The position numbers were made by a program, and so were the translations under genes. Shown in pieces: positions 1-64,000 of a stretch of 64,000 nt of DNA (positions are counted from its first letter, which is position 1; each line of letters starts with the position of its first letter). The notes under the pieces were generated by a model that had not been told where the DNA came from, made no database searches, and saw only the letters and a list, made by a program, of their open reading frames with translations. The DNA is from Candidatus Parcubacteria bacterium. Its GTDB lineage: Bacteria > Patescibacteriota > Minisyncoccia > UBA6257 > 2-01-FULL-56-20. The DNA lies in NCBI GenBank assembly GCA_027324805.1, contig DAHVRZ010000001.1, positions 66,945-130,944 on the forward strand, in the 5' to 3' direction.

Positions 1-385
1 TGTACGGATCTTTGAGCATCTTTTCAAACTCCAGTGCGGCAAGGTGCGACGTATCCTTCAAGCGATAAGCGTCCATATGGAATATCCGGGGTATTTTTGC
101 CCCTTTCGATCCCGCAGTCGTACGCGCACCAGACTGCGGCGCACGATAACGGCGCACGATGACGAATGTGGGGCTTGGTGCGCGGCGGCGTACGCCCATT
201 CCACGCAGGAATCCTTGTACGAACGTCGTCTTCCCCGCACCAAGTTCGCCCGAGAGAACGACGATCGCCGCATTTTTTTCATTCTCGCGCCGGGCGGCGG
301 AAAGCTGTTTTGAAAATTCCTCCCCGAGGCGCCTCGTTTCCTCCGAAGAAGAGGTGCGATAGGTTTTTGTTTTTTTTAATAACAT
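1..385 (-). CDS. tsaE: tRNA threonylcarbamoyladenosine biosynthesis protein TsaE (N-terminal part; gene runs off the window start)
   Basis: Minus-strand frame from ATG at 385-383 reads MLLKKTKTYRTSSEETRRLGEEFSKQLSAARRENEKNAAIVVLSGELGAGKTTFVQGFLRGMGV...SPTFVIVRRY...HMDAYRL. The P-loop and SPTF/HxDxYRL motifs are typical of TsaE/YjeE. No stop before position 1. Not in the ORF track because it is an open partial. Confidence 0.75.
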   Translation of the reverse strand, partial: MLLKKTKTYRTSSSEETRRLGEEFSKQLSAARRENEKNAAIVVLSGELGAGKTTFVQGFLRGMGVRRRAPSPTFVIVRRYRAPQSGARTTAGSKGAKIPRIFHMDAYRLKDTSHLAALEFEKMLKDPY

Positions 386-959
386 AGGTGATGATCGTTG
401 CGAGAAAGGCGCCGAGTCCTATTGCGGAAAATATAGCAGGAGTTGATGCCGACATGGCAGGCGACGGTCCGAGCGGTACGCCTTCGGGATAGTGCGCTAC
501 AGCAACATTCCCCCCGAACGCGACGTTCGGCCCGCCGGGCGTTGGGTCTGTGAAAATAAAATACCTTCCGAACCCCGCGCCACCGTCCATCCGCGAGTAG
601 CTTTGTCCGTCGGGAGCCGCACCATGAAACGCCGCTTTGTCTGCGACCTTTCCGTCCGGACTATATAACAATAATGCGCCGTCGGTATTTTTCAAAGAAA
701 TGCCGTCTTCCTTATGTCTCAGCACAAGATATCCGTGGGGCGGTACTGCAAACCCCGCCAGATGAAAGATTTTGGTTTTTGCGGGAATGATCGCTTGGTC
801 CGCAACGGTCGTCGATACCGTGCCCGCGCCGATTCTCCATCCTGCGAGAGAAACGGCCATAGGGCTGTCATTATAGAGTTCTATAAACTCACCTGCGGCG
901 TCGGGTCCGACCGGATTCGGGAAAAATTCATTGATATACACCATCCGGTGACCATACAC
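279..959 (-). CDS. lamin-tail-domain (LTD) secreted protein with C-terminal TM anchor
   Basis: N-terminus MVYINEFFPNPVGPDAAGEFIELYN matches the LTD signature. A hydrophobic C-terminal helix AIFSAIGLGAFLATIITYVIKKNK follows. The last ~100 nt overlap tsaE in another frame. Confidence 0.7.
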   Translation of the reverse strand: MYGHRMVYINEFFPNPVGPDAAGEFIELYNDSPMAVSLAGWRIGAGTVSTTVADQAIIPAKTKIFHLAGFAVPPHGYLVLRHKEDGISLKNTDGALLLYSPDGKVADKAAFHGAAPDGQSYSRMDGGAGFGRYFIFTDPTPGGPNVAFGGNVAVAHYPEGVPLGPSPAMSASTPAIFSAIGLGAFLATIITYVIKKNKNLSHLFFGGNEAPRGGIFKTAFRRPARE

Positions 960-986
960 CCGGAGTCATCAAGAAACGCCAAAGAA

Positions 987-2039
987 CTAGAGAAGTTCTT
1001 CGTAGCCCTTAATTTTCAGGTGGCGGTACGCCGCGGGCAATACTATGCGCCCGGACGGCGAACGCTGGAGGAATCCGAGCGTCATAAGGTAGGGCTCGTA
1101 AATATCCTCGATCACGCCGCGCTCCTCGGAAAGCGCGGCCGCGAGCGTGTTCACCCCGACAGGGCCGCCTTTGAACTTCTCGATGATCGTTATAAGGAGG
1201 CGCCGATCTTGCGGTTCAAGGCCAAGATCGTCGATCTCCAACATCTCAAGCGTATGGCGCGCGGATTCGGCGTCGATCACCGGTGCCGCGCCGGGAGATC
1301 CGGCCTTGCCGTGCACCTCGGCGAAATCCCGGGCGCGCCGCAGGAGTCGATTCGCTACGCGCGGCGTGCCGCGCGAAGCGCGCGCAAGGACCTCGACCGC
1401 ATCGGATGAAGCAGTGACGCCGAGTATGCGCGCCGACCGTTCAAGTATCTTTTTTATGTCGTCGATCGAATAATAACCAAGGCGAAACGTTGCGCCAAAG
1501 CGTGAGCGGAGGGGGTTTGAAAGCAGATTCTCGCGCGTCGTCGCCGCGATCAGAGTAAAGGGTTGGAGGTCGAGGGTGAGTGTGCGCGCCGACGGTCCTT
1601 TGCCGACGACGAGATGGAGCTTGCGCGCCTCCATCGCCGGATATAACACCTCCTCGATCATCGGGTTGATCCGATGCGCTTCGTCGATAAAAAGAATTTC
1701 GCCGGGACCGAGGTTTGTGAGCACCGCGGCAAGATCGCCGACCTTCTCAAGCGCAGGGCCGGATGTCGTCTTGATCATTCCCCCCAGCTCATGCGCCACA
1801 AGATATGCGAGCGTTGTCTTGCCCAAACCGGCGGGACCCGAAAAAAGGAGATGATCAGCAGCCTCTTTGCGTTTTTTTGCCGCCTCCAAAATAACCCTCA
1901 GATTATCTTTTATTTTTTCCTGGCCGACATATTCGTCCCATGCCGTCGGCCTCAAGGTGAGGTCTATATTCGCATCGTCCTTGCCTGCGACAGCGTTTTC
2001 CTGGGGTTTTTCTTTGGGTTTTGAGGGCATTATGGGCAA
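987..2039 (-). CDS. ruvB: Holliday junction DNA helicase RuvB
   Basis: Walker A GPAGLGKTTLA, Walker B FIDEAHR and the RuvB C-terminal region are present. The start is either TTG at 2039 or ATG at 2030. Confidence 0.93.
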   Translation of the reverse strand: MPIMPSKPKEKPQENAVAGKDDANIDLTLRPTAWDEYVGQEKIKDNLRVILEAAKKRKEAADHLLFSGPAGLGKTTLAYLVAHELGGMIKTTSGPALEKVGDLAAVLTNLGPGEILFIDEAHRINPMIEEVLYPAMEARKLHLVVGKGPSARTLTLDLQPFTLIAATTRENLLSNPLRSRFGATFRLGYYSIDDIKKILERSARILGVTASSDAVEVLARASRGTPRVANRLLRRARDFAEVHGKAGSPGAAPVIDAESARHTLEMLEIDDLGLEPQDRRLLITIIEKFKGGPVGVNTLAAALSEERGVIEDIYEPYLMTLGFLQRSPSGRIVLPAAYRHLKIKGYEELL

Positions 2040-2052
2040 GGTTTTAGTGCTA

Positions 2053-2081
2053 TTGACAAATAAAAATTGATATGCTACTAT
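2053..2081 (+). promoter_or_regulatory. sigma70-like promoter (TTGACA-17nt-TACTAT) driving the downstream ncRNA candidate
   Basis: TTGACA at 2053-2058, a 17-nt spacer, then TACTAT at 2076-2081. No plus-strand ORF lies downstream. Confidence 0.45.
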
Positions 2082-2087
2082 TTCATT

Positions 2088-2307
2088 GCAACACTGATTG
2101 ATGGTGTTGTCAGGAGCAGCTCATTCAGATCTGGGGGCGGGAATTATTTCTAACCTTTTCAGGACGAACCGGTTCCGACTGGTCCTATCCTTTGAGTAAT
2201 TCTAGCCCCTTTTGCCTTTAGGTAAAAGGGATATTAATCCTTTCGCGAGGAATTGCCCCCAGGTCTGAGTGAACTACGCGAACGCCGGCCGGAAGGCCGG
2301 CTTTTTT
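2088..2307 (+). ncRNA. structured small RNA candidate (~215 nt; 6S-like long closing helix), identity unknown
   Basis: Promoter upstream, no ORF. A long-range helix pairs 2124-2140 (UUCAGAUCUGGGGGC) with 2249-2265 (GCCCCCAGGUCUGAG). Internal hairpins are present (AGGAC..GUCCU, CCUUUU..AAAAGG). It ends in an intrinsic terminator. Confidence 0.3.
2284..2307 (+). terminator. rho-independent terminator
   Basis: Hairpin GCCGGCC GGAA GGCCGGC followed by TTTTTTG. Confidence 0.7.
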
Positions 2308-2316
2308 GTTCCATCG

Positions 2317-4005
2317 TCACCATGCGATGTCGCCGGTGACGCCCTTCACCTCATCGATCGTCGTTTTGCCTTCGAGTACTTTGAGTATCCCGTCCTGCTG
2401 CATCGTCACCATCCCCTGTCGCTCGGCCACGCCGCGGAGTGCAACCTCCGAGGCTTCTTTAAGGATCGTCGTCTCAAGATCGCTCCCGCCTTCCAAGAAT
2501 TCGAATATGCCGACGCGACCTTTATATCCCATCTTGTTGCATTTCTCGCAGCCGACGGGCTCGTAGATTTTGTAATTCTGATAGGACGTCCGATCCACCT
2601 TCGCCGGAAGTTTCGCGAGGAACGCTTCGATGTTCTTCTTCATCGCGTCATCGATGGACGCTTCTTTTTTACAATCCACGCAGAGCACGCGCACGAGGCG
2701 TTGGGCGATAACGAGCGAAAGCGCCGGCCCGATCGAGACCGCCTTCACTCCCAGGTTGATGAGCCGCGGAACGGCGCCGACGGCATCGTTCGTGTGGAGC
2801 GTCGAAAGTACGAGGTGTCCCGTGAGCGCAGCCTGCATCGCGATGTCGGCCGTCTCAAGGTCCCGCACCTCGCCGACGAGGATCACGTCCGGGTCCTGCC
2901 GCACGATGGCGCGCAAACCGTTCGCGAACGTATATCCCGCTTCGTCATTCACCTGCGTTTGCTCGATGCCTTCGATGCGGTATTCGATCGGATCCTCGAG
3001 TGTGATGATTTTCACGGTCGGATCATTCATGGTCCGCAGAAAAGCATAAAGCGTCGTCGTTTTACCGGAGCCGGTCGGACCCGTGTTCAGGATGAGACCG
3101 TTCGGACGATCAAGTTGCTTCTTTACCAGGTCGAGGTTATCCGCGCGGAGTCCAAGGTCGGGAAGGCCCACCATGGTTGCCGCCGGATCAAGAATACGCA
3201 TCACGATCGTCTCGCCGAACTCGGCGGGGATCACCGAAACGCGCATCTCCACCTCTTTGCCCGCGAGTCCGATCGTAAACCTGCCATCCTGCGCGATAGT
3301 CCTCATATTGAGCTTCATCTCGGAGAGCAGTTTGATGCGCGACACGAATGCTTCGTACGCATGGAGCGGGATATCGTCATAAATGTCGTGAAGGAGCCCG
3401 TCGATACGGAAGCGGATCTTTGCTTTTTCCTTCTCGGCCTCGGTGTGAATATCGGAAGCGCGGAGGGCCGTCGCTCCCGCAAGAATGATCTCGATAAGCG
3501 TGACCGGCGAAAAGTTATTGAAGTTGATCGCTCCGACCTCGGCGTTCACGGCATCGAGCGATACGAACTTCGCATGAAGTTCGTCGAGACGCCCTTTTGA
3601 AATATTCACCTTCCCCGTGATCTCCTCCTCCTGCGGTTTGATGAACTTATAGAAGTGCCACGCGATCTCGAGGCTCGATGGAGAAACTATAAGTGTTTTC
3701 ACTTCGTACTTCCTCGCAGCCAACTCCTCGACGACTTTTTTCGCAGCCGGGAGCCCGGGGTTTTCCGTTGCGAGCGCCACCTTCCTGTCCTTGATCTCGA
3801 TCGTCGCCACCCTCGCATCCTTTGCCTCCTGCTCCGTCAAAAGGCGCACCGCGTCGAGCGATACGGGGACTTTTGACAGGTCGATATAGGAGAGTTCCAG
3901 CTGGGCCGCGCGCCGCTGGGCCGCGCGCTCCTCACCATCGCGCCTGAGCTTTTCCAGTTTTGCTTTAAGGTCTTCCTCTTCCGGTTCCGCAGGCATTGGA
4001 TTCAT
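2317..4005 (-). CDS. pilB: type IV pilus / type II secretion assembly ATPase (GspE/PilB family)
   Basis: Walker A GPTGSGKTTTLYA. Asp/His boxes are present. An N-terminal GSPII_E_N-like region is present. C-terminal tetracysteine CVDC...CEKC zinc motif. Confidence 0.9.
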   Translation of the reverse strand: MNPMPAEPEEEDLKAKLEKLRRDGEERAAQRRAAQLELSYIDLSKVPVSLDAVRLLTEQEAKDARVATIEIKDRKVALATENPGLPAAKKVVEELAARKYEVKTLIVSPSSLEIAWHFYKFIKPQEEEITGKVNISKGRLDELHAKFVSLDAVNAEVGAINFNNFSPVTLIEIILAGATALRASDIHTEAEKEKAKIRFRIDGLLHDIYDDIPLHAYEAFVSRIKLLSEMKLNMRTIAQDGRFTIGLAGKEVEMRVSVIPAEFGETIVMRILDPAATMVGLPDLGLRADNLDLVKKQLDRPNGLILNTGPTGSGKTTTLYAFLRTMNDPTVKIITLEDPIEYRIEGIEQTQVNDEAGYTFANGLRAIVRQDPDVILVGEVRDLETADIAMQAALTGHLVLSTLHTNDAVGAVPRLINLGVKAVSIGPALSLVIAQRLVRVLCVDCKKEASIDDAMKKNIEAFLAKLPAKVDRTSYQNYKIYEPVGCEKCNKMGYKGRVGIFEFLEGGSDLETTILKEASEVALRGVAERQGMVTMQQDGILKVLEGKTTIDEVKGVTGDIAW

Positions 4006-4052
4006 TATACATTTTTATGTTCCGTGCCGCACCGCCGCGCGAAAGGATGCTA

Positions 4053-4082
4053 TTGACAAATATATAATATATATTGTATAAT
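4053..4082 (+). promoter_or_regulatory. sigma70-like promoter (TTGACA ... TGTATAAT extended -10)
   Basis: TTGACA at 4053-4058, then TATAAT at 4077-4082 preceded by TG. The context TATTGACAAATA is shared with the 2053 promoter. Confidence 0.5.
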
Positions 4083-4133
4083 GCAGTCTGGAATGGATTG
4101 AAAACAAGCAGGTCAATCCGAAAGGAGACTCCC

Positions 4134-4817
4134 ATGAAGCGGTTGATGCTTCTTTTTGTCCTGGGGTTGGCCTTCATGGCAGCTCCGTGCGCCGTCGTTT
4201 CACAGACGATAACAACCACGGTCATTTGGGGACGTAATCTTCCCCATGTGGATGTTACGGTAGTTAATGAAACATCGGACTGGGTGCCGATCCAGGCCTC
4301 GGTAGACCACCAGTATGTGCGGGGTGTCCTTGATGAGGGCGAACAACACATCTGGAGATTTGACCAAACGGCATTCGGGTGGAATGGCCCCATGAGTGTT
4401 GAGGTTCATATTGAGGTCTGCCGCGCCGTTATGTCGTCGGGAGCAACACCTCTTTTTGCCCCTCCCGAGTGGGCAATGAACCGGCAACTTCTTGGAGACG
4501 CCGCCGTAACGGATGCATACCTCCACTCGAGCCCCAGCGAGGAAAGTTTGAAGAAGAGGGTTGATTTCATTGAAAAAACCCTCGACAACAACGGCGTACT
4601 GGGAAGAAAAACCATGGAGAAAGACCTCGCAAAATGGTTCAAATTCTGCCGCAAGTATGGCAGTTTTGCCATGGGTCCTTCCTGCTCTGATATTGCGAAG
4701 CGCTTCATCTTCCCCGTCGACGTCACAGAATACTGGGGAGCGAGGCCTTATATTATCAAAGTAAAAGGGAGTGCCGGAAACTATTTTATAGACCAATCCG
4801 GCAACAGCATCCAGTAG
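4134..4817 (+). CDS. secreted hypothetical protein (signal peptide)
   Basis: RBS AAGGAG sits 7 nt upstream of the ATG. N-terminus MKRLMLLFVLGLAFMAAPCAVVSQ is a signal peptide. No recognisable domain. Confidence 0.6.
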   Translation: MKRLMLLFVLGLAFMAAPCAVVSQTITTTVIWGRNLPHVDVTVVNETSDWVPIQASVDHQYVRGVLDEGEQHIWRFDQTAFGWNGPMSVEVHIEVCRAVMSSGATPLFAPPEWAMNRQLLGDAAVTDAYLHSSPSEESLKKRVDFIEKTLDNNGVLGRKTMEKDLAKWFKFCRKYGSFAMGPSCSDIAKRFIFPVDVTEYWGARPYIIKVKGSAGNYFIDQSGNSIQ

Positions 4818-4835
4818 ATCCAGTAGGACATTGTA

Positions 4836-4877
4836 GTATTTTGACCCGGAACCATTATGGTTTCGGGTCGCTTTTTT
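4836..4877 (+). terminator. rho-independent terminator
   Basis: Hairpin GACCCGGAACC..GGTTTCGGGTC followed by TTTTTTATTTT. Confidence 0.6.
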
Positions 4878-4905
4878 ATTTTGATGCCCGCGATATAATA
4901 CCGGT

Positions 4906-5445
4906 ATGTCAGGACATTCGCATTGGGCGGGTATAAAACATAAAAAGGAGGCTACTGATCAAAGGCGTGGCAAAGTCTTTTCCAAACTCCTCGCACTCAT
5001 CGCCGCGGCGGCAAAGGACGAGCCAAACCCGGATTTCAATCCGCGCCTCCGCACGGCGGTCTCTAAAGCGAAAGATGTGGGTGTTCCCGCCGACAATATC
5101 GATCGAGCGATCAAACGCGCATCCGAACAGGCAGAGGGCCTTGAAGAGCTTGTATTTGAAGCGTATGGTCCGGGCGGTGCCGCAATCCTTATTGAGGCGA
5201 TCAGCAACAATCGCAACCGCGCAGTACAAGAAGTGAAGACTATCCTTCGCGACCACAGGGGGAAATGGGCCGAGACCGGGAGTGTTCAATGGGCCTTTGA
5301 AAAAAAAGATGGCGAATGGCAGGCGAAATTCCCACAAGAGCTCGCGGATGATACGGAGCGAGAGAAGCTCGCCTCACTTCTTGAAGCGCTCGAGGACAAT
5401 GATGATGTGCAAAGCGTCGCTACAAACATCACCTTCCCTTCTTGA
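4906..5445 (+). CDS. yebC: YebC/PmpR-family transcriptional regulator (short form)
   Basis: N-terminus MSGHSHWAGIKHKKEATDQRRGKVFSKL and the C-terminal DDVQSV motif are present. The middle domain is shorter than in E. coli YebC. Stop overlaps the ruvC start (TGATATGA). Confidence 0.85.
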   Translation: MSGHSHWAGIKHKKEATDQRRGKVFSKLLALIAAAAKDEPNPDFNPRLRTAVSKAKDVGVPADNIDRAIKRASEQAEGLEELVFEAYGPGGAAILIEAISNNRNRAVQEVKTILRDHRGKWAETGSVQWAFEKKDGEWQAKFPQELADDTEREKLASLLEALEDNDDVQSVATNITFPS

Positions 5446-5446
5446 T

Positions 5447-5923
5447 ATGATCACACTCGGCATCGACCCGGGCACGCGGAGGATTGGTTATGGCGTTGTC
5501 GATTACTCCGGGAATTCCACGCGATACCTCGCCGCAGGCCTTTTTAAAATCGAGGAAAAAGAAGACATCCCCGCCCTTGAAGAAACAAAAAAAGAGATAG
5601 ACCGATTGATCGCCGAATACCAACCAGATGCCGTTGCGATTGAAAAACTTTTTTTCTCAAAAAACCAGAAGACCGCAATGGCAGTCGCGCAAGCGCGCGG
5701 CGTCATCCTTCTTGCCCTTAAAGAACAAGGCGTCCCGATCCACGAATACACGCCGAATGAAGTGAAAATGGGTATCACGGGTTATGGATTCGCTGATAAA
5801 AAGGCGGTTCTTAAGATGGTGCGCCTTATTTTGAACAAGCAGGATCTTAAAGTAATAGATGACGCAAGCGACGCTCTCGCGCTCGCTATTTTTTGCTCCG
5901 GAGACCGCACCGCGATCCATTAA
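5447..5923 (+). CDS. ruvC: crossover junction endodeoxyribonuclease RuvC
   Basis: Start MITLGIDPGTRRIGYGVVD (RuvC catalytic Asp motif). Classic yebC-ruvC pairing. Confidence 0.9.
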   Translation: MITLGIDPGTRRIGYGVVDYSGNSTRYLAAGLFKIEEKEDIPALEETKKEIDRLIAEYQPDAVAIEKLFFSKNQKTAMAVAQARGVILLALKEQGVPIHEYTPNEVKMGITGYGFADKKAVLKMVRLILNKQDLKVIDDASDALALAIFCSGDRTAIH

Positions 5924-5945
5924 ACATCCATAATATTGCCCGGGT

Positions 5946-5954
5946 GGTTATCCA
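5946..5954 (+). promoter_or_regulatory. consensus DnaA box TTATCCACA
   Basis: Perfect 9-mer located just upstream of a TTGACA(5969)-16nt-TATACT promoter for the small acidic ORF. Confidence 0.4.
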
Positions 5955-6057
5955 CAATATCGGCTCGATTTGACAGCCGCAAATGATACAATATACTGGT
6001 TGAAAATAAATTAATCGAAAGGTCGTAAAGCCCTTTGGGCAAACAGTGATATCTATT

Positions 6058-6252
6058 ATGGCAACCGATTTACTCTCCCTGCGCCTTGCGTTCCGTGCGT
6101 TGAGCGATGATCCAGAAGGTGATAATGACGATGCGGATGAAAACCTCGCCGACGATCTCGACGGAGATGACGATGCGGACGTCGATGTGGATGGCGAAGA
6201 CGCAGACGACGCTGGCCTCGGCAACAACGAGGGTGGCGAAATAACGGAATAG
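6058..6252 (+). CDS. small extremely acidic (poly-Asp) protein, unknown function
   Basis: MATDLLSLRLAFRALSDDPEGDNDDADENLADDLDGDDDADVDVDGEDADDAGLGNNEGGEITE. It has its own promoter (5969-5997) and terminator (6271-6295). An alternative ATG lies at 6046. Confidence 0.5.
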   Translation: MATDLLSLRLAFRALSDDPEGDNDDADENLADDLDGDDDADVDVDGEDADDAGLGNNEGGEITE

Positions 6253-6265
6253 CCCCTATATAAAC

Positions 6266-6295
6266 AAAAAGCGCCCACATGGGCGCTTTTTGTTT
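6266..6295 (+). terminator. rho-independent terminator
   Basis: Hairpin GCGCCCACATGGGCGC followed by TTTTTGTTT. Confidence 0.75.
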
Positions 6296-6361
6296 GTGTG
6301 GTTATGGCAATACACCAACCCAACCTCGGAAAAATGCATAAAAAGGAGTAAAATAAGGCTT

Positions 6362-8512
6362 ATGGGTCCGAAGGGCAACAGCGCCTCGCTTGGAAAAAAG
6401 AAAAGGTGGTTAATATATCTCAAGATCGCGGGAATTGCATTCCTTTCGCTCGTGGTCGTGTTCTTTATCGCTGTGCTTTACTTCAGCACACAAATACCCA
6501 CCATTCAAGAGATTTCAAGCCAGCAAATCGGCCAATCCACTAAAATATACGATCGAACCGGAACTGTTCTTTTATATGAAATAGGCACCGGTCCGCGCCG
6601 CACTGTTGTTCCATTTGACCAAATCCCCCAGTCAATGAAGGATGCGACCCTCGCGATCGAGGATCAGAATTTCTATAACGAACCTGCATTTGATATAAAA
6701 GGCATCTTCCGTGCCGCATGGGAAGATCTTATAACCGGCTCAATCTCTCAAGGGGGATCTACAATCACACAACAACTTGCCCGCACAGCTTTTCTCTCCA
6801 CCGACAAGACAATAGCTCGTAAAATCAAAGAGCTTATTCTTGCTATTAAACTCAACCAATATTACACCAAGGATGAGATTTTTGGACTTTACCTCAACGA
6901 GGCTCCTTATGGGCCCAATATCTCCGGCGTCGAGGAAGCAAGTCAGGATTATTTCGGTATTCCTATCCAAGACGTGAATATCGCCCAAGCGGCTGTCCTT
7001 GCAGCCCTTCCGCAAGCCCCTTCATATTATTCCCCTTGGGGAAGTCATGTTGATGAACTCCTCACTCGACAGCGCCTTGTGCTTCAGCAGATGTACAACA
7101 CTGGAAGAATCAACCAGGCCCAACTCAATGATGCATTAAATTATAAAATAACATTTCTCCCCCAAACCGAAAGCGGCACAGGTATGAGGGCGCCACATTT
7201 TGTGCAGGCGGTTGAAAACTATCTTATCCAGAAATACGGGGAAGATCTTGTGGATTACGGCGGGCTTAAAGTAATCACCACGCTCAATTGGAATCTCCAA
7301 CAAGCGGCGGAGCAGGCGGTCACCGATGGTGTTGCCCGCGACAAACAACTTTATGATTCCACAAACGGATCCCTTGTCGCACAAGATCCACAAACAGGTC
7401 AGATCCTTGCGCTTGTTGGATCGGTTAATTATTTCGATACAAAAAATGATGGTAATTTTGATGTTGCAACACAAGGTCTCCGCCAGCCAGGCTCCTCTCT
7501 TAAGCCTTTTGTTTATCTTACTGGTTTTGATATGGGGTACACCCCAAACACCGTACTTTTTGATGTTCCCACGGAATTCAGTACCGATCCTTCTTGCCCT
7601 CCGATACCCAACTACAACTCAACAAACACCAAGTGTTTCCACCCGGTAGATTTTGAAGGGACATTCGCCGGACCAATTACCATACGCGACGCACTCGCAC
7701 AGTCGGTGAATATCCCCGCGGTGAAGATGCTGTATCTTGTCGGCGAGAGTAATGCAATTACCACAATGGAAAACTTTGGTATTACAACTCTTGGCAATCC
7801 TTCACAATACGGCCTTTCCCTTGTGCTTGGTGGTGGAGCGGTTCATCTTATAGATCTTACTGAGGCTTACTCGGTCCTCGCCGCCGACGGAATGAAGCAT
7901 GCCCAAACGATGATCTTGTCTGTTCAAGATTCGAATGGCAACACACTTGAGGCCTATCAAGACCAGGCGACCCAAGTGTCCGATCCCCAATCGGTGCGCC
8001 TTATTAATGATGTTCTCTCTGATGCTTCGGCGCGCGCGCCACTTTTCCAAGCAAGTCAAAACGAAACAGTGTTCCCTGGATATGATGTGGCGCTAAAGAC
8101 CGGTACTTCAAACGATTATCGGGATGCTTGGGCTATGGGATATACACCATCTCTTGTTGTTGGTGTGTGGGCTGGTAATAACAACAACACCCCAATGCAC
8201 AGGCAGGGTTCCAGTATCCTTGCTGCTGTGCCAATGTGGAGCGAATTCATGCAAGCAGCCCTTCCGCAGGTTCCTAATGAGACATTTCCAAAACCAAACC
8301 CTATCACACCCACAAATCCCGCTCTTGGTGGCCAATATCTTGATGCTAATGGCAACCCTCATTCTATCCTTTATTTTGTAAATAAAAACAATCCCACAGG
8401 CCCTGCCCCCACAAATCCAGCGTCTGACCCGCAATTCAATAACTGGGAGATCGGAGTCCAAAATTGGTGGGATTTGAACAAGGGTAAAATCAATACCACC
8501 TCAAGCCTTTAA
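6362..8512 (+). CDS. class A penicillin-binding protein (bifunctional transglycosylase/transpeptidase)
   Basis: N-terminal TM segment. Glycosyltransferase motif EDQNFYNEPAFD. Transpeptidase motifs SSLKP, SxN and KTGT. RBS AAGGAG. The long ORF begins at 6290. Confidence 0.9.
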   Translation: MGPKGNSASLGKKKRWLIYLKIAGIAFLSLVVVFFIAVLYFSTQIPTIQEISSQQIGQSTKIYDRTGTVLLYEIGTGPRRTVVPFDQIPQSMKDATLAIEDQNFYNEPAFDIKGIFRAAWEDLITGSISQGGSTITQQLARTAFLSTDKTIARKIKELILAIKLNQYYTKDEIFGLYLNEAPYGPNISGVEEASQDYFGIPIQDVNIAQAAVLAALPQAPSYYSPWGSHVDELLTRQRLVLQQMYNTGRINQAQLNDALNYKITFLPQTESGTGMRAPHFVQAVENYLIQKYGEDLVDYGGLKVITTLNWNLQQAAEQAVTDGVARDKQLYDSTNGSLVAQDPQTGQILALVGSVNYFDTKNDGNFDVATQGLRQPGSSLKPFVYLTGFDMGYTPNTVLFDVPTEFSTDPSCPPIPNYNSTNTKCFHPVDFEGTFAGPITIRDALAQSVNIPAVKMLYLVGESNAITTMENFGITTLGNPSQYGLSLVLGGGAVHLIDLTEAYSVLAADGMKHAQTMILSVQDSNGNTLEAYQDQATQVSDPQSVRLINDVLSDASARAPLFQASQNETVFPGYDVALKTGTSNDYRDAWAMGYTPSLVVGVWAGNNNNTPMHRQGSSILAAVPMWSEFMQAALPQVPNETFPKPNPITPTNPALGGQYLDANGNPHSILYFVNKNNPTGPAPTNPASDPQFNNWEIGVQNWWDLNKGKINTTSSL

Positions 8513-9613
8513 TATCGGTTTGAGAATATAGAAGTATGAGTTGTCGCTTGTTGAACGGATAAGCGACGGCCCAGCGTCTTCTTGTAGCCCAAAGAATGCA
8601 TCTTCGGTTTTTATACCCTTCATTGCATCCGCAAGAAATCGCCAATTAAAAAATGTTTCGCCCATATCCCCTTTGATCTTTGCCGGGAGTGTTTGTTTGT
8701 TCTCGCCGAGGGCTTGATCCGCTGATGCAACCTCTACCGCTTTTTTGTTCTCATGAATTCGCATTTTCACCTCGCTGTTTTTCTGCCCAAATACTCCAGC
8801 AAGACGCACCGCTGCCGCAAACTCTTCTCGATTCACCACAACCTCTGCCCCAAACTCAAGTGGTATGATGCCGGAATAGTCGGGGAAATTACCCTCTATA
8901 AGTCGTGATATAAGCTCTGTGTTTTCTGTTGCTGCAAGAATTTGATTTTCATCCCAAAACAACCTCACCTCTTCTTCTTCGTGGACTATACGCGCCATCT
9001 CAAGGGCTGTGCGGAGCGGCACAAGTATTTTGAAAGGTTCTTTATTTTTTGAAGAGAATAGATTTGAGGGTAGTGATTTTTCCGCAAGACGAAATCCATC
9101 CGTCGCGGCAAGAATAAGATTTTCTATTGAAAAATTAAAAAGGATGCTGTTGAGTTCTGGTCTTAGGTCGGAATATTGCGATGCAACAACAACTTGTTGT
9201 ATTGCCTCTTTGATTATTGCCCCTTTTATGGTTATAAATCTTTCTTTATTTTTTATTGTTGGGGTTATTGGAAAATCGTCAGGGGGGAGTCCATTGATAG
9301 TGGCATTGTAATTATCAGTTGTCACCTCGAGATTATTTCCTTTTTCCTCAAAATTAAGCCTGTCGCTTTGAATATTTCCAATAAGATTGGAAAGAAGTGC
9401 TAATGGAGATGAGACCTTCCCATCTTCAATAATTTTTCCTGTTACTTTATGACTTATGGCGATCTCAAGGTTTGTAGCAGAAAAAACAATAACCCCTTCT
9501 TTTGCTTCAATAAGGATATTTTTTAAAATAGGAAGGTTTGTATTTTCTCCCACCGCTTTTTCAATAACAGATATCGCCTCTTTTATGTTGGAACGTAACG
9601 CAATAAATTTCAT
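8501..9613 (-). CDS. dnaN: DNA polymerase III beta subunit (sliding clamp)
   Basis: MKFIALRSNIKEAISVIEKAV...LPILKNILIEA matches the typical DnaN N-terminus and length. It lies immediately downstream of dnaA. Confidence 0.9.
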   Translation of the reverse strand: MKFIALRSNIKEAISVIEKAVGENTNLPILKNILIEAKEGVIVFSATNLEIAISHKVTGKIIEDGKVSSPLALLSNLIGNIQSDRLNFEEKGNNLEVTTDNYNATINGLPPDDFPITPTIKNKERFITIKGAIIKEAIQQVVVASQYSDLRPELNSILFNFSIENLILAATDGFRLAEKSLPSNLFSSKNKEPFKILVPLRTALEMARIVHEEEEVRLFWDENQILAATENTELISRLIEGNFPDYSGIIPLEFGAEVVVNREEFAAAVRLAGVFGQKNSEVKMRIHENKKAVEVASADQALGENKQTLPAKIKGDMGETFFNWRFLADAMKGIKTEDAFFGLQEDAGPSLIRSTSDNSYFYILKPILKA

Positions 9614-9659
9614 ACTCTTAATATAAATATATTATATATAAATACTTTTTATTGGAATT

Positions 9660-9750
9660 GTTATTAGTCCTGTGGATTCTGTGGATAAAAATCTTTTTCC
9701 TTCTGTTTGTTAGTTTAAAAAAGATTTCACCATGTGGAAAATGTGGTGAC
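9660..9750. promoter_or_regulatory. DnaA-box cluster in dnaA-dnaN intergenic region
   Basis: TGTGGATTC at 9671 and TGTGGATAA at 9680 (reverse of TTATCCACA). TGTGGAAAA and TGTGGTGAC at 9733-9748. Confidence 0.6.
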
Positions 9751-11090
9751 TAACTCTTATAAATCAAATCCTTAATCATTAATATCTTCTGATTAAGTCC
9801 GGGATCTCTGTTGATTTCATTGTTGATCTTTTCATAAGAATGTATTGCGGTGGTGTGATCCCTCCCCAACTTTTCCCCAATATATGGATAGGAAAGGTCT
9901 GAGATATCCCGAAGAAGATAGATTGCGATCTGCCGTGGCTCGACAATTTCTTTCCGGCGCGTGTGACTCACAATATCTTCAATAGTGAGATTAAAAAATT
10001 CCGCAACCGCTTTTAGAATTTGTGTATCACTGATCCTTTTTGATGTGTTTTGAGTGGCTTTGTTTATTATTTCCTCCGCCATCCTCTCGGTAATATCGGT
10101 TTGTTTCCGCTCTTGGGTAAATATAATTTTTTTAAGGACACCCTCCAATTCGCGTATATTTTTCCTGAGTTTTTTTGCGACAAGATTGATAACCGGGTCA
10201 CTTAGGTGGCGGTTCATATCATCAAGCTTGCTTTTAATGATTGCCACGCGCATTTCAAATTCAGGATATGCGATATCCGCAATCAAGCCGCCCTCAAAAC
10301 GGGAGCGGAGGCGATCTTCAAGGACCGGGAGGGATTGTGGTGGTCGGTCGGAGGATATGATTATTTGTTTATCATTCTCATAAAGTGCGTTGAATGTATG
10401 GAAGAACTCTTCTTCGGTTTTCTCTTTCCCGCCAATAAATTGGATATCGTCAATAATAAGAACATCAACATCCCGATATTTTTTCTTAATGCTTTCAATG
10501 CGGTCATTGCGAAGCCCCCAGACTATATCGCGCGTAAATTGTTCCGAAGAAACATATTTGGGCTTCACCCTCCCTTTGTGTTTAAAAATTATCTCATTAC
10601 CGATACCCTGTATGAGATGGGTTTTTCCCAGCCCAACCCCTCCATACACAAAGAAAGGGTTATATTTTTTACCAATACTTTCCGTTATTGCCGTGGCAGC
10701 TGCAAAAGCTAGTTCATTAGAGGGACCAACAACAAACGACGAAAGACGATATTTGGGATTAAGACCTGTTTCCGGATCCGTTTTAAAATCAAGATCAATC
10801 CCATCAACCTCTTGAGCCTCAATTGTTGTTGGTTGTGCAAAATATTTCCCCCCAACCACAAACTCGATCTTTTTCACAGAGCCATCAAAACCCCTCATAA
10901 TACCAAGAAGGTTTTTTTGATACTTATTTTCCACCCATGTCTTTGTAAAATTATTCGGGAGAGCGACCACAATAGTGTCGTCCTTTTTCTCCACTAATTG
11001 GCTGTTCTTCAGCCATGTTGCGAAATGGGCCTTTGAAAGCTGTATTTGCATCTCCCCCAACGTCGACTGCCACATTTGTTCAAGGTCCAT
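9750..11090 (-). CDS. dnaA: chromosomal replication initiator protein DnaA
   Basis: AAA+ Walker A GGVGLGKTHL and Walker B LIIDDIQF. C-terminal DNA-binding helix-turn-helix HTRRKEIVEPRQIAIYL...GRDHTTAIHSYEKI. Confidence 0.95.
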   Translation of the reverse strand: MDLEQMWQSTLGEMQIQLSKAHFATWLKNSQLVEKKDDTIVVALPNNFTKTWVENKYQKNLLGIMRGFDGSVKKIEFVVGGKYFAQPTTIEAQEVDGIDLDFKTDPETGLNPKYRLSSFVVGPSNELAFAAATAITESIGKKYNPFFVYGGVGLGKTHLIQGIGNEIIFKHKGRVKPKYVSSEQFTRDIVWGLRNDRIESIKKKYRDVDVLIIDDIQFIGGKEKTEEEFFHTFNALYENDKQIIISSDRPPQSLPVLEDRLRSRFEGGLIADIAYPEFEMRVAIIKSKLDDMNRHLSDPVINLVAKKLRKNIRELEGVLKKIIFTQERKQTDITERMAEEIINKATQNTSKRISDTQILKAVAEFFNLTIEDIVSHTRRKEIVEPRQIAIYLLRDISDLSYPYIGEKLGRDHTTAIHSYEKINNEINRDPGLNQKILMIKDLIYKS

Positions 11091-11259
11091 GCTAAAGATG
11101 TGATATTTGGTGATGACGGTTTCGCGACCCGTGTTTGTGGATTCATTATTCTCCTTTCATTAAAGTAAGTCAAAGCGCCAAAAAAAGAATTAGTTGTGCA
11201 TTTTTTGTGCATAACTTTTTGTGGTTGCTTTTTTATGAGGCCATGGTACCATCTACACC
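11091..11259. promoter_or_regulatory. candidate oriC / dnaA promoter region (rpmH-dnaA divergent intergenic)
   Basis: AT-rich stretch with several near-consensus DnaA boxes: TGTGGATTC at 11139 and TGTGCATAA-like sites at ~11190-11210. Canonical rpmH<>dnaA arrangement. Confidence 0.55.
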
Positions 11260-11394
11260 ATGTCGACCACCTACAACCCCAAAAAGAAAAAGCGGAAGAG
11301 GACGCACGGTTTTCTTGTGCGTCAAAAAACCGCTACGGGGAGGCGCGTACTCTCCCGAAGGAGGGCGAAAAATCGTCGAAAACTGACGGTATAG
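11260..11394 (+). CDS. rpmH: 50S ribosomal protein L34
   Basis: 44-aa translation [44 protein letters not shown]. Too short for the ORF track. Confidence 0.9.
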
Positions 11395-11410
11395 TCCGTC
11401 GATCGCATTT

Positions 11411-11740
11411 GTGGCGGTAATCTCAGCGCCAAAACCCAAACACCTCCCCCGGGGGGAGTTTTCATCAAAAAAATTTAGGACGGTGCGAACGCCCTATTTT
11501 TCCGTAAAAGTGAAATTGAATGGCGGTGCGGCTGGCCGGATCGGCGTTGTGGTTGGTAAGTCGGCGGGGAAAACCGCGACAAAACGGAATTTTTTAAAGC
11601 GACAAGCGAGAGCAGGACTTAGAAAAACAACTGTGCCAGGAGAGGATATCCTTGTTATCGTTTCGCCCATGGCGGGGGGTCTCACCAAAAAGAACCTTCA
11701 CACAGAACTGGTACGCGCAATAAAAAAAGCACAGTCATAA
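11411..11740 (+). CDS. rnpA: ribonuclease P protein component
   Basis: Basic protein with a KRNFLKRQAR motif. Located between rpmH and yidC. Confidence 0.85.
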   Translation: MAVISAPKPKHLPRGEFSSKKFRTVRTPYFSVKVKLNGGAAGRIGVVVGKSAGKTATKRNFLKRQARAGLRKTTVPGEDILVIVSPMAGGLTKKNLHTELVRAIKKAQS

Positions 11741-11746
11741 TCCACT

Positions 11747-12457
11747 ATGCAATTTCTTTACCAACAGATCTTCTACAGGCCGATCTTCAATATCCTCGTC
11801 TTCTTTTATGAAACGGCGTCATTCCATGATCTTGGCATCGCGATCATCCTCACAACCGTCCTTATCCGCCTTATTCTCTACCCGTTCTTCCATAGCGGCG
11901 CGAAACAGCAGATGCTCATGCAGCGGATCCAGCCGAAAGTGAAGAAGATCCAAGAGATTCATAAGGGTGATATGCAAAAACAATCGGAGGAGCTCATGGC
12001 GCTTTATAAAGAACATGGCGTCAATCCATTCTCCACATTCCTTCTGCTTATCATCCAACTCCCTATTATGTTTGCCTTTTATTGGGTGGTGAGGGCGGGC
12101 ATCGGACCTTCACAATTCTCAAGTCTTTATTCATTCGTCCACGCTCCCTCAAGTGTTGGTACGATGTTTTTGGGTTTTATTAATCTTACGTCGCCGAGCT
12201 GGCTCGTAATCGTTTTTGCCGCCGCCGCCCAATTCATTCAAGCGCGCCTCGCGATATGGCGCGCGCCTGCAGGGAGTCAGCCATCGCAGGCGGAAAAGAT
12301 TCAACGCCAAATGATGTATATCACTCCACTTATCACCCTATTGGTCTTCTATGCTCTTCCATCATCAGTCGGACTTTATTGGTTTGTTTCATCGGCTTTT
12401 TCGGCCGTCCAGCAGTACGTTGTGAACCGACATCTCCGTATGAAATACGGGAATTAA
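11747..12457 (+). CDS. yidC: membrane protein insertase YidC (short Gram-positive-type)
   Basis: Multi-TM protein. Conserved YidC/Oxa1 core motifs. Follows rnpA. Confidence 0.85.
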   Translation: MQFLYQQIFYRPIFNILVFFYETASFHDLGIAIILTTVLIRLILYPFFHSGAKQQMLMQRIQPKVKKIQEIHKGDMQKQSEELMALYKEHGVNPFSTFLLLIIQLPIMFAFYWVVRAGIGPSQFSSLYSFVHAPSSVGTMFLGFINLTSPSWLVIVFAAAAQFIQARLAIWRAPAGSQPSQAEKIQRQMMYITPLITLLVFYALPSSVGLYWFVSSAFSAVQQYVVNRHLRMKYGN

Positions 12458-12514
12458 AAACTCCCCGCAGCCTTCCTCCCGGCTGCGCCGTGCTTGATTT
12501 TCCGATAAAAGTAT

Positions 12515-12967
12515 GTGATAATTATCGCCATGGAAAACTGGGAGGCTTTCATCACGCACATACTTGACCTGACCGGATTCAAAGACTATCGCGTTGAGGT
12601 GAAAGAAGATGAAAAACGCGGCCTCGTTTTCATCTATGAAAGTCAGCAGATGCTCAAGGAAAACCTCCCTGCAATCGTTGATGCAATGAACCATATTGCC
12701 CAGATGGTGGCGAAGAAGCATAAACAAGAACCCATCTTCATTGATATCAATAATTATCGCCACGACCGCGAAGCGATCATCGCTGAGCTGGCGCGCGCGG
12801 CGGCGAAGAAGGCCGCGGCTACAAAACAGAACGTGCCGCTTCCGGCGATGAACTCCTATGAGCGAAGGATCGTCCATACAGAACTCGCGATCCATCCCGA
12901 TGTCCGCACCGAGAGTATCGGCGAGGGCAAGGAACGGTACGTTGTGGTGATGCCAATCGCCGAATAA
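12515..12967 (+). CDS. jag: Jag/KhpB-like R3H RNA-binding protein
   Basis: C-terminal R3H motif NSYERRIVHTELAIHPDVRTESIGEGKERYVVV. Position after yidC. Confidence 0.8.
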   Translation: MIIIAMENWEAFITHILDLTGFKDYRVEVKEDEKRGLVFIYESQQMLKENLPAIVDAMNHIAQMVAKKHKQEPIFIDINNYRHDREAIIAELARAAAKKAAATKQNVPLPAMNSYERRIVHTELAIHPDVRTESIGEGKERYVVVMPIAE

Positions 12968-13003
12968 AAATATCCCACTTCACTGAAGTGGGATATTTTT
13001 TAT
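12966..13003. terminator. bidirectional rho-independent terminator
   Basis: AAAAATATCCCACTTCACTGAAGTGGGATATTTTTT, a perfect hairpin flanked by A and T tracts. Lies between convergent genes. Confidence 0.8.
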
Positions 13004-13031
13004 CTGCCCCCTTTTTTTCTTTAGGGCTTTT

Positions 13032-14270
13032 CTATTGCAACGTCAGCGCATAGAGTTTTTGATCGTATCGGTTCACGAAGAATAATATATTATTAAATAC
13101 TTTCATATCAGTTGCATCGATATGGGGGGGTGCATCGGCGCGAAGGATATTTATATCCCCCGAGGATGCGTTGATACTCTCGATCTGATCGGAGGTGAAC
13201 AACCCCATCATGTTATATGCGTCGGGGAGTTGTGCCGATGTAAATCCGGTTTGGTCCGTGGGCACGCCGCAGTACAGATATGCTTCCGATGAGGATGCTC
13301 CCGTCGCCGGCGAGAAAACACATTTTGAAGGGAGCGTCAGGAACGAAAGAGAGTGTATAACCGATCCCGACGTGTTGATCAGCTGAAGGGACGGCGATCC
13401 GTTTCCTTCCGCGAACAGAAGGCCGGCGGTGTCGGTGGCGGAGAGGCCTCCCCATGCCGCTTCGAGCCCCGGTATCTCATACTCCACCGACATAAGTCTT
13501 CCAGTCGATGTATCGAACATCCAGATGGAATTTTCCGCATTCGCGCTCGGTCTGTCCGAAAGCACGAATCGCGTCTTCCCTATCCACTGGAGGGAAAGAT
13601 CGGTCGCTGGCAGCGCAATCTCCACGGCGGGTGCCTTTTTGAGATTTGAGGCATCCAGAATACCGAGTGCCATTCCGCTGTTCGTTGTCTGTACGAGATA
13701 TGCGATCCGGTAATCATTATTAATGGGCGACCACTGCGGCGATTGCATGCCTTTCGGCGCCGCTATCCAAGCCTTTGAAGCAATATCGAATATTTCCGTC
13801 TGGGGCGCGGTCCGGTTGCCGGAATTGACCAATATCTTTTTCCCGTCATGTGAGAAACTTGCGGATATGATGTCGGAGATCGTCGTCGAGCTAAGGACGG
13901 TGCTTGAGCCATTCGAGATGGAGACCACTGTGCCGTCCGTCATGAGCGCAGTGACGGCATTTTGCGCATTTACAAAATAATCCAAGACCGGTCCGTCCGA
14001 CACGATGCCGAACGTCTGGGCTGGACTCCCCTGGCCCAAAACTATCGTCGCACTCGTACCGCTCGATGAAGAACTCACACTGTTTCCGCCGCCGGAGGTG
14101 CCGCTCCCATTCTGTCCGCCCGTGGAACCTTGCGTGCCGACCTGTGGCAAGGACCCCGTTCCTAATCCCAAGAACGAGGAGGAGGGATTCTTTTTGAGAT
14201 AGAATATGACACCTATCGCGATCGCGGCGATGACGATGATTATAAAAATGATATAGAGGTAGCGTTTCAT
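13032..14270 (-). CDS. membrane-anchored secreted beta-propeller (TolB/PD40-like) protein; last gene of T4SS-like operon
   Basis: N-terminal TM segment, Ser/Gly-rich linker, then repeated beta-rich segments (SFSHDGKKILV). Confidence 0.6.
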   Translation of the reverse strand: MKRYLYIIFIIIVIAAIAIGVIFYLKKNPSSSFLGLGTGSLPQVGTQGSTGGQNGSGTSGGGNSVSSSSSGTSATIVLGQGSPAQTFGIVSDGPVLDYFVNAQNAVTALMTDGTVVSISNGSSTVLSSTTISDIISASFSHDGKKILVNSGNRTAPQTEIFDIASKAWIAAPKGMQSPQWSPINNDYRIAYLVQTTNSGMALGILDASNLKKAPAVEIALPATDLSLQWIGKTRFVLSDRPSANAENSIWMFDTSTGRLMSVEYEIPGLEAAWGGLSATDTAGLLFAEGNGSPSLQLINTSGSVIHSLSFLTLPSKCVFSPATGASSSEAYLYCGVPTDQTGFTSAQLPDAYNMMGLFTSDQIESINASSGDINILRADAPPHIDATDMKVFNNILFFVNRYDQKLYALTLQ

Positions 14271-14289
14271 GGATATATTCCCGTGGGAG

Positions 14290-14694
14290 TTATTTTGTGC
14301 TCGATTGCGATGTCGGTTTTACTCCGTCAAGCGTTGGGAGATTCAGACTGACGAGGTTCGGATTGATGACATTCAGGATCATATACGCCCCTGCAAGGAG
14401 AAGGATGCCCATGATGGCAGCCTTGATCCATTCTTTCGCATCGCTCTGGCCCGAGGGGTTCCCCACCGAAGCCATATATTTCACTCCTCCATAGACGATG
14501 ATGCCGAAAGCAAGGATACCGGCGACGGACAATGCATATTGGTAGAAGTTTGCGACAAAGGCGGAGGGAGAAGAGGTGGCGGTCGTGGCGTACTGCCCGG
14601 GGATGGAAGCGGATATATCAATACCATAGGCGACATTCGCCAGGCCGGCGAGCAGTGCCGTGACCGACGCCGTCAATGCCAATTTTTGTTTCAT
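14290..14694 (-). CDS. VirB2/TrbC-like T4SS pilin-family protein (short paralogue)
   Basis: Signal peptide, hydrophobic helix, YGGVKYMASVGNPSGQSDAKEW loop, second hydrophobic helix. The mature N-terminal ~80 aa is identical to the 56686 gene. Confidence 0.65.
   Translation of the reverse strand: MKQKLALTASVTALLAGLANVAYGIDISASIPGQYATTATSSPSAFVANFYQYALSVAGILAFGIIVYGGVKYMASVGNPSGQSDAKEWIKAAIMGILLLAGAYMILNVINPNLVSLNLPTLDGVKPTSQSSTK
14385..14616. repeat. near-identical ~230-bp segment (copy A) shared with 56791-57022 in inverted orientation
   Basis: By-eye alignment of the reverse complement of 14400-14616 against 56791-57030 shows only two mismatches. Identity decays beyond ~14385. Confidence 0.85.
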
Positions 14695-15407
14695 AGCTGG
14701 CTGTTATAGGTCAGGGTGCTTTGCGTGTTGGCAACGACAGATCCCGACTGATTTGCTATCGCGAGGGAAACGGTGATGCCAGTGCCGGACGGCGTCCCCT
14801 GCGGCAGTGTGATTTCGGCGCTTTCAGGATTTTCCGCATTGGATCCCGTGGTGCCGTCCACCGCCCATGTATATGAGAGGTTCGAAGGTGCAAGCGGGAA
14901 GAAGTATGGCAGGGCGGTTACGGCGACAGGATTCGATGAAAAGTTTCCGCTCGGATAAGGTGCTTCGATCACCGCCACCGGGTTCACGAAAGGAAGCTGA
15001 ATTTCATGCACCAAATCCATCCCGTTATAATTCGGCAGTTCAACCTTCAGGGTTAGGGAGTTGGGTGGGGTTCCGAATGGAACGAAGGTCACTTTTGTAA
15101 CCCCTATCCCGCCTCCAATAAGAGTATCGTTCAGGTACCAATAGATCGTCTGCTGGCTCAGATCATCCACCTTTCCGCCGGATACCAATGTCATCTCCGC
15201 AAGCACCTGGGAGCCATAAGAAGGGAGCGCTTTCCCGGCATAGAAGGAAGGAACGTTGCTGTTGATCGCTTTCCAGGTCAGCATAAATTGCGGATCGGAG
15301 GCGGTTTGTGCGTGGGTGTTACTGGGAAAAGCAAGAAAAACAGAAGCCAATAAGCCTGCGATAATCCCGGTTAGCGCAACATACTTAAGGATGCGTCGAG
15401 GAAGCAT
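14691..15407 (-). CDS. secreted hypothetical protein
   Basis: Signal peptide/TM at the N-terminus. Beta-rich. The 4-nt overlap with the downstream gene suggests translational coupling. Confidence 0.55.
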   Translation of the reverse strand: MLPRRILKYVALTGIIAGLLASVFLAFPSNTHAQTASDPQFMLTWKAINSNVPSFYAGKALPSYGSQVLAEMTLVSGGKVDDLSQQTIYWYLNDTLIGGGIGVTKVTFVPFGTPPNSLTLKVELPNYNGMDLVHEIQLPFVNPVAVIEAPYPSGNFSSNPVAVTALPYFFPLAPSNLSYTWAVDGTTGSNAENPESAEITLPQGTPSGTGITVSLAIANQSGSVVANTQSTLTYNSQL

Positions 15408-15448
15408 ATCTTTGTTTTAGTATAACACATCGAACCTCAAGCGCGGCG

Positions 15449-16246
15449 CTATGCCGCCTCGGAAAACTCCTCCCAATCCGCGTCCTTGTTGTTTTTCTCT
15501 TCCTCCTTGTTCCGTTGTTGCTGGTCCAGGCGATCGAGGGTGTCGAACGCTTTTTTGGCTTTCTTTGTTGCTTCGCTTTCTTCGTTCTTTTGGGAACCCT
15601 TTTCTTCTTGGGGTTTCTCGGGTTTTTCTTCTCCGCCCAACTCCTCTTGAGGTTCGGTAAGTTCCTCTTGGAGATTCTCCATCGGATTCCTTTCTTCAGG
15701 AGGAGTAAATTCTTCTCCGGAACCCCCTTCGGCAGCTCCTTCCGCAGCGGAAGATCCTTCTCCGGCGGCCCCTCCGGCTTCCGTCGCCGCTTCGCCGGTC
15801 GCGGTCGCCCCTTCCGCAGCCGCCTCTCCGGCGGTCGCGGCGGCCCCTCCGGCTTCCGCTGCCGTTGCAGCAGCCTCAGCTGCTGCACCTGTCGCCGCGG
15901 CGCCCTCAAGCGTCTCGCCCGCGCCGGCGGTCGCGACCGCGATGCCCTGGATGATGACCTGTTCCGCCACGATTGCAAAAATCTTGTTGGAGAAGATCAG
16001 GGCGAGGAACATCCCAACCATAAGCAACGGAAGAGGGACGATGAAGGCGATGAGAAGGATAAGTTTTGCTATAAATCCTTTTGTTTTCGGCCAGAAGAAG
16101 CCGAGCACAAATATACCTGCGACATAGTGCGTAATAATCAAAAAGAACGATATGTCGCCCATGAATGCGGCGACGAATGCGAACACCACCCCAACATCGA
16201 AGATGTCTATTTTATTTCCTCCGCCCTCTTCGAGTTCTTCGTCCAT
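15449..16246 (-). CDS. polytopic membrane protein with Ala/Glu-rich low-complexity C-terminus
   Basis: 3-4 TM helices, then an AAEA/GE-rich acidic tail. Sits within the T4SS-like operon. Confidence 0.55.
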   Translation of the reverse strand: MDEELEEGGGNKIDIFDVGVVFAFVAAFMGDISFFLIITHYVAGIFVLGFFWPKTKGFIAKLILLIAFIVPLPLLMVGMFLALIFSNKIFAIVAEQVIIQGIAVATAGAGETLEGAAATGAAAEAAATAAEAGGAAATAGEAAAEGATATGEAATEAGGAAGEGSSAAEGAAEGGSGEEFTPPEERNPMENLQEELTEPQEELGGEEKPEKPQEEKGSQKNEESEATKKAKKAFDTLDRLDQQQRNKEEEKNNKDADWEEFSEAA

Positions 16247-16263
16247 CGCCGGGATCGATAAAT

Positions 16264-18039
16264 TTACAGTGCGCCTTTTTCCTCAAGCAACTGCTCTGGA
16301 TTCGTCGTTATGATCTGATCTTCGAAATACGATGGAACGATTTGGATCGCCACATGGCGTTTGCCGGCGAAGAAGATACCGGTGCCCACCTCTGCGCCAA
16401 GAAGGAAATTCTTTTCCGCATCGGTGAGATCGAATGCCTTTGCCACGATATCAATGGTTGCCGGCGCTTGTTTAAGGAGGAGCTGGATGGACGAGTTCGT
16501 TACGATCGGTCGTCCGTACGGCGAGCGTAGGAAATCCTCCACGTCCTGAGTGATCGTCGTAACGCCCAGATAATATTTGCGTGCACGCTTCACGAGGCCG
16601 AACAGGAACTGCGCGCTGTCGTCGTTCTTCATCATGATCCATGCTTCATCGATGAAGAGGAGGCGCTTGGCGAGTTTTGCGCGGATGATGTTCCAAATAA
16701 AGTTGAGCACGACGAACATCCCTATCGGGCGGAGCTCCTCTTCGAGGTCGCGAATGGAGAATACGATCAAGCGATTGTTCACGTCGATATTCGTCGCCTG
16801 ATTGAGGAACCCGGAGAAGCTACCTTTTGTGTATTTATAGAGCTTTTCCGCGAGTGAGATGCCGCCTTCCAAATTCCGCAATACCGTTTCCAGATCTCCA
16901 AGGAGAGGCGCTTCCTTGCCGGTGAAATCCTCGTCCGGCGTGATCTCGCGCGAAGCGTAGGTCTCGGTGATGGCGCGGTCGAGGATCGCGTCCTCTTCCG
17001 GTGTCACCGTGCCGACCATCAGCTTGATGAGCGATGCAAGCGTGACGATATGCGAGCGGAGAACGTCGGACGGCGTTTCGCCTTCCGGGATGATCGGTAT
17101 GTCGAAAGGATTGATATGCTCATGCGACGAGAGTGAGATATTGAACATGCTTCCGCCGAACGTCTTGGCCAATTTATCGTATTCGTTCTCCGGGTCGATC
17201 ACGAGCACCATATCGACGCCTTCCATGAGCGATCGGATGATCTCAAGCTTTGTCGTATAGGATTTGCCGGAGCCGGACTTGGCGAAGACCACTTGGTTGG
17301 CATTTTCAAGAGAGAATCGGTCGAAGATGACGAGATTTTCATTGTCGAGATTGATACCGTACATGATGCCCTGGTTCGATGAAAGGTCTTCCGAGATAAA
17401 CGGGAAGAACGAGGAGATGGGCGACGTATTCATTGGGCTCCATACCTCGAGCTTGTCCTCCGCGAGCGGAAGGATGGAGGTGAGACCGTCGAGCTGCTGG
17501 AAGAGCGCCGGCTTTATATAGATGAGTTTTGCCTCCATCATTGTGACGAGCTTGCTCTCGAGCCGTGCGAGTTCGTCTTCCGTATCGGCGTAAATAGTGA
17601 TATAGACCCCGACGTTAAACATCTTCTCCTGCGATTGCTGGAGCGAGTCGCGCAGCGACTCGACGTCGTTGATCGCCGTTTCGAGCACTGGATTGCGCAC
17701 AAGCCCCTTTTCCTGCTCCTCGTTCATCTCCGATTCGAGCTGACCCGCTTTTTTGCGGAGGTTCTTCAGTGCAAGCCCCGTATCGATCGGATTCACGAAT
17801 ATTGAAATATCGAAAAGGTTCGGGAGGTTGATTACCGGCTCGAACCAGCCCGTCGAAAGATAGCGCGGATAGGTCAGGATAAAAAATGTTTTTGCGATCT
17901 TGTCCCCGATCTTAAGGAAATTCGGAGATACCTCCGCGCCTGCGGGGGCTATTATCTTCTTTACATCCTGCGCTTGTTGATTTTCTTGGGTATCCTCCGG
18001 CATAGTGGTCCGTTTATTTTTTCTGGAAGGACGAAACAT
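16264..18039 (-). CDS. VirB4/TrbE (CagE)-like type IV secretion ATPase
   Basis: Walker A VVFAKSGSGKSYT, Walker B RLLFIDEAWIMM. The N-terminal region resembles the CagE_TrbE_VirB domain (FFILTYPRYLSTGWF). Confidence 0.8.
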   Translation of the reverse strand: MFRPSRKNKRTTMPEDTQENQQAQDVKKIIAPAGAEVSPNFLKIGDKIAKTFFILTYPRYLSTGWFEPVINLPNLFDISIFVNPIDTGLALKNLRKKAGQLESEMNEEQEKGLVRNPVLETAINDVESLRDSLQQSQEKMFNVGVYITIYADTEDELARLESKLVTMMEAKLIYIKPALFQQLDGLTSILPLAEDKLEVWSPMNTSPISSFFPFISEDLSSNQGIMYGINLDNENLVIFDRFSLENANQVVFAKSGSGKSYTTKLEIIRSLMEGVDMVLVIDPENEYDKLAKTFGGSMFNISLSSHEHINPFDIPIIPEGETPSDVLRSHIVTLASLIKLMVGTVTPEEDAILDRAITETYASREITPDEDFTGKEAPLLGDLETVLRNLEGGISLAEKLYKYTKGSFSGFLNQATNIDVNNRLIVFSIRDLEEELRPIGMFVVLNFIWNIIRAKLAKRLLFIDEAWIMMKNDDSAQFLFGLVKRARKYYLGVTTITQDVEDFLRSPYGRPIVTNSSIQLLLKQAPATIDIVAKAFDLTDAEKNFLLGAEVGTGIFFAGKRHVAIQIVPSYFEDQIITTNPEQLLEEKGAL

Positions 18040-18718
18040 CCTTTCTCTCGATGGTTTGCGGATTGTAGAAATTATAAAGGAGTTCGACGAGCTGTTCGTC
18101 GTTCAATGGCTGCGCCTCGAGCCCCATGTTCTGGATCCCGCTCACTACCTGGGTGGTCCGCTGGCCAAGCTGTTCGGCATGTTCTGCGAATGCCTTCTCC
18201 TCTTCTTCCGACCTCTGCTCGGCTGGTGTATTGGTGCTTTTCACCTTCTTTTCTTTCTTTCCCCCGAAGAACGAGAAGGCACTCGATGCGGATTTTATGT
18301 TTCCGAGGCCGCCCGCGATGGGATAATACGAGATCACCATAAGGAACACTTTTTCCATAATGGCATTTTTCTGCACGAATCCTTTAATGAATTCCACGTA
18401 CTCGTCTATCTGATTACGGAGGATCGGCGATTGCTCTTCTTCCTTTCTTGCGACGAGATTCTGTACGTAATGGTCTATATTCACCTTCCGTGAATGAACG
18501 AGCACCTGGAGCGGAAAATCGATGCCGTTCAGGAAGGTCTGATATGCCTGGATGATGATGTTCTGTTCCGTATCCGATTTGAGCGAAAAATTGACACCCC
18601 CCACCATGACCACCTGGCGAAGACTGCCATCCTTCATAACCACCGTTCCTTGGCGTATTTCTTTGATATCGACAAGATCGAGGGAGTTCCCCGCATCCTG
18701 TTTCGGGGTTGTTGCCAT
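18014..18718 (-). CDS. hypothetical protein, possibly detached N-terminal segment of VirB4
   Basis: Overlaps the start of the ATPase gene by 26 nt in another frame. Combined length (234+591 aa) is about that of canonical VirB4. Confidence 0.5.
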   Translation of the reverse strand: MATTPKQDAGNSLDLVDIKEIRQGTVVMKDGSLRQVVMVGGVNFSLKSDTEQNIIIQAYQTFLNGIDFPLQVLVHSRKVNIDHYVQNLVARKEEEQSPILRNQIDEYVEFIKGFVQKNAIMEKVFLMVISYYPIAGGLGNIKSASSAFSFFGGKKEKKVKSTNTPAEQRSEEEEKAFAEHAEQLGQRTTQVVSGIQNMGLEAQPLNDEQLVELLYNFYNPQTIERKDVSSFQKK

Positions 18719-18768
18719 ATCAGTATTATCGCATGAATCGAAGCGCTTAGCGAGAACCGAAATCGGGT

Positions 18769-19284
18769 TCAGCGATAGTCCACGCGCCGCGCCGCCTGCC
18801 GGTCACCGCTCACCCGCTGAAAGATCTGATAGTGTTCATTCATGCGTTTTTCTATGAACTCGCGGTCGGATGTTTTACTTGCCGGCTTGGTTCCTGTCTG
18901 GAGGTTCTCCCAGCTCTTATGGAGCGCCATGCCCGCGGCGATCGCTTCGAGGTTGATGCCGGAGGGCGCAGTGGCCGTCTTATGCACCGGAGAGGCCGTA
19001 TGGGGCATTTCCGCCTTCCATACATACGCCTGAGGCTTCCAATAATAGTTCGTGGCGGCCCTCAGTATTTTAATAAGCGGCTGGCCATTTATTTTAATGA
19101 ATGCCAGAGAGCCAGCCGTTCCCATAACGATAACGAATACGATAACAAAAAGCCATGTTTGCACAAAGAAATAGAAAAGCGCCGCGACGAATCCCGCGAT
19201 ACCAATATAAAGGAATTGGCGGAGCGAGAATGGCCCCACCACTTTATCCTCTGTTTCGATGAATTGGGGCACTTGGAACTGCAT
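18769..19284 (-). CDS. VirB3/PrgI-like small membrane protein
   Basis: N-terminal MQFQVPQFIETEDKVVGPFSLRQFLYIGIAG followed by two TM helices. Position immediately upstream of the VirB4-like gene, as in Gram-positive T4SS. Confidence 0.6.
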   Translation of the reverse strand: MQFQVPQFIETEDKVVGPFSLRQFLYIGIAGFVAALFYFFVQTWLFVIVFVIVMGTAGSLAFIKINGQPLIKILRAATNYYWKPQAYVWKAEMPHTASPVHKTATAPSGINLEAIAAGMALHKSWENLQTGTKPASKTSDREFIEKRMNEHYQIFQRVSGDRQAARRVDYR

Positions 19285-19287
19285 GCC

Positions 19288-20412
19288 TTATTCGGTGAAG
19301 TTTTGAACGATAACCTTGGGTGTTGGGGGTTTGGGCGGAGAAGGTGGTGTCGGGGGTGATGGAGGGGGCGTCTGGGGCGGTCGGGGCGTCATGGGCGTCT
19401 GTCCCATGGCCGCGGCCGGTGGCTTCGGCGGCATCGGTGGCTGGGGCATCGCCGGGATTTTTGGCGATTGCAGTGTTGTGGTTATCTCCGTGACACTCCG
19501 ACCCCCTTCTTTCGCAATAGGGACCGAAGGGAGTGATGTAGCGAATCCGGAATAAGCTCCGGCGCGCCAGGACGCCGGGGGCGTTCCGGGGGTCGAAGGC
19601 GTCGGTGCGGGTTTCGCCTGTCCGAATTCTATCATGGCGGGTTTCGCTTTCGGCTGGATCCTCGCACCCTCAAGGTCCATTTGCGCCCCCATTTTCCTTT
19701 CAAGATGAAAATCGGCATTGCGGGCAGGCGCGGCGAAGATTTCACCGCGCTGGATCATCACAGGGGCCGGCGCAGGAGCCGGTGCGGGCGTCGGAGTAAC
19801 CGGACGTCCGGGGATGGGTACGCCACCGATCGTTCGCGGCACAAAAGATGCCGAGGGCGTCGGGACGGGGACCGGCGCCGATGGGAATGGAGCGGGTTTT
19901 TTTATCGCCGACGGGACAGGCGGAAGATCGGCCGACGACATACGCGACCAGCCTTTCGAAGAAAGGTTGGTCAAGGGTATCGGTGTGGAGCCTGAAGTTT
20001 GGGTGTTCGGCGTGGGAACCGGCACGGCGGATTTGGCCGATGCAATATCCTGTATTACTTTCGGGGCGCCCGTATTGCCGGAGGGTGTCGGCGCGGGTGC
20101 GGAGATCGAATTTATGGCCGATTGTAAGGGTTGGAATATTTTTTCATTAAGAGCACTCGCTATGCTTTTCGCAGTAGAAGCGTCCATTCCGGCACCCGAT
20201 ACAAGCTCTTCCGCAAGGTTCTCCTGCGGCAAAAATCCAAGGAGCACCCATCCCGTGCGGGACGCGACTATTTCTTGCGCATCTTCGGGGACTTTGAATT
20301 GCTCGTTTATCGCCGAGATTTTTTCGGCGTTGCTATCGGAAAAAACCGCATCCTGCAGTACTGGCGGGAGTAGGACGAAACGATCCCGAGCTTGTTGTTT
20401 AGTGACGGTCAT
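19288..20412 (-). CDS. proline-rich low-complexity protein
   Basis: PTP/PAP/PPKPP repeats throughout. No TM segment. Confidence 0.5.
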   Translation of the reverse strand: MTVTKQQARDRFVLLPPVLQDAVFSDSNAEKISAINEQFKVPEDAQEIVASRTGWVLLGFLPQENLAEELVSGAGMDASTAKSIASALNEKIFQPLQSAINSISAPAPTPSGNTGAPKVIQDIASAKSAVPVPTPNTQTSGSTPIPLTNLSSKGWSRMSSADLPPVPSAIKKPAPFPSAPVPVPTPSASFVPRTIGGVPIPGRPVTPTPAPAPAPAPVMIQRGEIFAAPARNADFHLERKMGAQMDLEGARIQPKAKPAMIEFGQAKPAPTPSTPGTPPASWRAGAYSGFATSLPSVPIAKEGGRSVTEITTTLQSPKIPAMPQPPMPPKPPAAAMGQTPMTPRPPQTPPPSPPTPPSPPKPPTPKVIVQNFTE

Positions 20413-20417
20413 GACTA

Positions 20418-22973
20418 TTAATCCTCGTCCTCATCTTTTTTATACTTCTTTGGACGAATACCGAACATTTCATTAAGATCCACCGCATCGCGGCCCGGAT
20501 TGTTCTTTATGTAACTGGCAAGGGTCTTATTGGAGCGTGCCAGTGACTGAATTTGTGCGAGGGTTTTTGCATCCATGCTTTGAGGCGCATCCTCGAAGTA
20601 TTTGAGGTTATTTTTTGTACCAAGTGATTTAAGAAGCTCTTTAGCGTTTTGCGGTGAAAGTCCCTCGGCCATTGCGGTTATGATCGATTGTTGCATATTC
20701 TTTACCGCGGCAGGATCGAACGTCAACGGCTTGTTTCTCTTGTCGCCGATCTTTATATCCTTATCAAATTTCGCGGAAGCTTTACTGAAGTCTTGGAACG
20801 AGTCTGCGACCAAGTCCGGATGGTCCTTGATCAACCTCTTTATTTTCCCGATATTTTCGTCGAACGTAAGCTTTGCCGTATCGTACTGGTCTTTCTCGAT
20901 ATTTGTTATGAAGGTATGGCCGGTCGGAGTGTTTTGAATTTCCCTAAGTGTCTTGATCTCGTCCTTTTCGGGATCAGTGAGTGCTCCTTTGCCTTCAAGT
21001 TTATTGAGTTCGTCGAGCCGATTTGAGTAGGCGTCAAACACTCCCTTCTCCGAGGGGCTAAGGGGTGTCCCACTCCCCCATTTTTCGTAAACATCTTTGA
21101 ATTCTTGCGCTTTTGCCTTATCGCCAAATTCCAATACAGTCTTTTCAGCATCTTTATTTTTCTCAGCCAGTTCGTGGATAGTAAGGCCAGACTGATCTTT
21201 GAGTTCCTCGTAAGATTTTTCTTGCTGCAAGTCCTTGAACTTACCCTCATTCTGCTTGAGGAAATCTTGGAAGTTCTGGCCATTCACGGTAAGTCCACCC
21301 AAACTACCGACGCCGGCGGCTTTCACGACGTCTTTACGAAGGTTTTCATCTTTGGAAAGTTTGTCGAGCACGGCCATCTGCTCTTCGTGACTCATAGCAC
21401 CGCGGCCCAACGTTCCGGATTTTTGCGCAAGCGCTCTCGCGAGTGCTGCAGGATCTTTCGCAAGATTTTCGGCATACTTTGCTTGTGCCGCAACCGTGTC
21501 GCCACGCCCCGCACGTTCAAGATTCCCCAACCCTACCCCTGTTGCAACCTGCAGGCGTTGAGGTATGAAGCGATACCCTCCCGATTGCAGTTTGTTCTTA
21601 ACGTCCTTAGGCACCATTCTCCCGGCAGCTTGCTTCGATTTTTTCCCTGCCCACGTTTTTACACCATTCCCTGCGCTTGTTATCGCGCCCGTTACGGCGC
21701 TTGCGCCTTTGATACCCATCGAATTAGCGGCGAAGAGCCCGCCAATGATAAGTCCCGCGAAAATGAGTTCCTGAAGTATGGCGGGAAGCAATTGGGATAA
21801 CGCGCCGGCAAAAAATCCGCTTAGTGCCGTGAATATTCCGCCGTTGTTGTACTGTTTTAGATCCAAACTGCCTACGCCCGTCGTTCCGTTCGATACCTGC
21901 ATAAGGAGCATCGAAAGATAGATGAAGAACAGCGCGATGGGAGCGAAGAATGACCACTGCAGGAACTTGCTCCACCATTTTTTCCAATGATTGCCGAAGA
22001 TCGGGAATACCCATGATGCCCATGCGAACGGCATGAGGATTGCGAGGATGGCTATGTAAATATATCGTATGAAAAGAAGCACAAGGAGCCCCCCGAGGAC
22101 AAGTACGATCAGGAGGAGGTTTGTCGCACCGAAGAGCACGCCCATGAGTGCGACAAGCTCCTTTCCATCATTTGCTCCAGTTGCGGCGAGCGCCCCACTT
22201 AGGCTGTTCAAGCCCTTACTCGAAAGTATATCGGTTTTATTATTGACGCTTCCGCCCGTCACAAATGAGAAGCTGTTCTGCGGCTGGAATGACCCAGCGA
22301 ATGTTGTCGCGAAATTATCCCAACTCTCGAAGCCGTTGAAGCTCTGACTGCATCCTCCGCCTGCCGGGTTGATGCAGTTCACGAAGTAGTGCGAGAACGA
22401 GTTCGACAGGCCGAAGATCGGCGCGGCGATCACAAGGCCGAAGTTGACGAGTACGGCGGCCACCACGAGCTTCCAAAGAAGCTTTTTAACGCCATAACTT
22501 TCGTTACGGATGATAGTCGCTATCGCGATCACGATGATGCCGAGTACGAAGGCGAGATTCGCAATGGAAAGCGCTATGGAAAAGCCGCTTTGTACGAATA
22601 CCGTTTGGAATATGCCATCGTTGATGTTGAGAATGACGCCGATAAGCCATGCTTCAAGCGCCACGATCACGCCCACCACGACCGCCATATCGTATATTGC
22701 AAGGAACGCGAGCGTGGTCACGAACCCTGACGTTACGTCGCCGAGCGCGCCGATGCCGGATGCGACCAAGCTTTTCGCCTTTTGGATAATGCCCGTGCCG
22801 CCGGATTGTGAGCCGCTACCGCCGGCGTTCCCAGACTGGCTGCCGCTTGTTTGGGTTTGTGCGTACACCGAGTGGGGAAGTACAGCGGCGACGGTGAATA
22901 GGACCGCGATGACGAGGCAAATGGAGGATACCACCCTCACCCATCCTTTTTTCCTGAAACCGTGAAGCGTCAT
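20418..22973 (-). CDS. VirB6/TrbL-like polytopic membrane protein with long C-terminal soluble domain
   Basis: Signal peptide, Gly/Ser-rich linker, ~8 TM helices, then a ~370-aa charged coiled-coil-like C-terminus. Confidence 0.6.
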   Translation of the reverse strand: MTLHGFRKKGWVRVVSSICLVIAVLFTVAAVLPHSVYAQTQTSGSQSGNAGGSGSQSGGTGIIQKAKSLVASGIGALGDVTSGFVTTLAFLAIYDMAVVVGVIVALEAWLIGVILNINDGIFQTVFVQSGFSIALSIANLAFVLGIIVIAIATIIRNESYGVKKLLWKLVVAAVLVNFGLVIAAPIFGLSNSFSHYFVNCINPAGGGCSQSFNGFESWDNFATTFAGSFQPQNSFSFVTGGSVNNKTDILSSKGLNSLSGALAATGANDGKELVALMGVLFGATNLLLIVLVLGGLLVLLFIRYIYIAILAILMPFAWASWVFPIFGNHWKKWWSKFLQWSFFAPIALFFIYLSMLLMQVSNGTTGVGSLDLKQYNNGGIFTALSGFFAGALSQLLPAILQELIFAGLIIGGLFAANSMGIKGASAVTGAITSAGNGVKTWAGKKSKQAAGRMVPKDVKNKLQSGGYRFIPQRLQVATGVGLGNLERAGRGDTVAAQAKYAENLAKDPAALARALAQKSGTLGRGAMSHEEQMAVLDKLSKDENLRKDVVKAAGVGSLGGLTVNGQNFQDFLKQNEGKFKDLQQEKSYEELKDQSGLTIHELAEKNKDAEKTVLEFGDKAKAQEFKDVYEKWGSGTPLSPSEKGVFDAYSNRLDELNKLEGKGALTDPEKDEIKTLREIQNTPTGHTFITNIEKDQYDTAKLTFDENIGKIKRLIKDHPDLVADSFQDFSKASAKFDKDIKIGDKRNKPLTFDPAAVKNMQQSIITAMAEGLSPQNAKELLKSLGTKNNLKYFEDAPQSMDAKTLAQIQSLARSNKTLASYIKNNPGRDAVDLNEMFGIRPKKYKKDEDED

Positions 22974-22975
22974 TG

Positions 22976-25216
22976 TTATTGCACGTCAACCTGGCAGGTT
23001 GCGGTGGTTTGGTCGGTGGATGCGGTGACAGTGACATAGTAGGTACCGGTTGCGGTATAGGTGGCGAAATATGAATCGCCGACACTCGGTGTACCGCTTG
23101 CGGCCTGCATCGATCCCGGCGCGGACCAGGTGTAGGTTGGCGTACCATCGCTGTTCGTTCCTGACGGGCAGCTGTTGTTCGCCGAGCAGGTTGTATCGAT
23201 CGCGCCTCCTGCCGCTGAGAAGCTTGCGATCGCCTGACTCGTAGATGCGTTGAAAATAGTCGATTGCTGTGCCGGGAGGCATTGGATGACAGTGGACGAG
23301 GTCGGCTGGGAAAGGGAAAGACTCGAAGATGATATACTACTCAGCCCATAAGCCCCGGACGGGACCGTCGAATTGTTGCCGTTCGTTATGTTGCTCAGTT
23401 CCTGCGTGGAAAGGTTTATCGCATTAGTGGCGAGCGTATTAAGGATGGAGCTGAGGAGCGCCTCCAGAATCCCTGTGATATTCTTCGCATTCGTGATATT
23501 GTCCAATCCGCCCTTGAGTACCGAGGTGAACGATTCCTTGGTGACATCGCTCGGGGATTTTATCTGCGGACTCGAACCGTCGGCGCATTTGCCGAGATTG
23601 GGGTTTGCGATCGCCTGTTCGGGGATCAGGTCGGGGCCCATATTACATGTCGGCGGGTTGGTGCTCGTGTCGAGTGTTCCCCCGTCGGGGCATGTGTATC
23701 CGACGCCATATGGGTTGCTATGGTCGCTACATGTGGCGACGCCCTTCCACCCGGTCGATGTATTCTGCGTGGTCTTCGCCTGTTGGCTGTTACTTCCCGC
23801 GATAAGCGCGGCATCGCGCGTCTGAATGGCGAGTGCCCACACGTTGCCGCCTGGCTGGAAGAGGGAGAGATAGTCGTTGAAGTTATTGAAGTTGTTGTAA
23901 AAATTCTGGAGATTATTACCGAGCTGTCCGTTGAATTCGGATTGGCAGATGTCGGCATTCGCCACGGACGGAGTCGAAAGCAGAGCCTGTACGAATGGGG
24001 CCTGATATGAAGGTACACATTTCATATATGTGCCTATTTCGGTTACCGCGGCGCTTGTGAAAGAGTTGACCATTTCCGAACCGAAGTCGGTGATGAACTG
24101 CGGCGCACCCGCGCCCTGGATCGCGGTGAGTACTTTTTGCTGGATGAGGTTGGTGAGCACGTTGATGAGAATCTGGAGGGCTATATCCTCGACATATTTT
24201 TCGATGGTTTTTCCGAGTTGGGCGGTCGTATTGAATTCCACGACAGGGTCGGTAACTGCGAGTTGTGCGTGCGCGACCGGTATCCCTACGAAATTATTTA
24301 TAAAGGCGAATACTCCCTGGTTATGGTTCGGAACGGGAAGCAATGATGTTTGGAAGGGATATTTTGCGGTCATCTTGCTCCATTCGCTTTCGAAATTGCC
24401 GACCGCGAGATCATACTTCGATTGTTCGTTCTGGAAGATGATAGATGCTTTCAAGGGATCATTTTGTGCGTTTCCAAGAAGCGCCACCATGTTTTTCTCG
24501 TACACCAGGAGCTTAATGAGGCTTTCTTGTGCGTTCATCAAGGAAGCGGGCGTGGGGATCGCTGCGGCTGTTTGCAGCATCTCTTGAATCTGCGCTTCGA
24601 CCGCTGCCGCGGAACTCGGATCTTCCTGGCCGAGAACCCCTCCTATGCTGCTGTTTGCAATGTATTTTTGATAGATGGCATTGAACGACGATTCATAATT
24701 ATTGATGTTTGCAGGAGTATCGCTTGTAGTAACGATTTTTACCTGCGCCACTTGCGCGTCCCAATTGGGTGCTTGGAAATTTTGGAATACAGGATCTGCG
24801 GCGAGCGACTGGGCGATCGCTTGGGTGTTCGGCGAATTGAATATAGTGCCGCCGCTACTGTCGGTGATGGCGCCCTGGGGGTTCGCTGCCGTAAAGCCGT
24901 TAATGAACGATTCCGCGAAGGTGTTGGTAAGGTTGGTGGGATCGTTCGCGGCGACGATGGTTGCCGATGGAACATTCATTTCGCTGAGAATCTCAGCTGC
25001 GTTCCCTTGGAGCGAACCGGTATCTACGAATGCATTGTTGCCGAACACCGGGACCGTTCCCGTTGCGTCGCCTCCTATCCCCGTGATCGTCGGGCCTTCC
25101 GCCACTGACGGAGCGCCCGTCGGATTGGCTCCGACATACGCAAGGATCAGTCCGGAAAAGACCGCTGCGACCGCGAGAACCAGAAATCCGGAGATCAACT
25201 TCTTGACATCGATCAT
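22976..25216 (-). CDS. large secreted surface protein (first gene of operon), Cys-containing C-terminal beta domain
   Basis: N-terminal TM/signal. 746 aa, Asn/Gln/Thr-rich. The C-terminus YTWSAPGS...TYYVTVTAS looks Ig/PKD-like. Confidence 0.55.
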   Translation of the reverse strand: MIDVKKLISGFLVLAVAAVFSGLILAYVGANPTGAPSVAEGPTITGIGGDATGTVPVFGNNAFVDTGSLQGNAAEILSEMNVPSATIVAANDPTNLTNTFAESFINGFTAANPQGAITDSSGGTIFNSPNTQAIAQSLAADPVFQNFQAPNWDAQVAQVKIVTTSDTPANINNYESSFNAIYQKYIANSSIGGVLGQEDPSSAAAVEAQIQEMLQTAAAIPTPASLMNAQESLIKLLVYEKNMVALLGNAQNDPLKASIIFQNEQSKYDLAVGNFESEWSKMTAKYPFQTSLLPVPNHNQGVFAFINNFVGIPVAHAQLAVTDPVVEFNTTAQLGKTIEKYVEDIALQILINVLTNLIQQKVLTAIQGAGAPQFITDFGSEMVNSFTSAAVTEIGTYMKCVPSYQAPFVQALLSTPSVANADICQSEFNGQLGNNLQNFYNNFNNFNDYLSLFQPGGNVWALAIQTRDAALIAGSNSQQAKTTQNTSTGWKGVATCSDHSNPYGVGYTCPDGGTLDTSTNPPTCNMGPDLIPEQAIANPNLGKCADGSSPQIKSPSDVTKESFTSVLKGGLDNITNAKNITGILEALLSSILNTLATNAINLSTQELSNITNGNNSTVPSGAYGLSSISSSSLSLSQPTSSTVIQCLPAQQSTIFNASTSQAIASFSAAGGAIDTTCSANNSCPSGTNSDGTPTYTWSAPGSMQAASGTPSVGDSYFATYTATGTYYVTVTASTDQTTATCQVDVQ

Positions 25217-25291
25217 TTACACTCATTATAACCCTACATCGCCACGATTTACCATGCCGATTTATCCCCACGTCCGCGCGTTTGATCGCAA

Positions 25292-26083
25292 TCAGAAGAG
25301 TGCTTCCGCGATGCGGGATATCTGTTCCACGGAAAGGTTCTGGGGCCTTTGGGTTGGAAGTATGCCATCACCCAAAAGGCTTATTTTCGCCGTCGATGCT
25401 TCTTTGGACATGCCGCCTTTTTCCAACTCCGCGGCAATATTGTTTCCTAATGTCTTGCGTGGCTGGGAAAATATGGCGCGAACCGCCCGATAATATTTCC
25501 CCTCCTTATCCATTACGCCCCGGTTTTTTCTTTTAAGCAAGATGACCGCCGACTCCACCTCCGGTGGAGGCGAAAAATCGCTGCGAGGGACGGTGGTGAC
25601 GATTTCTGGGTCGGACCAGAATTGAACGCTCGCCGCTAGGCGGTTCATACGCGGCGGCCGGGCGCATATTCTTTCCGCAACTTCGCGCTGTATCATGAAT
25701 ACGCACCGCTCCGGCTTTTGGGATGCTTCGCTTATGATGCGCAGCAGATGACCGGTGATGTAATAAGGAAGGTTGCCGGTGAGCTTTATAGGCCCCCTCT
25801 CTGTACGTGACAGTATTTCACCGATGACTTCGAGCGCATCCCCTGGCGTGACATCCGCTACACCCTCCAATTTTCCGGCAAGGCTCGTTGCGAGGCGATC
25901 GTCTTTTTCAATGACCGATAGCGCCGCGCCCGCGGCGGTGCATGCGTCGAGCAGTGGAAAGGTGAGCTCGCCGTGTCCCGGCCCGATCTCAATAATCCGA
26001 TCGTTGCGGGAGACTTCGATCGTATCAACGATGCGTTTCACGATACGCTCGTTTTTTAAAAAATGCTGTCCAAGTCTTCTCAT
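25292..26083 (-). CDS. rsmA: 16S rRNA (adenine1518/1519-N6)-dimethyltransferase
   Basis: MRRLGQHFLKNERIVKRIVD...IIEIGPGHGELT is the KsgA signature. Confidence 0.92.
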   Translation of the reverse strand: MRRLGQHFLKNERIVKRIVDTIEVSRNDRIIEIGPGHGELTFPLLDACTAAGAALSVIEKDDRLATSLAGKLEGVADVTPGDALEVIGEILSRTERGPIKLTGNLPYYITGHLLRIISEASQKPERCVFMIQREVAERICARPPRMNRLAASVQFWSDPEIVTTVPRSDFSPPPEVESAVILLKRKNRGVMDKEGKYYRAVRAIFSQPRKTLGNNIAAELEKGGMSKEASTAKISLLGDGILPTQRPQNLSVEQISRIAEALF

Positions 26084-26121
26084 GATGATTGCGGTTCCTT
26101 TAGCTGATTATCGCGGATATT

Positions 26122-28095
26122 CTATTCGAATTCAACGACATTTTCCTCCCATACCGTATCATCGTCGTTGTAGAGATTATTCCCCTCATTTCCCTTGCGT
26201 TCGCTGTTTGCATCATGCATTCCATCTTCGGCCGTGAATGAAACGCAATCTTCGGGGATCTCTCCGATGAAGCGCGATGGGATTCCGTAGAAGCTGATAA
26301 AAAGTTTTTTTCGTGCGCGTGTCATTGCCACATACATAAGGCGGCGCTCCTCTTCGAGCGATGCTTCGTTTTCAATGGAACGGCCGTGCGGCAGGAAACC
26401 TTCCGCTACGCCGGCGATGAATACATTATTGAATTCAAGCCCTTTCGCGAGGTGAATTGTCATGAGACTTATTTCGGTCGCGTTCTTTTCCCCTCCGGAA
26501 CGCCCATTTTTATTGCCTATTTCATCTGCGGCCTCAAGAAGGCTTAGGCGTTCAAGCAATTCTTGTAGATCCGTGAACTCCGATGCAAATGCGATGAGCT
26601 CGGTTATGTTTTCCTCGCGTTCATCGGCATTTACGAAGTTCGCTTCGAGATAATCGAAATAGTGGAAGGAATCAAGAAATATTTTGAGCGCTTCGAGTGG
26701 CGTGAGTGCCTCGGCGGCATTGTCCATTTTTGGGATGTTAAGCACTCCCGCGAATTCCGCAAAGCGGCGCTTGGTAAGCGCTTTTTCCAGTCGTCCCTTC
26801 GCCACTTCGTCGCGTTGGTTTGCTATGTAACGCAAAGCAGCTACTGCATCTTTAACTTCCTTCCTTTCGTAGAATTTCAATCCTCCGAAAATGCGATAGG
26901 GAATGTTATAGCGGATGAGCGCTTGTTCGATGGCACGCGATTGAGCGTTCGTACGGTAGAGAATCCCGATTTCGGCGTCGTGGTCATCGGCTCGTATTTT
27001 TTTGATCCGTTCCGCAATCCATTCCGCCTCGTCGTTTTCTCCCCATGCCTCAAAGAGTGTTATGGGTTCGCCATCGGCGTTCTCCGTCCAAAGCGTTTTC
27101 GGCGTGCGCAATCGATTGTTCTGTGCGACTGCCGCCGCTGCGCGTATTATCGTTCCGGTCGAACGATAGTTTTGTTCGAGGAAGTGCACCGAGGCTCCCT
27201 TCCAATCCTTGTCGAAATTAAGAAATGTTTTTATATCCGCATAACGCCAGCTATAGATGGTCTGTTCATCGTCCCCCACTACGCTCAGGTTTCTATGCCC
27301 GCCGGCGAGGAGCGAGACGAGCTCATATTGTTGCGGATTAATGTCTTGATATTCGTCTACAAGAATCGCCTCGAACATATTTTGGTATTTCGCGAGGACC
27401 TCCGGATTTTTTTTGAAAAGTGAGACCGGTTTTTCAATGAGGTCATCGAAATCGAATGCATTATTACGCCGCAACATCTCTTCGTACTTTTCATATACTC
27501 TAATGGTTCGTTCTTTTTTCCCCGGATCTGATGCGAATGCACGGTCTTTCTCGGCCGCTGCCTCCATCCCAAGATTCTTTATCTCGGATATTTTTCCAGC
27601 AAAATATGCCGGTGTCTCTTGTTTTGCCTTTTGGGCCTTTGTTGCGGGGAATATGTCATCGTCCTTCTTTTTGGGCGGGATGACCTCTTTTACCGCTTTT
27701 TTAATAAGGTCGAACGAGTCGTGAGAGTCGAATATCGCAAAATTTGGGTCCCGCCCGAAGACTCGACATTCTTTTCTGAGGATCCTCGACCCCAACGAGT
27801 GAAACGTTCCAAGGAATGGCCCAATTCTTCCTACGCGGCGGGCCATCTCTTTTGCGGCTTTGTTTGTGAAAGTGATTGCGCAGATTCGCTCGGATGCTAT
27901 CCCCTCCTCTATTAGATGAATAATACGGTTTGTAAGCGTTTTCGTTTTCCCCGTGCCCGCTCCGGCTACTATTAAAAGAGGACCATGGGCTGCATATGCG
28001 GCAGCCTTTTGGGCCGAATTTAATGGCTCTTTAAGAGATATATTATTGTGATGGGCGTTTTCTTTGTTGTCTGGAGGTTGTATCGATTTCGGCAT
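26122..28095 (-). CDS. pcrA: ATP-dependent DNA helicase PcrA/UvrD family
   Basis: Motif I LIVAGAGTGKTKTLTNRI, motif II VDEYQD, plus the remaining UvrD/Rep motifs. Confidence 0.9.
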   Translation of the reverse strand: MPKSIQPPDNKENAHHNNISLKEPLNSAQKAAAYAAHGPLLIVAGAGTGKTKTLTNRIIHLIEEGIASERICAITFTNKAAKEMARRVGRIGPFLGTFHSLGSRILRKECRVFGRDPNFAIFDSHDSFDLIKKAVKEVIPPKKKDDDIFPATKAQKAKQETPAYFAGKISEIKNLGMEAAAEKDRAFASDPGKKERTIRVYEKYEEMLRRNNAFDFDDLIEKPVSLFKKNPEVLAKYQNMFEAILVDEYQDINPQQYELVSLLAGGHRNLSVVGDDEQTIYSWRYADIKTFLNFDKDWKGASVHFLEQNYRSTGTIIRAAAAVAQNNRLRTPKTLWTENADGEPITLFEAWGENDEAEWIAERIKKIRADDHDAEIGILYRTNAQSRAIEQALIRYNIPYRIFGGLKFYERKEVKDAVAALRYIANQRDEVAKGRLEKALTKRRFAEFAGVLNIPKMDNAAEALTPLEALKIFLDSFHYFDYLEANFVNADEREENITELIAFASEFTDLQELLERLSLLEAADEIGNKNGRSGGEKNATEISLMTIHLAKGLEFNNVFIAGVAEGFLPHGRSIENEASLEEERRLMYVAMTRARKKLFISFYGIPSRFIGEIPEDCVSFTAEDGMHDANSERKGNEGNNLYNDDDTVWEENVVEFE

Positions 28096-28124
28096 TATGG
28101 TAGTATAAGCTTATTAGTACTATT

Positions 28125-28826
28125 TTGGGAAAATTTAAAAAAGAGTATATGCCATTAGGAGTGGCTGTTTTTTTGATTTTTGGCGTACTTCTCTATAATG
28201 TCCTCTTTATAAGCAAGAACGGCACTTCCGGGACGACCGGGTTTGGCGATTTTTCTTTTATTCCCAACGCATACAGTGCCCAATCCATCGAGCCTATCAA
28301 TGATCTTGCTGGTAACCAGTCTCCGCAAACAGTCCCCTCCCTTGTTTCTCCGGGGTATGACGGTGGGGGTGTCAACTATATAGCACAAGAAGAAGGCGCC
28401 GCTTTCAATAGTGCCGATGGTGCGGTAAAGGATCCCGGCGGTGTATTCGTGAATTCCACAAGCCAGTCCGGCGTTATCAACTATACCGTTCAGGCAAGCG
28501 ACACAATACCTTCTATTGCTCAATATTTTGGAGTTACAGTGGATACTATAACCAACGCCAATCCGAAGATCCATTCCGGCGCCGTCACTGTTGGCGAGGT
28601 CTTGAAAATACTTCCTGTTTCCGGGGTTCTCTACACCACACAGACAGGTGATACTCTCGGGTCTATTGCATCATCATTCGGCGTTCCGGTAGATCAGATC
28701 GTCCAAGCTAATCCCGCGGCGAATCTTGAATCGGTTTCCCAGATTTCTTTTCTCCAATCAGGCATTTCGCTGGTAATACCCGGCGGTAAGGGAAATATTA
28801 TCACGACCCTTTCACTCGGTAAGTGA
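28125..28826 (+). CDS. secreted protein with two LysM peptidoglycan-binding domains
   Basis: N-terminal TM segment. YTVQASDTIPSIAQYFGVTVDTITNANP and YTTQTGDTLGSIASSFGVPVDQIVQANP are LysM motifs. Confidence 0.8.
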   Translation: MGKFKKEYMPLGVAVFLIFGVLLYNVLFISKNGTSGTTGFGDFSFIPNAYSAQSIEPINDLAGNQSPQTVPSLVSPGYDGGGVNYIAQEEGAAFNSADGAVKDPGGVFVNSTSQSGVINYTVQASDTIPSIAQYFGVTVDTITNANPKIHSGAVTVGEVLKILPVSGVLYTTQTGDTLGSIASSFGVPVDQIVQANPAANLESVSQISFLQSGISLVIPGGKGNIITTLSLGK

Positions 28827-30345
28827 ACGCTTCGGCAAGGTGTTCTGCGGATATGATATCCGCGCTTTCAAGGTCCGCGATTGTGCGGGCCATTTTTAAA
28901 ATGCGATGATAGGTGCGCGGCGAAAGTGACCCTTTTACCATGACGCCCAAAAACGACTCGGCCTTTTTATCGAGCCTTACGAATTTGCGTATCTCCCGAG
29001 TGTTCATTTCAGCGTTCGTCTTTGTGGGCGTTTTATTTTCGGAAAAACGTTTATATTGGATCTGTTTTGCTGCTTTTATTTTTGCCCTCAGTCCGTCGCT
29101 TTGGGATCCACCCCCTTCCATTGTCCATTCACCCATTTCCACACGACCAACTTTTACTTGAATGTCGATACGATCAAGGAGTGGACCCGATATCCTCTTC
29201 TGATATCTCATTATTTCGTATGCGGAGCACGTGCATTCGCGCGAAGCATCTCCGTAATAACCGCAAGGACATGGATTCATTGCCGCAACAAGAGTAAATC
29301 TCGCAGGGAATAAAATATGACCTTTTACTCTAGACACTCGCGATTCTCCGGCTTCGATCGGCTGCCTCAGCATCTCGAGCGTGTTCCTTTGAAATTCCGG
29401 TAATTCGTCGAGAAATAATATGCCGCGATGCGCCAAACTTATTTCGCCAGGCCGCGGTTCCGATCCCCCACCTATAAGAGCCATTCCGGATATAGTGTGG
29501 TGCGGTGCTCGAAATGGAGGCAACTTGATCAAACCATTTTCAACAAGTCCCGCTACGCTCCAGATTTTTGTTACCTCGATTGCTTCTTCCAGGGAAAGCG
29601 GCGGGAGTATGCCTGCCATTGCTCGTGCCAACATACTCTTCCCTACTCCAGGCGGTCCGATAAGGAGCATATTATGTCCTGCTGCTGCTGCTATAGCGAG
29701 CGCTCGTTTCGCATTCTCTTGTCCATGTATTTCAGAAAGATCGACGATCTCCGCGCCCTCCTCCCCGCGGTCTGTATATATTTTCTCATCCACCGATTTT
29801 TTCTTTTCGAGAATCGCAATCATATCTCCCATTGTTTCGACCGGTATGCTGTGGATGTTTTTTATTACCGCAGCCTCGTTTGCATTTTGTGTCGGAAGAA
29901 ATATGAAGGAAAATCCTTCGTGTGCCGCCCGCTCCGCAATGCTCAACGCGCCATTCACCGGTCGCAGTCTCCCATCGAGAGCAAGTTCGCCAAGAAATAA
30001 TTTATCGCGTGTCGTAAATGGCGCGATCTGTTTTGTTGCGAGAAGGTAGCTTAATGCTATTCCCAGATCATAGTGCGATCCGGTTTTATGCATATCAGCG
30101 GGCGCAAGGTTTATTGTGATCTTCCTGTTTTCACGATTCGGTGGCTTTACCCCGGAGTTTTTAAGCGCAGAGTTCACTCGTTCCCTCGCTTCGTTTAACG
30201 ATCGGTCAGCCAGTCCCACAATATTGAATGCATGAAGACCGACATTCACATCGGCCTCTATCTCGATAATTTTTGCATCGACACCCTCCAGTTCCCCCGA
30301 GTACACCCTCGCGACTTTTTTCTCCATGAAAACATTGAAGCACAA
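28801..30345 (-). CDS. comM: YifB/ComM-family Mg-chelatase-like AAA+ ATPase (competence protein ComM)
   Basis: Lon-like N-domain, AAA+ Walker A LLIGPPGVGKSMLA, and a ChlI C-terminal region. Confidence 0.9.
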   Translation of the reverse strand: MCFNVFMEKKVARVYSGELEGVDAKIIEIEADVNVGLHAFNIVGLADRSLNEARERVNSALKNSGVKPPNRENRKITINLAPADMHKTGSHYDLGIALSYLLATKQIAPFTTRDKLFLGELALDGRLRPVNGALSIAERAAHEGFSFIFLPTQNANEAAVIKNIHSIPVETMGDMIAILEKKKSVDEKIYTDRGEEGAEIVDLSEIHGQENAKRALAIAAAAGHNMLLIGPPGVGKSMLARAMAGILPPLSLEEAIEVTKIWSVAGLVENGLIKLPPFRAPHHTISGMALIGGGSEPRPGEISLAHRGILFLDELPEFQRNTLEMLRQPIEAGESRVSRVKGHILFPARFTLVAAMNPCPCGYYGDASRECTCSAYEIMRYQKRISGPLLDRIDIQVKVGRVEMGEWTMEGGGSQSDGLRAKIKAAKQIQYKRFSENKTPTKTNAEMNTREIRKFVRLDKKAESFLGVMVKGSLSPRTYHRILKMARTIADLESADIISAEHLAEAFTYRVKGS

Positions 30346-30417
30346 TACCTATAAAGAAAATCTAAAAATCCCCCCAAGGGTCGTAGTTGCCTTGAGGGGA
30401 TTTTTATAGGTGAGGTG

Positions 30418-30744
30418 CTACACTCTACATGCTTTGCATAGGGGTGCTTCCGGACTTAAGGAAAGAATATCCTCTTCTATTTTTGCGCCGCACTTTTCAC
30501 AAAGGCCATAATTTCCATTTCGAATTTTGCTCAATGCGATGTCTATTTCATCAAGCCGCTTTTTCAAGTCTTTCGCGATTGCCATTTGATTTCCGATCTC
30601 TTCCGCTTCGTCGGTTTTTTCCTCAAATTCATCAACGTCGTCACCAAAATTTTGTGGCTTCTCTGACTGCTTTATTTCACTCATCAATCGCAATCGCTCC
30701 TGTTCAAGTTTGTTTTTATATTCAGCTAGTTTTGTTTGTTCCAT
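30418..30744 (-). CDS. DksA/TraR-family C4 zinc-finger protein
   Basis: Coiled-coil N-terminus. C-terminal CEKCGAKI...CKAC zinc finger. Confidence 0.8.
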   Translation of the reverse strand: MEQTKLAEYKNKLEQERLRLMSEIKQSEKPQNFGDDVDEFEEKTDEAEEIGNQMAIAKDLKKRLDEIDIALSKIRNGNYGLCEKCGAKIEEDILSLSPEAPLCKACRV

Positions 30745-30920
30745 ATTGAAAGAATACTTCTAAATTTATATATCAGTCAATGATTTTATTTAAAAAATTA
30801 ATCCGGCAATTTTAGGTATTCGGCAATTGCAGAATCATCTCCTTTGCCGCTTTATAATTTTAATTATATAACCCGATAATGCGATAAAACCTATGCAAAA
30901 CAAAAATGTTTTACAAATTT

Positions 30921-30979
30921 GTTTTACGCTAAACACAATAAAAATCATTTAAATCATGTTTTACGCTAAACACAATAAA
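30921..30979. repeat. two perfect 22-bp direct repeats (GTTTTACGCTAAACACAATAAA) plus an upstream partial copy
   Basis: Copies at 30921-30942 and 30958-30979, separated by 15 bp. TGTTTTACAAA at 30906. Located in the AT-rich divergent intergenic region between dksA-like and yraN. Confidence 0.85.
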
Positions 30980-30993
30980 TATTCAATTTATAT

Positions 30994-31362
30994 ATGGATA
31001 TCGGAGCTTTAGGTGAAAATATAGCTTTTCGATACCTTTTATCTGCTGGTTATAAGGTTATTGCGCGTAATTATCGCGAAGGTTTTGATGAAATTGATAT
31101 TATTGGCATCGATTCTTCTAATAAATTAATATTTTTTGAAGTTAAATCGCGCCTAATTAAAAATGAACATTTTATATTCTTTACTCCTGAAGATAATTTT
31201 TCATTTTCCAAAAGTAGACGGATCATACGAATTTGTCAGAAATTTGTCGCGAAACACCCATTTTTCATAAAAGATGATATTGGATGGCAGATTGATCTTA
31301 TCGCTATTTCTTTGAAGGGATCCTATTTCTATGATCTTAAACATTATAAAAATTGTGTTTAG
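30994..31362 (+). CDS. yraN: YraN-family (UPF0102) endonuclease
   Basis: GENIAFRYLLSAGYKVIARNYR...EIDIIG...FFEVKSR is the YraN signature. Confidence 0.85.
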   Translation: MDIGALGENIAFRYLLSAGYKVIARNYREGFDEIDIIGIDSSNKLIFFEVKSRLIKNEHFIFFTPEDNFSFSKSRRIIRICQKFVAKHPFFIKDDIGWQIDLIAISLKGSYFYDLKHYKNCV

Positions 31363-31427
31363 TATCTTCTGTGAGTTATTTTTCTTGACAAGTTTGGCAT
31401 TTAAGAAATATAATTATTTGCGTAATG

Positions 31428-31452
31428 GAGACCGCTTCAAGCGGTCTTTTTT
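31428..31452 (+). terminator. rho-independent terminator
   Basis: GAGACCGCTTCAAGCGGTCTTTTTT. Confidence 0.75.
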
Positions 31453-31490
31453 AAAGAAAATAAAAACTAAATAGAGTCGTACAAATAAAT

Positions 31491-32741
31491 ATGCTGAATA
31501 TTAAGGAACTTACAAAAGCACTCAAACAGGTTGCTGATGAAAAAGGACTGGAACCCGATCAGGTTTTGGAAGTGATCGAATCTTCGATCGCTGCAGCTTA
31601 CAAGCGCGAATATGCTGAGCGTGGTGATGTAGTAAAGTGCAAGCTTGATCAGAAAACAGGGGAGTTGCATTTCTGGCAAGTGAAGACTGTTGTTGATGAA
31701 ACAACAGTGCGTTTTGTCGAGGCGGATGAGGAGGGTGAAAATGGAATTGTGCATCGCGATGTCGGTACCGATGGAAGATCGGAGGGCGGCTTGGACGAGG
31801 AGCAAAAACTTCCACGTTTCAATCCCGAACGTCATATCGCTCTCGAAGATGCACGCAAGACGAATCCGGACGTCCAGCTTGGCGATGAGATTTCGTTTCC
31901 ACTCGAGACATATGAGGACTTCGGAAGGATCGCTGCCCAAACGGCAAAGCAAGTTATTCTTCAAAAGCTACGCGAATCAGAGAGAGATTCTATTTTAAAT
32001 GAATGGAGGGGAAAGGAAGGCCAGATTGCCAGCGGCGTGATTCAACGCTTTGAACGAGGAAATATTTTTGTAGATTTGGGCCGTACGATCGGCGTGATGT
32101 TTGCGAACGAATCCATTCCAGGTGAACACTATAGGGCAGGGGAACGTCTCCGTTTTCTTGTTCTTGCCGTACAGGAAGATACACGTTTGCCGGGCATTAT
32201 CCTTTCACGTTCCCACCCGCGTTTTGTTGTTGAGCTTTTTCGTATGGAAGTTCCGGAGCTTATGGAAGATAGCATCGAAGTCAAAGCAATTGCCCGCGAG
32301 CCGGGTAATCGAACAAAGATCGCTGCGGTTTCGAAGGCCGAAGGGGTCGACCCAGTGGGTGCATTGGTCGGTCAGCGTGGCACGCGTGTGATGGCGGTGA
32401 ACAATGAGCTTGGCAACGAAAAGATTGATATTATAGAGTGGTCGGATGAGCCGGAGCAGTTCATTGCGAATGCACTTTCGCCTGCGAAGGTCGAAAGTGT
32501 TGAGATCCTTCCGCGACGCGAAGCGCGCGCCTTCGTTCCGGAGAATCAACTTAGTCTTGCGATCGGTAAGGGCGGTCAGAATGTGAGACTTGCCGCAAAG
32601 CTTACGGGATGGAAAATCGATGTGCGTTCCCAGGCGAATCCTGAAGAAGTTCAGGAAGGGGGAATTGCCGGAACAATGGAAGTGTCCGATCAGGTTCCTG
32701 TTCAGGAAGGCGATGATGATCGCGAGGACATCATCAATTAA
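31491..32741 (+). CDS. nusA: transcription termination/antitermination factor NusA
   Basis: NusA N-domain, S1 and KH domains, with an acidic insertion. N-terminal MLNIKELTKALKQVADEKGL. Confidence 0.9.
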   Translation: MLNIKELTKALKQVADEKGLEPDQVLEVIESSIAAAYKREYAERGDVVKCKLDQKTGELHFWQVKTVVDETTVRFVEADEEGENGIVHRDVGTDGRSEGGLDEEQKLPRFNPERHIALEDARKTNPDVQLGDEISFPLETYEDFGRIAAQTAKQVILQKLRESERDSILNEWRGKEGQIASGVIQRFERGNIFVDLGRTIGVMFANESIPGEHYRAGERLRFLVLAVQEDTRLPGIILSRSHPRFVVELFRMEVPELMEDSIEVKAIAREPGNRTKIAAVSKAEGVDPVGALVGQRGTRVMAVNNELGNEKIDIIEWSDEPEQFIANALSPAKVESVEILPRREARAFVPENQLSLAIGKGGQNVRLAAKLTGWKIDVRSQANPEEVQEGGIAGTMEVSDQVPVQEGDDDREDIIN

Positions 32742-32774
32742 AGGGACGAGTATTCTAAAAATAATTTTAAAACC

Positions 32775-34763
32775 ATGTCGCCAATATTGTTTTCGTTGGT
32801 CTCCAGTGTGGCTGCCATCGTGTGCGCCGGAGGGTTTATAGTGAAGATATCAAAAGCGCCTTCGGGCGATGATAAAATGAAAGAGATTGCGCATGCGATT
32901 CAGGTTGGTGCGAAAGCATATTTGAATCGCCAATATCGTACCGTTGCCGGAGTGGCGGTTGTTATCGCGCTTATCATTGGATTCGCTCTTGGATGGATGA
33001 CAACGCTCGGGTTTATTATTGGAGCATTTGCTTCGGCACTTGCGGGGTACATCGGCATGAACGTGTCGGTGCGCGCTAACGTCAAGACGGCGGAGGCGGC
33101 GAAGAAAGGCCTTGCGCCCGCACTTAGCATTGCCTTTGAGGGTGGTTCGGTGACAGGGCTTCTCGTGGTCGGTCTCGCACTCCTTGCGGTTGCTGGATTC
33201 TATGGGGCTACACACGACATCGGTGCTCTTATTGGTCTCGGCTTCGGTGCGAGCCTTATCTCGGTCTTTGCGCGGCTCGGCGGTGGTATCTTTACGAAAG
33301 GTGCCGACGTTGGTGCGGACCTTGTCGGTAAGGTGGAGGCGGGTATTCCGGAAGATGACCCGCGCAACCCTGCGGTTATTGCGGACAATGTCGGCGATAA
33401 CGTTGGCGACTGTGCCGGTATGGCCGCGGACCTCTTTGAGACTTATGCGGTGACGGCGATTGCGGCGATCATTCTTGCCAATCTCGTTTTTCCCGGTGTT
33501 GCGGCGATGCTCAGTCTTCCGTTGATGATCGGCAGTATCTCGATTATCGCATCCATTATTGGTGTTTTCTTTGTGCGTCTCGGCAAGAACGGTTCGATTA
33601 TGGGTGCCCTCTATAAGGGATTGGCTGCTTCAAGTATTCTCTCTTTGATCGGCTTTTGGTTTCTCTCGCAGGATTATGCGAGTTTTACCCTTAGCGCATC
33701 CCAGCTTTTCTGGCCGATGTTTATTGGCATTGTGGTGACGGCACTCATTGTGCTCATTACTGAGTACTATACTTCGAAGAGTTTCCGCCCGGTTCGTTCG
33801 ATTGCGCAGGCATCAACAACGGGTCATGGTACGAATATCATTACCGGCCTTTCGGTCGGTATGGAATCGACGGCGCTTCCGATCATCGTGATTGTGGCGG
33901 GCATTTTCGCCGCTTATGCGATCGCCGGTATTTATGGTGTTGCGCTCGCAACAATGAGCATGCTTTCGATGGCGGGTATCATTATTGCGATCGATGCATT
34001 CGGTCCCATTACGGACAATGCGGGCGGCATCGCAGAGATGGCGGGTCTTTCCGATGAGGTCCGTAAAATAACCGACGCACTTGATGCTGTGGGCAATACG
34101 ACGAAGGCGGTGACGAAGGGTTATGCAATCGGTTCCGCGGGACTTGCGGCGGTCGTGCTTTTCTCCGCATACGTCCAGGCGTTGCAGAATCATCTTGGCG
34201 GTTTTGTAATCCACTTCGATCTTAGCGATCCGAGAGTAATCATTGGTCTTCTTATTGGCGGCATGATCCCGTATCTCTTCGCTTCGATCTCTATGCGTGC
34301 GGTCGGTAAGGCTGCGGGTAGCGTAGTGGAGGAAGTCCGTCGGCAGTTTCGAGAGATCCCCGGCATCATGGAAGGAACAGCAAAGCCTGATTATGCGAAA
34401 AGCGTCGATCTTGTCACTTCGGCCGCAATCAAAGAGATGATTGTGCCGGCACTTCTGCCGGTACTCCTGCCAATCGCTGTGGCGTTCCTGCTTGGGCCGA
34501 TCGCTCTCGGCGGCTTACTCGTCGGTTCCATTGTGACAGGCATCTTTGTTGCAATCTCAATGACCTCCGGTGGTGCGGCGTGGGACAACGCAAAGAAATA
34601 TGTGGAAGAAGGGAATTATGGCGGAAAAGGTTCCGAGGCACATAAAGCGGCGGTGACAGGCGATACGGTCGGCGATCCCTATAAGGACACGGCTGGTCCG
34701 GCAATCAATCCGGTCATCAAGATCATTAATATCATCGCGCTACTCCTTGTTCCTTTCTTGTAG
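32775..34763 (+). CDS. hppA: membrane-bound proton/sodium-translocating pyrophosphatase
   Basis: ~16 TM helices. [20 protein letters not shown] and [21 protein letters not shown] motifs. Confidence 0.92.
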
Positions 34764-34877
34764 CATTTATTAGGGGGATAATATTCCGTATTGATCGCAC
34801 ATGATATACGGGCCTCGGTATACAACACATAAAACCCCGCTATTACCGTCGGGCGGGGAATAGGGTAATATAAAGAT

Positions 34878-35477
34878 ATGGACTACGAAAACCAGTATCT
34901 CATTCCGACAGTCATAGAAAAATCGCCGCACGGCGAACGTGCCTACGACATCTACTCTCGTTTGCTCAAGGAGCGGATCGTCTTTCTTGGCGGCCCGGTG
35001 ACGGATGCCGTGGCAAACACCGTGATTGCGCAACTTCTTTTTCTTCAGCATGAGGATTCGAAAAAGGATATCAATCTCTACATAAACAGCCCTGGCGGTT
35101 CGGTGACGGCCGGCATGGCCATCTATGACACGATGCAGTTTGTGAAGCCCGATGTCGTGACCACGTGTGTGGGTATCGCCGCTTCAATGGGTGCGTTTCT
35201 GCTTGCCGCGGGCAAGAAGGGAAAGAGATTTGCCCTGCCAAATTCCGAGATTCTCCTCCACCAGGTTGCCGTTGATTCCATCGGCGGGCAAGCGACGGAG
35301 ATCGAGATTTCGGCGCGGCAAATCTTGAAGACCAAACAGCGTCTCAATCAGATACTTGCAAAGAGCACCGGCCAGAAGCTCGAAAAGATCGAGAAGGATA
35401 CCGAGCGTGACTTTTGGCTTTCCGCCGATGAGGCGAAGGCGTATGGCGTGATCGACGAGATCATCAGGAAGGCATAG
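34878..35477 (+). CDS. clpP: ATP-dependent Clp protease proteolytic subunit
   Basis: Catalytic-triad context [14 protein letters not shown] and HQV. Length 199 aa. Confidence 0.93.
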
Positions 35478-35507
35478 AGGGCCCAGAAAAGTTTTTAAGA
35501 AGTTATC

Positions 35508-35541
35508 CACAGGCCCTCTTTGAGGGCCTGTGGTGTTTTTG
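35508..35541 (+). terminator. rho-independent terminator after clpP
   Basis: CACAGGCCCTCTTTGAGGGCCTGTG followed by GTGTTTTTG. Confidence 0.75.
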
Positions 35542-35544
35542 TTA

Positions 35545-35736
35545 TACTGAAAGCAGTAAATTAAAACACCCTATACATATCAAAGTCGCTTTTGGCGGCA
35601 TTTTGGCAGCACATTTGCTGCACGTTTTCGGCGCAAGTCGCCACCGGTGCAGATGCACCATATTTCATCTTTTAGGGCAACCAGAAATGTTACTACGCTC
35701 GTCTTGGTACCATTTCCGGTTGCCCTATTTTTTTAC
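35545..35736 (+). ncRNA. structured small RNA candidate ending in a long terminator-like hairpin, identity unknown
   Basis: No credible ORF. Hairpins GCAGCACAUUUGCUGC and GGUGCAGAUGCACC. A 16-bp imperfect stem AGGGCAACCAGAAAUG...CAUUUCCGGUUGCCCU followed by AUUUUUUU. Confidence 0.25.
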
Positions 35737-35810
35737 TGGAGCGGGTAACGGGAGTCGGACCCGTGTCTTCACCTTGGAAGGGTGACATAATACCGTTATA
35801 CCATACCCGC
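35737..35810 (-). tRNA. tRNA-Gly (anticodon UCC), CCA encoded
   Basis: GCGGGTATGGTATAACGGTATTATGTCACCCTTCCAAGGTGAAGACACGGGTCCGACTCCCGTTACCCGCTCCA has an architecture parallel to E. coli glyT. T-loop reads UCCGACU (C at position 55). Confidence 0.85.
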
Positions 35811-35907
35811 AATTTACGAAAATACGAAAATACCAGATAAGTAAATACTAAAGATCATATAAAATCAACCTTGCTTTCCGCGCGCACTTCTGCTAAAACT
35901 ATTCATA

Positions 35908-36507
35908 TTGCCTATGGCTAAATTCTCGCGGAAGGTAACGATAGTAATCATATTCGTGGTATTGATCAGTGCGGGGTATGCATTTGCTGCTTATTGGCAG
36001 GGGAGGAATAAGGTACCTGCGGCGTTTACGACCGCCCGCAATCAAGGTGCCATCATTGCTCAAAATATCGTGAGCACCTCTAATGGCTCGACCGCCACCC
36101 TTGAGAAGATTGATCAGTATGACCAGGAAGGGGATTATGCCGACGCGCTCAAGCTTACCCAGAGCCTCGTCAGTCAAAGTCAGACATTGCGCAACCAGGC
36201 GATCGATCTTTCGAACCAGATCGAGGCGATGACCGAATCGCTCTCCGGTGTTAAGGATTTTACCGCACAGCAGGATGCGCTCGAGGCGATCTCGAGTCAT
36301 CTCGCTCTCATCAATCAACTCGTAAATTACAGCGGCGATCTTGGGAAGCTTCTTGATACACTCCAGGCCCGTTTCAGCGGTCAGCCAGGGACTGCTACTG
36401 AGGTGACAAACGAGGTGACCCAGATCAATACCGATATCAACGCCATCAATAACTTCAACAAGCAGGCCCAGCAAGCGATGACGGCGTTCGATAAGACCCA
36501 AAACTGA
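35908..36507 (+). CDS. membrane-anchored coiled-coil hypothetical protein
   Basis: N-terminal TM segment IVIIFVVLISAGYAFAAYW. The remainder is Gln/Asn-rich and helical. Confidence 0.55.
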   Translation: MPMAKFSRKVTIVIIFVVLISAGYAFAAYWQGRNKVPAAFTTARNQGAIIAQNIVSTSNGSTATLEKIDQYDQEGDYADALKLTQSLVSQSQTLRNQAIDLSNQIEAMTESLSGVKDFTAQQDALEAISSHLALINQLVNYSGDLGKLLDTLQARFSGQPGTATEVTNEVTQINTDINAINNFNKQAQQAMTAFDKTQN

Positions 36508-36557
36508 TAAGGATTTACTTCGTCATTTTAATCGCTTATCCTAAGTCAGGAGTTTAA

Positions 36558-36629
36558 GCGCCTGTAGCTCAGTGGTAGAGCGACCGTCTTATACACGGTT
36601 GGTCGTAGGTTCGAATCCTACCGGGCGCA
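36558..36629 (+). tRNA. tRNA-Ile with unmodifiable UAU anticodon (ileX-like body)
   Basis: GCGCCTGTAGCTCAGTGGTAGAGCG ACCGT CTTATAC ACGGT TGGTC GTAGGTTCGAATCCTAC CGGGCGC A. The anticodon stem is 5 bp with loop CUUAUAC, so the anticodon is UAU. The body resembles E. coli tRNA-Ile2. Confidence 0.8.
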
Positions 36630-36630
36630 C

Positions 36631-36660
36631 AAAAATCCCCGCGAAAGCGGGGATTTTCTT
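36631..36660 (+). terminator. rho-independent terminator
   Basis: AAAAATCCCCGCGAAAGCGGGGATTTTCTT. Confidence 0.75.
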
Positions 36661-38488
36661 ATGCTGGAATCGGTTTTATTTTGAAGGGTCTGAGCAGTGC
36701 ATTGAAATCATCTTGCTCGAGCGTCTCCTTTTCCATCAGGGTGTCGGCTATCTTCTTAAGAGCGCCTTTGTGTGTCTTGAGGATCTTTTCGGCAATGTCG
36801 TAAGCATGCATCAAGAAGCGTTTTACCTGCTCGTCAATTTCCGAAGCAACCTTCTCGGAATAATTCTTTTCCGTAGTGATCTCGCGCCCAAGGAATACCA
36901 TTTCTTCTGATTTGCCGAAGGTCATGGGACCAAGCTCACTCATACCGTATTTCGTTACGAGTCTGCGAGCGAGGTCGGACGCCTCTTTCAGATCGTTCGA
37001 AGCTCCCGTCGATATATCGCCGAAAATGAGCTTTTCCGAAGCGTAGCCGCCCATCATCATTGCGAGGTCGGCGAGGAATTGCTGTCGGGTTTTAAGATGT
37101 TGATCTTCGTTCGGGAGTTTCATGGTGTACCCGCCCGCAAAGCCGCGACTAATTATTGAGACTTTCTGCACGGGATCGGCATCCTTCACTGATGCGGCAA
37201 CGAGCGCATGGCCACCTTCATGATATGCGGTGATTTCCTTTTCTTTCTGAGATATGACCCGCGAACGGCGCTCCGGACCCATAATCACCTTTTCGGCCGC
37301 TTCAAGCAAGTCTGCTTGGTTGATGACCTTCTGGCCATGGCGCGCGGCGGCGATAGCAGCCTCGTTCATGAGGTTCGCAAGGTCGGCACCGGAGAAGCCC
37401 GGCGTGCGCTGTGCTACGCGGCGAAAATCAACATCCTTGGCGACCGTTTTTCCTTCTGCGTGGATTTTAAGGATCGCTTCACGGTCGTTCATGTCGGGAA
37501 GATCGAGGATGATACGGCGATCAAAGCGGCCTGGGCGAAGAAGCGCCGGATCGAGCACGTCGGGGCGGTTGGTCGCCGCAAGAACAATGACGCGCGTGTC
37601 GCGGTCAAAACCGTCCATTTCAACGAGTATCTGGTTGAGTGTTTGCTCGCGCTCATCATTGCCGCCGCCCATGCCGGCGCCACGCTGGCGGCCTACGGCA
37701 TCTATTTCGTCTATAAAGAGAATTGCCGGTGCCGCTCGTTTGGCGGTCATGAAAGCATCGCGGGTACGTGAGGCTCCTACGCCGACGAACATCTCCACGA
37801 ATTCCGATGCTGAAATAAAGAAGAAGGGGACATTACTTTCGCCGGCGATGGCGCGGGCGACGAGCGTTTTGCCTGTGCCCGGAGGACCCATAAGGAGGAT
37901 ACCGCGGGGGATCCTCGCTCCGAGATCAAGGAACTTTTTGGGATTTTTTAAGAAATCAACAATTTCAATAAGCTCTTCCTTTGCCTCTTTGAGGCCAGCG
38001 ACATCTTTGAACATTACGCGGTCCTTGAACGAGGAAAGTTTGAGATTGGATCGGCCGAAGTTGAATGCCTGATTCACTCCCGAGCGCGCCTGACGGAACA
38101 TGAGCCAGAAAAGGACGCCCACGAGGAGCAACTCGAGGAGGGGTGGAAGTAAAAGACCGGCCCAGTATCCCCAGCCACTCTGATTCACAACCTCAAGATC
38201 GACGCTCTGCAGGGCCTGATCGGTCACGCCGAGATTTTTCAGCGTTTCGGTGATCCCTGTCGTATCTTCTTTTTGCGATATCGCCGCGCTGCCGTCGGTC
38301 ATCGTAATGTCGAGTTCGTTGCCATTCACTTTTATTTGTTTTACCTGGCTTGCATTCACATCCGTTGCGAGCTGGGTAAGGCTAAGCGACTTCGGTGATG
38401 GTGCGGGGGCGAAGAACAATGAGAAAACGAGCGAGATCGCGACGAGTACGACGATTGCCCATATGATGTTTTTGGTAAGGTTTGACAT
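36659..38488 (-). CDS. ftsH: ATP-dependent zinc metalloprotease FtsH
   Basis: Two N-terminal TM segments. AAA Walker [21 protein letters not shown] region. Zn motif HEGGHA. Confidence 0.95.
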
Positions 38489-38566
38489 ATCTAGGTAATT
38501 ATAAAAATTTTTGACGACATCGTCAAAATCGACGACGGTGGGATGGTTATGATATTTACTACAATA

Positions 38567-38938
38567 TTATTCGCCGAACCAATGATAATGATAGACGACG
38601 GAAAGGTATATTCCGGCAAGGATAAAGAAGCCCAAGAGTCCGGCCCCGATCGCAATCCGTGAGCCATAACGAGGGGCTAAATAAGCCACAATTATCATAT
38701 AAGGCACCCAGGAGACGAGCGTACCGGCGAGTACGAACCATGCGCTTTCACCGACGGCTTTAGGACCGCTCGATTCGCCGATGAACGCGTACGCGACAAG
38801 TGTGAAGACGGGCATGAGCGTTGCGAAGCCGGAGAGAAGGCGATAGCCGCTTTCTTCGGCGGCAACGATGAGGGTAGTGAATATCCCGCCAGTCAGGAAA
38901 TAGATGAGGTAGCTTTTGAGCATCGGTCTTGTCCCCAA
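38567..38938 (-). CDS. small 4-TM membrane protein, unknown function
   Basis: Hydrophobic throughout. A palindrome/terminator lies directly downstream at 38500-38522. Confidence 0.5.
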   Translation of the reverse strand: MGTRPMLKSYLIYFLTGGIFTTLIVAAEESGYRLLSGFATLMPVFTLVAYAFIGESSGPKAVGESAWFVLAGTLVSWVPYMIIVAYLAPRYGSRIAIGAGLLGFFILAGIYLSVVYHYHWFGE

Positions 38939-39618
38939 GGGAAACGGTTGTGGATAATTTTATGATAACATATATTAATCATATGCCTGCAGCTTATCGC
39001 ACTTTCTTCACCAAAGATCACATTCGATCGCTTCTTGTTGCGCTTGTCTTGCTTGGTCTCGCAGTTGTTTTCCAATTTTATGCATCCGCGTATTCGAGTA
39101 GGGTGCCGAGCAATTCCGTACCGGACCTCATCCTCAATATCCTGCCGATTGTCAACACTAATTTTTTGATCGTCGAAGGCGCGCTTTTCGCGATTGCCGG
39201 CACGATCATCTTGTTGCTTTTCAAGCCCAAATATCTCATTTTTTCCCTTAAGGCCGCAGCGATTTTTATCGCAACGCGCGCTGTATTCGTGTCGGTGACT
39301 CATCTCGGTATTTATCCGGGCCAGATCGGGCCGGATGGTACGGGTCTTTTTGACGGTATTTATACCGGCCTCGGCCTTGAAGCGGGATTTTTCTTTTCGG
39401 GGCATACGGGACTCACATTCCTTATGGCGCTTATCTTTTGGGAAGAACGTTTCTGGCGTTATATATATCTTGTTCTTTGCGTGACATTCGCCATCGGTGT
39501 CCTGCTTGCTCATGTTCATTATTCGATCGATGTGCTTGCGGCCCCTTATATTACCTACAGTATTTTTTCCATCTCCAAATATTTCTTCAAGGAGGACTAC
39601 GCCCTTATTTCTTCGTAG
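38929..39618 (+). CDS. PAP2-superfamily membrane protein (PAP2_C-like)
   Basis: Multi-TM protein. SGHT and HVHYSID motifs correspond to PAP2 motifs 2 and 3. The likely start is an internal Met (~38962). Confidence 0.55.
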   Translation: MSPRETVVDNFMITYINHMPAAYRTFFTKDHIRSLLVALVLLGLAVVFQFYASAYSSRVPSNSVPDLILNILPIVNTNFLIVEGALFAIAGTIILLLFKPKYLIFSLKAAAIFIATRAVFVSVTHLGIYPGQIGPDGTGLFDGIYTGLGLEAGFFFSGHTGLTFLMALIFWEERFWRYIYLVLCVTFAIGVLLAHVHYSIDVLAAPYITYSIFSISKYFFKEDYALISS

Positions 39619-39636
39619 CGGGTCCTCGCTCTCGAT

Positions 39637-40149
39637 CTATGCTTTCTTTCGTTTGCCAATAGCAAAACGATAAAGAACTCCCGCGATAAGCACTATCACG
39701 ATACTGCCTGCGATGTCTATCGCGTGGTGGACGCCGGTGTATATGCGCGCCCAGCCAATAAGGAGCGCGAGGGTCCAAAGGACCCAACTCCACTTCCTAC
39801 TGTAGAACCAGATGACCATCGCTACGGCACCTGTGAGAAGTACGTGATCCGAAGGGAATCCGTTGTCTGCGGCGTGCGCTATGAGCGGGGTGAAATGACC
39901 GACGACAAAAGGACGTGGGTCGTAATAAAAAAGCGATGATATGCGCGAGATCGCGTATGCGAGCGGGGCGATAATAGCGCCGCAAATCACCATGCTTTTT
40001 TTTATTGTGAGCGGTTGGATGATAAAGAATATTGCCGCAATGAGCAATACGAAAAGATAAAGATATTGGGCAATAAAGACCGCTGCGGCGTCGATAAGCA
40101 TTCGTGTAGTATAATGAAACAAAGGCCGAAGAACAACAACACCCCTCAT
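39637..40149 (-). CDS. PAP2 family phosphatase (undecaprenyl-diphosphatase/PgpB-like)
   Basis: YDPRPF (motif 1), PSDH (motif 2) and ARIYTGVHHAIDIAGS (motif 3) are present. The ORF extends to 40365 but its N-terminal 72 aa look non-coding, so the chosen start is Met at 40149. Confidence 0.7.
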   Translation of the reverse strand: MRGVVVLRPLFHYTTRMLIDAAAVFIAQYLYLFVLLIAAIFFIIQPLTIKKSMVICGAIIAPLAYAISRISSLFYYDPRPFVVGHFTPLIAHAADNGFPSDHVLLTGAVAMVIWFYSRKWSWVLWTLALLIGWARIYTGVHHAIDIAGSIVIVLIAGVLYRFAIGKRKKA

Positions 40150-40155
40150 TTTATT

Positions 40156-40326
40156 ATGTGGAAACAGTGGGTTAATTTCATTCTTGGAATTGCCGTCATC
40201 GCGATGGCGTATATGGGCGGCAATCACACCACGAGATTCGTCGCTGCAGGAGCCCTCATCGCGATCCTCGCTCTTTGGGCCGCGCTCGGCAATAAGAAAC
40301 CCGGTGCACCAATGCAGTCGCAATAG
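40156..40326 (+). CDS. possible small 2-TM membrane protein
   Basis: MWKQWVNFILGIAVIAMAYMGGNHTTRFVAAGALIAILALWAALGNKKPGAPMQSQ. Only 6 bp from the divergent PAP2 start. Confidence 0.25.
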   Translation: MWKQWVNFILGIAVIAMAYMGGNHTTRFVAAGALIAILALWAALGNKKPGAPMQSQ

Positions 40327-40479
40327 TGCCGGACGTCGTGCAGTCGTGGAAAGCGGCCCTCTCAAAGGGCCGTTTTAAATTTGTTCCTTGGATCGCATCG
40401 CGCCGGCTTGACTCGGAGGGGGATATGACCAATAGTGATACCAGCATTCCCGGCAGTTTAGGGAAGAGAAAGAGGGCAA

Positions 40480-41106
40480 ATGAACTATTTGCAGAAGATT
40501 GAAGACGCCAAGCGGCTGATCGAACGTGCGGTTCTCGATTATCCGAATATCTGCCTCGGCAGTTCCTTCGGTAAAGATTCGATGGTGACGCTGGCTCTCG
40601 TCATTTCCGTGAGGCCAAAGATCCCGGTCTTCTCGATCATGGCCGAGACTGAATTCCCCGAAACCTATGAACTCGCCGATAGGGTTGCACGGGAATATGA
40701 CCTTAATTACACCGAGTACGTTTTCGCCCAGGAAGCCGGCGGAAAATGCTGCGGTCGCCCAAAGGTTGAAAAAACGAAGGAGGCGTTGCGCAGCTACGAT
40801 GCCTGGATATCGGGCGTCCGGAAGACCGAAGGGATCACCCGATCCGACTTCGAGCCGGTGGAAGAGAAGAACGGGCTGGTGAAGATCAACCCGATCCTCG
40901 AGTTCACCGAACTCGATATTTGGAGGTACACGGCACTGAATCATCTCCCGGTCAATCCGATCTATCAACGGGGGTACCGGAGTCTCGGATGCGCATTGTG
41001 CTCCTTCCCTGAGGAAGACGAGTGCGAGACGGAACGCGCCGGCCGATGGAAGGGCACCGAGAATGCCTGCGGCGAGTGCGGGATCCACACCCAGCCTCTC
41101 AGGTGA
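40480..41106 (+). CDS. phosphoadenosine-phosphosulfate (PAPS/APS) reductase family protein, CysH-like
   Basis: PP-loop-like SFGKDS motif. C-terminal catalytic-Cys signature ECGIH (ECGLH in CysH). Confidence 0.75.
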   Translation: MNYLQKIEDAKRLIERAVLDYPNICLGSSFGKDSMVTLALVISVRPKIPVFSIMAETEFPETYELADRVAREYDLNYTEYVFAQEAGGKCCGRPKVEKTKEALRSYDAWISGVRKTEGITRSDFEPVEEKNGLVKINPILEFTELDIWRYTALNHLPVNPIYQRGYRSLGCALCSFPEEDECETERAGRWKGTENACGECGIHTQPLR

Positions 41107-41122
41107 TTTCAAGGAGGGAGCT

Positions 41123-41330
41123 CGTGGACGATCAGCATCGACGATCTTTCGCTAAAGCGGTAAGCTGGCGGCTTGTCGGCACATTCATCACCTCTCTCCT
41201 CGTGCTTGTTTTTACGGGGCAGTGGATGCTTTCCTTCGGTATTGGCGCCTTGGACTTCGTGACAAAGATATTTGTTTTCTATGCTCACGAACGCCTGTGG
41301 CTTGTCGTGCCTTGGGGCATCAAAAAGTGA
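41123..41330 (+). CDS. DUF2061 small membrane protein
   Basis: RBS AAGGAGGG then GTG start. SFAKAVSWRLVGTFITSLLVLVFTGQ...VTKIFVFYAHERLWLVVPWG is the DUF2061 signature. Confidence 0.6.
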
Positions 41331-41657
41331 GGACAATCAGTCGTGCGCTGGCTCAAAAGGTCAGCGCACTTTTCATTTTATTTAATGAGGGGCCAGACTT
41401 TTCTCTTCAGAGATTTTCACTCATTCAACAAACAACTGCAATTTCTTTGAGCTGGGACGCGGCACAATATCGTGGATATCTCACCTTCAGATTTGATGAA
41501 GTTTTACACGGTCTATCCCCCGCCGTATCACGAGAGCGGCATCATCCATCAAAAGAGGATGGATGCCATTGTCGGCGACAAGCCGTTCAATGGCAAGACG
41601 ACGGAATAAGGAGAGTTTGGGGTGCCTTGGGGATGATTCCAGGACCTATTTGATGAT

Positions 41658-42176
41658 TTATTTGCGAAGAAAAATCCAAATTGAGGCTATATCATAACCG
41701 ATACCGAGTCCAGTGCCAGCGAAAAGTTTCGGCTTCCCCATGAATACTGTTGGCCGGCCGTCGGTGTCGTATTCTACGTGATCTGTGCCTTCAAGGCTGA
41801 ATGTGGCGTTATTGCCTCGATCATCGGCAATCGGCTGCATGGCGATATACATTCCAACTAGTACGGCATAATTGGGGAAAGTGGGATCTATCAAAAGAAG
41901 CTCCGGTCCTACCTCCGGAGGGACGAGCCGAAACCCCATTCGCTCTGCACGATCATAGATTTCTTCTCTTTGAGGCCTTGCGGTAAAACCGAGTTCACTT
42001 GGCGTTATCTCTACCACTGAGATCTTTTTTGGGGTCGCTTCTAATGGCATTTTCTCTAAAATTCGGGATGCAAACGGAGTAATCTCTATATTTTTTTCCG
42101 TGAGCACCTTCACCATTTGATCCGTTGAGGTAAAGTTGCCTATAACAATTTCCCGCCACTTATTTTTTTTATCCAT
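41658..42176 (-). CDS. hypothetical protein
   Basis: 172-aa ORF with no recognisable motif. Confidence 0.5.
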   Translation of the reverse strand: MDKKNKWREIVIGNFTSTDQMVKVLTEKNIEITPFASRILEKMPLEATPKKISVVEITPSELGFTARPQREEIYDRAERMGFRLVPPEVGPELLLIDPTFPNYAVLVGMYIAMQPIADDRGNNATFSLEGTDHVEYDTDGRPTVFMGKPKLFAGTGLGIGYDIASIWIFLRK

Positions 42177-42270
42177 ACTTTAATTGTAACAATTCATCGA
42201 ATATCCAAACCTCGGAATTATCCCCAATTTACCTGCTTAATAAGCAGTTCCAGTCAGAAAAGAAACATAA

Positions 42271-42310
42271 GGGGTGCCTTAGTGGAGGAAGTCAGAACCT
42301 GCTTGATGCG
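42271..42310 (+). repeat. copy 1 of a ~38-nt conserved intergenic motif (GGGUGCCUnnGUGGAGGAAGUCAGnACCUGCUUG)
   Basis: About 31/36 identical to the copy at 43428-43465. Same orientation. Located just downstream of the DUF805 gene. Confidence 0.7.
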
Positions 42311-42344
42311 TAGATAGTGAAAAGAAAGCCCTCTAGTAAAGGTT

Positions 42345-43376
42345 CTAGTGAGTAATGCTAAATGGAGAACTGAGTGCGTTCGTGGCTCCATATCCGACTA
42401 CTACCTCATAATTGTTACCCGGAGGTACATCGGATGGCACCGTCCAGAAATAATTTCCTACGTAGCTCCCCGTCGATGCCGGAGTATTACTTACTATCCC
42501 GTATTGATCGCCACTCGACTCATTTATGAGATTGATCGAAACGGTGGTCAGGCCAGAGGAGTTCCACGAAATTCTTTCCTTTTCCCCCATCTTCCATAAC
42601 GACCCTTGGATCGGCGAGACTATCTGAATCGAGGCCTTTGCTTGTGGCGCAGCTTGATGCGTGGTTACTGGCACACTCGTTGCAGAGTTAGCGGTCGTCG
42701 TTGCCGCAGGGAGAGTTGTCAAAGGAGAAGTGGTCACTGGGGCACTTCCCGAACTCGTTGTATTAGTGGAAGATGTCGTAAGGGGATTTGCATATTCCTG
42801 AGCGAATTTTTGTTCTTGTTGCTGTGCGTATTGATTTTGCCGTCCAATTACATAGAAACTTATCACAAAATAGAGGGCGCACAGAACGAGCGTCACTATG
42901 ATTTTAAAGACGACATTGCTACCCAGGTGATTGGGAAAATCATTATGATTCTTCTCCGGCGGCAGCGGATCGTCACCGTACTGATTCGGCCCCGCTGTCC
43001 CGGATTGGAGGAGAAGGCCCAGAAGGAGATAGACATCGAAGACAGGGACGAGCATTGCGAGTACGTACCAGCCTGATTTCCCGAGGTCGTGAAAGCGTCG
43101 TAAGGTTATAAAGACCGTAAAAATAAAAACGACAATATAAAAAAGGAATGTAACAAGTTCCGCTATAATAAAATTGGAAACAAGAACAGAAGAAATTAAA
43201 TAAGAGCCGCCTATGTTAACAACGGCCAACACAACGCTCCAAACGAGAAAACGCAAACGGCCCATTCGACCACCAATTTTCATGCTTTTATTATAGCAAA
43301 TGCCTTCGCCGAAAATTTTACAATACACCGCATTTTTACTTGTAGGTCCGAACAGAGGGCTTTTCTGTGCTCCCAA
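42345..43376 (-). CDS. DUF805 membrane protein with Ser/Thr-rich linker and C-terminal extracellular domain
   Basis: RRFHDLGKSGWYVLAMLVPVFDVYLLLGLLLQSGTAGPNQYGDDP is the DUF805 signature. The C-terminal half is Thr/Ser-rich. Confidence 0.65.
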   Translation of the reverse strand: MGAQKSPLFGPTSKNAVYCKIFGEGICYNKSMKIGGRMGRLRFLVWSVVLAVVNIGGSYLISSVLVSNFIIAELVTFLFYIVVFIFTVFITLRRFHDLGKSGWYVLAMLVPVFDVYLLLGLLLQSGTAGPNQYGDDPLPPEKNHNDFPNHLGSNVVFKIIVTLVLCALYFVISFYVIGRQNQYAQQQEQKFAQEYANPLTTSSTNTTSSGSAPVTTSPLTTLPAATTTANSATSVPVTTHQAAPQAKASIQIVSPIQGSLWKMGEKERISWNSSGLTTVSINLINESSGDQYGIVSNTPASTGSYVGNYFWTVPSDVPPGNNYEVVVGYGATNALSSPFSITH

Positions 43377-43427
43377 AATATATAATAAGCCCCACTATGG
43401 GGTAGTAACCCGCCAATATTCTATCGC

Positions 43428-43465
43428 TGGGTGCCTGGGTGGAGGAAGTCAGGACCTGCTTGGCG
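43428..43465 (+). repeat. copy 2 of the conserved intergenic motif
   Basis: TGGGTGCCTGGGTGGAGGAAGTCAGGACCTGCTTGGCG, upstream of the DUF805 gene. Confidence 0.7.
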
Positions 43466-43516
43466 AAATTATGATTCCCGAGGGTGTGCATCAATCCTTC
43501 GAATTGAGCGAGAACA

Positions 43517-44176
43517 CTATTCTGCTACGAGAGGAACTTTAACTTCCTCGACTAATTCATATTTCTCAGCCCCCTCCTTTTTCCCGTAGAGGGACACAGA
43601 TACGCTGGAGACCGTAATCTCCCGTCCCTCAATCGAAGTGAGGTTCTTTCTCGACTCCTCAATGTCGGCCTGCGGTTTTTCAAAAGGGATTTCGCCGAGC
43701 GTGATATGGGGATCAAAATCGTCTTGGGGAGGGCGAAGCATTTCATAATTGGCTCTTGTACCATCAGTATGGATCCCTTCGCGCTCGAGCCGCTCGTTAG
43801 TCTTCTCGCGGATGAAAGGACTTCGATAAGGATCGGCAAGTTTTGTTATTTCGTTTCGGAGTACGCGAATCTGTTCTTTATTTGAAACTTCCATGACATA
43901 CAAGTTACGACGGCGGTTTTCTTCGTGCCGCACCTCCGGCGGGAGCAGTGAGATGGTAAAAGGTTTAATACGAAGCGGGCGGAGTTCCTCCAGCAGTTTC
44001 GGGTATCCCTCTTCGGTATAGCTGTCGAGGTAAAGGGTGATATGCGGCTCCGACTTGTAGCTGCTGCCGTATTCGGCAATATAGCGCTGCTTCTCCTCTC
44101 GCAATACGCGAGTGATATCGTCCGGGAATGTTATTCGAATGCTGATCTCGCATTTCATGGGAATGGATATGTTCAT
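43517..44176 (-). CDS. 2H phosphoesterase superfamily protein (LigT/2'-5' RNA ligase-like)
   Basis: Two H-x-T-x motifs: EPHITLY and DPHITLG. Confidence 0.7.
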   Translation of the reverse strand: MNISIPMKCEISIRITFPDDITRVLREEKQRYIAEYGSSYKSEPHITLYLDSYTEEGYPKLLEELRPLRIKPFTISLLPPEVRHEENRRRNLYVMEVSNKEQIRVLRNEITKLADPYRSPFIREKTNERLEREGIHTDGTRANYEMLRPPQDDFDPHITLGEIPFEKPQADIEESRKNLTSIEGREITVSSVSVSLYGKKEGAEKYELVEEVKVPLVAE

Positions 44177-44245
44177 TGTATCAAAGAATGAATCGGCCCA
44201 CCTCTCGAAAGAAGTGGGCCAGATTGCTTGTGTGATTTTGCTGTT

Positions 44246-44680
44246 CTAGTGGAACAGCTCGTAGTTGACGGTACTCGCGCTCACGATCGGTCTCAGTCGC
44301 TCCTCAAGCTCGGGGAAGAGCTCGTACATGGATGACATGAAGAGCCCCAGCGCCTGATAGACATATAGCACGTCCCCCATCTGAACCGCCTTGCCGATGA
44401 ATCCATTGTAGGCGGCCTTTACGAGGGGGAGATCTGTCCTGCGGCGAACGCAGGCAACATCGAGGCGGCCATGGTCGTTTTGGATATGCCACCAATAGCC
44501 ATTTCCTGTTGCCTTGCTCACGTAATCGAGGTGGCGATCCGGGCTCATCTGGATCAATCCAAGTACGGAGGATACCGTGCAGTGGATGTCCTCGCGCATC
44601 CGATCAATGTTGCGCATGCCGGTGGGGATCGCGCGGGCGATCTTCGTAAATTCGAGTTCAGCTTTCAGTTCCGTATTCAT
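44246..44680 (-). CDS. hypothetical protein
   Basis: 144-aa ORF with no recognisable motif. Confidence 0.5.
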   Translation of the reverse strand: MNTELKAELEFTKIARAIPTGMRNIDRMREDIHCTVSSVLGLIQMSPDRHLDYVSKATGNGYWWHIQNDHGRLDVACVRRRTDLPLVKAAYNGFIGKAVQMGDVLYVYQALGLFMSSMYELFPELEERLRPIVSASTVNYELFH

Positions 44681-44778
44681 AACTCCTCCTCAGGAGTGCT
44701 CTCTCGAGCGTGGATTTGTCCGAACATCTCTATTCGGGACTGCCTAAATTATAGCATATATAAATATACTGTCAAGCT

Positions 44779-44850
44779 GGGTGCCTAACGGGAATCGAAC
44801 CCGTATCATCGGAGCCACAATCCGAGGCTCTACCATTAAGCTATAGGCAC
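44779..44850 (-). tRNA. tRNA-His (anticodon GUG) with encoded G-1
   Basis: G GTGCCTA TA GCTT AATGGTA GAGC C TCGGA TTGTGGC TCCGA TGAT ACGGG TTCGATT CCCGT TAGGCAC C. G-1 pairs with C73. No CCA encoded. Confidence 0.85.
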
Positions 44851-44913
44851 CATGATTCACGGTCCTGCGGACCGCTTCATACGCCAATATACAGCGTTTC
44901 GGCTGGTTTTTCA

Positions 44914-46188
44914 ATGGTTTTGGAGTATGATAACCCCATGGACTATTCTTCGCTGCAAAAAGAAGATCCGCGGATATACGAGATCATCAAGCGGGAGGAA
45001 CAGCGGCAGAAAGAAGGCATCGAGCTTATCGCGAGCGAGAATTATGTTTCGCCCGCGGTGCTCGAGGCGATGGGATCCGTGCTTACGAATAAATACAGCG
45101 AAGGGTATCCCGGAAAACGCTATTACGGCGGCAATGAGGTGATTGACCAAGCGGAAGAACTGGCGGTTTCGCGCGCAAAGGAACTTTTCGGAGCGGAGCA
45201 CGTGAATGTCCAACCACTGTCCGGTTCACCTGCGAACCTCGCAGTGTACATGGCGCTTTTGCGGCCGGGCGATAAAGTTCTTGGATTCTCTCTCGACCAG
45301 GGAGGGCATCTTTCGCATGGACATCCGCTGAACTTTTCCGGGAAGCTTTATGCGATCGTGCCGTACTTTGTGAACAAGGATACGGAGATAATCGATATGG
45401 ACGAGGTGGAAGCCATTGCGGTGCGCGAAAAGCCGAAGATGATCCTTGCGGGCTTTTCCGCCTATTCGCGTTCGATGGATTGGAGGCGTTTCCGCGAGAT
45501 CGCAGATAAAGTGGGTGCATTCCTCTTTGCGGATATCGCTCATATTGCAGGTTTGGTTGCCGGCAAGCAGCTTGAAAATCCGGTGCCGTACTGCGACGTC
45601 GTTTCGACAACCACGCACAAAACCCTTCGGGGGCCGCGCGGGGCGATGATCATGTGCCGCGAGCAGTTTGCATCCGCGATTGACAAAGCCGTCTTCCCGG
45701 GCGTGCAGGGCGGTCCCCATGATCACATCAATGCGGCGAAGGCGGTGGCATACGGCGAGGCGCTTAAGCCCGAATTCGGGACATACGCTGCGAACGTGAT
45801 AGTGAACGCTCGGGCGCTCGCCGCCGCGCTCCAGGAGAAAGGATATCGGATCGTATCCGGCGGCACGGACAATCATTTGATGCTTGTTGACGTGTTCGGG
45901 AGCAAGGGTGTCACCGGCAAAGAGGCGGAGCGTGCGCTTGAGCGGGTCGGCATCTCGATCAATAAAAATATGATCCCATTCGACGCGCGCAAACCTCTCG
46001 ATCCATCGGGTATCCGCCTCGGCACGCCTGCGCTTACGACGCGCGGCGCCGGCGAAAACGATATGCGGACGGTGGCAGACCTTATCGATGAAGCGCTCAC
46101 AAAACGCGCGGATGAGGCCGCGCTCGCGGGCGTCCGGGAAGACGTCAAAAAGTTTTCACTGAGATTTCCCGTGCCGGGGATCGAGTGA
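44914..46188 (+). CDS. glyA: serine hydroxymethyltransferase
   Basis: [38 protein letters not shown] and the PLP-Lys region [11 protein letters not shown]. An alternative start lies at 44938. Confidence 0.95.
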
Positions 46189-46848
46189 TTGGGACGGTTC
46201 GGAACGGAGTACCGTACTATGATTCGCATGGCTGTTTCCCATCGCGCGAAGGTAGCGCATCTCAAAAAGAAGGATCCCGTTTTGAAAGCGGTGATTGAAA
46301 GGGTCAGACTGAAGGAACTCGCTTTCATAAAGGGGCGTTTTGAGGCACTCGTCGAAGCGATCGTGAGTCAGCAACTTTCGGTAAAGGCAGCCGATACTAT
46401 CTTTGCGCGTTTTGTCGCGCTCACGCCCGGTAAAGCATTTCCTACGCCGAAGAAGGTGCTTGCCATTCCTTCGGCGCGCATGCGGAAGTGCGGTCTTTCG
46501 AAAATGAAAGTGAGCTTCATCAAGGACCTTGCGCGGAACGTGCTCGACGGAAAGGTGGATTTCAAAAAGATGGATTCATGGAGCGATGAGGAGGTGATCG
46601 AGCACCTTATGCAGGTGAAGGGGATCGGACGGTGGACCGCGGAAATGTTCCTTATCTTTTCGCTCGGCCGCGATGATGTTTTTTCCTATGGCGATCTCGG
46701 TCTGCGGAATGCAATGCGGAAACTCTATAATATGAGGGTGCATCCCACGGAGAAGCGCGCGCTTGCGCTCGTCGCCAAGTGGTCGCCGTACCGCAGTCTC
46801 GCCTCCCGCTATCTTTGGGCAAGTTTGAAGAACACCCCGCAATCATGA
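46189..46848 (+). CDS. HhH-GPD DNA glycosylase (AlkA/3-methyladenine glycosylase II-like)
   Basis: HhH-GPD motif VKGIGRWTAEMFLIFSLGRDDVFSYGDLGLRNA. The likely start is Met at ~46219. Confidence 0.75.
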   Translation: MGRFGTEYRTMIRMAVSHRAKVAHLKKKDPVLKAVIERVRLKELAFIKGRFEALVEAIVSQQLSVKAADTIFARFVALTPGKAFPTPKKVLAIPSARMRKCGLSKMKVSFIKDLARNVLDGKVDFKKMDSWSDEEVIEHLMQVKGIGRWTAEMFLIFSLGRDDVFSYGDLGLRNAMRKLYNMRVHPTEKRALALVAKWSPYRSLASRYLWASLKNTPQS

Positions 46849-46861
46849 TACGCTCAATCGC

Positions 46862-47677
46862 ATGATCATTGACGGAAAGGCCATCTCGGAAGAAGTGCTT
46901 GCGCGCCTGCGCCTGCTCCCGAAACCCGGACAATTTTTCGGTGCGGTGCTCGTCGGCGATGATCCGGCATCCATTAATTTCCTCAAGCAGAAAGAAAACG
47001 CCGCGCGAGAGCTTGGCATCGACTTCCGGCTTTATGAATTAGCAGGAGACATCACGACCGATGCGCTCCGCGCCGAGGTCGGCCGCCTGGCCGAGCCCAA
47101 GAACTGCGGCGCTCTCATCGTGCAGCTTCCGCTTCCGGAACGGGTGAACCGTTATTATGTCCTCAATGCAGTTCCAAAAACCAAAGATGCGGATTGCCTG
47201 GGCGAGCCCGCGCTTGGTGCGTTCTATACGGGACGGGGAAGGGTCGCGCCGCCGTCGGTCGCAACGGCCGAGGAGATTATAAAGCGGGAATTGGGAGACG
47301 ACCTGCGCGGCCTTAAGGCCGTCGTCGTAGGTGCCGGGTTCCTTATCGGCAAGCCCGTCGGATTCTGGCTCCAGAATCGGGTCGGCGAACTCGTGGTGCT
47401 CGATGCGGGTGTGCGCGATATTCACTCGCGCCTTGGGGATGCCGATATTGTGGTGAGCGGTGCAGGGAAGGCGCATCTCTTCGGTGCCGAACATCTGAAG
47501 CCCGGGACGCTCGTGATTGATTTTGGGTTCAACCGTAACGAGGAGGGGAAGGTTGTAGGCGACTTCGATCCCGCAGGTGCGGACGAAAAGGACATACGCT
47601 ATACGAAGACGCCGGGCGGTACGGGACCGCTCCTTGTGGCGAAGCTCTACGAAAATTTCTATACGTTGAATTCCTAA
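46862..47677 (+). CDS. folD: bifunctional methylenetetrahydrofolate dehydrogenase/cyclohydrolase
   Basis: MIIDGKAISEEV N-terminus and a Rossmann GxGxxxG motif VVGAGFLIGKPVG. 271 aa. Confidence 0.9.
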   Translation: MIIDGKAISEEVLARLRLLPKPGQFFGAVLVGDDPASINFLKQKENAARELGIDFRLYELAGDITTDALRAEVGRLAEPKNCGALIVQLPLPERVNRYYVLNAVPKTKDADCLGEPALGAFYTGRGRVAPPSVATAEEIIKRELGDDLRGLKAVVVGAGFLIGKPVGFWLQNRVGELVVLDAGVRDIHSRLGDADIVVSGAGKAHLFGAEHLKPGTLVIDFGFNRNEEGKVVGDFDPAGADEKDIRYTKTPGGTGPLLVAKLYENFYTLNS

Positions 47678-47679
47678 GG

Positions 47680-47751
47680 TGCGCGCTCGAGGGATCGAAC
47701 CCCGGACCCACTCCGTGTAAAGGAGTTGCTCTACCACTGAGCTAAGCGCGC
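47680..47751 (-). tRNA. tRNA-Val (anticodon UAC)
   Basis: GCGCGCT TA GCTC AGTGGTA GAGC A ACTCC TTTACAC GGAGT GGGTC CGGGG TTCGATC CCTCG AGCGCGC A. Confidence 0.85.
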
Positions 47752-47793
47752 ATGCCTGCTTATCTTACAGAGTTGTTCACAAGTTTTCCAGTG

Positions 47794-47864
47794 TCGGGCC
47801 GCTGGGAATCGAACCCAGTCAACGTGCTCCCAAAGCACGCGTACTACCGGTATACGACGGCCCG
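47794..47864 (-). tRNA. tRNA-Pro (anticodon UGG)
   Basis: CGGGCCG TC GTAT ACCGGTA GTAC G CGTGC TTTGGGA GCACG TTGA CTGGG TTCGATT CCCAG CGGCCCG A. G at position 37. Confidence 0.8.
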
Positions 47865-47926
47865 GACGTAATTCATCTCCGCCCTTTAAACTATCGCATT
47901 TTTGGTTTATTATCAATGCGCGAAGC

Positions 47927-47999
47927 GCCTCCGTAGCTCAATGGATCAGAGCAGGACTCTTCTAAGGTCTTGATGTAGGTTCGATTCCTACCGGGGGTA
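47927..47999 (+). tRNA. tRNA-Arg (anticodon UCU)
   Basis: GCCTCCG TA GCTC AATGGATCA GAGC A GGACT CTTCTAA GGTCT TGAT GTAGG TTCGATT CCTAC CGGGGGT A. The anticodon loop matches E. coli argU. Confidence 0.8.
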
Positions 48000-48058
48000 C
48001 ATGTAAATGAAAAGCCCGCAGTGCAAACGTGTTGCACTGCGGGGCGGGGACTGTTGCG

Positions 48059-49501
48059 TCATTGAGACTGCGTACGCTCCACGACCCTTTGGGAGAGCAG
48101 GGAGCGCACCGACTTTTCAAGGGTGATATGGCCGAAAAGAGAATCTCCATGCATCACCTTTATCATATAAGTGATGCCGTTATTGCCCATGTCGAGGATC
48201 TCTTTGTTCGCTACCTGGGTCACACATCCGCCGAGAACGATCTTTGCGCGTTCGCCGGCGCGCGTTGCAACCATGGTTATCTGTTCGGGCGTAAGGTTCT
48301 GCGCTTCATCCACAAGGACATATTCGTCCTGCAATGTCCTTCCTTGGATGAAGTTGATCGGTTCGATGGAAATCCTCCCCTCCTTCAAGAGGCCGTTGAT
48401 ATTGAAGCTATTTTTCTTGGCGTCCTTCGATTTTGATTCCGTTTTGTTCATCAACTTGAATTGATCGAAGACGGGCTTCATCCATGGCGCGAATTTCTCA
48501 TCGAGATCACCGGGGAGAAAACCGAGTTCCTTCCCCAGTTCGATGTTCGGCCGGTATACGAGGAGCTGCGAATTTTCCCCGTCCCGTATTGCCTCGAGAC
48601 CCGCAAGGAGCGGAAGCAGTGTCTTGCCGCTGCCGGCAGCTCCTGAAAGTGCCACGAGCTTGATGGAGGGGTCCCTTAGCAGTGCAAGTTCGAAGGCTTG
48701 ACCGATATTGCGCGGCTGGATGCCGTCTGCCATCTGGGGTTGGGGTTTCGGTTTAGGGACATGAACGAAGCGTGGCGGGTGATCATCGTCGCTTTTGTGA
48801 ATTGCAAGGATGCTTTTGCCCTCAGCCTCGAAAACACAGCATGCATTGGGGTAAAGTTCCGGGGTGATAATGAGCCCGTTCAGGACTTCCCGTGTCGTTC
48901 CGGCCGCTCCGCTCTCGCAGATCAGTCGGCACAGCTCGGAGAAATTATTCGGGTTCACCGGGATGGTGACCATGCCACTCGAAATCTCGCTCGGGCTTTG
49001 CACCATTTTGTTGTGCCGGTAATCATCCGCGGGAATTCCATAGCTGGATGCTTTCAGGCGAAGACTTGGTCTCTTTGAGATCACACAGACTTCACTCAGC
49101 GAAAAGTGCTGGATGATGTTCTCTGTTGCATCGAAGGCCCTATTCGACCTCTGGTGCGGCTTTTGGGGTTGCTGTCGCTTGCTTCGGAGAAGGTCGCGCC
49201 ATTTGAGTGCTACACCAATAAGAATGTTGTCGTTCGTCATCGGTCGGAGCGCAAGGTCGTTCGGCCTATTGATCCTGTTGTCCACGATGACCACTCCGCC
49301 GTTGGGCGTCGCAACTCCTTTGCTAAGATCGCCTTTTGCCTTCAGTCCGTCGAGGACCGCAAGCACTTCGCTCCCTTCCGGTTGGAGTTCAAGCTCATCG
49401 ATGACATGCCCAGGAATGACTACTACGTTATCCTCGAACGATAGTGGTGCTTTTGCGTCGCTGCGATACGGGGTCCGATCGGTGATGAATACTTTTGCCA
49501 T
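48059..49501 (-). CDS. PhoH-family ATPase with N-terminal PIN domain (YlaK-like)
   Basis: N-terminus MAKVFITDRTPYRSD...VVVIPGHVIDELE (PIN). Walker A ALSGAAGSGKTLL and Walker B YVLVDEAQN (PhoH). The ORF-track extension to 49681 crosses tRNA-Phe, so the ATG at 49501 with RBS GGAGGG is preferred. Confidence 0.8.
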   Translation of the reverse strand: MAKVFITDRTPYRSDAKAPLSFEDNVVVIPGHVIDELELQPEGSEVLAVLDGLKAKGDLSKGVATPNGGVVIVDNRINRPNDLALRPMTNDNILIGVALKWRDLLRSKRQQPQKPHQRSNRAFDATENIIQHFSLSEVCVISKRPSLRLKASSYGIPADDYRHNKMVQSPSEISSGMVTIPVNPNNFSELCRLICESGAAGTTREVLNGLIITPELYPNACCVFEAEGKSILAIHKSDDDHPPRFVHVPKPKPQPQMADGIQPRNIGQAFELALLRDPSIKLVALSGAAGSGKTLLPLLAGLEAIRDGENSQLLVYRPNIELGKELGFLPGDLDEKFAPWMKPVFDQFKLMNKTESKSKDAKKNSFNINGLLKEGRISIEPINFIQGRTLQDEYVLVDEAQNLTPEQITMVATRAGERAKIVLGGCVTQVANKEILDMGNNGITYMIKVMHGDSLFGHITLEKSVRSLLSQRVVERTQSQ

Positions 49502-49585
49502 AGTTCCCTCCTGCTGGGCCTTAACGTGGATTGTGAATCTTACTTCTGCCTGCATTCTAAACCTCTTTTCGAACAGAGCGCAATA

Positions 49586-49612
49586 GCAAAAAACCCCTGC
49601 GGGGTTTTTGCG
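49586..49612. terminator. bidirectional rho-independent terminator
   Basis: AAAAAACCCCTGCGGGGTTTTTG. Confidence 0.7.
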
Positions 49613-49624
49613 TGCGGTGAATTG

Positions 49625-49695
49625 TGCCGCGAAGTAGAATCGAACTACTGTACTCCGCTCTTCAGGCGGATGCTCTACCATTGAGCTATCGCGGC
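49625..49695 (-). tRNA. tRNA-Phe (anticodon GAA)
   Basis: GCCGCGA TA GCTC AATGGTA GAGC A TCCGC CTGAAGA GCGGA GTAC AGTAG TTCGATT CTACT TCGCGGC A. Confidence 0.85.
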
Positions 49696-49777
49696 TCGAA
49701 CACGATATAGGATAGCGGATTTCATGCCGCCTGTAAATATCGCGTGAAATAAAAAAGCCCCTTGCGGGGCCCTTTTG

Positions 49778-50872
49778 TTATTTCTTTGTCTTCAATGTAA
49801 TCCGCTTCTCCTCCGTCTTCACCTGATCGATGACAAATGGATAGCTTTGGCCAATGGCGAGTGCTTTTTTCATTTCCTCCTGGCCGCCGAATTCGGAAAT
49901 GTGCACCATACCCTGGAGATCGCCTTCGAGCGCGACCACGGCGCCGAATGGATTGAACTTGTAGACGCGGCCTTGGATCGTGGCGCCCGGCTTGATCTCG
50001 GAGGGGAGTTTCGTCCATGGATCCTCCTTGAGCGCCTTGAGCGAAAGGAAGACGCGGCCCTCTTTGATATCAATGATCTTGGCCTTCAACGGATCGTTCA
50101 CTTTCACGAGCTCTTTCGGATTATCGATAAGCTTGTAGTCGAGCTCGGAGATATGGATCATGCCCTCGATTTGCGGATTGTCGGCAAAGCGGACAAAGAC
50201 ACCGAAGTCGGCGACGCCCGAGACGATGCAGTCCACTATCTGACCGACGGCATAGGCAGAGAGAAGCTCCTTCACGTTTGCCGTGAGCGTTTCGCGCTCG
50301 GAGACGATCACCTTATTGGTACGAGGATTCGCATCAATGATCTTTACGTTGAGCTCCTGCCCGACGAATTTCTTCAACTCCTCAGCGATTCTCGTGCGGT
50401 CGCCGTCCGGAACTTTCGGATAATGCTCAAGGGAAAGCTGGGAAACAGGGAGGAACGCCTTAAGGTCCTCGATGACGGTCGTCATGAGGCCTCCTGCATT
50501 TGCCGCGACGATCTTCGCCTTGATAACCTCGCCGGATTCCGTGAGTTCCTTCACCTGAGCCCAGAGCTTCTGTTTGCCCGCTTCCGCGAGCGAAAGTTCA
50601 ATGAGGCCCTCTTCGCCGTCGAGTGCGACGATCTTCGCCTGGATTTTCTCACCGGGGTTGAGGCCGCGGAGTGCTTCGCGGGCGTTCGATACCTCGGCAC
50701 CGTAGACGATACCCGTGCCGAAGCGGCCCATATCGAAATAGGCCTTACGGGGGAATTTCTTCATAAGCTCCACGTCTATGATCATTCCCTCCTTGGGCCA
50801 GGCGGCGGCGGAAAGCTCGGTCTTGATGGCCTGCGCGATTGCGGCGGCCTTGGGTTCTTCTGTTTGCGACAT
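49778..50872 (-). CDS. rpsA: 30S ribosomal protein S1 (four S1 domains)
   Basis: Repeated S1 OB-fold motifs (G.V..I..FGAFV, I..GMVHISE). Confidence 0.88.
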   Translation of the reverse strand: MSQTEEPKAAAIAQAIKTELSAAAWPKEGMIIDVELMKKFPRKAYFDMGRFGTGIVYGAEVSNAREALRGLNPGEKIQAKIVALDGEEGLIELSLAEAGKQKLWAQVKELTESGEVIKAKIVAANAGGLMTTVIEDLKAFLPVSQLSLEHYPKVPDGDRTRIAEELKKFVGQELNVKIIDANPRTNKVIVSERETLTANVKELLSAYAVGQIVDCIVSGVADFGVFVRFADNPQIEGMIHISELDYKLIDNPKELVKVNDPLKAKIIDIKEGRVFLSLKALKEDPWTKLPSEIKPGATIQGRVYKFNPFGAVVALEGDLQGMVHISEFGGQEEMKKALAIGQSYPFVIDQVKTEEKRITLKTKK

Positions 50873-50946
50873 GAGGATGATTATAGAGGAAATCCGCCTT
50901 TTTGCAAGGGCTTCGGCGCGGACGGTGCTGTACCTCTTCCTATTTC

Positions 50947-51327
50947 TTATTGCACTGCTTCGGGCGTGAAAAACTCCATGCCGCGATGGCCGATAAGAGC
51001 TCCGTTAGGGCCGTACATCGGCATAAGGTAACTTTCCGCGATCACCGATTGGCCGTTCTTCAGTTGTATCTTGCGGCTTTTCGCGCGGAACGCCGCTTCG
51101 CTTGAATAGAGCTTTCCAAAATGCTCAGCCCCCGCGACCGATTGGGCGTCTACAAGGAAATCGAGGATATTGTGGCCGATGAGTTCCTGCTCCGTATAGC
51201 CGAGCTTTTGTGCGAGTTTTGCGTTGAAAAAGCGCACCATAGTGATGCGGCCCATAAGGTCCGTATCGAAGAGCATGTCGCACTGTTCCTCCCCGAACCT
51301 TTCTTTAATGAGTGATTCTTCGGGCAT
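50947..51327 (-). CDS. PAS-domain protein
   Basis: ITMVRFFNAKLAQKLGYTEQELIGHNILDFL has a PAS-fold pattern. 126 aa. Confidence 0.55.
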   Translation of the reverse strand: MPEESLIKERFGEEQCDMLFDTDLMGRITMVRFFNAKLAQKLGYTEQELIGHNILDFLVDAQSVAGAEHFGKLYSSEAAFRAKSRKIQLKNGQSVIAESYLMPMYGPNGALIGHRGMEFFTPEAVQ

Positions 51328-51395
51328 GGTACCTGTTGGTTTTATGATATCATATCGCTGGAAATAGCACGACTTTTCTGCTAAAATGTACGCAT

Positions 51396-51983
51396 ATGGT
51401 CATCACTTATTTTGGTAACGGATGTTTCCGTCTGCAGAGCGGGGAGACATCGGTTCTCATCAATCCCGAAAACAACCGACTGAAAGCAGACGTCACTTTG
51501 AAAACTCTTATCGGTACCGCCTCAACGGAAGACGCGGCGGTTGTGGGTGATGATATATCCGGCCTTGCAATCTCCTTTCCGGGAGAATACGAAGAAAAGG
51601 ACATAGGGATCATGGGATACCCCGTGGCGGGCGAGTCCACGGACAAATTCATAAAAACGGCATACTCGGTTCTTTGGGAGGGCATGAAATTTGTTTTCCT
51701 TGGCCACCTTTCAACTCCGCTCGACGCAACCCTCATGGAGGAGTTGGCCGACCCTGATGTGCTTTTCCTGCCTGTTGGCGGAGGACATTTTCTCGAACCT
51801 GATGTTGCGGCCAAGATAGCGAAGCAGCTTGAAGCCAGGATCGTTATCCCTTCTTTCTTTAAAGATGCCACGCCGTTCCTGAAGGCGCTCGGCACGAAAG
51901 GGGAAGAGATGGATAAACTGGTGTTCAAACAGAAGGATATTATTGAGAATAAAGGCCGGGCGATCGTACTCCGCGCGGTTTGA
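51396..51983 (+). CDS. UPF0173-like metal-dependent hydrolase (MBL fold)
   Basis: N-terminus MVITYFGNGCFRLQSG...VLINP is typical of the UPF0173 family. Confidence 0.6.
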   Translation: MVITYFGNGCFRLQSGETSVLINPENNRLKADVTLKTLIGTASTEDAAVVGDDISGLAISFPGEYEEKDIGIMGYPVAGESTDKFIKTAYSVLWEGMKFVFLGHLSTPLDATLMEELADPDVLFLPVGGGHFLEPDVAAKIAKQLEARIVIPSFFKDATPFLKALGTKGEEMDKLVFKQKDIIENKGRAIVLRAV

Positions 51984-52333
51984 ATCCGGATACCCTCCAC
52001 TCTATCGCTATGGGAAAGAACGGCCGCGATCTTCTCGAAGAAGTGCAATCGCTCGATGATGGGGCGAAGCGGAAAGTGCTTATCGTTTCGAGTGCGGTAG
52101 TGATAGTAATCGTGGTTGCGATATGGGTCCTCTATTTCAATGATATCGTGATGGCGCCGTCCGGAGAAAACGGACAGGTGGCATCTACCACTGCTGCGGT
52201 TCCCGTTCCTTCCGTTTCTGCCGCGAATCCTTCGTCATCCGGTCCCGGTTTCTGGCATACTGTAGGGAATGACCTCTCCGGTCTCGCGAATGTTTTTACG
52301 GGCGGTCATGAATATATTCAATCGTCGCATTGA
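51980..52333 (+). CDS. small membrane-anchored hypothetical protein
   Basis: ATGA overlap with the upstream stop. Single TM segment VVIVIVVAIWVLYF. Confidence 0.5.
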   Translation: MNPDTLHSIAMGKNGRDLLEEVQSLDDGAKRKVLIVSSAVVIVIVVAIWVLYFNDIVMAPSGENGQVASTTAAVPVPSVSAANPSSSGPGFWHTVGNDLSGLANVFTGGHEYIQSSH

Positions 52334-52364
52334 TGCCGATATCCTTGTATAATCAACCATTATT

Positions 52365-54794
52365 ATGGCGGAAATAGAACCACGCGAAATAACTTCGGAG
52401 CTCGGACAATCCTATCTCGACTATGCAATGTCGGTGATCGTTTCGCGCGCTCTCCCCGATGTGCGTGACGGTCTCAAGCCGGTACATCGCCGGATTCTTT
52501 GGGATATGTGGGACAGCGGACTCACTGCGAGCGCCAAGTTCCGTAAGTCCGCGAACGTGATCGGTCAGGTGCTCGCGCGCTATCATCCGCACGGCGACGC
52601 TTCGGTATATGACGCAATGGTACGCATGGCGCAGGATTTTTCCATGCGCTATCCGCTCGTGCACGGCCAGGGCAACTTCGGCTCGATCGACGGCGATTCG
52701 CCGGCGGCCTATCGCTATACGGAGGCCAAACTTGCCAAGATCGCCGAAGAGATGCTTTTTGATATCGAAAAAGAGACGGTTGAGTGGATGCCGAATTACG
52801 ATGCCACGCGCAATGAGCCGAAGACGCTCCCCGCGAAACTCCCGAACCTTCTCCTGAACGGCACGCTCGGCATCGCCGTCGGTATGGCAACGTCCATTGC
52901 ACCGCACAATCTTGGTGAAGTGATTGATGCGGTTCTGCATCTTGCCGACAACCCCGATGCGACGAGTGAAGACCTCTGCGAGTTCATCAAAGGCCCCGAT
53001 TTTCCGACGGGCGGCATTATCTACGATGCGAAGGCGATCAAGGCGGCATATATGTCGGGCAAAGGGGCGATCCTTGCTCGCGCGAAAGCGGAGATCATCG
53101 AGAAGAAGAACAGCCGGCAGTTCGATATTGTCATCACCGAGATCCCGTATCAGGTGAACAAGGCGGAACTCATCAAGACGATCGCCGAGCTTGCACAGGA
53201 CAAGAAGATCGAGGGTATCCGCGACCTGCGCGACGAATCGGACCGCGAGGGCATGCGTATTGTGATCGAGCTCAAAAACGACGTGGCGCCACAGAAGGTT
53301 CTCAACTGGCTCTACAAGCACACCGACCTCGAGAAGAATTTCAATATGAATATGATCGCACTTGTGTCCGAAAACGGCGGGCTCGTGCCGCGGCTGCTTG
53401 CGCTTAAGGATATCCTGCGTGAGTATCTGGCCTACCGCAAGGAGGTGATCAAACGCCGCACGCAATTCGATCTCCGCAAGGCGGAAGAGCGTGCCCACAT
53501 CCTCGAAGGATTGATGATCGCCCTCGATGCGATCGACCGTGTGATCGCCACCATCCGCAAGTCGAAAGACAAAGATGAGGCGCATGCCGCACTCATGAAA
53601 CTTTTCAAATTGAGCGACGTGCAGGCGACGGCGATCCTTGAAATGCGCCTCCAGTCGCTCGCCGCACTCGAGCGGCTCAAAATCGAAGCCGAGCTTAAGG
53701 AAAAAAGGACTCTCATAGAAGATCTGAAAGCCATCTTAAAGAGTCCGGCGCGTATCGTGAAAATCATCAAGGATGAAATTGGCGAAATAAGGGCAAAGTA
53801 TGGGGATGAGCGTCGAACGCGCGTCGTTTCCCGGGCGCCTGAATCCGTGAGCGACGAGGATCTCGTGCCGGAGGAGGAAGCGATGGTGACGGTTTCCGCC
53901 GGCGGCTACATCAAACGGCTTCCGCCGGATACCTTCAAAGTCCAGCGCCGCGGCGGCAAGGGGCTTATCGGTTCCGATGTTGCCGATGAGGATTTCCTCT
54001 CTCATTTCTTCAGTGCGAACACGCATGACAACGTGCTTTTCTTCACCGATAAAGGACGCGTGTTCCAGACGAAAATCTATGAGATCCCGCAGGCCACACG
54101 CACCTCGAAAGGGCGGGCCATCCAAAACTTCCTCGAACTGCCGTCCGACGAGCACGTGAACGCAATCGTCAATTATTCTTCGAAAAAAGAGCCGAAGAAA
54201 TACCTCATAATGGTCACCAAGCAGGGCCTTATAAAGAAGACCCCGCTTACGGATTTCGAGAACATCCGTCGTAACGGCATTATTGCAATGAAGCTCAAGA
54301 AGGGGGATGCCCTCAAATGGGCCAAGCTGACCACCGGCAACGATCAGGTTATTCTGGCGACCCGCCAGGGACAATCCATCCGCTTCGACGAAAAGCAGGC
54401 GCGTCCGATGGGACGCACTGCCGCCGGTGTCCGTGCGATCAAACTCAAAAAACAGAACGACGAAGTTGCCGGATTTGATATAATCAAAGGAGACGATGCG
54501 ATGTTCCTCATCGTGATGGAGCACGGCTTCGCGAAGCAGACATCGCTTAAAGAATATAAGAAGCAGGCGCGCGGCGGATCCGGCATCAAGACCGCGGAAG
54601 TGACGCCGAAGACGGGAGTCGTCATCTCGGCACACATCATTACGGGTGAGAAGGAGATATTCGCTCTTTCTGCCAAAGGCCAGATGATCCGGACCGAACT
54701 TTCGGCCGTCCGTAAAACCGGCCGTTCCGCGCAGGGCGTACGCATCATGAACCTGAATTCCGGCGATCGACTCGCAGGGACGGTCACGATCTAG
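52365..54794 (+). CDS. gyrA: DNA gyrase subunit A
   Basis: [23 protein letters not shown]...[10 protein letters not shown] (active-site Tyr region). C-terminal beta-pinwheel repeats. Confidence 0.95.
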
Positions 54795-54845
54795 CCATCT
54801 CCTCCGTATCGGGAGGGGAGTCGGACGCTTTTCCCCTCATTATCA

Positions 54846-56156
54846 ATGCCCACCAAACTTACCCAGCGTCAGATCATAATCATCGCCATCGTTGCGCTTG
54901 TTGTGATCGCCGGCCTTGCGATTTTCATTCTCAATCTTCGTTCAAGCACCAGCGGCTATTCGGCGCAGAACCTCACGATCTGGGGAACCGACGATCCGAA
55001 GGCGTTCAATGATATGATCGCAAAATATACGGGTCCTGGCTCCGGCACGCAGACGAGCATCAAATATACGCAGATCAGTGCCGCGAACTATCAAAACCAA
55101 GTACTCAGCGCGATTGCTGCGGGCAACGGGCCCGATGTTTTTGAAATAGGCAATCGCGACCTCCCGCAGTGGAAGAACGTGCTGTTGCCCGTCCCAACCA
55201 ACTTCGCATCGACTTTCAATCTTACGACCCTCGGCCAGGATTTTCCCGATGTGGTTTCCCGTGACTTCGTCTCGGGCGGATATATCTATGCACTTCCGCT
55301 TTCCGTGGACACGCTTGCGATGATCTACAACAAAGACCTTTTGAATACGGCAGGCATTGCGACGCTGCCAAAAACATGGAGCCAGTTCGACGGTGATATT
55401 CCACTCTTGCGGCAGGAGAATTCCGCCGGACAGATCACACAAGCCGCTGCGGCGCTCGGCGGTTCGGCAGCGAGTATCGGAAATGCATCCGATATTGTAT
55501 TTCTTATGATGCTTCAGAATGGTACGCAAATGCTTTCGAGCGACGGTTCGTCGGTAGCCTTCGCTTCCACGGGAGGAACGTCCGCGGCGGCAGGACAGAA
55601 CGCATTCGATTTCTATCTTCAATTCTCAAGCGCCTCGTCGCCTTACTATACCTGGAATGACAGTATGGGTAATGCTCTCGATGCCTTCGCTCAAGGTAAG
55701 GTCGCTATCATTTTTGATTATTCGTCAGCGCTCGCTTCCATCAAGGCAAAATCGCCGTTCCTCAATTATGGAGTGGCGGCCATGCCGCAGGCCGACAATG
55801 CGACGGCGGCGGTGAATTATGCGAAGTATAACGGGCTCGCGGTGAATAAGAACAGCGCGAATGCCCTCGCGGCATGGCAATTTGTCATCGGCTTGACCAC
55901 AAATGCCACCGATGAGAACATTTATACATCGGACACCGGCGCCCCTCCCGCGCTCCGGAGCGTGATAGCCGCCGACATGACCGATCCCGTGATGTCCGTG
56001 TTTGCATCGCAGGCCCTTACGGCGAAATCGTGGTATGAGTCGAACAGCGCGAAGATCAGCGATGCCGTTGATACCGCCATTACACAAGTACTCGACGGTT
56101 CCGCCGATTCGACGACGGCGCTCAGTGAGGCACAGTCCCAGATCAACGGAGGCTGA
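54846..56156 (+). CDS. ABC-transporter-type extracellular solute-binding protein (family 1-like), orphan
   Basis: N-terminal TM/signal, then ~410 aa matching the sugar-type SBP size and pattern. No permease or ATPase nearby. Confidence 0.6.
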   Translation: MPTKLTQRQIIIIAIVALVVIAGLAIFILNLRSSTSGYSAQNLTIWGTDDPKAFNDMIAKYTGPGSGTQTSIKYTQISAANYQNQVLSAIAAGNGPDVFEIGNRDLPQWKNVLLPVPTNFASTFNLTTLGQDFPDVVSRDFVSGGYIYALPLSVDTLAMIYNKDLLNTAGIATLPKTWSQFDGDIPLLRQENSAGQITQAAAALGGSAASIGNASDIVFLMMLQNGTQMLSSDGSSVAFASTGGTSAAAGQNAFDFYLQFSSASSPYYTWNDSMGNALDAFAQGKVAIIFDYSSALASIKAKSPFLNYGVAAMPQADNATAAVNYAKYNGLAVNKNSANALAAWQFVIGLTTNATDENIYTSDTGAPPALRSVIAADMTDPVMSVFASQALTAKSWYESNSAKISDAVDTAITQVLDGSADSTTALSEAQSQINGG

Positions 56157-56160
56157 TCGG

Positions 56161-56673
56161 ATGTCCATTATTCCCCCCATGAATCGTTTCCTCAACAATC
56201 TTCGCATCAAGGCCGCTTCCCGTTTTACATTCTTCCTGCTTTCTGCCGCGGTGGCGGTTGCCATTCCCTTTGTGGCATCGGCAACGGTGACCGCGCCGGA
56301 CATCTGGGCGATGCCCCCGGGGTATTGGGGTCCCATCGTATCGTGTACGGGGAATTATCCCATCGGCACCGGCACCACGTTGCCGGCGGGAGCGCTCCCG
56401 AATTGCACGAACCTGGACGATCTTCTTCAGACGGTCGTTAACACAATCTACCTTATAATGTCGGCGGGACTTTTCGTTATTGCCCCGATACTTTTCATCA
56501 TCGGCGGTATTATGATGATCATCTCGAGCGGTAATCCCGAAAAGATCGGCACGGCGCGGAAGACAATGATCGGTGCGGTTGTCGGCGTCGTTATCGTGCT
56601 TTGCTCCTATCTCATCGTGAATACTATAATTTCAGTGTTCCATATCACCGGGGTCGCAGGATTCGGTTCTTGA
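56161..56673 (+). CDS. VirB2/TrbC-like T4SS pilin-family protein
   Basis: RBS GGAGG. Signal/TM segment. Core motif ...FIIGGIMMIISSGNPEKIGTARKTMIGAVVGVVIVL (hydrophobic helix - G[ND]PEK - basic - hydrophobic helix). Confidence 0.65.
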   Translation: MSIIPPMNRFLNNLRIKAASRFTFFLLSAAVAVAIPFVASATVTAPDIWAMPPGYWGPIVSCTGNYPIGTGTTLPAGALPNCTNLDDLLQTVVNTIYLIMSAGLFVIAPILFIIGGIMMIISSGNPEKIGTARKTMIGAVVGVVIVLCSYLIVNTIISVFHITGVAGFGS

Positions 56674-56685
56674 CCGCATGAGATC

Positions 56686-57594
56686 ATGAAGAATACTTTT
56701 GCAATCATCTCGCTTTCATTATTCCTCGGTGCGACGGGGATTGCCGTGCTTTCGTTCTTTATGCCGGTACCGCTTCATGCGCAAGTGCAGATATCCGCTT
56801 CCATCCCCGGGCAGTACGCCACGACCGCCACCTCTTCTCCCTCCGCCTTTGTCGCAAACTTCTACCAATATGCATTGTCCGTCGCCGGTATCCTTGCTTT
56901 CGGCATCATCGTCTATGGAGGGGTGAAATATATGGCTTCGGTGGGGAACCCCTCGGGCCAGAGCGATGCGAAAGAATGGATCAAGGCTGCCATTATGGGC
57001 ATCCTTCTCCTTGCAGGATCCTATATGATCCTCTATATCATCAATCCCGGACTTGTGAACCTTTCACTGCCCAACAGTCTTGAATCGGTGGGTCAACAGG
57101 CGTCGCAGACGGGATTTGCGGGGAGTTCGGGGACGCCGACGGGAAAGTGCACACCTCCGACGAATGGGCCGTGTACGGCAGCATCGCTCAGCCAGTACAG
57201 CTGTCTTGGAAATTCAACGCTTGCCGGCGGTGTATGTAACGTCGAGAGCAGTGGCAACGCCGCGGCGGGAGGCGACCTTTCCACGAACCCCGGCCCCAAT
57301 GGGCGGAACCTTCCCGCATCGGTCGGACTCTTCCAGATCAATCTTTCCGCGAATACCATTCCCGCCAACTGCAAACCCGGTTCGTCAGGATGCCTTAATT
57401 GCCCTGCGGCGTTCACCAATCCCTACACCGGCTCCAATCCGCATACCTCCATCAAAGATATGAATCTCTATAAACAATGCGTTGCGGCGGCCGAGACTGT
57501 CTCCACCAACGTCCAGGAAGCCTGTCAGCTTTCCAAGAACGGCACGAACTGGAGTCTTTGGGGTCCCGCCACAAGAAAAGCGTGCGGTATATAA
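56686..57594 (+). CDS. pilin-like N-terminal domain fused to C-terminal lytic-transglycosylase (SLT-like) Cys-rich domain
   Basis: N-terminal 110 aa are paralogous (mature part identical) to the gene at 14290-14694. The C-terminus has E-S...GLFQI (NVESSGNAAAGG...ASVGLFQINLS), reminiscent of the SLT catalytic motif, and 10 Cys. Confidence 0.6.
   Translation: MKNTFAIISLSLFLGATGIAVLSFFMPVPLHAQVQISASIPGQYATTATSSPSAFVANFYQYALSVAGILAFGIIVYGGVKYMASVGNPSGQSDAKEWIKAAIMGILLLAGSYMILYIINPGLVNLSLPNSLESVGQQASQTGFAGSSGTPTGKCTPPTNGPCTAASLSQYSCLGNSTLAGGVCNVESSGNAAAGGDLSTNPGPNGRNLPASVGLFQINLSANTIPANCKPGSSGCLNCPAAFTNPYTGSNPHTSIKDMNLYKQCVAAAETVSTNVQEACQLSKNGTNWSLWGPATRKACGI
56791..57022. repeat. copy B of the ~230-bp near-identical pilin-gene segment
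   Basis: See copy A. Encodes ISASIPGQYATT...AIMGILLLAG in both genes. Confidence 0.85.
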
Positions 57595-57604
57595 TACTTG
57601 AGAC

Positions 57605-58159
57605 ATGAAAAAAGCGCTTATCATAGTACTCGTCATCATCGTGATCGCTGCCGCCGCGGCCGGTGTTGTTTTCTTTATGAGGCAGCAGGGAAGCCCTTCC
57701 GGCAGTTCGGGGACCGGCACTATTCCCTTTGGTACGACCACGCCTACCGGGGCCTATTCATCTTCAACCGGAACCGGCAATGTGGTAACTTCTTCGGCGC
57801 CGGGGAGTGGGAGCAGTACCATCACTATCGGGACGAGCCGCGGCACTGTCACCCTGAACAATTTCTATAGCACCGCTGCGTATACCACCCAGGACGGCCA
57901 GACTGTGGTCCTCCAGGATCAGGCGGATTATCAGATCGTCTATAACGTTTCCGACAGCAGTTTTATTATTTCCATACTTGCGACGCCGCTCGAAGCGAAC
58001 CGCGAGGCGGCTGAGGCTGCATTCCTTGCCCAACTCGGGATATCCCAGGCTGACGCCTGTAAGCTTAAAGTGAGTGAAGGCGTGCCGATCGGTGTTTCCG
58101 ACCAATATCCCGGCGTGAATTTCCCGCTGAGTTTCTGCGGGAATTCCACACCCATGTAG
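57605..58159 (+). CDS. membrane-anchored secreted hypothetical protein
   Basis: N-terminal TM segment, Ser/Gly/Thr linker, then a beta-rich domain. Confidence 0.55.
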   Translation: MKKALIIVLVIIVIAAAAAGVVFFMRQQGSPSGSSGTGTIPFGTTTPTGAYSSSTGTGNVVTSSAPGSGSSTITIGTSRGTVTLNNFYSTAAYTTQDGQTVVLQDQADYQIVYNVSDSSFIISILATPLEANREAAEAAFLAQLGISQADACKLKVSEGVPIGVSDQYPGVNFPLSFCGNSTPM

Positions 58160-58185
58160 GATGGTTTATCTGCTATAATAGAACA

Positions 58186-58584
58186 ATGAAACGCGCTTAT
58201 CGAATGGTCGCCGGAGCTGGAGCGGCATTCGGTTCTTTCCTGGTGCTTGCGGCAACGGCAATGGCTTCGACATTAACCGGTGGAAGTTCTTCGGGCGGTT
58301 CCGGATCGTCGGGGGGGAGCGTTTCCCTCATTAACCCACTCAATACCACAAGCTTTCCGACAGTGGTTAATAATGTCATCGCTTTCCTTTCCACAGATGT
58401 CGCAATCCCGCTTACGGTGATAATGGTCCTTATTGGTGCATTCCAGATGATGACCTCGAGCGGAGAGCCGGAGAAATTCGGCAAAGCGAGGAAGACGCTT
58501 ACGTACGCCGCCATAGGACTTGCGGTGGCGCTTATTGCAACCGGCATCACATCCATCATCCAGAGCGTCCTGAATGGTTCGTAG
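58186..58584 (+). CDS. VirB2/TrbC-like T4SS pilin-family protein
   Basis: Signal peptide. Core motif ...VIMVLIGAFQMMTSSGEPEKFGKARKTLTYAAIGLAVALIATG. Confidence 0.65.
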   Translation: MKRAYRMVAGAGAAFGSFLVLAATAMASTLTGGSSSGGSGSSGGSVSLINPLNTTSFPTVVNNVIAFLSTDVAIPLTVIMVLIGAFQMMTSSGEPEKFGKARKTLTYAAIGLAVALIATGITSIIQSVLNGS

Positions 58585-58661
58585 CGGCCGTGGCGGGATG
58601 GACAATTCCCCAAAAGCGTGCGACGATTATTCCAACAAACGGTCGAAAAATCACCCTTACT

Positions 58662-59102
58662 ATGATTAAGAAATTCATCGATCGGGTCCCGGGGATATTG
58701 CTCACCGTAATGCTAGCCGTTTCGGGCGGATTGTTCGCCGTGTACAGTCTCAATGTCGCGGATGCACAATCGTCGCCGGTCTACGACAAGGCAAGCCTTA
58801 TGGCGTTTCTTTGCAATATCATCTCCTGGATGATCATGATTTTGTTCGCGGTTGCGATTATCATGATCGTCATGGCAGCGTTCCAGTACGTTACCGCCGG
58901 AGATGACACTGAAAAAACCTCGAAAGCAAGGAGAACGCTCACTTATTCGGCAATCGGTATCGCGGTGGCCCTCATTGCATACGGATTCCCTGCCATCGTA
59001 TCGAGCGTGATCCCCGGAAGTCCCTCAGTGAGTGCGTTCAATTGCTCGGTTTCGACCGGCAGCAGTTCCGGCGGAAGCAGCTCGGGTCTTGTCTCCACGT
59101 GA
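58662..59102 (+). CDS. VirB2/TrbC-like T4SS pilin-family protein
   Basis: Core motif ...AVAIIMIVMAAFQYVTAGDDTEKTSKARRTLTYSAIGIAVALIAYG. The ORF-track start at 58590 is probably too long. Confidence 0.6.
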   Translation: MIKKFIDRVPGILLTVMLAVSGGLFAVYSLNVADAQSSPVYDKASLMAFLCNIISWMIMILFAVAIIMIVMAAFQYVTAGDDTEKTSKARRTLTYSAIGIAVALIAYGFPAIVSSVIPGSPSVSAFNCSVSTGSSSGGSSSGLVST

Positions 59103-59172
59103 TTTTGCTAGGAGAATCGGTTCATGGTAGCCTTATGAAGTAACTTCGAAAGGTCGATATCCTTTTATCCTT

Positions 59173-59568
59173 ATGAACAAAGTAATCAACTTTGCGAAGA
59201 AGATCGGTCCGACGGCGATATCGTTCGTGGTTCCGGCGCTCGCGTTCGCGCAGGGCATTCAGGCTCCGGCGCCCGGCGTTGGTGCGGGCAACGTCCCTAC
59301 GGCCAACATCACGAGCCTTCAGTCGATCCTGAACGACCTCTGTATCGTGTTTGCGTGGGCGTTCTACTTCCTTATCGTCGTTGCCATCATCTTCGTTATC
59401 GTCGCGGCATTCAAGTACCTTACTGCCGGTGGTGAACCCGAGAAGGTGAAGAGCGCGGGTGCAACCCTCCTTTATGCTGCGGTTGCGATCGGTGTTGCGC
59501 TTCTCGCGAAAGCCATTCCGCTCGTTGTCGGCAACTTCCTCGGTGCCGGAACGGTCACGTCCTGCTAG
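59173..59568 (+). CDS. VirB2/TrbC-like T4SS pilin-family protein
   Basis: Signal peptide MNKVINFAKKIGPTAISFVVPALAFAQG. Core motif ...VIVAAFKYLTAGGEPEKVKSAGATLLYAAVAIGVALLA. Confidence 0.65.
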   Translation: MNKVINFAKKIGPTAISFVVPALAFAQGIQAPAPGVGAGNVPTANITSLQSILNDLCIVFAWAFYFLIVVAIIFVIVAAFKYLTAGGEPEKVKSAGATLLYAAVAIGVALLAKAIPLVVGNFLGAGTVTSC

Positions 59569-61034
59569 GAGCAGACCGATCGTTTGGTATGAGATCCCAA
59601 TATCCCGCAGTAATGCGGGATTTTGGTTTGTTTATAAAATCGGAAACCATCCCTATATAAAAAATTCCCCGACGGCGCATGATGCGAACCGTCGGGGGTC
59701 GAATCTTTCTTTGATCCAATAAGGATATCAGAAAGTGTAAATGTTCCCGACATCTCGTCTCTCCAGTAGTAATAGAGGACGAACTTGTCGATTTGCTGCG
59801 AGGAGCCGGCACTTTCGTCAATGAACCTTGCCGTGAAGTTCACACTGGTTCCTGACGGTATGGTACCGTGCCAGTTCGTTCCGAAGCTCATGCCTCCATG
59901 CATCACGGGCGTTGCGTAACCATTGTAGTACGCCATGCCGTGTTCCTGCAGGCTGAGAACTCCGTCGCGCGCGCTGTTGTTGGTGATCGTACCGTTCACT
60001 TCGATCACCGTACCCGTCGCGCGCGAGGCGCACGCCGAGATGGTGAGTTGTCCGCTCGTACTCGACGTACAGTCGCGCCCGATCGGTGCGGGTGTGCTCG
60101 GTACCGGCGCTTGTGGGGCGTTCGATTGCGATGATCCGCTTTCTCCCGAACCCTGCGAGCTTTGGCCAGTGTCACCGCTACCGTTGTTTCCGTTACCTCC
60201 TGTTTCCGTGCCGCCGCCGCCATCCAATTGTTTCACGGATAACTTAGCGGGACCTGGTTTTGAGATATGGACCTTCGGTTGTTCTTCACTGTTGGCTCTT
60301 GCCGCGGCGAGGAGGTTATGAAAACGGAAGCCGCCTGCATAACATGCGAAGATGAACATCGTTGCAGCGGCCCAGACGGGAAATTTTTTAAGTTTCCTTC
60401 TGGTTCCCCGCGTCTTTATCCATCCCGCTTTCGTTGCCTTATAGACTTTTTTCGTCATCTGCCAGATGAAGAGGGGGGCGGCGATCAGGCAGATTCCGCC
60501 TATGCGCTTGCCGATGCGCCCCATCCGAATCCCGGCGGAGGCGCAAGCGTGTGCTGCAGCGGCGATGCCTTTCTTCGCTTTCGAGGCCGTGCTTCCAATG
60601 ACTCCCCATACTCTGCCAAACCATGACCTTTTCGGTTTGGGCGCGGCTTCCTTGCGGAAATCGCGATCCCAATCCTTTACGGGTAACGGCAGTATGACGG
60701 GGATGGCGCGCGCTTTCTGTTTTGATTGCTGCGACGAGTGGTGCTGTGCCGCTACTTTTATGCGGTTATTCCACTCCGCCATGCGCCCGTCGGGGAAAAC
60801 GATGAATGAGACTTTTCCCTTTTTGACGTAGATCTTGGATGGCACATCCGCGCCTTCCTTGATCCGGATCGTTGCGGCTACGACATATTCGTTCCTGTCG
60901 TCGCCGGCTTGGGCCTTCACGAAATCCTCAACTTCCTTCCGGGAGGTTGGGGAAGACGGGAGGTTTGCATCGGCATCCTTCTCATAACGGTTCATTGCTT
61001 CTCCTCTCTTGTTCGCGATGATATCTTTCCCCAT
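59565..61034 (-). CDS. hypothetical membrane protein with Gly/Ser-rich linker and C-terminal beta domain
   Basis: 489-aa ORF with internal TM segments (ICLIAAPLFIW, AATMFIFACYAGG) and a GGGGTETGGNGNNGSG linker. Confidence 0.5.
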   Translation of the reverse strand: MGKDIIANKRGEAMNRYEKDADANLPSSPTSRKEVEDFVKAQAGDDRNEYVVAATIRIKEGADVPSKIYVKKGKVSFIVFPDGRMAEWNNRIKVAAQHHSSQQSKQKARAIPVILPLPVKDWDRDFRKEAAPKPKRSWFGRVWGVIGSTASKAKKGIAAAAHACASAGIRMGRIGKRIGGICLIAAPLFIWQMTKKVYKATKAGWIKTRGTRRKLKKFPVWAAATMFIFACYAGGFRFHNLLAAARANSEEQPKVHISKPGPAKLSVKQLDGGGGTETGGNGNNGSGDTGQSSQGSGESGSSQSNAPQAPVPSTPAPIGRDCTSSTSGQLTISACASRATGTVIEVNGTITNNSARDGVLSLQEHGMAYYNGYATPVMHGGMSFGTNWHGTIPSGTSVNFTARFIDESAGSSQQIDKFVLYYYWRDEMSGTFTLSDILIGSKKDSTPDGSHHAPSGNFLYRDGFRFYKQTKIPHYCGILGSHTKRSVCS

Positions 61035-61159
61035 TCCCCGGAAGGGGGATATAGGCTATCTATATTAATAGCATACTTTACTGATTTTGTCAATATATCC
61101 CGGGCAAAAAGAATGGCCCCAGCGATGATCCGCTGAGGCCTAAAAATAATGCAATTGCG

Positions 61160-62002
61160 CTACTTGGTTGATTCGGTGAAATCTTCGGTGATGGTGAGGG
61201 TTCCCTGCCCTTCTATCCCGATTTTCTGTTCCCCTTTAAGGATACCGCCGAGGTTTCCATCCTGATGCGGTTCCCAGCGGATCACCTTGCTCACCTCACC
61301 ATCCTTGCCCTTTACGGCGATCCAGTCGTCCGGACCGCCGAGCGTGGACTGTATCCATGTGTGAGGAGGAAGGTAGATGGGCCCATGGATGCAGCCGGCG
61401 GCGAGCGTGATGGTCGCCGGAAGCTGCAGGTAGGTGGGTTCCGTGTTGCCGCAGGTCAGAACGCTGTATCCCTGCGGCAGGTTCTCGATCGTCGTTTTCG
61501 CGTACGCATCCTTCGCGAATATGAAGGTAAAGTATGCGATCGCGAGGACCGCTCCCCACCGGATCGCTTTATGCGTCGTTAATGCGGCGATGAAAAATAT
61601 GAGTGTGAGAAGGGCCACATAGCGGGGTTCGATGGGAACCCATGCCAGGTAAACCCCCAGGAGCATTTCGAATGTGAGGATCCCGCGCAGGACGTTGATC
61701 GCCTTGCGCGCTTCCGCCTTGCGGGCATGTGCGACGAGCGCAATCCCCACAGTTCCGAAGCCGAGAATCCTCGAATCCATCCTGAGCGTAATTTCCAGGA
61801 GGGCTACCAGCGGGACCAGTGCCACGATTGGCATGACCACGAGCGCGTTCCGGTGAGGGACCGCCATGGCGCAGACCATCATCACAATCGGCCAGCCGAT
61901 CGCTATTGCGAGGGCGATCTTGATCGCACGTCCGAGCGCGAGGGCCCCTGCGGAGGTGACGGTGTCAATTACACGAAGCAAACCTCTAAACCAGTTTCCC
62001 AT
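61160..62002 (-). CDS. polytopic membrane protein, unknown function
   Basis: ~6 TM helices. Periplasmic C-terminal segment. Confidence 0.5.
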   Translation of the reverse strand: MGNWFRGLLRVIDTVTSAGALALGRAIKIALAIAIGWPIVMMVCAMAVPHRNALVVMPIVALVPLVALLEITLRMDSRILGFGTVGIALVAHARKAEARKAINVLRGILTFEMLLGVYLAWVPIEPRYVALLTLIFFIAALTTHKAIRWGAVLAIAYFTFIFAKDAYAKTTIENLPQGYSVLTCGNTEPTYLQLPATITLAAGCIHGPIYLPPHTWIQSTLGGPDDWIAVKGKDGEVSKVIRWEPHQDGNLGGILKGEQKIGIEGQGTLTITEDFTESTK

Positions 62003-62027
62003 ATCGATTCCTTTCCTCGGCCGTTCG

Positions 62028-62741
62028 TCACTTCAGCCACTTGCTGAAGAGTCCCGGACCCAGTTTGCCGTCGAGTCTGTCGGCGGCGTTGTTGATCTGA
62101 GAAGCCTGGCGTTCAGCGGCTTCGTTGATGCGTGCCGCTTGATCGGCGATACGGTGGCCTCCTGCAACGATGCGGTCTCTGGTTGCCCTCATGAGATTGG
62201 GCATGTGCTTCTCCCATTTCTCCTGAATGAACCCGCCCGTTGCTTTGGCGTTGTCCCAAAACCACTTTACGACCTGCTGTGCGACGTCGTTGTCGAGGGT
62301 ATACATTCTATCCTCGAAATCTTTGTCGCTCAGCGAGTTCAGGTGTTTGAGGATATCCTTGCGCTTGTCGGCTTTATCCTCAAGGTCGTCGGTTGCGAGA
62401 CACAGAAGGAACACGAGATTGTGCTCCGTGAATCCTTCCTTCGCCTTGCGGAGCCGCTCCCTGAGATTCCTTGTGTCATTCGTGGTGAACGTTCCGTTCT
62501 GCCACTCTAATTCATCGAGATCGCGGAAGAGCCTCCTTCTCGCGACCTTGAACCTGTTTTTCATCTCCGTGACGAAAATTTCGACGATCGCCTGGCTGCC
62601 GCCGGTGGTCGCCGAGTCCGTCATTTTGCGAAAGAACTTCTTCAGGAGACCTTCTTCTGCTTGTGCTGCTGCAGCGGTTGCTGCGGCATTTGGTTGGACG
62701 CCAGCCATGCCTTTCACCTCGTTTCCAAGTAGATTTTTCAA
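62028..62741 (-). CDS. hypothetical protein
   Basis: 237-aa charged helical ORF with no recognisable motif. Confidence 0.5.
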   Translation of the reverse strand: MKNLLGNEVKGMAGVQPNAAATAAAAQAEEGLLKKFFRKMTDSATTGGSQAIVEIFVTEMKNRFKVARRRLFRDLDELEWQNGTFTTNDTRNLRERLRKAKEGFTEHNLVFLLCLATDDLEDKADKRKDILKHLNSLSDKDFEDRMYTLDNDVAQQVVKWFWDNAKATGGFIQEKWEKHMPNLMRATRDRIVAGGHRIADQAARINEAAERQASQINNAADRLDGKLGPGLFSKWLK

Positions 62742-62828
62742 GCTTTACTACTGTTTATATACTACAATATTATTATATACTTGTCAAATATCCCGATTTC
62801 GCTTACTATATATAGGAATTACACCCTT

Positions 62829-62909
62829 GCTGGGGTGGCGAAATGGCAGACGCACCGGCTTTAGGAGCCGGCGCCGCAAGGCGTGTGGGTTCAAGTCCCA
62901 CCCCCAGCA
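62829..62909 (+). tRNA. tRNA-Leu (anticodon UAG), long variable arm
   Basis: GCTGGGG TG GCG AAATGGCAGA CGC A CCGGC TTTAGGA GCCGG CGCCGCAAGGCGT GTGGG TTCAAGT CCCAC CCCCAGC A. A TTGTCA...TACTAT promoter lies upstream. Confidence 0.85.
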
Positions 62910-62911
62910 CC

Positions 62912-63862
62912 TTATTTTTGAGCGTTCCTGTCGTGGAACTTTTCGTGCACCTCACGAAGCTGTTTGTTCGTGAGGTGGGTGTAGATCTGCGTGGTCGCAA
63001 TGTTCGCGTGTCCGAGGAGTTCCTGCACGGAGCGAAGATCGGCGCCGTTTATGAGAAGGTCGGTCGCAAAGCTGTGGCGGAGAAGATGGGCATGGATGCG
63101 TTCGGGAATACCGGCTTCTTTCGCGCGGCGTTCGACGATGCGCTGGACGGCCCGGTGGGTGATCGGGCCGATCACTTTATCCTTCCTGTCCAAACTGACG
63201 AATAGTTTCTCTTCCGGATCTGTGCGTTTATCGAGATATGCTTTGATCGCGTCCCGTGCGCGGTCGGAGATGAAGACGACGCGCAGTTTGTCGCCTTTTC
63301 CCCGTACGGAGATCTCGCCGCGCTTCCAGTCGGCGTAGCGCGAGAGCGAACAGAGCTCGGCGAGGCGGAGACCGGTCGAAAAGAACGTCTCGAGGATCGC
63401 GCTGTCCCGCAGATCACGGAGCAAGGGGCTGCGCTTCTTTGCGGCCGCCGACGCGAGGGGTGCTTCAAGGAGCCTCACGAGGTCTTCCGGCCTGATCGTT
63501 TCGATCTGGCGCGAGCCGGCCTTCGGCAGCTCTATCTTTTCGGCGGCGAGCGTTTCCACGTCGCGCTTGCGCAGGAACTTGAGGAAGTTGCGGATCGCGA
63601 TCACATAATAGCCCTGCGTGACCTTTTTAAGCCCTTGTTCGTCGAGCGAATTGCGGAAATCGCTTACAAGGTCAATCGTGATGTTCGCGGGGGATTTTAT
63701 CTTCGTGAATGCGAGGAATTTCGAAAGGCAGCGCTCGTAATTCTCACGCGTTTTACGCGAACGGTTCTTTTCGATCGTGAGATAATTAAGGTAGGTACGA
63801 ACCCAGCGCTCGAGCTCGGTCGTTGGCGCGGATCCCTCCTCCTTTTCTTTTGTTGCGGCCAT
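62912..63862 (-). CDS. tyrosine-type site-specific recombinase (XerC/XerD family)
   Basis: Catalytic region HLLRHSFATDLLINGADLRSVQELLGHANIATTQIYTHL (R..H-R-H..Y). N-terminal core-binding domain. The stop is 3 nt from the tRNA-Leu 3' end. Confidence 0.85.
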   Translation of the reverse strand: MAATKEKEEGSAPTTELERWVRTYLNYLTIEKNRSRKTRENYERCLSKFLAFTKIKSPANITIDLVSDFRNSLDEQGLKKVTQGYYVIAIRNFLKFLRKRDVETLAAEKIELPKAGSRQIETIRPEDLVRLLEAPLASAAAKKRSPLLRDLRDSAILETFFSTGLRLAELCSLSRYADWKRGEISVRGKGDKLRVVFISDRARDAIKAYLDKRTDPEEKLFVSLDRKDKVIGPITHRAVQRIVERRAKEAGIPERIHAHLLRHSFATDLLINGADLRSVQELLGHANIATTQIYTHLTNKQLREVHEKFHDRNAQK

Positions 63863-64000
63863 ACGACCATTATACCTCTATCTGTCGCACAATGTTCTAT
63901 GGTGCTGCTTATATCCCCGGCGTTTCGGGAAGGTCCCTTGCTAAATTTTCGATAATGAGTTATCATATCATCAATGCTTACCAAAAGAGTAAAATCCCGC

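Follow-up and report, generated by a model that had tools for sequence, protein, structure and literature searches.

The question raised by this locus is which machine is encoded by ten minus-strand genes at positions 13032-25216 of the window, i.e. the whole 64-kb stretch of DNA analysed here, in a CPR bacterium whose group is called Paceibacterota or Minisyncoccia depending on the source. A preliminary description had proposed a tightly spaced operon for a type IV secretion system (T4SS)-like apparatus. With a probability of about 0.85, which refers to identity and architecture and excludes the direction of transfer, we consider it the core-genome T4SS of a member of the Paceibacteria (Parcubacteria, CPR), within a Patescibacteria-specific T4SS lineage descended from the Gram-positive MPF_FATA conjugation machinery. 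The ORF listing returned all ten co-directional ORFs at the coordinates first described, and the spacing along the operon (5′ to 3′: 2, 5, 3, 50, -26, 17, 41, -4 and 19 nt) was reproduced as well. The features are as follows.

22976-25216, minus strand: 746-aa envelope protein, first gene of the cluster (ORF)
20418-22973, minus strand: 851-aa extended VirB6-like polytopic membrane protein (ORF; predicted structure)
19288-20412, minus strand: 374-aa Pro-rich protein (ORF; 18.7 % Pro)
18769-19284, minus strand: 171-aa PrgI/VirB3-like two-transmembrane protein (Pfam PrgI)
18014-18718, minus strand: 234-aa TrsD-like protein, the VirB4 N-terminal domain as its own polypeptide (NCBIfam)
16264-18039, minus strand: 591-aa VirB4 ATPase, MPF_FATA / CD1110-like (NF045971)
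15449-16246, minus strand: 265-aa membrane protein (ORF; hydrophobic segments)
14691-15407, minus strand: 238-aa protein with N-terminal signal or anchor (ORF; hydrophobic segments)
14290-14694, minus strand: 134-aa VirB2-like T4SS pilin (Pfam T4SS_pilin)
13032-14270, minus strand: 412-aa membrane-anchored PD40 protein (ORF; one PD40-repeat match)
12966-13000, minus strand: intrinsic-terminator-like hairpin (sequence and fold energy)

The VirB4 ORF is listed with 591 aa; gene callers and relatives use M13 (18003), giving 579 aa (16264-18003), and this is likely the true start. The 26-nt overlap with the 234-aa gene is then replaced by a 10-nt gap. For the PrgI protein, gene callers chose a 167-aa form (18769-19272). 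The stop of the 238-aa gene overlaps the pilin start in an ATGA. The terminator-like hairpin, a 16-bp stem followed by a U-run, lies directly 3′ of the last gene's stop, in the convergent gap between this gene and jag/R3H. Its fold energy of -28.4 kcal/mol (z = -6.1) was matched by none of 200 shuffles.

The ATPase matched the VirB4-like CD1110 family NF045971 with 409.7 bits (cutoff 325) over profile positions 173-734 of 752, the Mycoplasma ICE VirB4 with 302.9 bits, F-type TraC with 171, VirB4_CagE with 107, Bacteroides TraG with 69 and CedB with 33 bits. This ranking of bit scores across VirB4 profiles points to MPF_FATA as its affinity. P-loop_TraG matched at 3e-26, and the sole sequence relative in PDB was the C-terminal domain of Thermoanaerobacter VirB4 (4ag5, 2.4e-40). 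The Walker A (AKSGSGKS, residues 253-260) and Walker B (LLFIDE, residues 460-465) motifs noticed earlier are both present. HerA/DUF87 was rejected as the family of the ATPase, with a match of only 35 bits. Among more than 8000 homologues, the best 120 share 80-100 % identity and measure 567-596 aa, and the named organisms among these 120 are all Paceibacterota, Minisyncoccia or Patescibacteria; one 579-aa protein (P0001) is 100 % identical to the VirB4 of the window.

The 234-aa ORF, suspected from the start to be a detached N-terminal segment of VirB4, matched NCBIfam TrsD/TraD at 2.4e-8. It aligns to positions 12-116 of NF045971, which is the N-terminal part of VirB4, and to positions 101-220 of the Mbov_0397 VirB4 profile, and has a precomputed match to PF26593 (TraC-like). 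TrsD and VirB4 are encoded by separate ORFs in all 74 loci (74/74), and TrsD is the commonest T4SS component of Patescibacteria (PMC12102498).

The PrgI protein, with a hydrophobic hairpin at residues 23-67, was recognised by Pfam PrgI (1.3e-11, 45.3 bits, gathering score 27) and is found in 53 of 59 close loci, in agreement with its first annotation as a PrgI/VirB3-like protein with two transmembrane segments. The 851-aa protein has a transmembrane domain at approximately 80-420, after which the C-terminal half is long, hydrophilic and rich in Lys and Glu. We found no significant sequence-level VirB6 match for it. However, when residues 1-500 were modelled and compared with 350,542 PDB chains using Foldseek, the seven top matches were all R388 TrwI/VirB6 (E-values 0.015-0.17); judged from the predicted model, the protein has the VirB6 fold, as the label VirB6/TrbL-like had implied. 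The preliminary description would have been undermined by a lack of similarity of the ATPase to VirB4 or of the polytopic protein to VirB6, or by an ATPase of the FtsK/HerA type; all these searches were run and all favoured the T4SS interpretation. The pilin annotation is likewise borne out by Pfam T4SS_pilin (2.3e-9, 37.6 bits, gathering score 26.6) and a match to the Mycoplasma ICE pilin-like family (1.4e-4). This protein consists of a signal peptide and two hydrophobic helices, and its orthologues occur in 49 of 59 loci with variable C-terminal tails.

The five accessory proteins, several of which the earlier description left without a recognisable family, all belong to the cluster as conserved in this lineage and are not peculiar to one genome. 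In the 746-aa protein, an N-terminal transmembrane helix is followed by a helical domain, a Cys-containing conserved central region with the motif GI..AHAQ..V.DP and a C-terminal PKD/Ig domain. PKD was detected in 41 of 53 homologues and also against PDB sequences, while DUF4141 matched at the motif below threshold (11/53 and 5/53 homologues). AF2 gave a low-quality model (pLDDT 58.7) with fold matches to Ig/PKD only. The family counts 299 representatives at E<=1e-30, the gene is syntenic in 36 loci, and the protein could serve as an adhesin or as part of a stalk. In the 374-aa protein, a conserved N-terminal domain (about 100 residues) precedes a Pro-rich remainder; neither a transmembrane segment nor a signal peptide was detected, Pfam, NCBIfam and PDB contained no relatives, and the gene is syntenic in 37 loci, chiefly via the N-terminal part.

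The labels membrane and secreted given to the next two proteins fit their hydrophobic segments. The 265-aa protein has about three transmembrane segments at 12-108 and an acidic tail of low complexity, rich in Ala, Gly and Glu. Family searches returned low-complexity matches only, and tblastn detects it in 13 of 59 loci, with an ORF filling the same position in the loci checked. The 238-aa protein (N-terminal signal or anchor, then about 200 extracytoplasmic residues) had no family or PDB relative, but it is conserved (30-62 % identity) in 54 of 59 loci, where its gene invariably lies immediately 5′ of the pilin gene. In the 412-aa protein, kept in 44 of 59 loci, an N-terminal transmembrane helix and a Gly/Ser linker precede a PD40-bearing domain, and two Cys are conserved. 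A profile of 44 orthologues matched TolB chains at 1.3e-6 over one 35-residue repeat only, and Pfam gave weak propeller hints. The TolB-like part of the first annotation is thus backed by one PD40-repeat match, and the domain is presumably a beta-propeller.

The ten genes were correctly seen as a system, but its extent was not, as five further pilin genes, one of them fused to a lysozyme-like domain, are found in a second locus at 56.2-59.6 kb.

56161-56673, plus strand: array gene 1, VirB2-like pilin (T4SS_pilin 33.7 bits, gathering score 26.6)
56686-57594, plus strand: array gene 2, pilin with Cys-rich lysozyme-like (SLT_3) C-terminal domain (T4SS_pilin 32.6 bits)
57605-58159, plus strand: array gene 3, 184-aa protein with transmembrane anchor, Ser/Thr/Gly linker and small domain
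58186-58584, plus strand: array gene 4, VirB2-like pilin (T4SS_pilin 36.1 bits; TrbC/VirB2 0.0048)
58662-59102, plus strand: array gene 5, VirB2-like pilin (T4SS_pilin 34.1 bits)
59173-59568, plus strand: array gene 6, VirB2-like pilin (T4SS_pilin 30.4 bits)
14360-14616 and 56791-57047: arms of a 257-bp inverted repeat, 96.9 % identity (blastn)

Gene 1 is listed from TTG 56002, which makes it overlap with the gene before it, for a solute-binding protein; a start at ATG 56161 or 56179 is more likely. For gene 5 (listed start GTG 58590) it is likely ATG 58662. Gene 4 also matched the Mbov_0395 pilin-like family (2.7e-6), and gene 6 shares 37-42 % identity with genes 4 and 5. The SLT_3 match of gene 2 reached 23.7 bits (E 7e-5), below the gathering score of 27, and no PDB sequence relative was found; the protein is a candidate VirB1-type cell-wall hydrolase. 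In locus L052, a homologue of this pilin-lysozyme gene lies within the T4SS operon, immediately 3′ of VirB4, and is followed by a homologue of gene 3, which ties the distal array to the T4SS. The pilin module of gene 2 and the operon pilin share 92 % identity. One arm of the inverted repeat lies in the operon pilin gene and the other inside the pilin-lysozyme gene, which indicates that the module was recently duplicated or underwent gene conversion. Farther along the window, a tyrosine recombinase at 62912-63862 adjoins tRNA-Leu. The architecture established by homology or fold comprises a cytoplasmic VirB4 with a separate TrsD-like N-terminal domain, PrgI/VirB3, an extended VirB6-like protein and six VirB2-like pilins.

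Six sequence-diverse pilin genes, as in antigenic or host-range variation, and an Ig/PKD-bearing surface protein could also build an adhesive pilus for host attachment only, without transport. However, type IV pili, which are known to serve Saccharibacteria for adhesion and motility, have their own PilB/GspE-type ATPase in the same genome, and the retained VirB6 channel protein and the conservation of VirB4 (median identity 82 % over 59 loci, exceeding DnaA in 37 of 37) suggest more than adhesion. We regard a purely adhesive role as quite improbable.

About 45 species-level Paceibacteria genomes share the order uvrD-ksgA-[ten genes]-jag-yidC-dnaA-dnaN, with rnpA also in the flank (jag-yidC-rnpA-dnaA). 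This same placement in dozens of species-level genomes implies vertical inheritance. The GC content of the cluster resembles its surroundings, and the cumulative GC-skew minimum falls at 10-14 kb. The cluster is a chromosomal, origin-proximal core-genome T4SS of the kind typical of the ultrasmall Paceibacteria/Parcubacteria. In agreement with the preliminary description, no relaxase, VirD4, VirB11 or VirB7/9/10 was present among the ORFs of the 64-kb window (the contig is at least 140 kb). A VirB8-like or clear VirB1-like component was not identified either. A relaxase or coupling protein may be encoded outside these 64 kb; VirD4-like genes are distant from virB4 in most genomes (PMC12102498).

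An integrated conjugative element or a degraded plasmid could also have supplied the ten genes as its transfer module for mobile DNA export (conjugation). Homologues of VirB4, PrgI and TrsD are known among Gram-positive conjugation proteins and the recombinase sits beside tRNA-Leu, but this recombinase lies 38 kb off and has XerC/D-like scores (236 and 231 bits), the GC content is not deviant, the window lacks a relaxase or coupling protein (T4CP), and relaxases occur in just 103 of 3,035 genomes (PMC12102498). The conserved synteny already largely refutes such an origin, which we consider extremely improbable. Since relaxase and coupling protein are absent nearby, conjugation is not the task of this T4SS.

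A dedicated DNA-uptake (competence) machine like H. pylori ComB or archaeal Ced, feeding a nucleotide-auxotrophic cell, would agree with the fact that T4SSs have been co-opted for DNA import, a role suggested for Patescibacteria (PMC11665869, PMC12102498), with ComM/YifB and the UvrD/PcrA helicase immediately upstream and with weak CedB (3.2e-8) and CedD matches via the P-loop. However, CedB scored 32.7 bits where the cutoff is 700, ComB-type VirB7/9/10 are absent, and both uvrD and comM are housekeeping genes commonly met as neighbours. Moreover, ComEC-dependent competence of S. epibionticum is separable from T4SS essentiality, and a 2026 preprint (10.64898/2026.06.21.733656) favours RNA, not DNA, as the acquired polymer. 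Such a machine appears improbable.

Alternatively, the apparatus could inject effector proteins that manipulate or permeabilise the host bacterium, like T4SSs of pathogens or the bacteria-killing T4SS of Xanthomonas. Such delivery was speculated for Saccharibacteria (PMC11665869, PMC10633639), protein-secreting T4SSs without T4CP are known (Ptl, Brucella VirB), and a pilus with PKD and PD40 surface proteins is compatible with host contact. Nevertheless, no effector/immunity genes or secretion signal were recognised in or beside the cluster, the window has no T4CP to recruit substrates, and export and import fit the present results equally. We consider an effector translocator rather unlikely.

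Following established T4SS knowledge, in the Patescibacteria-type T4SS PrgI would tether VirB4 hexamers to the membrane, VirB6 would form the membrane platform or channel, and ATP hydrolysis by VirB4 would draw pilin from the membrane and polymerise a pilus or tube. The 746-aa, 238-aa, 412-aa, 374-aa and 265-aa proteins may build the wall-spanning and host-contacting parts, and the pilin-lysozyme fusion may open the peptidoglycan. By analogy with Southlakia epibionticum, we take it that the system would mediate contact-dependent macromolecule transfer with the host cell. Import of host cytoplasmic material, e.g. nucleic acids, is our tentative choice of direction, at somewhat under even odds; effector export is a weaker possibility, and transfer in both directions, or something else, equally so.

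The cluster matches the published T4SS of the Patescibacteria clade (PMC12102498, PMC10633639, PMC12857230), with the identical gene set and dnaA/dnaN/rnpA/ksgA neighbourhood reported for Paceibacteria (PMC12102498). As this system was described in 2023-2025, the original call was correct but is a rediscovery rather than a new kind. In a Saccharibacterium, Southlakia epibionticum, which has no relaxase or coupling protein, both the T4SS and the pilins are indispensable for growing on the host (PMC10633639). However, Saccharimonadia, where alone essentiality was shown, are a different class whose accessory genes differ from those of the Paceibacteria cluster. A pilus conduit was considered possible (PMC12857230), and in one cultivated member of the Microgenomatia tubular structures are reported to reach the host and host RNA to be taken up (the 2026 preprint cited above). 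The Gram-positive conjugation proteins to which VirB4, PrgI and TrsD are homologous are of the pGO1, pCF10, CTn2 and Mycoplasma ICE type.

The ten co-directional minus-strand ORFs that the preliminary description had read as a divergent, Gram-positive/CPR-style type IV secretion system (T4SS) were all found, with coordinates exactly as it reported (13032-25216). Its observation was confirmed and its interpretation supported: the T4SS is real, complete and strongly constrained, and the system has already been described in the literature. The inter-ORF gaps are 2, 5, 3, 50, -26, 17, 41, -4 and 19 nt. The start of the VirB4 gene, however, is placed at Met13 by gene callers and in nearly all relatives, giving 579 aa (16264-18003) instead of 591 aa, so that the gene no longer overlaps its upstream neighbour by 26 nt, as it seemed to, but is separated from it by a 10-nt gap. 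In this form the protein is 100 % identical to a database VirB4, P0001, for which the listed sources are two contigs, one of 140.6 kb (ENA) and one of 224 kb (NCBI/ENA). The operon ends with a strong hairpin and U-run at ~12966-13000 (-28.4 kcal/mol, z = -6.1 on folding), positioned in the convergent gap between the operon and the rnpA-yidC-jag operon. This terminator was located by reading the gap sequence and then folding it; a generic scan for consensus promoters and terminators gave counts that did not improve on those from shuffled sequence, and it overlooked the real hairpin.

Of the gaps within and upstream of the operon, the three largest each carry a -10-like hexamer ~6-15 nt 5′ of the ATG:

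25217-25291, minus strand, gap before the 746-aa gene, hexamer TATAAT
18719-18768, minus strand, gap before the TrsD-like gene, hexamer GATAAT
15408-15448, minus strand, gap before the 238-aa gene, hexamer TATACT

No Shine-Dalgarno motif was noted when these three gaps were read by eye. The hexamer-bearing gaps may mark three sub-operons whose mRNAs have very short leaders or none.

The 591-aa protein, the ATPase, scored 409.7 bits (cutoff 325) with NF045971, 'VirB4-like conjugal transfer ATPase, CD1110 family', over profile positions 173-734 of 752, which bears out its proposed VirB4-like nature. Scores decrease through the Mycoplasma ICE VirB4 (302.9), F-type TraC (171), VirB4_CagE (107), Bacteroides TraG (69) and CedB (33 bits) models, and this gradient points to an affinity with the Gram-positive MPF_FATA class. 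The preliminary description had also considered that the ATPase might cluster with FtsK/HerA; HerA/DUF87 matches weakly (35 bits), P-loop_TraG and the CD1110 family score 92.5 and 409.7 bits, and this identity was rejected. The Walker A (AKSGSGKS, 253-260) and Walker B (LLFIDE, 460-465) motifs are intact, and the sole sequence relative in PDB is the C-terminal domain of the Thermoanaerobacter VirB4 (4ag5, 2.4e-40). The nearest neighbours are 80-100 % identical, and among the best 120 listed, those with organism names are Paceibacterota, Minisyncoccia or Patescibacteria. By sequence identity, these neighbours strongly suggest that the protein is a member of the Patescibacteria VirB4 clade.

The 234-aa protein, suspected to be a detached N-terminal segment of VirB4, matches positions 12-116 of the CD1110 profile as well as TrsD/TraD (NF041427, 2.4e-8), and thus represents the VirB4 N-terminal domain as a separate polypeptide. 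A frameshift or pseudogene origin of the split was ruled out, since TrsD and VirB4 are separate ORFs in all 74 of the 74 related loci and their relative frames differ; the split therefore dates back to an ancestor and did not arise through sequencing error.

The 171-aa protein matches Pfam PrgI with 45.3 bits (gathering score 27) and the 134-aa protein matches T4SS_pilin with 37.6 bits (gathering score 26.6), as expected of the PrgI/VirB3-like protein and the VirB2-like pilin that had been proposed. Orthologues of this pilin range from 117 to 390 aa (related loci L007, L006, L035, L039, L042, L046, L057 and L058); the T4SS_pilin module is conserved in them, and what varies are the extensions, at the C terminus or sometimes the N terminus, which belong to no recognised family.

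The description of the 851-aa protein as VirB6/TrbL-like is supported by fold searches, in which the best structural match was TrwI in the R388 stalk complex, but not by any significant match at the sequence level. The window protein itself has no Pfam or NCBIfam match even at E ≤ 10, and a profile of 120 homologues searched against PDB sequences returned coiled-coil noise only. Homologues come just under the threshold with TrbL_4 (26.5 vs 27) and TrbL (20 vs 25.9), and about a dozen of them carry a precomputed PF19590 match. On its predicted fold, the protein is the VirB6-like polytopic membrane protein near virB4 that is part of the set in PMC12102498.

The remaining five products are accessory proteins. 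The 746-aa protein (22976-25216, minus strand) has an N-terminal TM helix, a confidently helical domain (85-290), a central region that is conserved and contains Cys, and a PKD domain at the C terminus. A search of 1.84 billion library proteins at E ≤ 1e-30 put 299 representatives in its family. Sub-threshold DUF4141 matches of 24-34 residues were seen in 16 of about 105 homologues (23.7-29.5 bits against a gathering score of 30 in the four scanned individually), located at a conserved 'GI..AHAQ..V.DP' motif at residues ~300-334; the window protein itself has no DUF4141 match. In Bacteroides conjugative transposons, DUF4141 proteins adjoin traJ (VirB6), and the 746-aa gene stands directly before the VirB6 gene. 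By these sequence likenesses the protein may contain a VirB5/TraI-like module. Foldseek with its AF2 model (pLDDT 58.7, with low confidence in the motif region) gave PKD/Ig only and no VirB5 fold.

The 412-aa protein had been called a TolB-like beta-propeller. It consists of an N-terminal TM helix, a Gly/Ser linker and a PD40-bearing domain. A 44-sequence profile matched TolB chains at ~1e-6, but only a single 35-residue PD40 repeat was detected, and there was no match to the TolB N-domain. The name is plausible but unproven from the sequence, and denotes resemblance to TolB, not family membership. The 374-aa (Pro-rich), 265-aa (TM and acidic tail) and 238-aa (exported) proteins, noted before as having no recognisable family, indeed lack any relative among Pfam and NCBIfam families or PDB sequences, profiles included, and the PDB sequence searches gave no sequence or profile match of the three to VirB8-like structures.

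We searched the window for the parts that the preliminary description had reported as missing. Pfam and NCBIfam scans of its larger ORFs (among them every ORF of at least 400 aa in the 64-kb window except antisense shadows) recovered no relaxase, no VirD4/TcpA and no VirB7/9/10. The same is true for VirB11, as the sole PF00437 ATPase in the window, at 2317-4005 on the minus strand, is of the GspE/PilB type. This VirB11 candidate scored 468 bits on both the GspE and PilB models, under both equivalog cutoffs, against 39 bits for VirB11, and is by sequence assigned to type IV pilus or T2SS machinery. The 64-kb window is thus without the cognate relaxase and VirD4/TcpA coupling protein of a conjugative T4SS, and the VirB7/9/10 core and VirB11 of a Gram-negative VirB/D4-type system have no Pfam or NCBIfam matches in the cluster.

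A second T4SS-linked locus lies on the plus strand at 56002-59568 (~56.2-59.6 kb), beyond the region originally described. Five of its products are above the T4SS_pilin gathering score (30.4-36.1 bits) and are accompanied by an anchored protein of 184 aa. In one gene (56686-57594, plus strand), the pilin module is fused to a Cys-rich C-terminal domain resembling SLT_3, 'lysozyme like' (23.7 bits against a gathering score of 27, E 7e-5). This fusion is tentatively a VirB1-type wall hydrolase and is the sole hydrolase candidate. Its pilin module is 92 % identical to the operon pilin at the protein level, and the remaining pilins are 25-55 % identical to one another. An inverted repeat of 257 bp with 96.9 % identity links the operon pilin gene (14360-14616) and the pilin-lysozyme gene (56791-57047), a similarity which indicates a recent gene conversion or duplication. 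The repeat could in principle mediate inversion of the intervening 42-kb segment. In one relative with a complete 808-kb chromosome (L052, 12619-14201), homologues of the pilin-lysozyme fusion and of the 184-aa protein are located inside the T4SS operon, immediately after virB4, which ties the distal array to the secretion machine. Three family-less minus-strand ORFs (59565-61034, 61160-62002 and 62028-62741), at least two of them with hydrophobic stretches, separate the array from a XerC/D-like tyrosine recombinase of 316 aa (62912-63862). The recombinase is abutted by tRNA-Leu(TAG) on the opposite strand (62829-63862 together).

The operon is flanked by housekeeping genes, with dnaN, dnaA, rnpA, yidC and jag/R3H on one side and ksgA, uvrD/pcrA and comM/yifB on the other. 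A minus-strand ORF of 168 aa at 12389-12895, first taken as jag, is probably an antisense shadow of the real jag/R3H gene (12530-12967, plus strand; gene-caller annotation with PF01424), and the 'conservation' of the former in tblastn is explained by that of the overlapping gene. The UvrD/PcrA-type helicase and the ComM/YifB Mg-chelatase-like ATPase (26122-30345, minus strand) stand directly upstream of the ksgA/T4SS cluster. Both products act on DNA, although the genes probably serve housekeeping functions. Where the contigs of relatives extend far enough, uvrD and ksgA remain linked. The cumulative GC skew has its minimum at 10-14 kb (region 8500-30400), between dnaA and rnpA-yidC, which likely marks the origin. 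With the origin there, the T4SS operon, ksgA, uvrD and comM (13-30 kb, minus strand) would be on the lagging strand, head-on to replication, an arrangement that bears on the idea of origin-proximal gene dosage in PMC12102498. Farther away, ARAGORN predicted a tRNA-Ile with the anticodon TAT, uncommon for bacteria, at 36558-36630 on the plus strand.

We surveyed the conservation of the cluster in 80 loci, taking one genome per species; in 59 of them the VirB4 is at least 65 % identical to that of the window. In these 59 loci the order uvrD-ksgA-746-851-374-PrgI-TrsD-VirB4-(265)-238-pilin-412-jag-yidC-dnaA-dnaN is kept, as far as the contigs allow, and solely in loci of this kind were the 746-, 374-, 265-, 238- and 412-aa proteins found by tblastn. 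The median identity to the window proteins is 82 % for VirB4, 58 % for TrsD, 50 % for PrgI, 51 % for the pilin, 41 % for the 238-aa, 38 % for the 412-aa, 33 % for the 851-aa and 31 % for the 746-aa protein, compared with 70 % for DnaA and 60 % for DnaN. VirB4 exceeded DnaA in identity in 37 of 37 loci (L002-L060, compared with window 16264-18039 and 9750-11090), a result somewhat biased by the choice of loci via VirB4 peptides. In Nomurabacteria-like loci (VirB4 ~56 %), PrgI-TrsD-VirB4 are the only recognisable components, in the same setting of ksgA to yidC-dnaA-dnaN. An integrative conjugative or other mobile element, for which the nearby recombinase might be taken as a sign, is ruled out by the synteny, and the recombinase is Xer-like. 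In Paceibacteria the T4SS cluster is inherited vertically as part of the core genome.

Regarding the mechanism, homology or fold supports VirB4 as the motor, with its N-domain split off, VirB3 as a tether, a protein of VirB6 fold as the membrane platform, and six VirB2-like pilins. From established T4SS biology, VirB4 hexamers docked via VirB3 and VirB6 would extract membrane pilin and polymerise a tube, and lineage-specific envelope proteins would supply the wall-spanning and host-binding roles held elsewhere by VirB1, VirB5, VirB8 and adhesins. By analogy, the apparatus would serve contact-dependent exchange with a host cell and not conjugation. A 2024 perspective calls the role of these T4SSs 'completely unknown' (PMC11665869). 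Among monoderm T4SSs, a FEMS review of 2025 considers these alone likely to make a pilus, and it speculates on the pilus as an uptake conduit (PMC12857230). A 2026 preprint on a cultivated Microgenomatia describes uptake of host RNA and tubular structures extending into the host, which may be T4SS pili (10.64898/2026.06.21.733656). We give import of host macromolecules a probability of roughly 40 %. The opposite direction, in which the T4SS would export effectors into the host, is rated somewhat less likely than import, and some other activity, or both together, as likely as export. Import could also take a more specific form, which we consider distinctly unlikely: the five accessory products and the pilin-lysozyme fusion would make up a Paceibacteria-specific host-piercing module, an essential feeding tube importing host nucleic acids. 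Such a module would span the envelope, take the place that VirB1, VirB5, VirB8 and adhesins have in known T4SSs, and repurpose a former conjugation motor. The 746-aa protein would then resemble VirB5 as a stalk or tip factor, its gene immediately preceding that of VirB6, just as in virB5-virB6.

The T4SS of Patescibacteria is at present among the most interesting unexplained machines in microbiology. It occurs almost universally across a huge radiation with few cultivated members, is essential in the sole species tested and is suspected to be a conduit for macromolecules from hosts to parasites. The window provides a clean, complete Paceibacteria example, a ten-gene unit with its terminator, for structural and genetic work. 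Our additions are modest: fold support for a VirB6 of the Paceibacteria form that has no HMM match, the terminator, five syntenic accessory genes whose conserved products are candidate lineage-specific structural parts, and the distal pilin array with its pilin-lysozyme fusion and 97 %-identical inverted repeat.

Compared with R388 Trw and Agrobacterium VirB (MPF_T), the locus has in common a VirB2-like pilin, VirB3, VirB4 and a VirB6-fold protein. It differs in having no homologues of VirB7/9/10, VirB11 and VirD4 and no confirmed VirB5 in the window system, and its VirB4 scores far lower on VirB4_CagE/TrbE than on the Gram-positive models. With the Gram-positive MPF_FATA systems (trs of pGO1/pSK41, prg of pCF10, C. 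difficile CTn2 with CD1110, and the Mycoplasma ICE) it shares PrgI/VirB3, a VirB4 above the CD1110-family cutoff and the lack of an outer-membrane core, and with pGO1 also the separate TrsD-like N-terminal protein. In contrast to them, the window operon contains no relaxase, T4CP, recognisable VirB8-like protein (PrgL/TraM/TcpC) or PrgK/TraG-type hydrolase, the window encodes VirB2-like pilins, which are absent from Gram-positive conjugative systems, and the cluster has a fixed chromosomal location instead of residing on a mobile element.

The T4SS of Southlakia epibionticum ML1 (SEML1_0006-0019) is likewise Gram-positive-like and located at the start of the chromosome, and its cluster contains no relaxase or coupling protein that could be recognised; Wang et al. 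2023 reported that it is without coupling and relaxase proteins and showed by Tn-seq that T4SS and pilin genes are essential for epibiotic growth (PMC10633639). The strong conservation of VirB4 (median 82 %) is consistent, if only indirectly, with the system being required for host-dependent growth; the essentiality result comes from another class, Saccharimonadia. The layouts differ as well, as S. epibionticum has six pilins within the cluster and peptidase and lysozyme genes after virB4, whereas the window has one pilin in the operon and five 42 kb away.

With the Patescibacteria-clade T4SS of Quinonero-Coronel et al. 2025 (PMC12102498), we found no essential difference, and the CPR-type composition claimed in the preliminary description agrees with it feature by feature. 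In that study the Patescibacteria VirB4 clade is monophyletic and nested in MPF_FATA, TrsD is the most abundant VirB4 companion, relaxases are almost absent and T4CP genes are usually far from virB4; other conserved neighbours are left unannotated. VirB4, the separate TrsD, PrgI/VirB3, VirB6 and a VirB2-like pilin are common to both, and a nearby relaxase or T4CP is missing here too, as far as the window reaches. The position next to dnaA, dnaN, rnpA and ksgA is the one described for Paceibacteria, and the extra pilins correspond to the divergent arrays of 2-11 genes that are a described feature of Patescibacteria T4SSs.

Follow-up and report, generated by a model that had tools for sequence, protein, structure and literature searches.

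Probable recent and recurrent gene conversion between two inverted VirB2-like pilin genes in a Parcubacteria bacterium

Two pilin genes that lie some 42 kb apart, in opposite orientation, on one contig of a Candidatus Parcubacteria bacterium have very probably been subject to recent, recurrent gene conversion. The genes are called A and B here. Both lie in a stretch of 64 kb that was analysed as a whole and is called the window. The genome is assigned to the CPR/Patescibacteria because the homologs of its proteins carry the names Paceibacterota, Minisyncoccia, and Parcubacteria.

Two pilin genes and the block that they share

A repeat search of the whole 64 kb delivered just one inverted pair with a length of 40 nt or more, 14360-14616 against 56791-57047. 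The same search reported no direct repeats in the window. The two arms, each 257 nt long, are 97% complementary and are separated by 42,174 nt; BLASTN between them gives 249/257 identities (E = 6e-124). Within the arms sits a core of 227 nt where the similarity is far tighter. The first-pass annotation had described a near-identical inverted duplication at 14385-14616, and this self-comparison bears it out; the interval is right to within 5 nt, and the gene coordinates, the gene models, and the count of mismatches were also right.

14360..14616, minus strand: full inverted-repeat arm 1, the 227-nt core plus 30 nt of decaying paralogous similarity (repeat search, BLASTN)
56791..57047, plus strand: full inverted-repeat arm 2 (repeat search, BLASTN)
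14390..14616, minus strand: core of the putative conversion tract in gene A, 227 nt, codons 26-101
56791..57017, plus strand: core of the putative conversion tract in gene B, 227 nt, codons 36-111

Gene A is part of an operon for a type IV secretion system (T4SS), which in turn adjoins the replication origin. Here, the features are as follows.

14290..14694, minus strand: gene A, VirB2-like T4SS pilin, 134 aa (PF18895, 37.6 bits against a cutoff of 26.6)
13032..25216, minus strand: T4SS operon with gene A (Pfam; equal gene order in the related loci L005, L008, L026, and L032)
16264-18039, minus strand: P-loop part of VirB4 (Pfam)
18014-18718, minus strand: TraC-like N-terminal part of VirB4 (Pfam)
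18769-19284, minus strand: PrgI/VirB3 (Pfam)
8501..12967, no strand assigned: replication-origin region adjoining the T4SS operon (gene calls and Pfam in L001, which is window 4290-24694 reversed; GC skew)
8501-9613, minus strand: dnaN
9750-11090, minus strand: dnaA
11411-12967, plus strand: rnpA/yidC/jag

The operon runs in the order 412-aa protein, pilin A, 238-aa protein, 265-aa protein, VirB4 P-loop part, TraC-like VirB4 N-terminal part, PrgI/VirB3, and then proteins of 374, 851, and 746 aa. VirB4 is thus split, and several large membrane proteins without annotation stand alongside it. The start of gene A overlaps the stop of the upstream 238-aa gene. Its product carries its own signal peptide (MKQKLALTASVTALLAGLANVAYG) and ends in a short tail of 14 aa. 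A protein identical to A is encoded, in equivalent context, on the ENA contig k141_660533. The cumulative GC skew has its minimum inside the origin region, at about 12 kb. That turning point was considered as the scar of an inversion and rejected, since the minimum marks the replication origin (dnaA/dnaN/rnpA/yidC) and the skew of the interval between the repeat arms fits the present orientation.

Gene B is a different kind of gene in a different kind of place. Downstream of gyrA and a gene for a solute-binding protein (SBP) stands an array of five pilin genes, in which B occupies the second place.

56686..57594, plus strand: gene B, pilin-linker-SLT_3 fusion, 302 aa (PF18895, 32.6 bits against a cutoff of 26.6)
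57142..57591, plus strand: putative lysozyme-like SLT_3 domain of B, residues about 153-302 (matches to PF18896 in the family, invariant columns)
56161..59568, plus strand: pilin array with gene B, five PF18895 pilin genes (Pfam, alignment; syntenic in L002, L010, and L022)
56161-56673, plus strand: fifth pilin, hidden inside the longer ORF 56002-56673
57605-58159, plus strand: 184-aa protein of no assigned family, directly after B in the array
58186-58584, plus strand: array pilin (Pfam)
58590-59102, plus strand: array pilin (Pfam)
59173-59568, plus strand: array pilin (Pfam)
62912-63862, no strand assigned: tyrosine recombinase, 5 kb outside the array and the only one nearby

The signal peptide of B (residues 1-32) differs from that of A, and so does its C-terminal part, as had been noted before. 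After the pilin domain (about residues 35-129) comes a disordered linker of Gly, Ser, and Thr (about 128-151). An AF2 model of B predicts a helix at residues 3-24, which is the signal peptide, two further helices at 52-84 and 89-119, and pLDDT below 50 at 128-151. Since A is identical to B over the two-helix hydrophobic hairpin, a signal peptide and a hairpin are found in both proteins. A structural search with the model of B gave a weak hint to the archaeal conjugation pilus 8dfu, with a probability of 0.51 that is not significant. The putative SLT_3 domain is modelled with pLDDT above 90 and has no match among solved structures. Against PF18896, B reaches 23.7 bits (E = 7e-5), short of the cutoff of 27; the family is matched by 42 of the 48 full-length homologs of B (E <= 0.01, best 1.1e-9). 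Residues E187, S188, G214, F216, Q217, and N219 are invariant in the 48 sequences of the B family. We take E187-S188, together with G214/F216/Q217/N219, to resemble the ES...GLMQ motifs of lytic transglycosylases.

The first-pass annotation had spoken of two T4SS loci. This does not hold. VirB4 and PrgI/VirB3 stand in the operon of A, whereas the B locus contains no VirB4, VirB3, or VirB6-like gene, only five PF18895 pilins after gyrA and the SBP gene. The other pilins of the array are only 18-21% identical to A, and no further copy of the A/B type of pilin was found in the window beyond these two.

The tract core covers the mature N-terminus, TM helix 1, the loop, and most of TM helix 2. Exactly two of its 227 nt differ between A and B, and both differences are synonymous: GGA/GGG (Gly) at 14485/56922 and ATC/ATT (Ile) at 14413/56994. 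The exact runs shared between the arms are 131, 71, and 23 nt long, and the two proteins are 100% identical across the 76 residues of the tract. At its 5' side the tract begins abruptly, at codon I26 in A and I35 in B, which is two codons past the predicted signal-peptide cleavage sites; upstream of this edge the identity is 20-40%. Its 3' side is a gradual decay within homologous sequence (90%, then 63%, then 33% per 30-nt bin), and the homologous sequence 3' of the tract is ~60% identical between A and B. The outcome is a mosaic: the 227 nt of the tract contain 2 mismatches, and the 61 homologous nt that follow contain 24 (Fisher p = 2e-16).

The duplication itself is old, as gene order indicates. 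Around A, the order VirB4/26x aa/238 aa/pilin/4xx aa/jag/yidC/rnpA/dnaA is kept in clean384 (DAIDJL010000002.1; L005), in Ga0558098 (Ga0558098_0000023; L008), and in GCA_050015515 (L026). Around B, the order Lactamase_B/gyrA/SBP/pilin/pilin-SLT/17x aa/pilins is likewise kept in clean384 (L002/L006), Ga0558098 (L010), and GCA_050015515 (L022). With both loci syntenic across four genomes, the duplication that gave A and B must be older than these lineages, and A and B are, as judged from gene order and alignment, old paralogs with a common VirB2-like pilin module. When old paralogs reach 99% identity over 227 nt, synonymous sites included, directly beside homologous sequence that is ~60% identical, the pattern is that of a recent non-reciprocal transfer.

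A second event in a relative, controls, and core trees

The genome clean384 has a tract of its own, at 10045-10300 of L005 and 10051-10306 of L006, both copies lying on one 314-kb contig. It measures 256 nt and is 99.2% identical between the copies, with its two mismatches both at third codon positions; the exact runs are 126, 101, and 27 nt, and the dS between A and B is 0.04. In the alignment it occupies columns of about 56-143, against 38-115 for the tract of the window; it is shifted by some 18 codons in the 3' direction and runs up to where the pilin domain ends. The identity between this tract and that of the window is only ~74%. With different edges and a different sequence, the event in clean384 is independent of the one in the window. 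The suggestion of recent gene conversion made by the first-pass annotation is therefore upheld, on the mosaic identity, the homogenised synonymous sites, the old and syntenic paralogs, and this independent event in a relative.

Three other genomes serve as controls. The protein cores of A and B are 92% identical in Ga0558098, 90% in GCA_050015515, and 82% in WH2.bin17, but the DNA of these cores is only 75%, 78%, and 71% identical, respectively. The dS between A and B is saturated in Ga0558098, 1.65 in ABR884 (GCA_050015515), and 3.65 in WH2; the longest identical runs are 18 nt in Ga0558098 and 14 nt in WH2. Thus, purifying selection on the protein does not by itself yield identity of the DNA, and the block holds no conserved nucleotide-level element. 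The same numbers bear on another candidate observation, the identical substrings of 55-85 aa that SLT-type pilins share with other pilins on unlinked contigs. These were considered as signs of widespread recent conversion and judged insufficient, because cores that are 90-92% identical as proteins within one genome can be only 75-78% identical as DNA.

It could be imagined, of course, that selection acts on the nucleotide sequence of the block, as on an embedded RNA or DNA element, or that B was made very recently from the 5' part of A and a hydrolase gene. The identity does reach synonymous sites. In the three control genomes, however, most synonymous sites differ between A and B (71-78% nucleotide identity). 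B-type fusions, moreover, occupy a syntenic position in all relatives and are found in about 50 homologs, so B is not newly made; and A and B still show about 60% divergence where the pilin domain ends on its 3' side. Both ideas are hardly credible.

Trees of the 78-codon core were built by neighbour-joining from the A and B genes of five genomes, with 500 bootstrap replicates; between genomes, the cores are 58-76% identical at the nucleotide level. The A and B of one genome come out as sisters with the following support (protein/DNA): window 97/100, clean384 97/100, Ga0558098 98/89, WH2 99/99, and ABR884 15/85. A split of all A from all B appears in 0 of the 500 replicates. The flanks behave differently. 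The type of N-terminus tracks the type of tail, by 34:1 among SLT-tailed proteins and 57:10 among short-tailed ones. As the core trees group by genome and the flanks are type-specific, it is the central TM1-loop-TM2 block that has been exchanged repeatedly, and not the ends.

A recent event is seen in two of the five testable genomes, the window and clean384, and only these two have within-genome excess identity at synonymous sites; in the other three, the excess is at the level of the protein and of total DNA. For these three older pairs, the grouping by genome could be due to co-evolution of the proteins or shared codon usage rather than to old conversion. A scan of metagenomes found 10 loci, none of them from the species of the window and none adding a same-genome A/B pair. 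Exact look-ups of B, of the protein P0001, and of a neighbouring pilin gave no hit, although P0001 is listed on two contigs. In the database searched, B itself was the sole SLT-tailed protein more than 66% identical to B.

Mechanism, inversion, and other explanations

If gene conversion is the explanation, the events can be pictured as follows. A break in one copy would have been repaired with the paralog as template, presumably in a RecA/RuvABC-dependent way; the enzymology is taken from analogy. Non-reciprocal homologous recombination would then have copied about 230 nt from one pilin gene into the other, a stretch that begins with the first mature codons and stops midway through TM helix 2. 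The 5' limit of the tract would be set by the loss of homology, as the signal-peptide sequences are unrelated; on the 3' side, where homology continues past the tract, its end would be set by branch migration or resolution. Since that event, two synonymous differences would have accumulated. A similar event would have occurred independently in at least one related genome, so that repeated conversion would make the pilin module evolve in concert, perhaps with the help of selection for cores that match. Two genes for Ruv proteins are present in the window; recA was not seen within its 64 kb.

987-2039, minus strand: RuvB (Pfam, E = 4.6e-68)
5282-5923, plus strand: RuvC (Pfam, E = 1.8e-43)

The direction of transfer is less easily read. 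Signature residues at the edges give a weak hint that A was the donor in the window, with likelihood ratios of ~2, which is too weak for a call of donor and acceptor. In clean384, the block is 95% identical to the B of one relative and 90% identical to its A, which hints at a transfer from B to A.

A skeptic might ask whether the identity was made by the assembler, with one block built wrongly from the reads of the other copy or from those of a co-occurring strain. The contig does come from short metagenome reads, assembled with MEGAHIT at k141, and related lineages do co-occur in the sample of the window. However, the longest exact run shared by the copies, 131 nt, is shorter than k = 141, so that every 141-mer across each copy carries a copy-specific base; the two copy-specific SNPs and the unique flanks chain all of these together, which makes the assembly reliable at this point. 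Only this k-mer argument fixes the phase of the two SNPs and speaks against a mixture of strains. Further, the unrelated k141 assembly of clean384 presents the same phenomenon with a different sequence, different edges, and runs of 126, 101, and 27 nt, and the proteins A and B are each found on two contigs, at NCBI and at ENA. An artefact of this kind is therefore very improbable. The first-pass annotation had likened the genes to the cassettes of pilin antigenic variation. The corresponding proposal is a programmed system of antigenic or phase variation like pilE/pilS, in which the N-terminal block is constant and the C-terminal cassettes can be exchanged. One pilin module does occur with many C-terminal parts across the family (SLT_3, PKD plus SLT_3, domains without a Pfam match, and Cys-rich tails), and arrays of VirB2 in Patescibacteria have drawn speculation about versatility in host range (PMC12102498). 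Against this, A and B are both complete, each with its own start codon and signal peptide; the window holds two copies only of this type of pilin and no promoterless partial cassettes. The part exchanged is the conserved hydrophobic membrane core and the outcome is identity, not diversity, while the variable tails are untouched. The A and B loci are stably syntenic across genomes, and the nearest recombinase, Xer-like, lies 5 kb past the array rather than flanking the arms and is kept there in relatives. The likeness to cassettes thus falls away as highly unlikely, and the pattern of constant N-terminus and variable C-terminus is one of domain architecture.

Inversion deserves a more careful weighing. 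The interval between the arms, which holds ksgA, uvrD, nusA, H+-PPase, ftsH, SHMT, phoH, and tRNAs, all housekeeping, was considered as a site-specific invertible segment with an invertase and short terminal inverted repeats; this was rejected, as the arms are 257 nt of coding sequence and the sole recombinase lies outside. The repeat could nevertheless be a substrate for a reciprocal crossover that inverts the 42-kb, oriC-proximal interval, instead of or beside conversion. We consider this possible but unlikely. With a block that starts where the mature protein does, an inversion would leave both mature proteins unchanged while swapping their promoters and signal peptides, and it would put the pilin-SLT gene directly behind the T4SS operon. 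Relatives do not speak with one voice on this. Contig L031 (ENA ERZ27237162 k141_577538, 2,096 bp), from the same sample as the contig of the window and from a lineage about 80-84% identical, carries the very hybrid junction that such a crossover would give. The B locus is matched by its left 311 nt, at 73-93% per bin; these contain the last part of the fifth pilin and a signal peptide of B type. The A locus is matched by its right 1.5 kb, which include a tail of A type, the gene for the 412-aa protein, and jag. P0029 is built the other way round, with an N-terminus of A type and an SLT tail, and B-type N-termini occur in 10 of 67 classifiable short-tailed pilins. In Salmonella, tufA and tufB, the established model of conversion between inverted paralogs, are inverted repeats as well (PMC5485169). 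However, dnaA(-), A(-), and B(+) follow one another in this order in all three genomes that have both genes on one contig, namely the window, clean384, and Ga0558098 (spacing 42, 81, and 91 kb). L030 and L032 have the parental A-side junction. Between the arms (14617-56790) the GC skew is +0.029, a value that fits the interval as it is now oriented, to the right of the origin. L031 is short, with only 311 nt to the left of the block, and flanks may be misjoined by a de Bruijn assembler over an exact repeat longer than k; its organism yielded no reciprocal junction in the database searched. Either L031 is a real crossover product or it is a chimeric join across an exact repeat. In either case, a long near-identical A/B block is present in a third lineage. 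Inversion alone, of course, would not make the copies nearly identical, and so it would be an addition to gene conversion and not a replacement for it.

The assembler does, however, shape what can be seen. The exact runs of both recent tracts lie just under k = 141, which implies an ascertainment bias: a tract with more than 141 identical nt would break the contig, and tracts of perfect identity are probably concealed in assemblies from short reads. With longest runs of 131 and 126 nt against a k of 141, both conversion and inversion are likely to be under-detected. Those using metagenome-assembled genomes should be cautious here, as identical tracts would break contigs or make chimeric joins such as L031.

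Functional meaning and known systems

Gene conversion between dispersed paralogs is a textbook process. The pilin genes present a new instance of that known evolutionary process in a new setting; the mechanism itself is not new. We know of no experimental work on recombination in Patescibacteria. What is gained is a clean example, twice independent, in a group whose pilin arrays appear in the literature only as highly divergent. It also brings a specific functional pairing to view, as the membrane and assembly core of a T4SS-operon pilin recurs exactly in a conserved fusion of a pilin with a lysozyme-like domain. The pairing hints that the hydrolase fusion may use the same assembly core as the operon pilin, and it offers a lead on how these epibionts breach peptidoglycan with no recognisable VirB1.

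A bolder proposal can be built on this pairing, one that we regard as doubtful. Here, A and the pilin-SLT_3 fusion would co-assemble in one VirB2-like filament, and for this reason the shared module would be kept matched, by recurrent conversion restricted to the domain together with selection. Carried on the pilus, the fusion would act as a peptidoglycan hydrolase and would be the "missing VirB1" of Paceibacteria; it might be directed against the host cell wall. The repeat would occasionally flip an origin-proximal segment of 40-90 kb, swapping promoters and signal peptides, with L031 and P0029 as the products.

In Neisseria, pilE and pilS are genes of type IV pilins, where one expressed locus is accompanied by many silent, promoterless cassettes and the variable exposed region is converted to give diversity. 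The genes A and B resemble these in undergoing non-reciprocal segmental conversion between pilin genes, in a family with constant N-terminal and variable C-terminal parts. They differ in being two complete genes for VirB2-like T4SS pilins in which conversion affects the conserved hydrophobic core and leaves the copies identical there.

Families of virB2 paralogs are known from Anaplasma and Bartonella (PMC3556328). In Patescibacteria, a 2025 survey of T4SS found the systems near dnaA, VirB2-like pilins near virB4, and VirB1 generally absent; its pilin arrays hold 2-11 divergent pilins, with a mean identity of 25% and a maximum of 54% (PMC12102498). The window is similar in having several VirB2-like paralogs in one genome, some of them arrayed, with a T4SS beside dnaA and an array of five genes. 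It differs in that A and B are 100% identical over 76 residues, that an operon pilin is paired with an array member 42 kb away, and that this member is fused to a hydrolase-like domain. The survey describes no near-identical remote paralogs, no conversion, and no pilin-SLT_3 fusion (PMC12102498). The literature searched likewise contained no description of conversion between these pilins or of a fusion of PF18895 with PF18896, and no mention of PF18896 was found in it.

In VirB1 and in the peptidoglycan hydrolases of the PrgK/TraG type, a lysozyme- or SLT-like domain is associated with the T4SS; most Patescibacteria have no recognisable VirB1, and another glycosidase is expected in that role (PMC12102498). 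The lysozyme/SLT-like domain of B is, similarly, tied genetically to a component of T4SS type. In B, though, the hydrolase-like domain, whose activity and fold are predicted, is fused to a VirB2-like pilin module and not to a TM anchor or a CHAP domain.

A further comparison is with the tufA and tufB genes of Salmonella enterica, dispersed inverted paralogs that evolve in concert by RecA-dependent gene conversion (PMC5485169). The differences are several. Homology between A and B is confined to one domain of about 290 nt, against the 1,185 nt of whole tuf genes, and the two proteins differ in architecture. Homogenisation of A and B is episodic, recent in two of five genomes, whereas that of the tuf genes is continuous; and the host of A and B is an uncultured CPR bacterium, in which a role for RecA is proposed by analogy. 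In both cases, two inverse copies stand far apart on one chromosome, the tracts are contiguous and non-reciprocal, a few hundred nt long and confined to the homologous region, and the identity within a genome is far above that between species. A duplication older than the species, likeness within each genome, and mosaic tracts with differing breakpoints, the marks of concerted evolution, are all found in A and B.

A hybrid pilin and the k-mer limit of the assemblies

A hybrid pilin, P0211 (143 aa), is encoded on L031, a short contig (ENA ERZ27237162 k141_577538, 1-2096) that comes from the same sample as the window contig and belongs to a related lineage. Compared with window 56482-57055 and 12827-14616, this contig joins the two pilin loci in the following order.

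B-locus upstream pilin
B-type signal peptide
block (the inverted repeat of the two pilin genes)
A-type tail
412-aa gene
jag

Here, the junction is the one expected from a crossover or an inversion between the two arms of the repeat, or else from a chimeric assembly that passed through an exact repeat. The longest exact runs are 131 nt between the window arms and 126 nt between the corresponding tracts of clean384 (L005/L006), both just below the assembler's k of 141. Because the exact runs of both recent conversion tracts stop just short of k, it is suggested that k141 MAG assemblies systematically lose or mis-join tracts that are perfectly identical.

Upstream pilin and pilin fusions

The upstream pilin that opens the hybrid contig has its counterpart in the window, directly before the pilin-SLT fusion gene.

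56161-56673, +, fifth PF18895 pilin gene, 170 aa, within the C-terminal part of a longer ORF (56002-56673)

That longer ORF, in which the fifth pilin is hidden, overlaps the end of the solute-binding protein gene. Its orthologs are the pilins of 165-178 aa that immediately precede the pilin-SLT gene in the B loci of clean384 (L002), Ga0558098 (L010) and GCA_050015515 (L022). P0044 (432 aa) is read as a single protein that comprises both the upstream pilin and the SLT fusion.

Elsewhere in the family, this pilin module, behind a B-like signal peptide, is joined to PKD plus SLT_3 (P0047/49/52) or to several other C-terminal domains without a Pfam match (P0050/51/65, P0055/60, P0057, P0104), one of which carries the motif HSDPGH...GCA[IV]D. 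Taken together, these fusions make up a modular family in which extracellular domains are "pilin-anchored".

Two further homologs, encoded on unlinked short contigs, are P0023 (289 aa, with an SLT tail) and P0197 (221 aa, with a Cys-rich tail). Over residues 1-124, which take in the signal peptide, the two differ at a single position; past residue 124, the protein comparison shows complete divergence. This putative mosaic differs from the pattern of the window's two pilin genes, in that the 5' end is included.

Other features of the window and of Ga0558098

An intergenic element of 64-76 nt, about 90% identical between copies, occurs at least three times in the Ga0558098 genome.

L008 10417-10492, beside the A locus
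L010 1872-1947, near the B locus
L010 13774-13837, near the B locus

In the window, ARAGORN calls one tRNA of note.

36558-36630, +, tRNA-Ile, anticodon TAT (UAU)

A tRNA-Ile with a UAU anticodon is uncommon in bacteria, where AUA is usually decoded by a lysidine-modified CAU tRNA. Two patches are low in GC against a window mean of about 0.52: 30001-32000 (0.385), upstream of nusA, which holds only short ORFs (30418-30744, 30994-31362), and 8001-10000 (0.406), which spans dnaN and the 3' end of dnaA and adjoins the origin.

The origin region and the T4SS operon

Genes of recombination, repair and competence type cluster round the origin (987-5923 and 26122-30345).

987-2039, RuvB
2317-4005, PilB/T2SSE-type ATPase
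5282-5923, RuvC
26122-28095, UvrD/PcrA helicase
28801-30345, ComM-like Mg-chelatase ATPase

In the T4SS operon, VirB4 appears split into two ORFs that overlap by 26 nt.

18014-18718, -, TraC-like VirB4 N-terminal ORF, 234 aa
16264-18039, -, VirB4 P-loop ORF, 591 aa

The split is conserved and is not a frameshift error, because L001 (window 4290-24694 reversed) and the A loci of clean384 (L005), Ga0558098 (L008) and GCA_050015515 (L026) show the same pair of gene calls. The whole operon (13032-25216) directly adjoins the right-hand side of the origin region (9750-12967) and is transcribed toward the origin, head-on with replication, an orientation that is kept in relatives. The proximity of the T4SS to dnaA has already been noted (PMC12102498).

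Follow-up and report, generated by a model that had tools for sequence, protein, structure and literature searches.

One of the five VirB2-like pilin paralogues encoded in the window, by which we mean the whole 64,000-nucleotide stretch of DNA analysed here, is predicted to combine a pilin module and, beyond a flexible linker, a lysozyme-like domain that would hydrolyse peptidoglycan outside the cytoplasm. Comparison with related genomes indicates that gene conversion has repeatedly homogenised the pilin module of this protein, p2, with the T4SS operon's own pilin, p0, and that the C-terminal domain of p2 and the adjacent gene x3 have been exchanged together between lineages, while the pilins have not. 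The five paralogues themselves are VirB2-like subunits of long standing that are not interchangeable, and each has orthologues of its own throughout the clade.

Organization of the pilin array

The conserved block opens with a gene for a membrane-anchored solute-binding protein (SBP; SBP_bac_1, PF01547 E = 1.2e-30; 54846-56156, plus strand), which ends 4 nt before p1. The six array genes follow on the plus strand: p1 (56161-56673, 170 aa), p2 (56686-57594, 302 aa), x3 (57605-58159, 184 aa), p4 (58186-58584, 132 aa), p5 (58662-59102, 146 aa from ATG) and p6 (59173-59568, 131 aa). The mechanical ORF of p5 begins earlier, at GTG 58590. The five pilin ORFs lie where the initial annotation had placed them, and all of them exceed the Pfam gathering cut-off for T4SS_pilin (PF18895, 26.6 bits), with scores of 34.5 (p1), 32.6 (p2), 36.1 (p4), 34.6 (p5) and 30.4 bits (p6). 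The proposed kinship with the operon pilin was also borne out, as p0 passes the same model (37.6 bits) and belongs to the same family. The match to VirB2/TrbC held for PF18895 and for the VirB2-like topology, but not for the TrbC/VirB2 model PF04956 (gathering cut-off 27.9 bits), to which p4 scored best at 17.5 bits and p1 12.9 bits, the other pilins being unreported by the search; the array proteins resemble VirB2 yet are not PF04956 members by that model.

Hydropathy gave the expected topology for each array pilin, including p1: an N-terminal hydrophobic signal-like segment with a small-residue motif at its end (in p6 just under the cut-off used), followed by two hydrophobic helices. The loop motif that had been quoted is present. 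The common architecture was thus upheld, but the description of all five as small ORFs was not, since p2 carries approximately 150 extra C-terminal residues, which form its lysozyme-like domain. The gene in their midst had been called a secreted non-pilin protein; x3 is indeed extracytoplasmic and not a pilin, but its N-terminus looks like an uncleaved transmembrane anchor (type II) instead of a typical signal peptide.

Array members are mutually 25-55% identical at the protein level, and an HMM built from the six pilins (p0 and the array) found no additional copy within the 64-kb window. The intergenic gaps are short (10-77 nt) and a single terminator-like hairpin with a T-rich tail (59602-59621, plus strand; 8 pairs, 5 G-C; a consensus match only) lies directly 3' of p6, suggesting that the genes are co-transcribed.

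Conservation across related genomes

Related genomes, labelled Paceibacterota, Parcubacteria or Minisyncoccia, were compared using the genomic context of the orthologues' loci. The order gyrA-SBP-p1-p2-x3-p4-p5-(p5')-p6 is kept in all 16 related arrays, and in each of these every paralogue has an orthologue at the same position with best matches in the same class. The best matches of p1 are the first-position genes of other arrays, p4 likewise has positional orthologues elsewhere, and x3 is conserved within the array. The last gene, p6, encodes the most conserved pilin paralogue, being 86-93% identical to its counterparts in the closest relatives and 98% identical to that on one metagenome contig. 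As had been proposed for a check among relatives, copy number does vary: some relatives carry a sixth array pilin, the p5 class being present twice there.

Across genomes, the identity of the pilins follows that of GyrA (r = 0.58-0.79), as does that of the SBP (r = 0.91), which sits between gyrA and p1 in every related locus; it is a constant neighbour of the array and not the "orphan" it had been taken for. The pilins diverge fast, however: GyrA is 95% identical between the window and the genome clean996, yet p1 is 47%, p4 51% and p5 60% identical.

p2 combines a pilin module with a predicted hydrolase domain

The p2 protein comprises a signal (residues 1-33), a pilin hairpin (~34-125), a disordered Gly/Ser/Thr/Pro-rich linker (~128-150) and a Cys-rich SLT_3 domain (~151-302). 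AlphaFold2 predicts the hairpin helices at residues 52-84 and 89-119 with a pLDDT of 84-93. The match of p2 itself to PF18896 (SLT_3) is below the gathering cut-off of 27 bits (23.7 bits, E = 7e-5); a match at E <= 0.01 is found in 41 of 47 p2 orthologues, the best at 1.1e-9. Orthologue comparison revealed an invariant Glu-Ser, a GLFQIN motif and 8 Cys in the C-terminal domain, which has a predicted lysozyme fold with the catalytic Glu of Glu-Ser and the GLxQ motif.

Gene conversion between p0 and p2

The T4SS operon (13032-25216, minus strand) is of monoderm type and origin-proximal, being flanked by dnaA, dnaN, yidC and ksgA; it was identified by Pfam matches and by synteny in 13 related loci. 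Its PrgI/VirB3 gene (18769-19284, minus strand) and VirB4, split into two ORFs (18014-18718 and 16264-18039, minus strand), were both recognised by Pfam and adjoin p0 (14290-14694, minus strand), an arrangement kept in these 13 loci; every related operon has p0 downstream of VirB4. The array is separated from this operon by 42 kb.

A 257-nt tract within p2 (56791-57047, plus strand) is 97% identical to a segment of p0 (14360-14616, minus strand) in inverted orientation, and the pair is the sole repeat of at least 40 nt in the window. Of the 8 mismatches, 5 affect third codon positions. Both copies are inside one contig, and with 8 differences between them an assembly artefact was rejected as the source of this repeat. 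The p0/p2 tracts are 96-99% identical over 175-272 nt in 5 of 11 genomes, the window included, although two of these five pairs are located at contig ends (L008/L013 and L027/L028), where the assembler may have shaped the sequence. DNA identity is 72-83% in the remaining genomes, with mismatches mostly at third codon positions. As high-identity tracts occur in four further genomes, and at least one of these, clean384, has boundaries that differ from those in the window, the conversion appears to recur.

In the phylogenetic tree, the p0 and p2 modules cluster by genome in five genomes, a set that differs slightly from the five with high DNA identity: WH2.bin17 pairs cluster at only 77% protein identity, and those of clean384 do not cluster because the tract is shifted. 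For the same reason the protein-level figure for clean384 (87%) is an underestimate and the DNA comparison was used instead. Recurrent conversion of the hairpin provides evidence, at the level of sequence, consistent with a common assembly interface for p0 and p2; conversion between similar sequences can also be neutral, and so does not prove co-assembly.

Exchange of the p2 C-terminal domain and x3

At least four C-terminal domain types (A to D, with B in two subtypes) are found behind one pilin module at the p2 position, with one more type in L045/L046; the additions range from hydrolase-like domains to Cys-rich tails. The four closest genomes (GyrA 91-95%) already contain three unrelated types plus a divergent A in WH2.bin17, and exchange of the hydrolase domain and x3 is seen between genomes with 94-98% GyrA identity. 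The x3 proteins of all domain types are homologous (27-84% identity), and their identity has no correlation with that of GyrA (r = -0.03); sharing the p2 domain type, by contrast, raises it by 19 points (permutation p about 2e-4). These comparisons show x3 following the p2 domain type and not how closely the genomes are related; inheritance is vertical for the pilins and the SBP. The co-variation may reflect physical linkage in one recombination tract and not functional partnership.

The type D domain has weak PHROG endolysin matches (E = 5e-4). An assignment of type B as LAS/M15-peptidase-like, suggested by an H-x-x-G-x-A/C-x-D...H motif, was unsupported and remains a motif reading: the domain has no match in Pfam, PHROGs or PDB, a profile search returned only 8 homologues, none annotated with a catalytic family, and hhalign gave a probability of 0.3% against the VanY-like P0063, which itself scores 19.5 bits against VanY, below the 25-bit threshold.

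Proposed role and alternative explanations

We consider it probable that SBP-p1-p2-x3-p4-p5-p6 is a conserved accessory-pilin operon of the Paceibacteria-type (Patescibacteria) T4SS. All six pilin-family proteins would leave the cytoplasm through Sec, undergo cleavage and sit in the membrane as two-helix hairpins, both termini facing outwards, from where the VirB4/VirB3/VirB6-like machine would draw subunits into a pilus or pilus-like channel built on p0. Because it has the same hairpin as p0, p2 would join the p0 assembly and thus bring a hydrolase of the cell wall to the T4SS site or onto the fibre, in a VirB1-like role that may consist of opening the cell's own wall, that of the host, or both. 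The products of p1, p4, p5 and p6 would be minor or specialised subunits (base, tip or adaptor). For the hydrolase domain, x3 would be a cognate partner that serves as inhibitor/immunity protein or as assembly factor. That the array does not adjoin the T4SS operon was counted against an accessory-pilin function. No T4SS pilus is reported for Patescibacteria in the literature consulted (PMC12857230), and "pilin" is accordingly a family name here and not an observation.

In an unlikely alternative, the array proteins are not fibre subunits but membrane hairpins in, or anchoring, the channel of a pilus-less monoderm T4SS, and the p2 hairpin serves only to hold in the membrane a VirB1-like hydrolase with which the cell opens its own wall. 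Gram-positive T4SSs are devoid of pili and employ membrane-anchored hydrolases (PMC12102498, PMC12857230), a single module bears the many C-terminal additions described above, and there is a sub-threshold likeness to the Mycoplasma ICE "pilin-like conjugal transfer protein" NF045849. A simple anchor, however, leaves the repeated conversion of the hairpin to p0 identity unexplained and makes five extra conserved paralogues hard to account for, and PF18895 is weakly similar to TrbC/VirB2, albeit with sub-threshold scores. The initial annotation had instead suggested pilus subunit diversification, such as antigenic or host-range variation, which would make the paralogues alternative major subunits, with different copies expressed or recombined to alter the pilus surface, an idea also raised for Patescibacteria arrays by analogy with Bartonella and Anaplasma (PMC12102498). 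The pilins evolve far faster than housekeeping genes, as in clean996, and the p5 class is duplicated in some genomes; we nevertheless judge such variation improbable, since strict positional orthology in 16/16 arrays and vertical inheritance of every class are combined with low identity between the paralogues and an absence of shared DNA repeats able to support cassette recombination. The apparent co-transcription and the essentiality of the Southlakia pilin series (PMC10633639) argue against it as well.

The annotation had also described the block as an island; a genomic island would have been acquired horizontally and integrated near tRNA-Leu by the adjacent tyrosine recombinase. Both the tRNA-Leu (62829-62911) and the recombinase (62912-63862) are within 4 kb of the block. 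The GC content of the block (0.53-0.56) equals that of its surroundings, a repeat search of the window found no flanking repeats, and no close relative lacking the block and carrying an empty tRNA attachment site was found among the related genomes. The recombinase is no sign of an island either, being Xer-like (XerC 236 bits and XerD 231 bits, both under the equivalog cut-offs; the archaeal XerA-type model passes its cut-off) and syntenic, together with the block and its gyrA/SBP flank, in relatives down to 78% GyrA identity. On synteny and composition we rejected a mobile island, which has hardly any probability left.

Building on the accessory-pilin operon, we put forward more tentatively, and with some doubt, that the p2 domain and x3 constitute a horizontally exchanged effector-plus-partner cassette, carried on a pilin hairpin that conversion keeps matched to the main T4SS pilin, and that the whole could be a polymorphic pilus-displayed cell-wall hydrolase system.

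Comparison with known systems

VirB2-like arrays are already known from Patescibacteria, with 441 arrays of 2-11 genes in 383 assemblies, some of them with a single non-pilin gene in between (Quinonero-Coronel et al. 2025, PMC12102498), and a pilin series in Ca. Southlakia epibionticum that is essential by Tn-seq (Wang et al. 2023, PMC10633639; also PMC12857230), so the number of paralogues is not as unusual as had been claimed. Such arrays were defined as at least two VirB2-like genes in tandem or one non-pilin gene apart in a genome with VirB4 (PMC12102498); the window contains five PF18895 genes with one intervening gene, as well as VirB4 and PrgI. The low mutual identity and the monoderm-type, origin-proximal VirB4/PrgI T4SS without outer-membrane components are further likenesses. 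Unlike in those arrays, the genes here are fixed beside gyrA and the SBP gene, with 42 kb between them and the T4SS operon, one member fuses a pilin to a hydrolase and has a hairpin converted against the operon pilin, and the C-terminal domain of the fusion is exchanged between lineages along with the next gene. Neither the separation, the converted fusion nor the exchange is described in PMC12102498, PMC10633639 or PMC12857230.

With the TrbC/VirB2 and TraA pilins of diderm T4SSs (PF04956), the proteins share a long signal peptide, two hydrophobic helices, a short charged loop and a genetic link to a VirB4 ATPase; they differ in their sub-threshold PF04956 scores, in the monoderm host and in the presence of six paralogues, with no VirB5 recognised, instead of one major pilin plus VirB5. 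The p2 C-terminal domain resembles VirB1-type hydrolases (VirB1 and the Gram-positive TraG, PrgK and TcpG with SLT and CHAP) in its lysozyme/lytic-transglycosylase-like character, Glu-Ser, GLxQ and tie to a T4SS, and the peptidase-like motifs or weak peptidase/endolysin matches of the relatives' alternative domains recall the Gram-positive mix of SLT and CHAP. In contrast to these, it is fused to a pilin hairpin and not to a plain transmembrane anchor, and its gene is not part of the T4SS operon.

Polymorphic effector-immunity systems (CdiA-CT/CdiI, Rhs, LXG) likewise pair a conserved N-terminal part for delivery with a C-terminal enzymatic domain that varies, and the gene directly downstream co-varies; here too unrelated domains stand behind one N-terminal part while the downstream gene co-varies. 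In those systems immunity proteins for different folds are unrelated, whereas x3 is one family across all types, which is unusual for immunity proteins and was counted against such a role; orphan domain/x3 cassettes were not found among the related genomes examined. The antibacterial X-Tfe/X-Tfi pairs of Xanthomonas (PMC6536674, PMC10933484) offer a parallel in T4SS-delivered cell-wall hydrolases with envelope-located immunity proteins, although toxicity and protection are putative here and a pilin takes the place of a secretion signal such as XVIPCD as the delivery part. Pilin variation in Neisseria (pilE/pilS) and VirB2 variation in Bartonella and Anaplasma differ from this array, whose members show positional orthology and vertical inheritance and share no conserved DNA segments with each other.

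Biological implications

The array itself is one more case of the catalogued Patescibacteria VirB2-like arrays and adds little to them. The new part is the hydrolase-plus-partner cassette, not described in the literature searched: in this clade a predicted cell-wall hydrolase is hidden in a gene that scores as a pilin, and the conversion between p0 and the p2 hairpin suggests a concrete way in which the T4SS of a monoderm could bear an enzyme on its fibre or next to it. If the cassette does function as proposed, it could let epibiotic Patescibacteria break through the wall of their own particular host or use that wall as food; x3 would shield or direct the enzyme, and sugars set free might be bound by the solute-binding protein, whose gene is co-transcribed. 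Since the domain and x3 are exchanged even between very closely related genomes, they would be the components with the best claim to determining host specificity in these uncultured epibionts, for which interaction with the host is the key question.

Array genes and their genomic setting

Six plus-strand genes with gaps of only 10–77 nt occupy 56161–59568: the pilin genes p1 (56161–56673), p2 (56686–57594), p4 (58186–58584), p5 (58662–59102) and p6 (59173–59568), and x3 (57605–58159), a non-pilin gene between p2 and p4. All five pilins match Pfam PF18895 T4SS_pilin (30.4–36.1 bits; gathering cut-off 26.6); none reaches the threshold of PF04956, the classical TrbC/VirB2 model. Hydropathy analysis gave each two hydrophobic helices and a signal-like N-terminal segment, the one in p6 lying slightly under the cut-off used. 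The pilin of the T4SS operon, p0 (14290–14694, minus strand), is a further family member (PF18895, 37.6 bits), and a search with an HMM built from all six pilins found no additional copy within the window. These scores, the topology, the shared family of p0 and the HMM search together establish a real pilin array rather than a chance pattern. All six pilins also have sub-threshold scores (16–27 bits; cut-off 40) against NCBIfam NF045849 (“Mbov_0395 family pilin-like conjugal transfer protein”, Mycoplasma ICEs), which hints at VirB2-like hairpins in other monoderm T4SSs of MPF-FATA type.

Metagenome-assembled genomes (MAGs) labelled Paceibacterota, Parcubacteria or Minisyncoccia, all Patescibacteria/CPR, supply the closest proteins and loci. 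One contig (L035, CAYPRN010000001.1) labelled “uncultured Gammaproteobacteria” has match statistics identical to those of a Falkowbacteria contig (L034) and may be mis-binned from Patescibacteria. The T4SS operon of the window is of monoderm type, with PrgI/VirB3 and VirB4, and is flanked by dnaN, dnaA, a low-GC stretch (0.35–0.41), yidC and ksgA (8501–12457 and 25292–26083). The low-GC stretch beside the operon probably contains oriC; this arrangement agrees with the origin-proximal position published for Patescibacteria T4SSs (PMC12102498). Two overlapping minus-strand ORFs encode VirB4, one of 234 aa (18014–18718) and one of 591 aa (16264–18039). Every related T4SS locus contains matches to the two parts, separate and in this order, so the split appears to be conserved rather than caused by a sequencing frameshift.

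Six pilin paralogues had been considered unusual, which does not hold for Patescibacteria: 383 assemblies yielded 441 arrays, each with 2–11 VirB2-like genes in tandem or with one non-pilin gene between, at approximately 25% mean identity among members (PMC12102498). The Southlakia T4SS cluster includes a pilin series essential by Tn-seq (PMC10633639), described in a FEMS review as a pilin array with six divergent VirB2-like pilins (PMC12857230).

Conservation of the array and its surroundings

In the complete arrays compared, the best match of each gene among the window pilins was the gene at the same position (16/16), and where six pilins were present the extra gene was a duplicate of the p5 class. 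Between-genome identity of p1, the p2 hairpin module, p4, p5 and p6 correlates with that of GyrA (r = 0.58–0.79). Within one genome the paralogues are 25–55% identical or undetectable by BLAST, and a repeat comparison of the window found no DNA repeats common to the array paralogues. The pilins evolve fast (p1 is 47% identical to that of the related genome clean996, while GyrA is 95% identical); p6 is the most constrained, at 86–93% in the closest relatives. The initial annotation had suggested that the pilus subunits diversify, for example for antigenic or host-range variation, a reading that we no longer regard as serious given the positional orthology, the correlation with GyrA and the lack of DNA repeats between paralogues; the comparison fits distinct subunits in a fixed complement rather than interchangeable variants.

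Nor do we take seriously that the array is a mobile island; the initial annotation had called it an island beside an “orphan” solute-binding protein, a tRNA-Leu and a tyrosine recombinase. Four contigs retrieved via p2 orthologues, 12 array loci of representative genomes and further metagenome contigs were compared, and all carry the same block, in the order Lactamase_B_3, small ORF, gyrA, SBP (the membrane-anchored solute-binding protein gene), p1, p2, x3 and then three or four pilins; its GC content is unremarkable. Only 4 nt separate SBP from p1, and SBP diverges in step with GyrA (r = 0.91), making it a fixed member of the block rather than an orphan. The recombinase scores 236 bits with the XerC model and 231 bits with the XerD model, both under the equivalog cut-offs, and passes the cut-off of an archaeal XerA-type model; a Xer-type recombinase also lies a few kb downstream of the block in most related loci. 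Judged by these scores, the window recombinase is Xer-like, unlike a typical island integrase.

Four metagenome contigs with GyrA identity of 55–56% (L062, L063, L065, L066) have two to four small PF18895-like genes approximately 600 nt or less after gyrA, without SBP, p2 or x3, and the gyrA–pilin linkage seems far older than the full block. Convergent to the array, on the minus strand at 59565–62741, are three genes (489, 280 and 237 aa) without a Pfam family, 56–81% identical in the closest relative and mostly undetectable further out; the first overlaps the p6 stop codon and includes a terminator-like hairpin.

A pilin–hydrolase fusion and its putative partner gene

The product of p2 continues beyond its hairpin with a disordered Gly/Ser/Thr/Pro-rich linker and a Cys-rich, lysozyme-like domain of approximately 150 residues. 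This domain (type A) matches PF18896 SLT_3 in 41 of 47 p2 orthologues, the window protein falling slightly under threshold (23.7 bits; threshold 27). Glu187-Ser188, an SxGLFQIN motif and eight cysteines are invariant. The AlphaFold2 model of the domain is confident (pLDDT >90), and neither Foldseek nor sequence search found a match in the PDB. Both termini of VirB2 and TraA face outward; by analogy the C-terminal domain of p2 would be extracytoplasmic, in agreement with its conserved cysteines. Cys-rich C-terminal tails of 50–140 residues, forming several unrelated sequence clusters, also follow the pilin module in proteins of other genomes (P0061, P0067, P0072, P0075, P0093 and others). The confirmed operon pilin of clean384 (L011) has such a tail; the window p0 has a short tail only.

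The p2 domain is 74% identical in clean384 (GyrA 83%), and no counterpart was detectable in the two closest genomes, clean996 (GyrA 95%) and BP9.bin97 (GyrA 94%). In relatives the same hairpin and linker are followed by other domains: a Cys-rich type B in two subtypes (invariant E..PP..H....H..GC..D...EY...H), type C in clean996, type D with weak phage-endolysin matches in MFD01223, a VanY-like domain under threshold in the related protein P0063 and a further type in L045/L046. Only type A can be securely assigned as a wall hydrolase; type B failed every test run as a peptidase.

Identity of x3 between genomes is uncorrelated with that of GyrA (r = −0.03) and is 19 points higher where two genomes share the p2 domain type (permutation p ~2e-4), an effect absent in the flanking SBP and pilins. 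MFD01112 and SPRUCE130 (p2 types B2 and A; GyrA 98%, SBP 87%) share 42% identity in x3, and binchicken598 and MFD00082 (both B1; GyrA 79%, SBP 51%) share 77%. In these sequence comparisons x3 follows the p2 domain type, and the two behave as a swapped cassette, whose breakpoints we expect within the p2 linker and between x3 and p4. The product of x3 combines a membrane anchor at its N-terminus with a low-complexity linker and a beta/alpha domain that is predicted well and has two invariant cysteines; searches assigned x3 to no family or fold.

Gene conversion between p0 and p2

Only one long repeat occurs in the window: p0 (14360–14616) and p2 (56791–57047) share 257 nt in inverted orientation at 97% identity, spanning the mature hairpin and leaving both signal peptides and both tails outside. 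Eleven genomes yielded both loci. DNA identity between p0 and p2 is 96.9% in the window (257 nt), 96.0% in BP7.bin39 (272 nt), 96.0% in MAG_CO256 (252 nt), 99.4% in SMAG_U14814 (175 nt, truncated at a contig end) and 99.2% in clean384 (256 nt), where the tract boundaries differ from those of the window. The copies in MAG_CO256 and SMAG_U14814 lie at contig ends, as expected from a true repeat at assembly, yet are two less clean cases. The other six genomes show 72–83%, with mismatches mostly at third codon positions. Across genomes the modules have a mean identity of merely 61–77%, and a tree places the p0 module beside the p2 module of the same genome in five cases. That separate lineages show near-identity even at synonymous positions, and that the boundaries differ in at least one of them, means repeated gene conversion beyond purifying selection alone. 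In two MAGs (L008/L013 and L027/L028) the p0 and p2 contigs both end within the common pilin module, and contig breaks may hide the repeat in many draft genomes.

Between the inverted tracts lies a 42-kb segment that includes the T4SS operon and gyrA. If the tracts recombined, this segment would be inverted and the operon would come to lie directly upstream of the hydrolase domain, x3, p4, p5 and p6; the mature proteins would scarcely be altered, since the exchange would affect no more than the signal peptides and a few residues that differ. Of four related contigs that carry both loci, three have them in inverted orientation and one, OY970358.1 (identity 72%), in direct orientation.

Proposed role of the array

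The data show the family and topology of the pilins, the operon structure, the positional orthology, the lysozyme-like domain, the conversion tracts and how the cassette behaves; beyond these, we propose that the six hairpins are Sec substrates put together by the VirB4 machine. Having the same hairpin as p0, p2 would enter the p0-based assembly, so that its wall hydrolase would sit at the T4SS or on the fibre and serve as the VirB1 that a published survey failed to detect in most of these genomes. The pilins p1, p4, p5 and p6 may be specialised minor subunits, and x3 may be the cognate partner to the enzymatic domain. The hydrolase would act on the wall of the cell itself or on that of the host; given the domain exchange between near-identical genomes, we lean towards a host-facing target. 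The only rival to assembled pilins that we still consider serious is that the hairpins serve just as membrane components in a system lacking a pilus.

The initial annotation identified a real pilin array correctly, overrating its rarity and misreading its setting; the array itself is a further case of the published Patescibacteria arrays. The literature searched makes no mention of a hydrolase tethered to a pilin, of gene conversion between this fusion and the operon pilin or of a hydrolase–x3 cassette. Based here on 16–30 loci and one confidently assigned domain type, these three features merit a proper comparative study.
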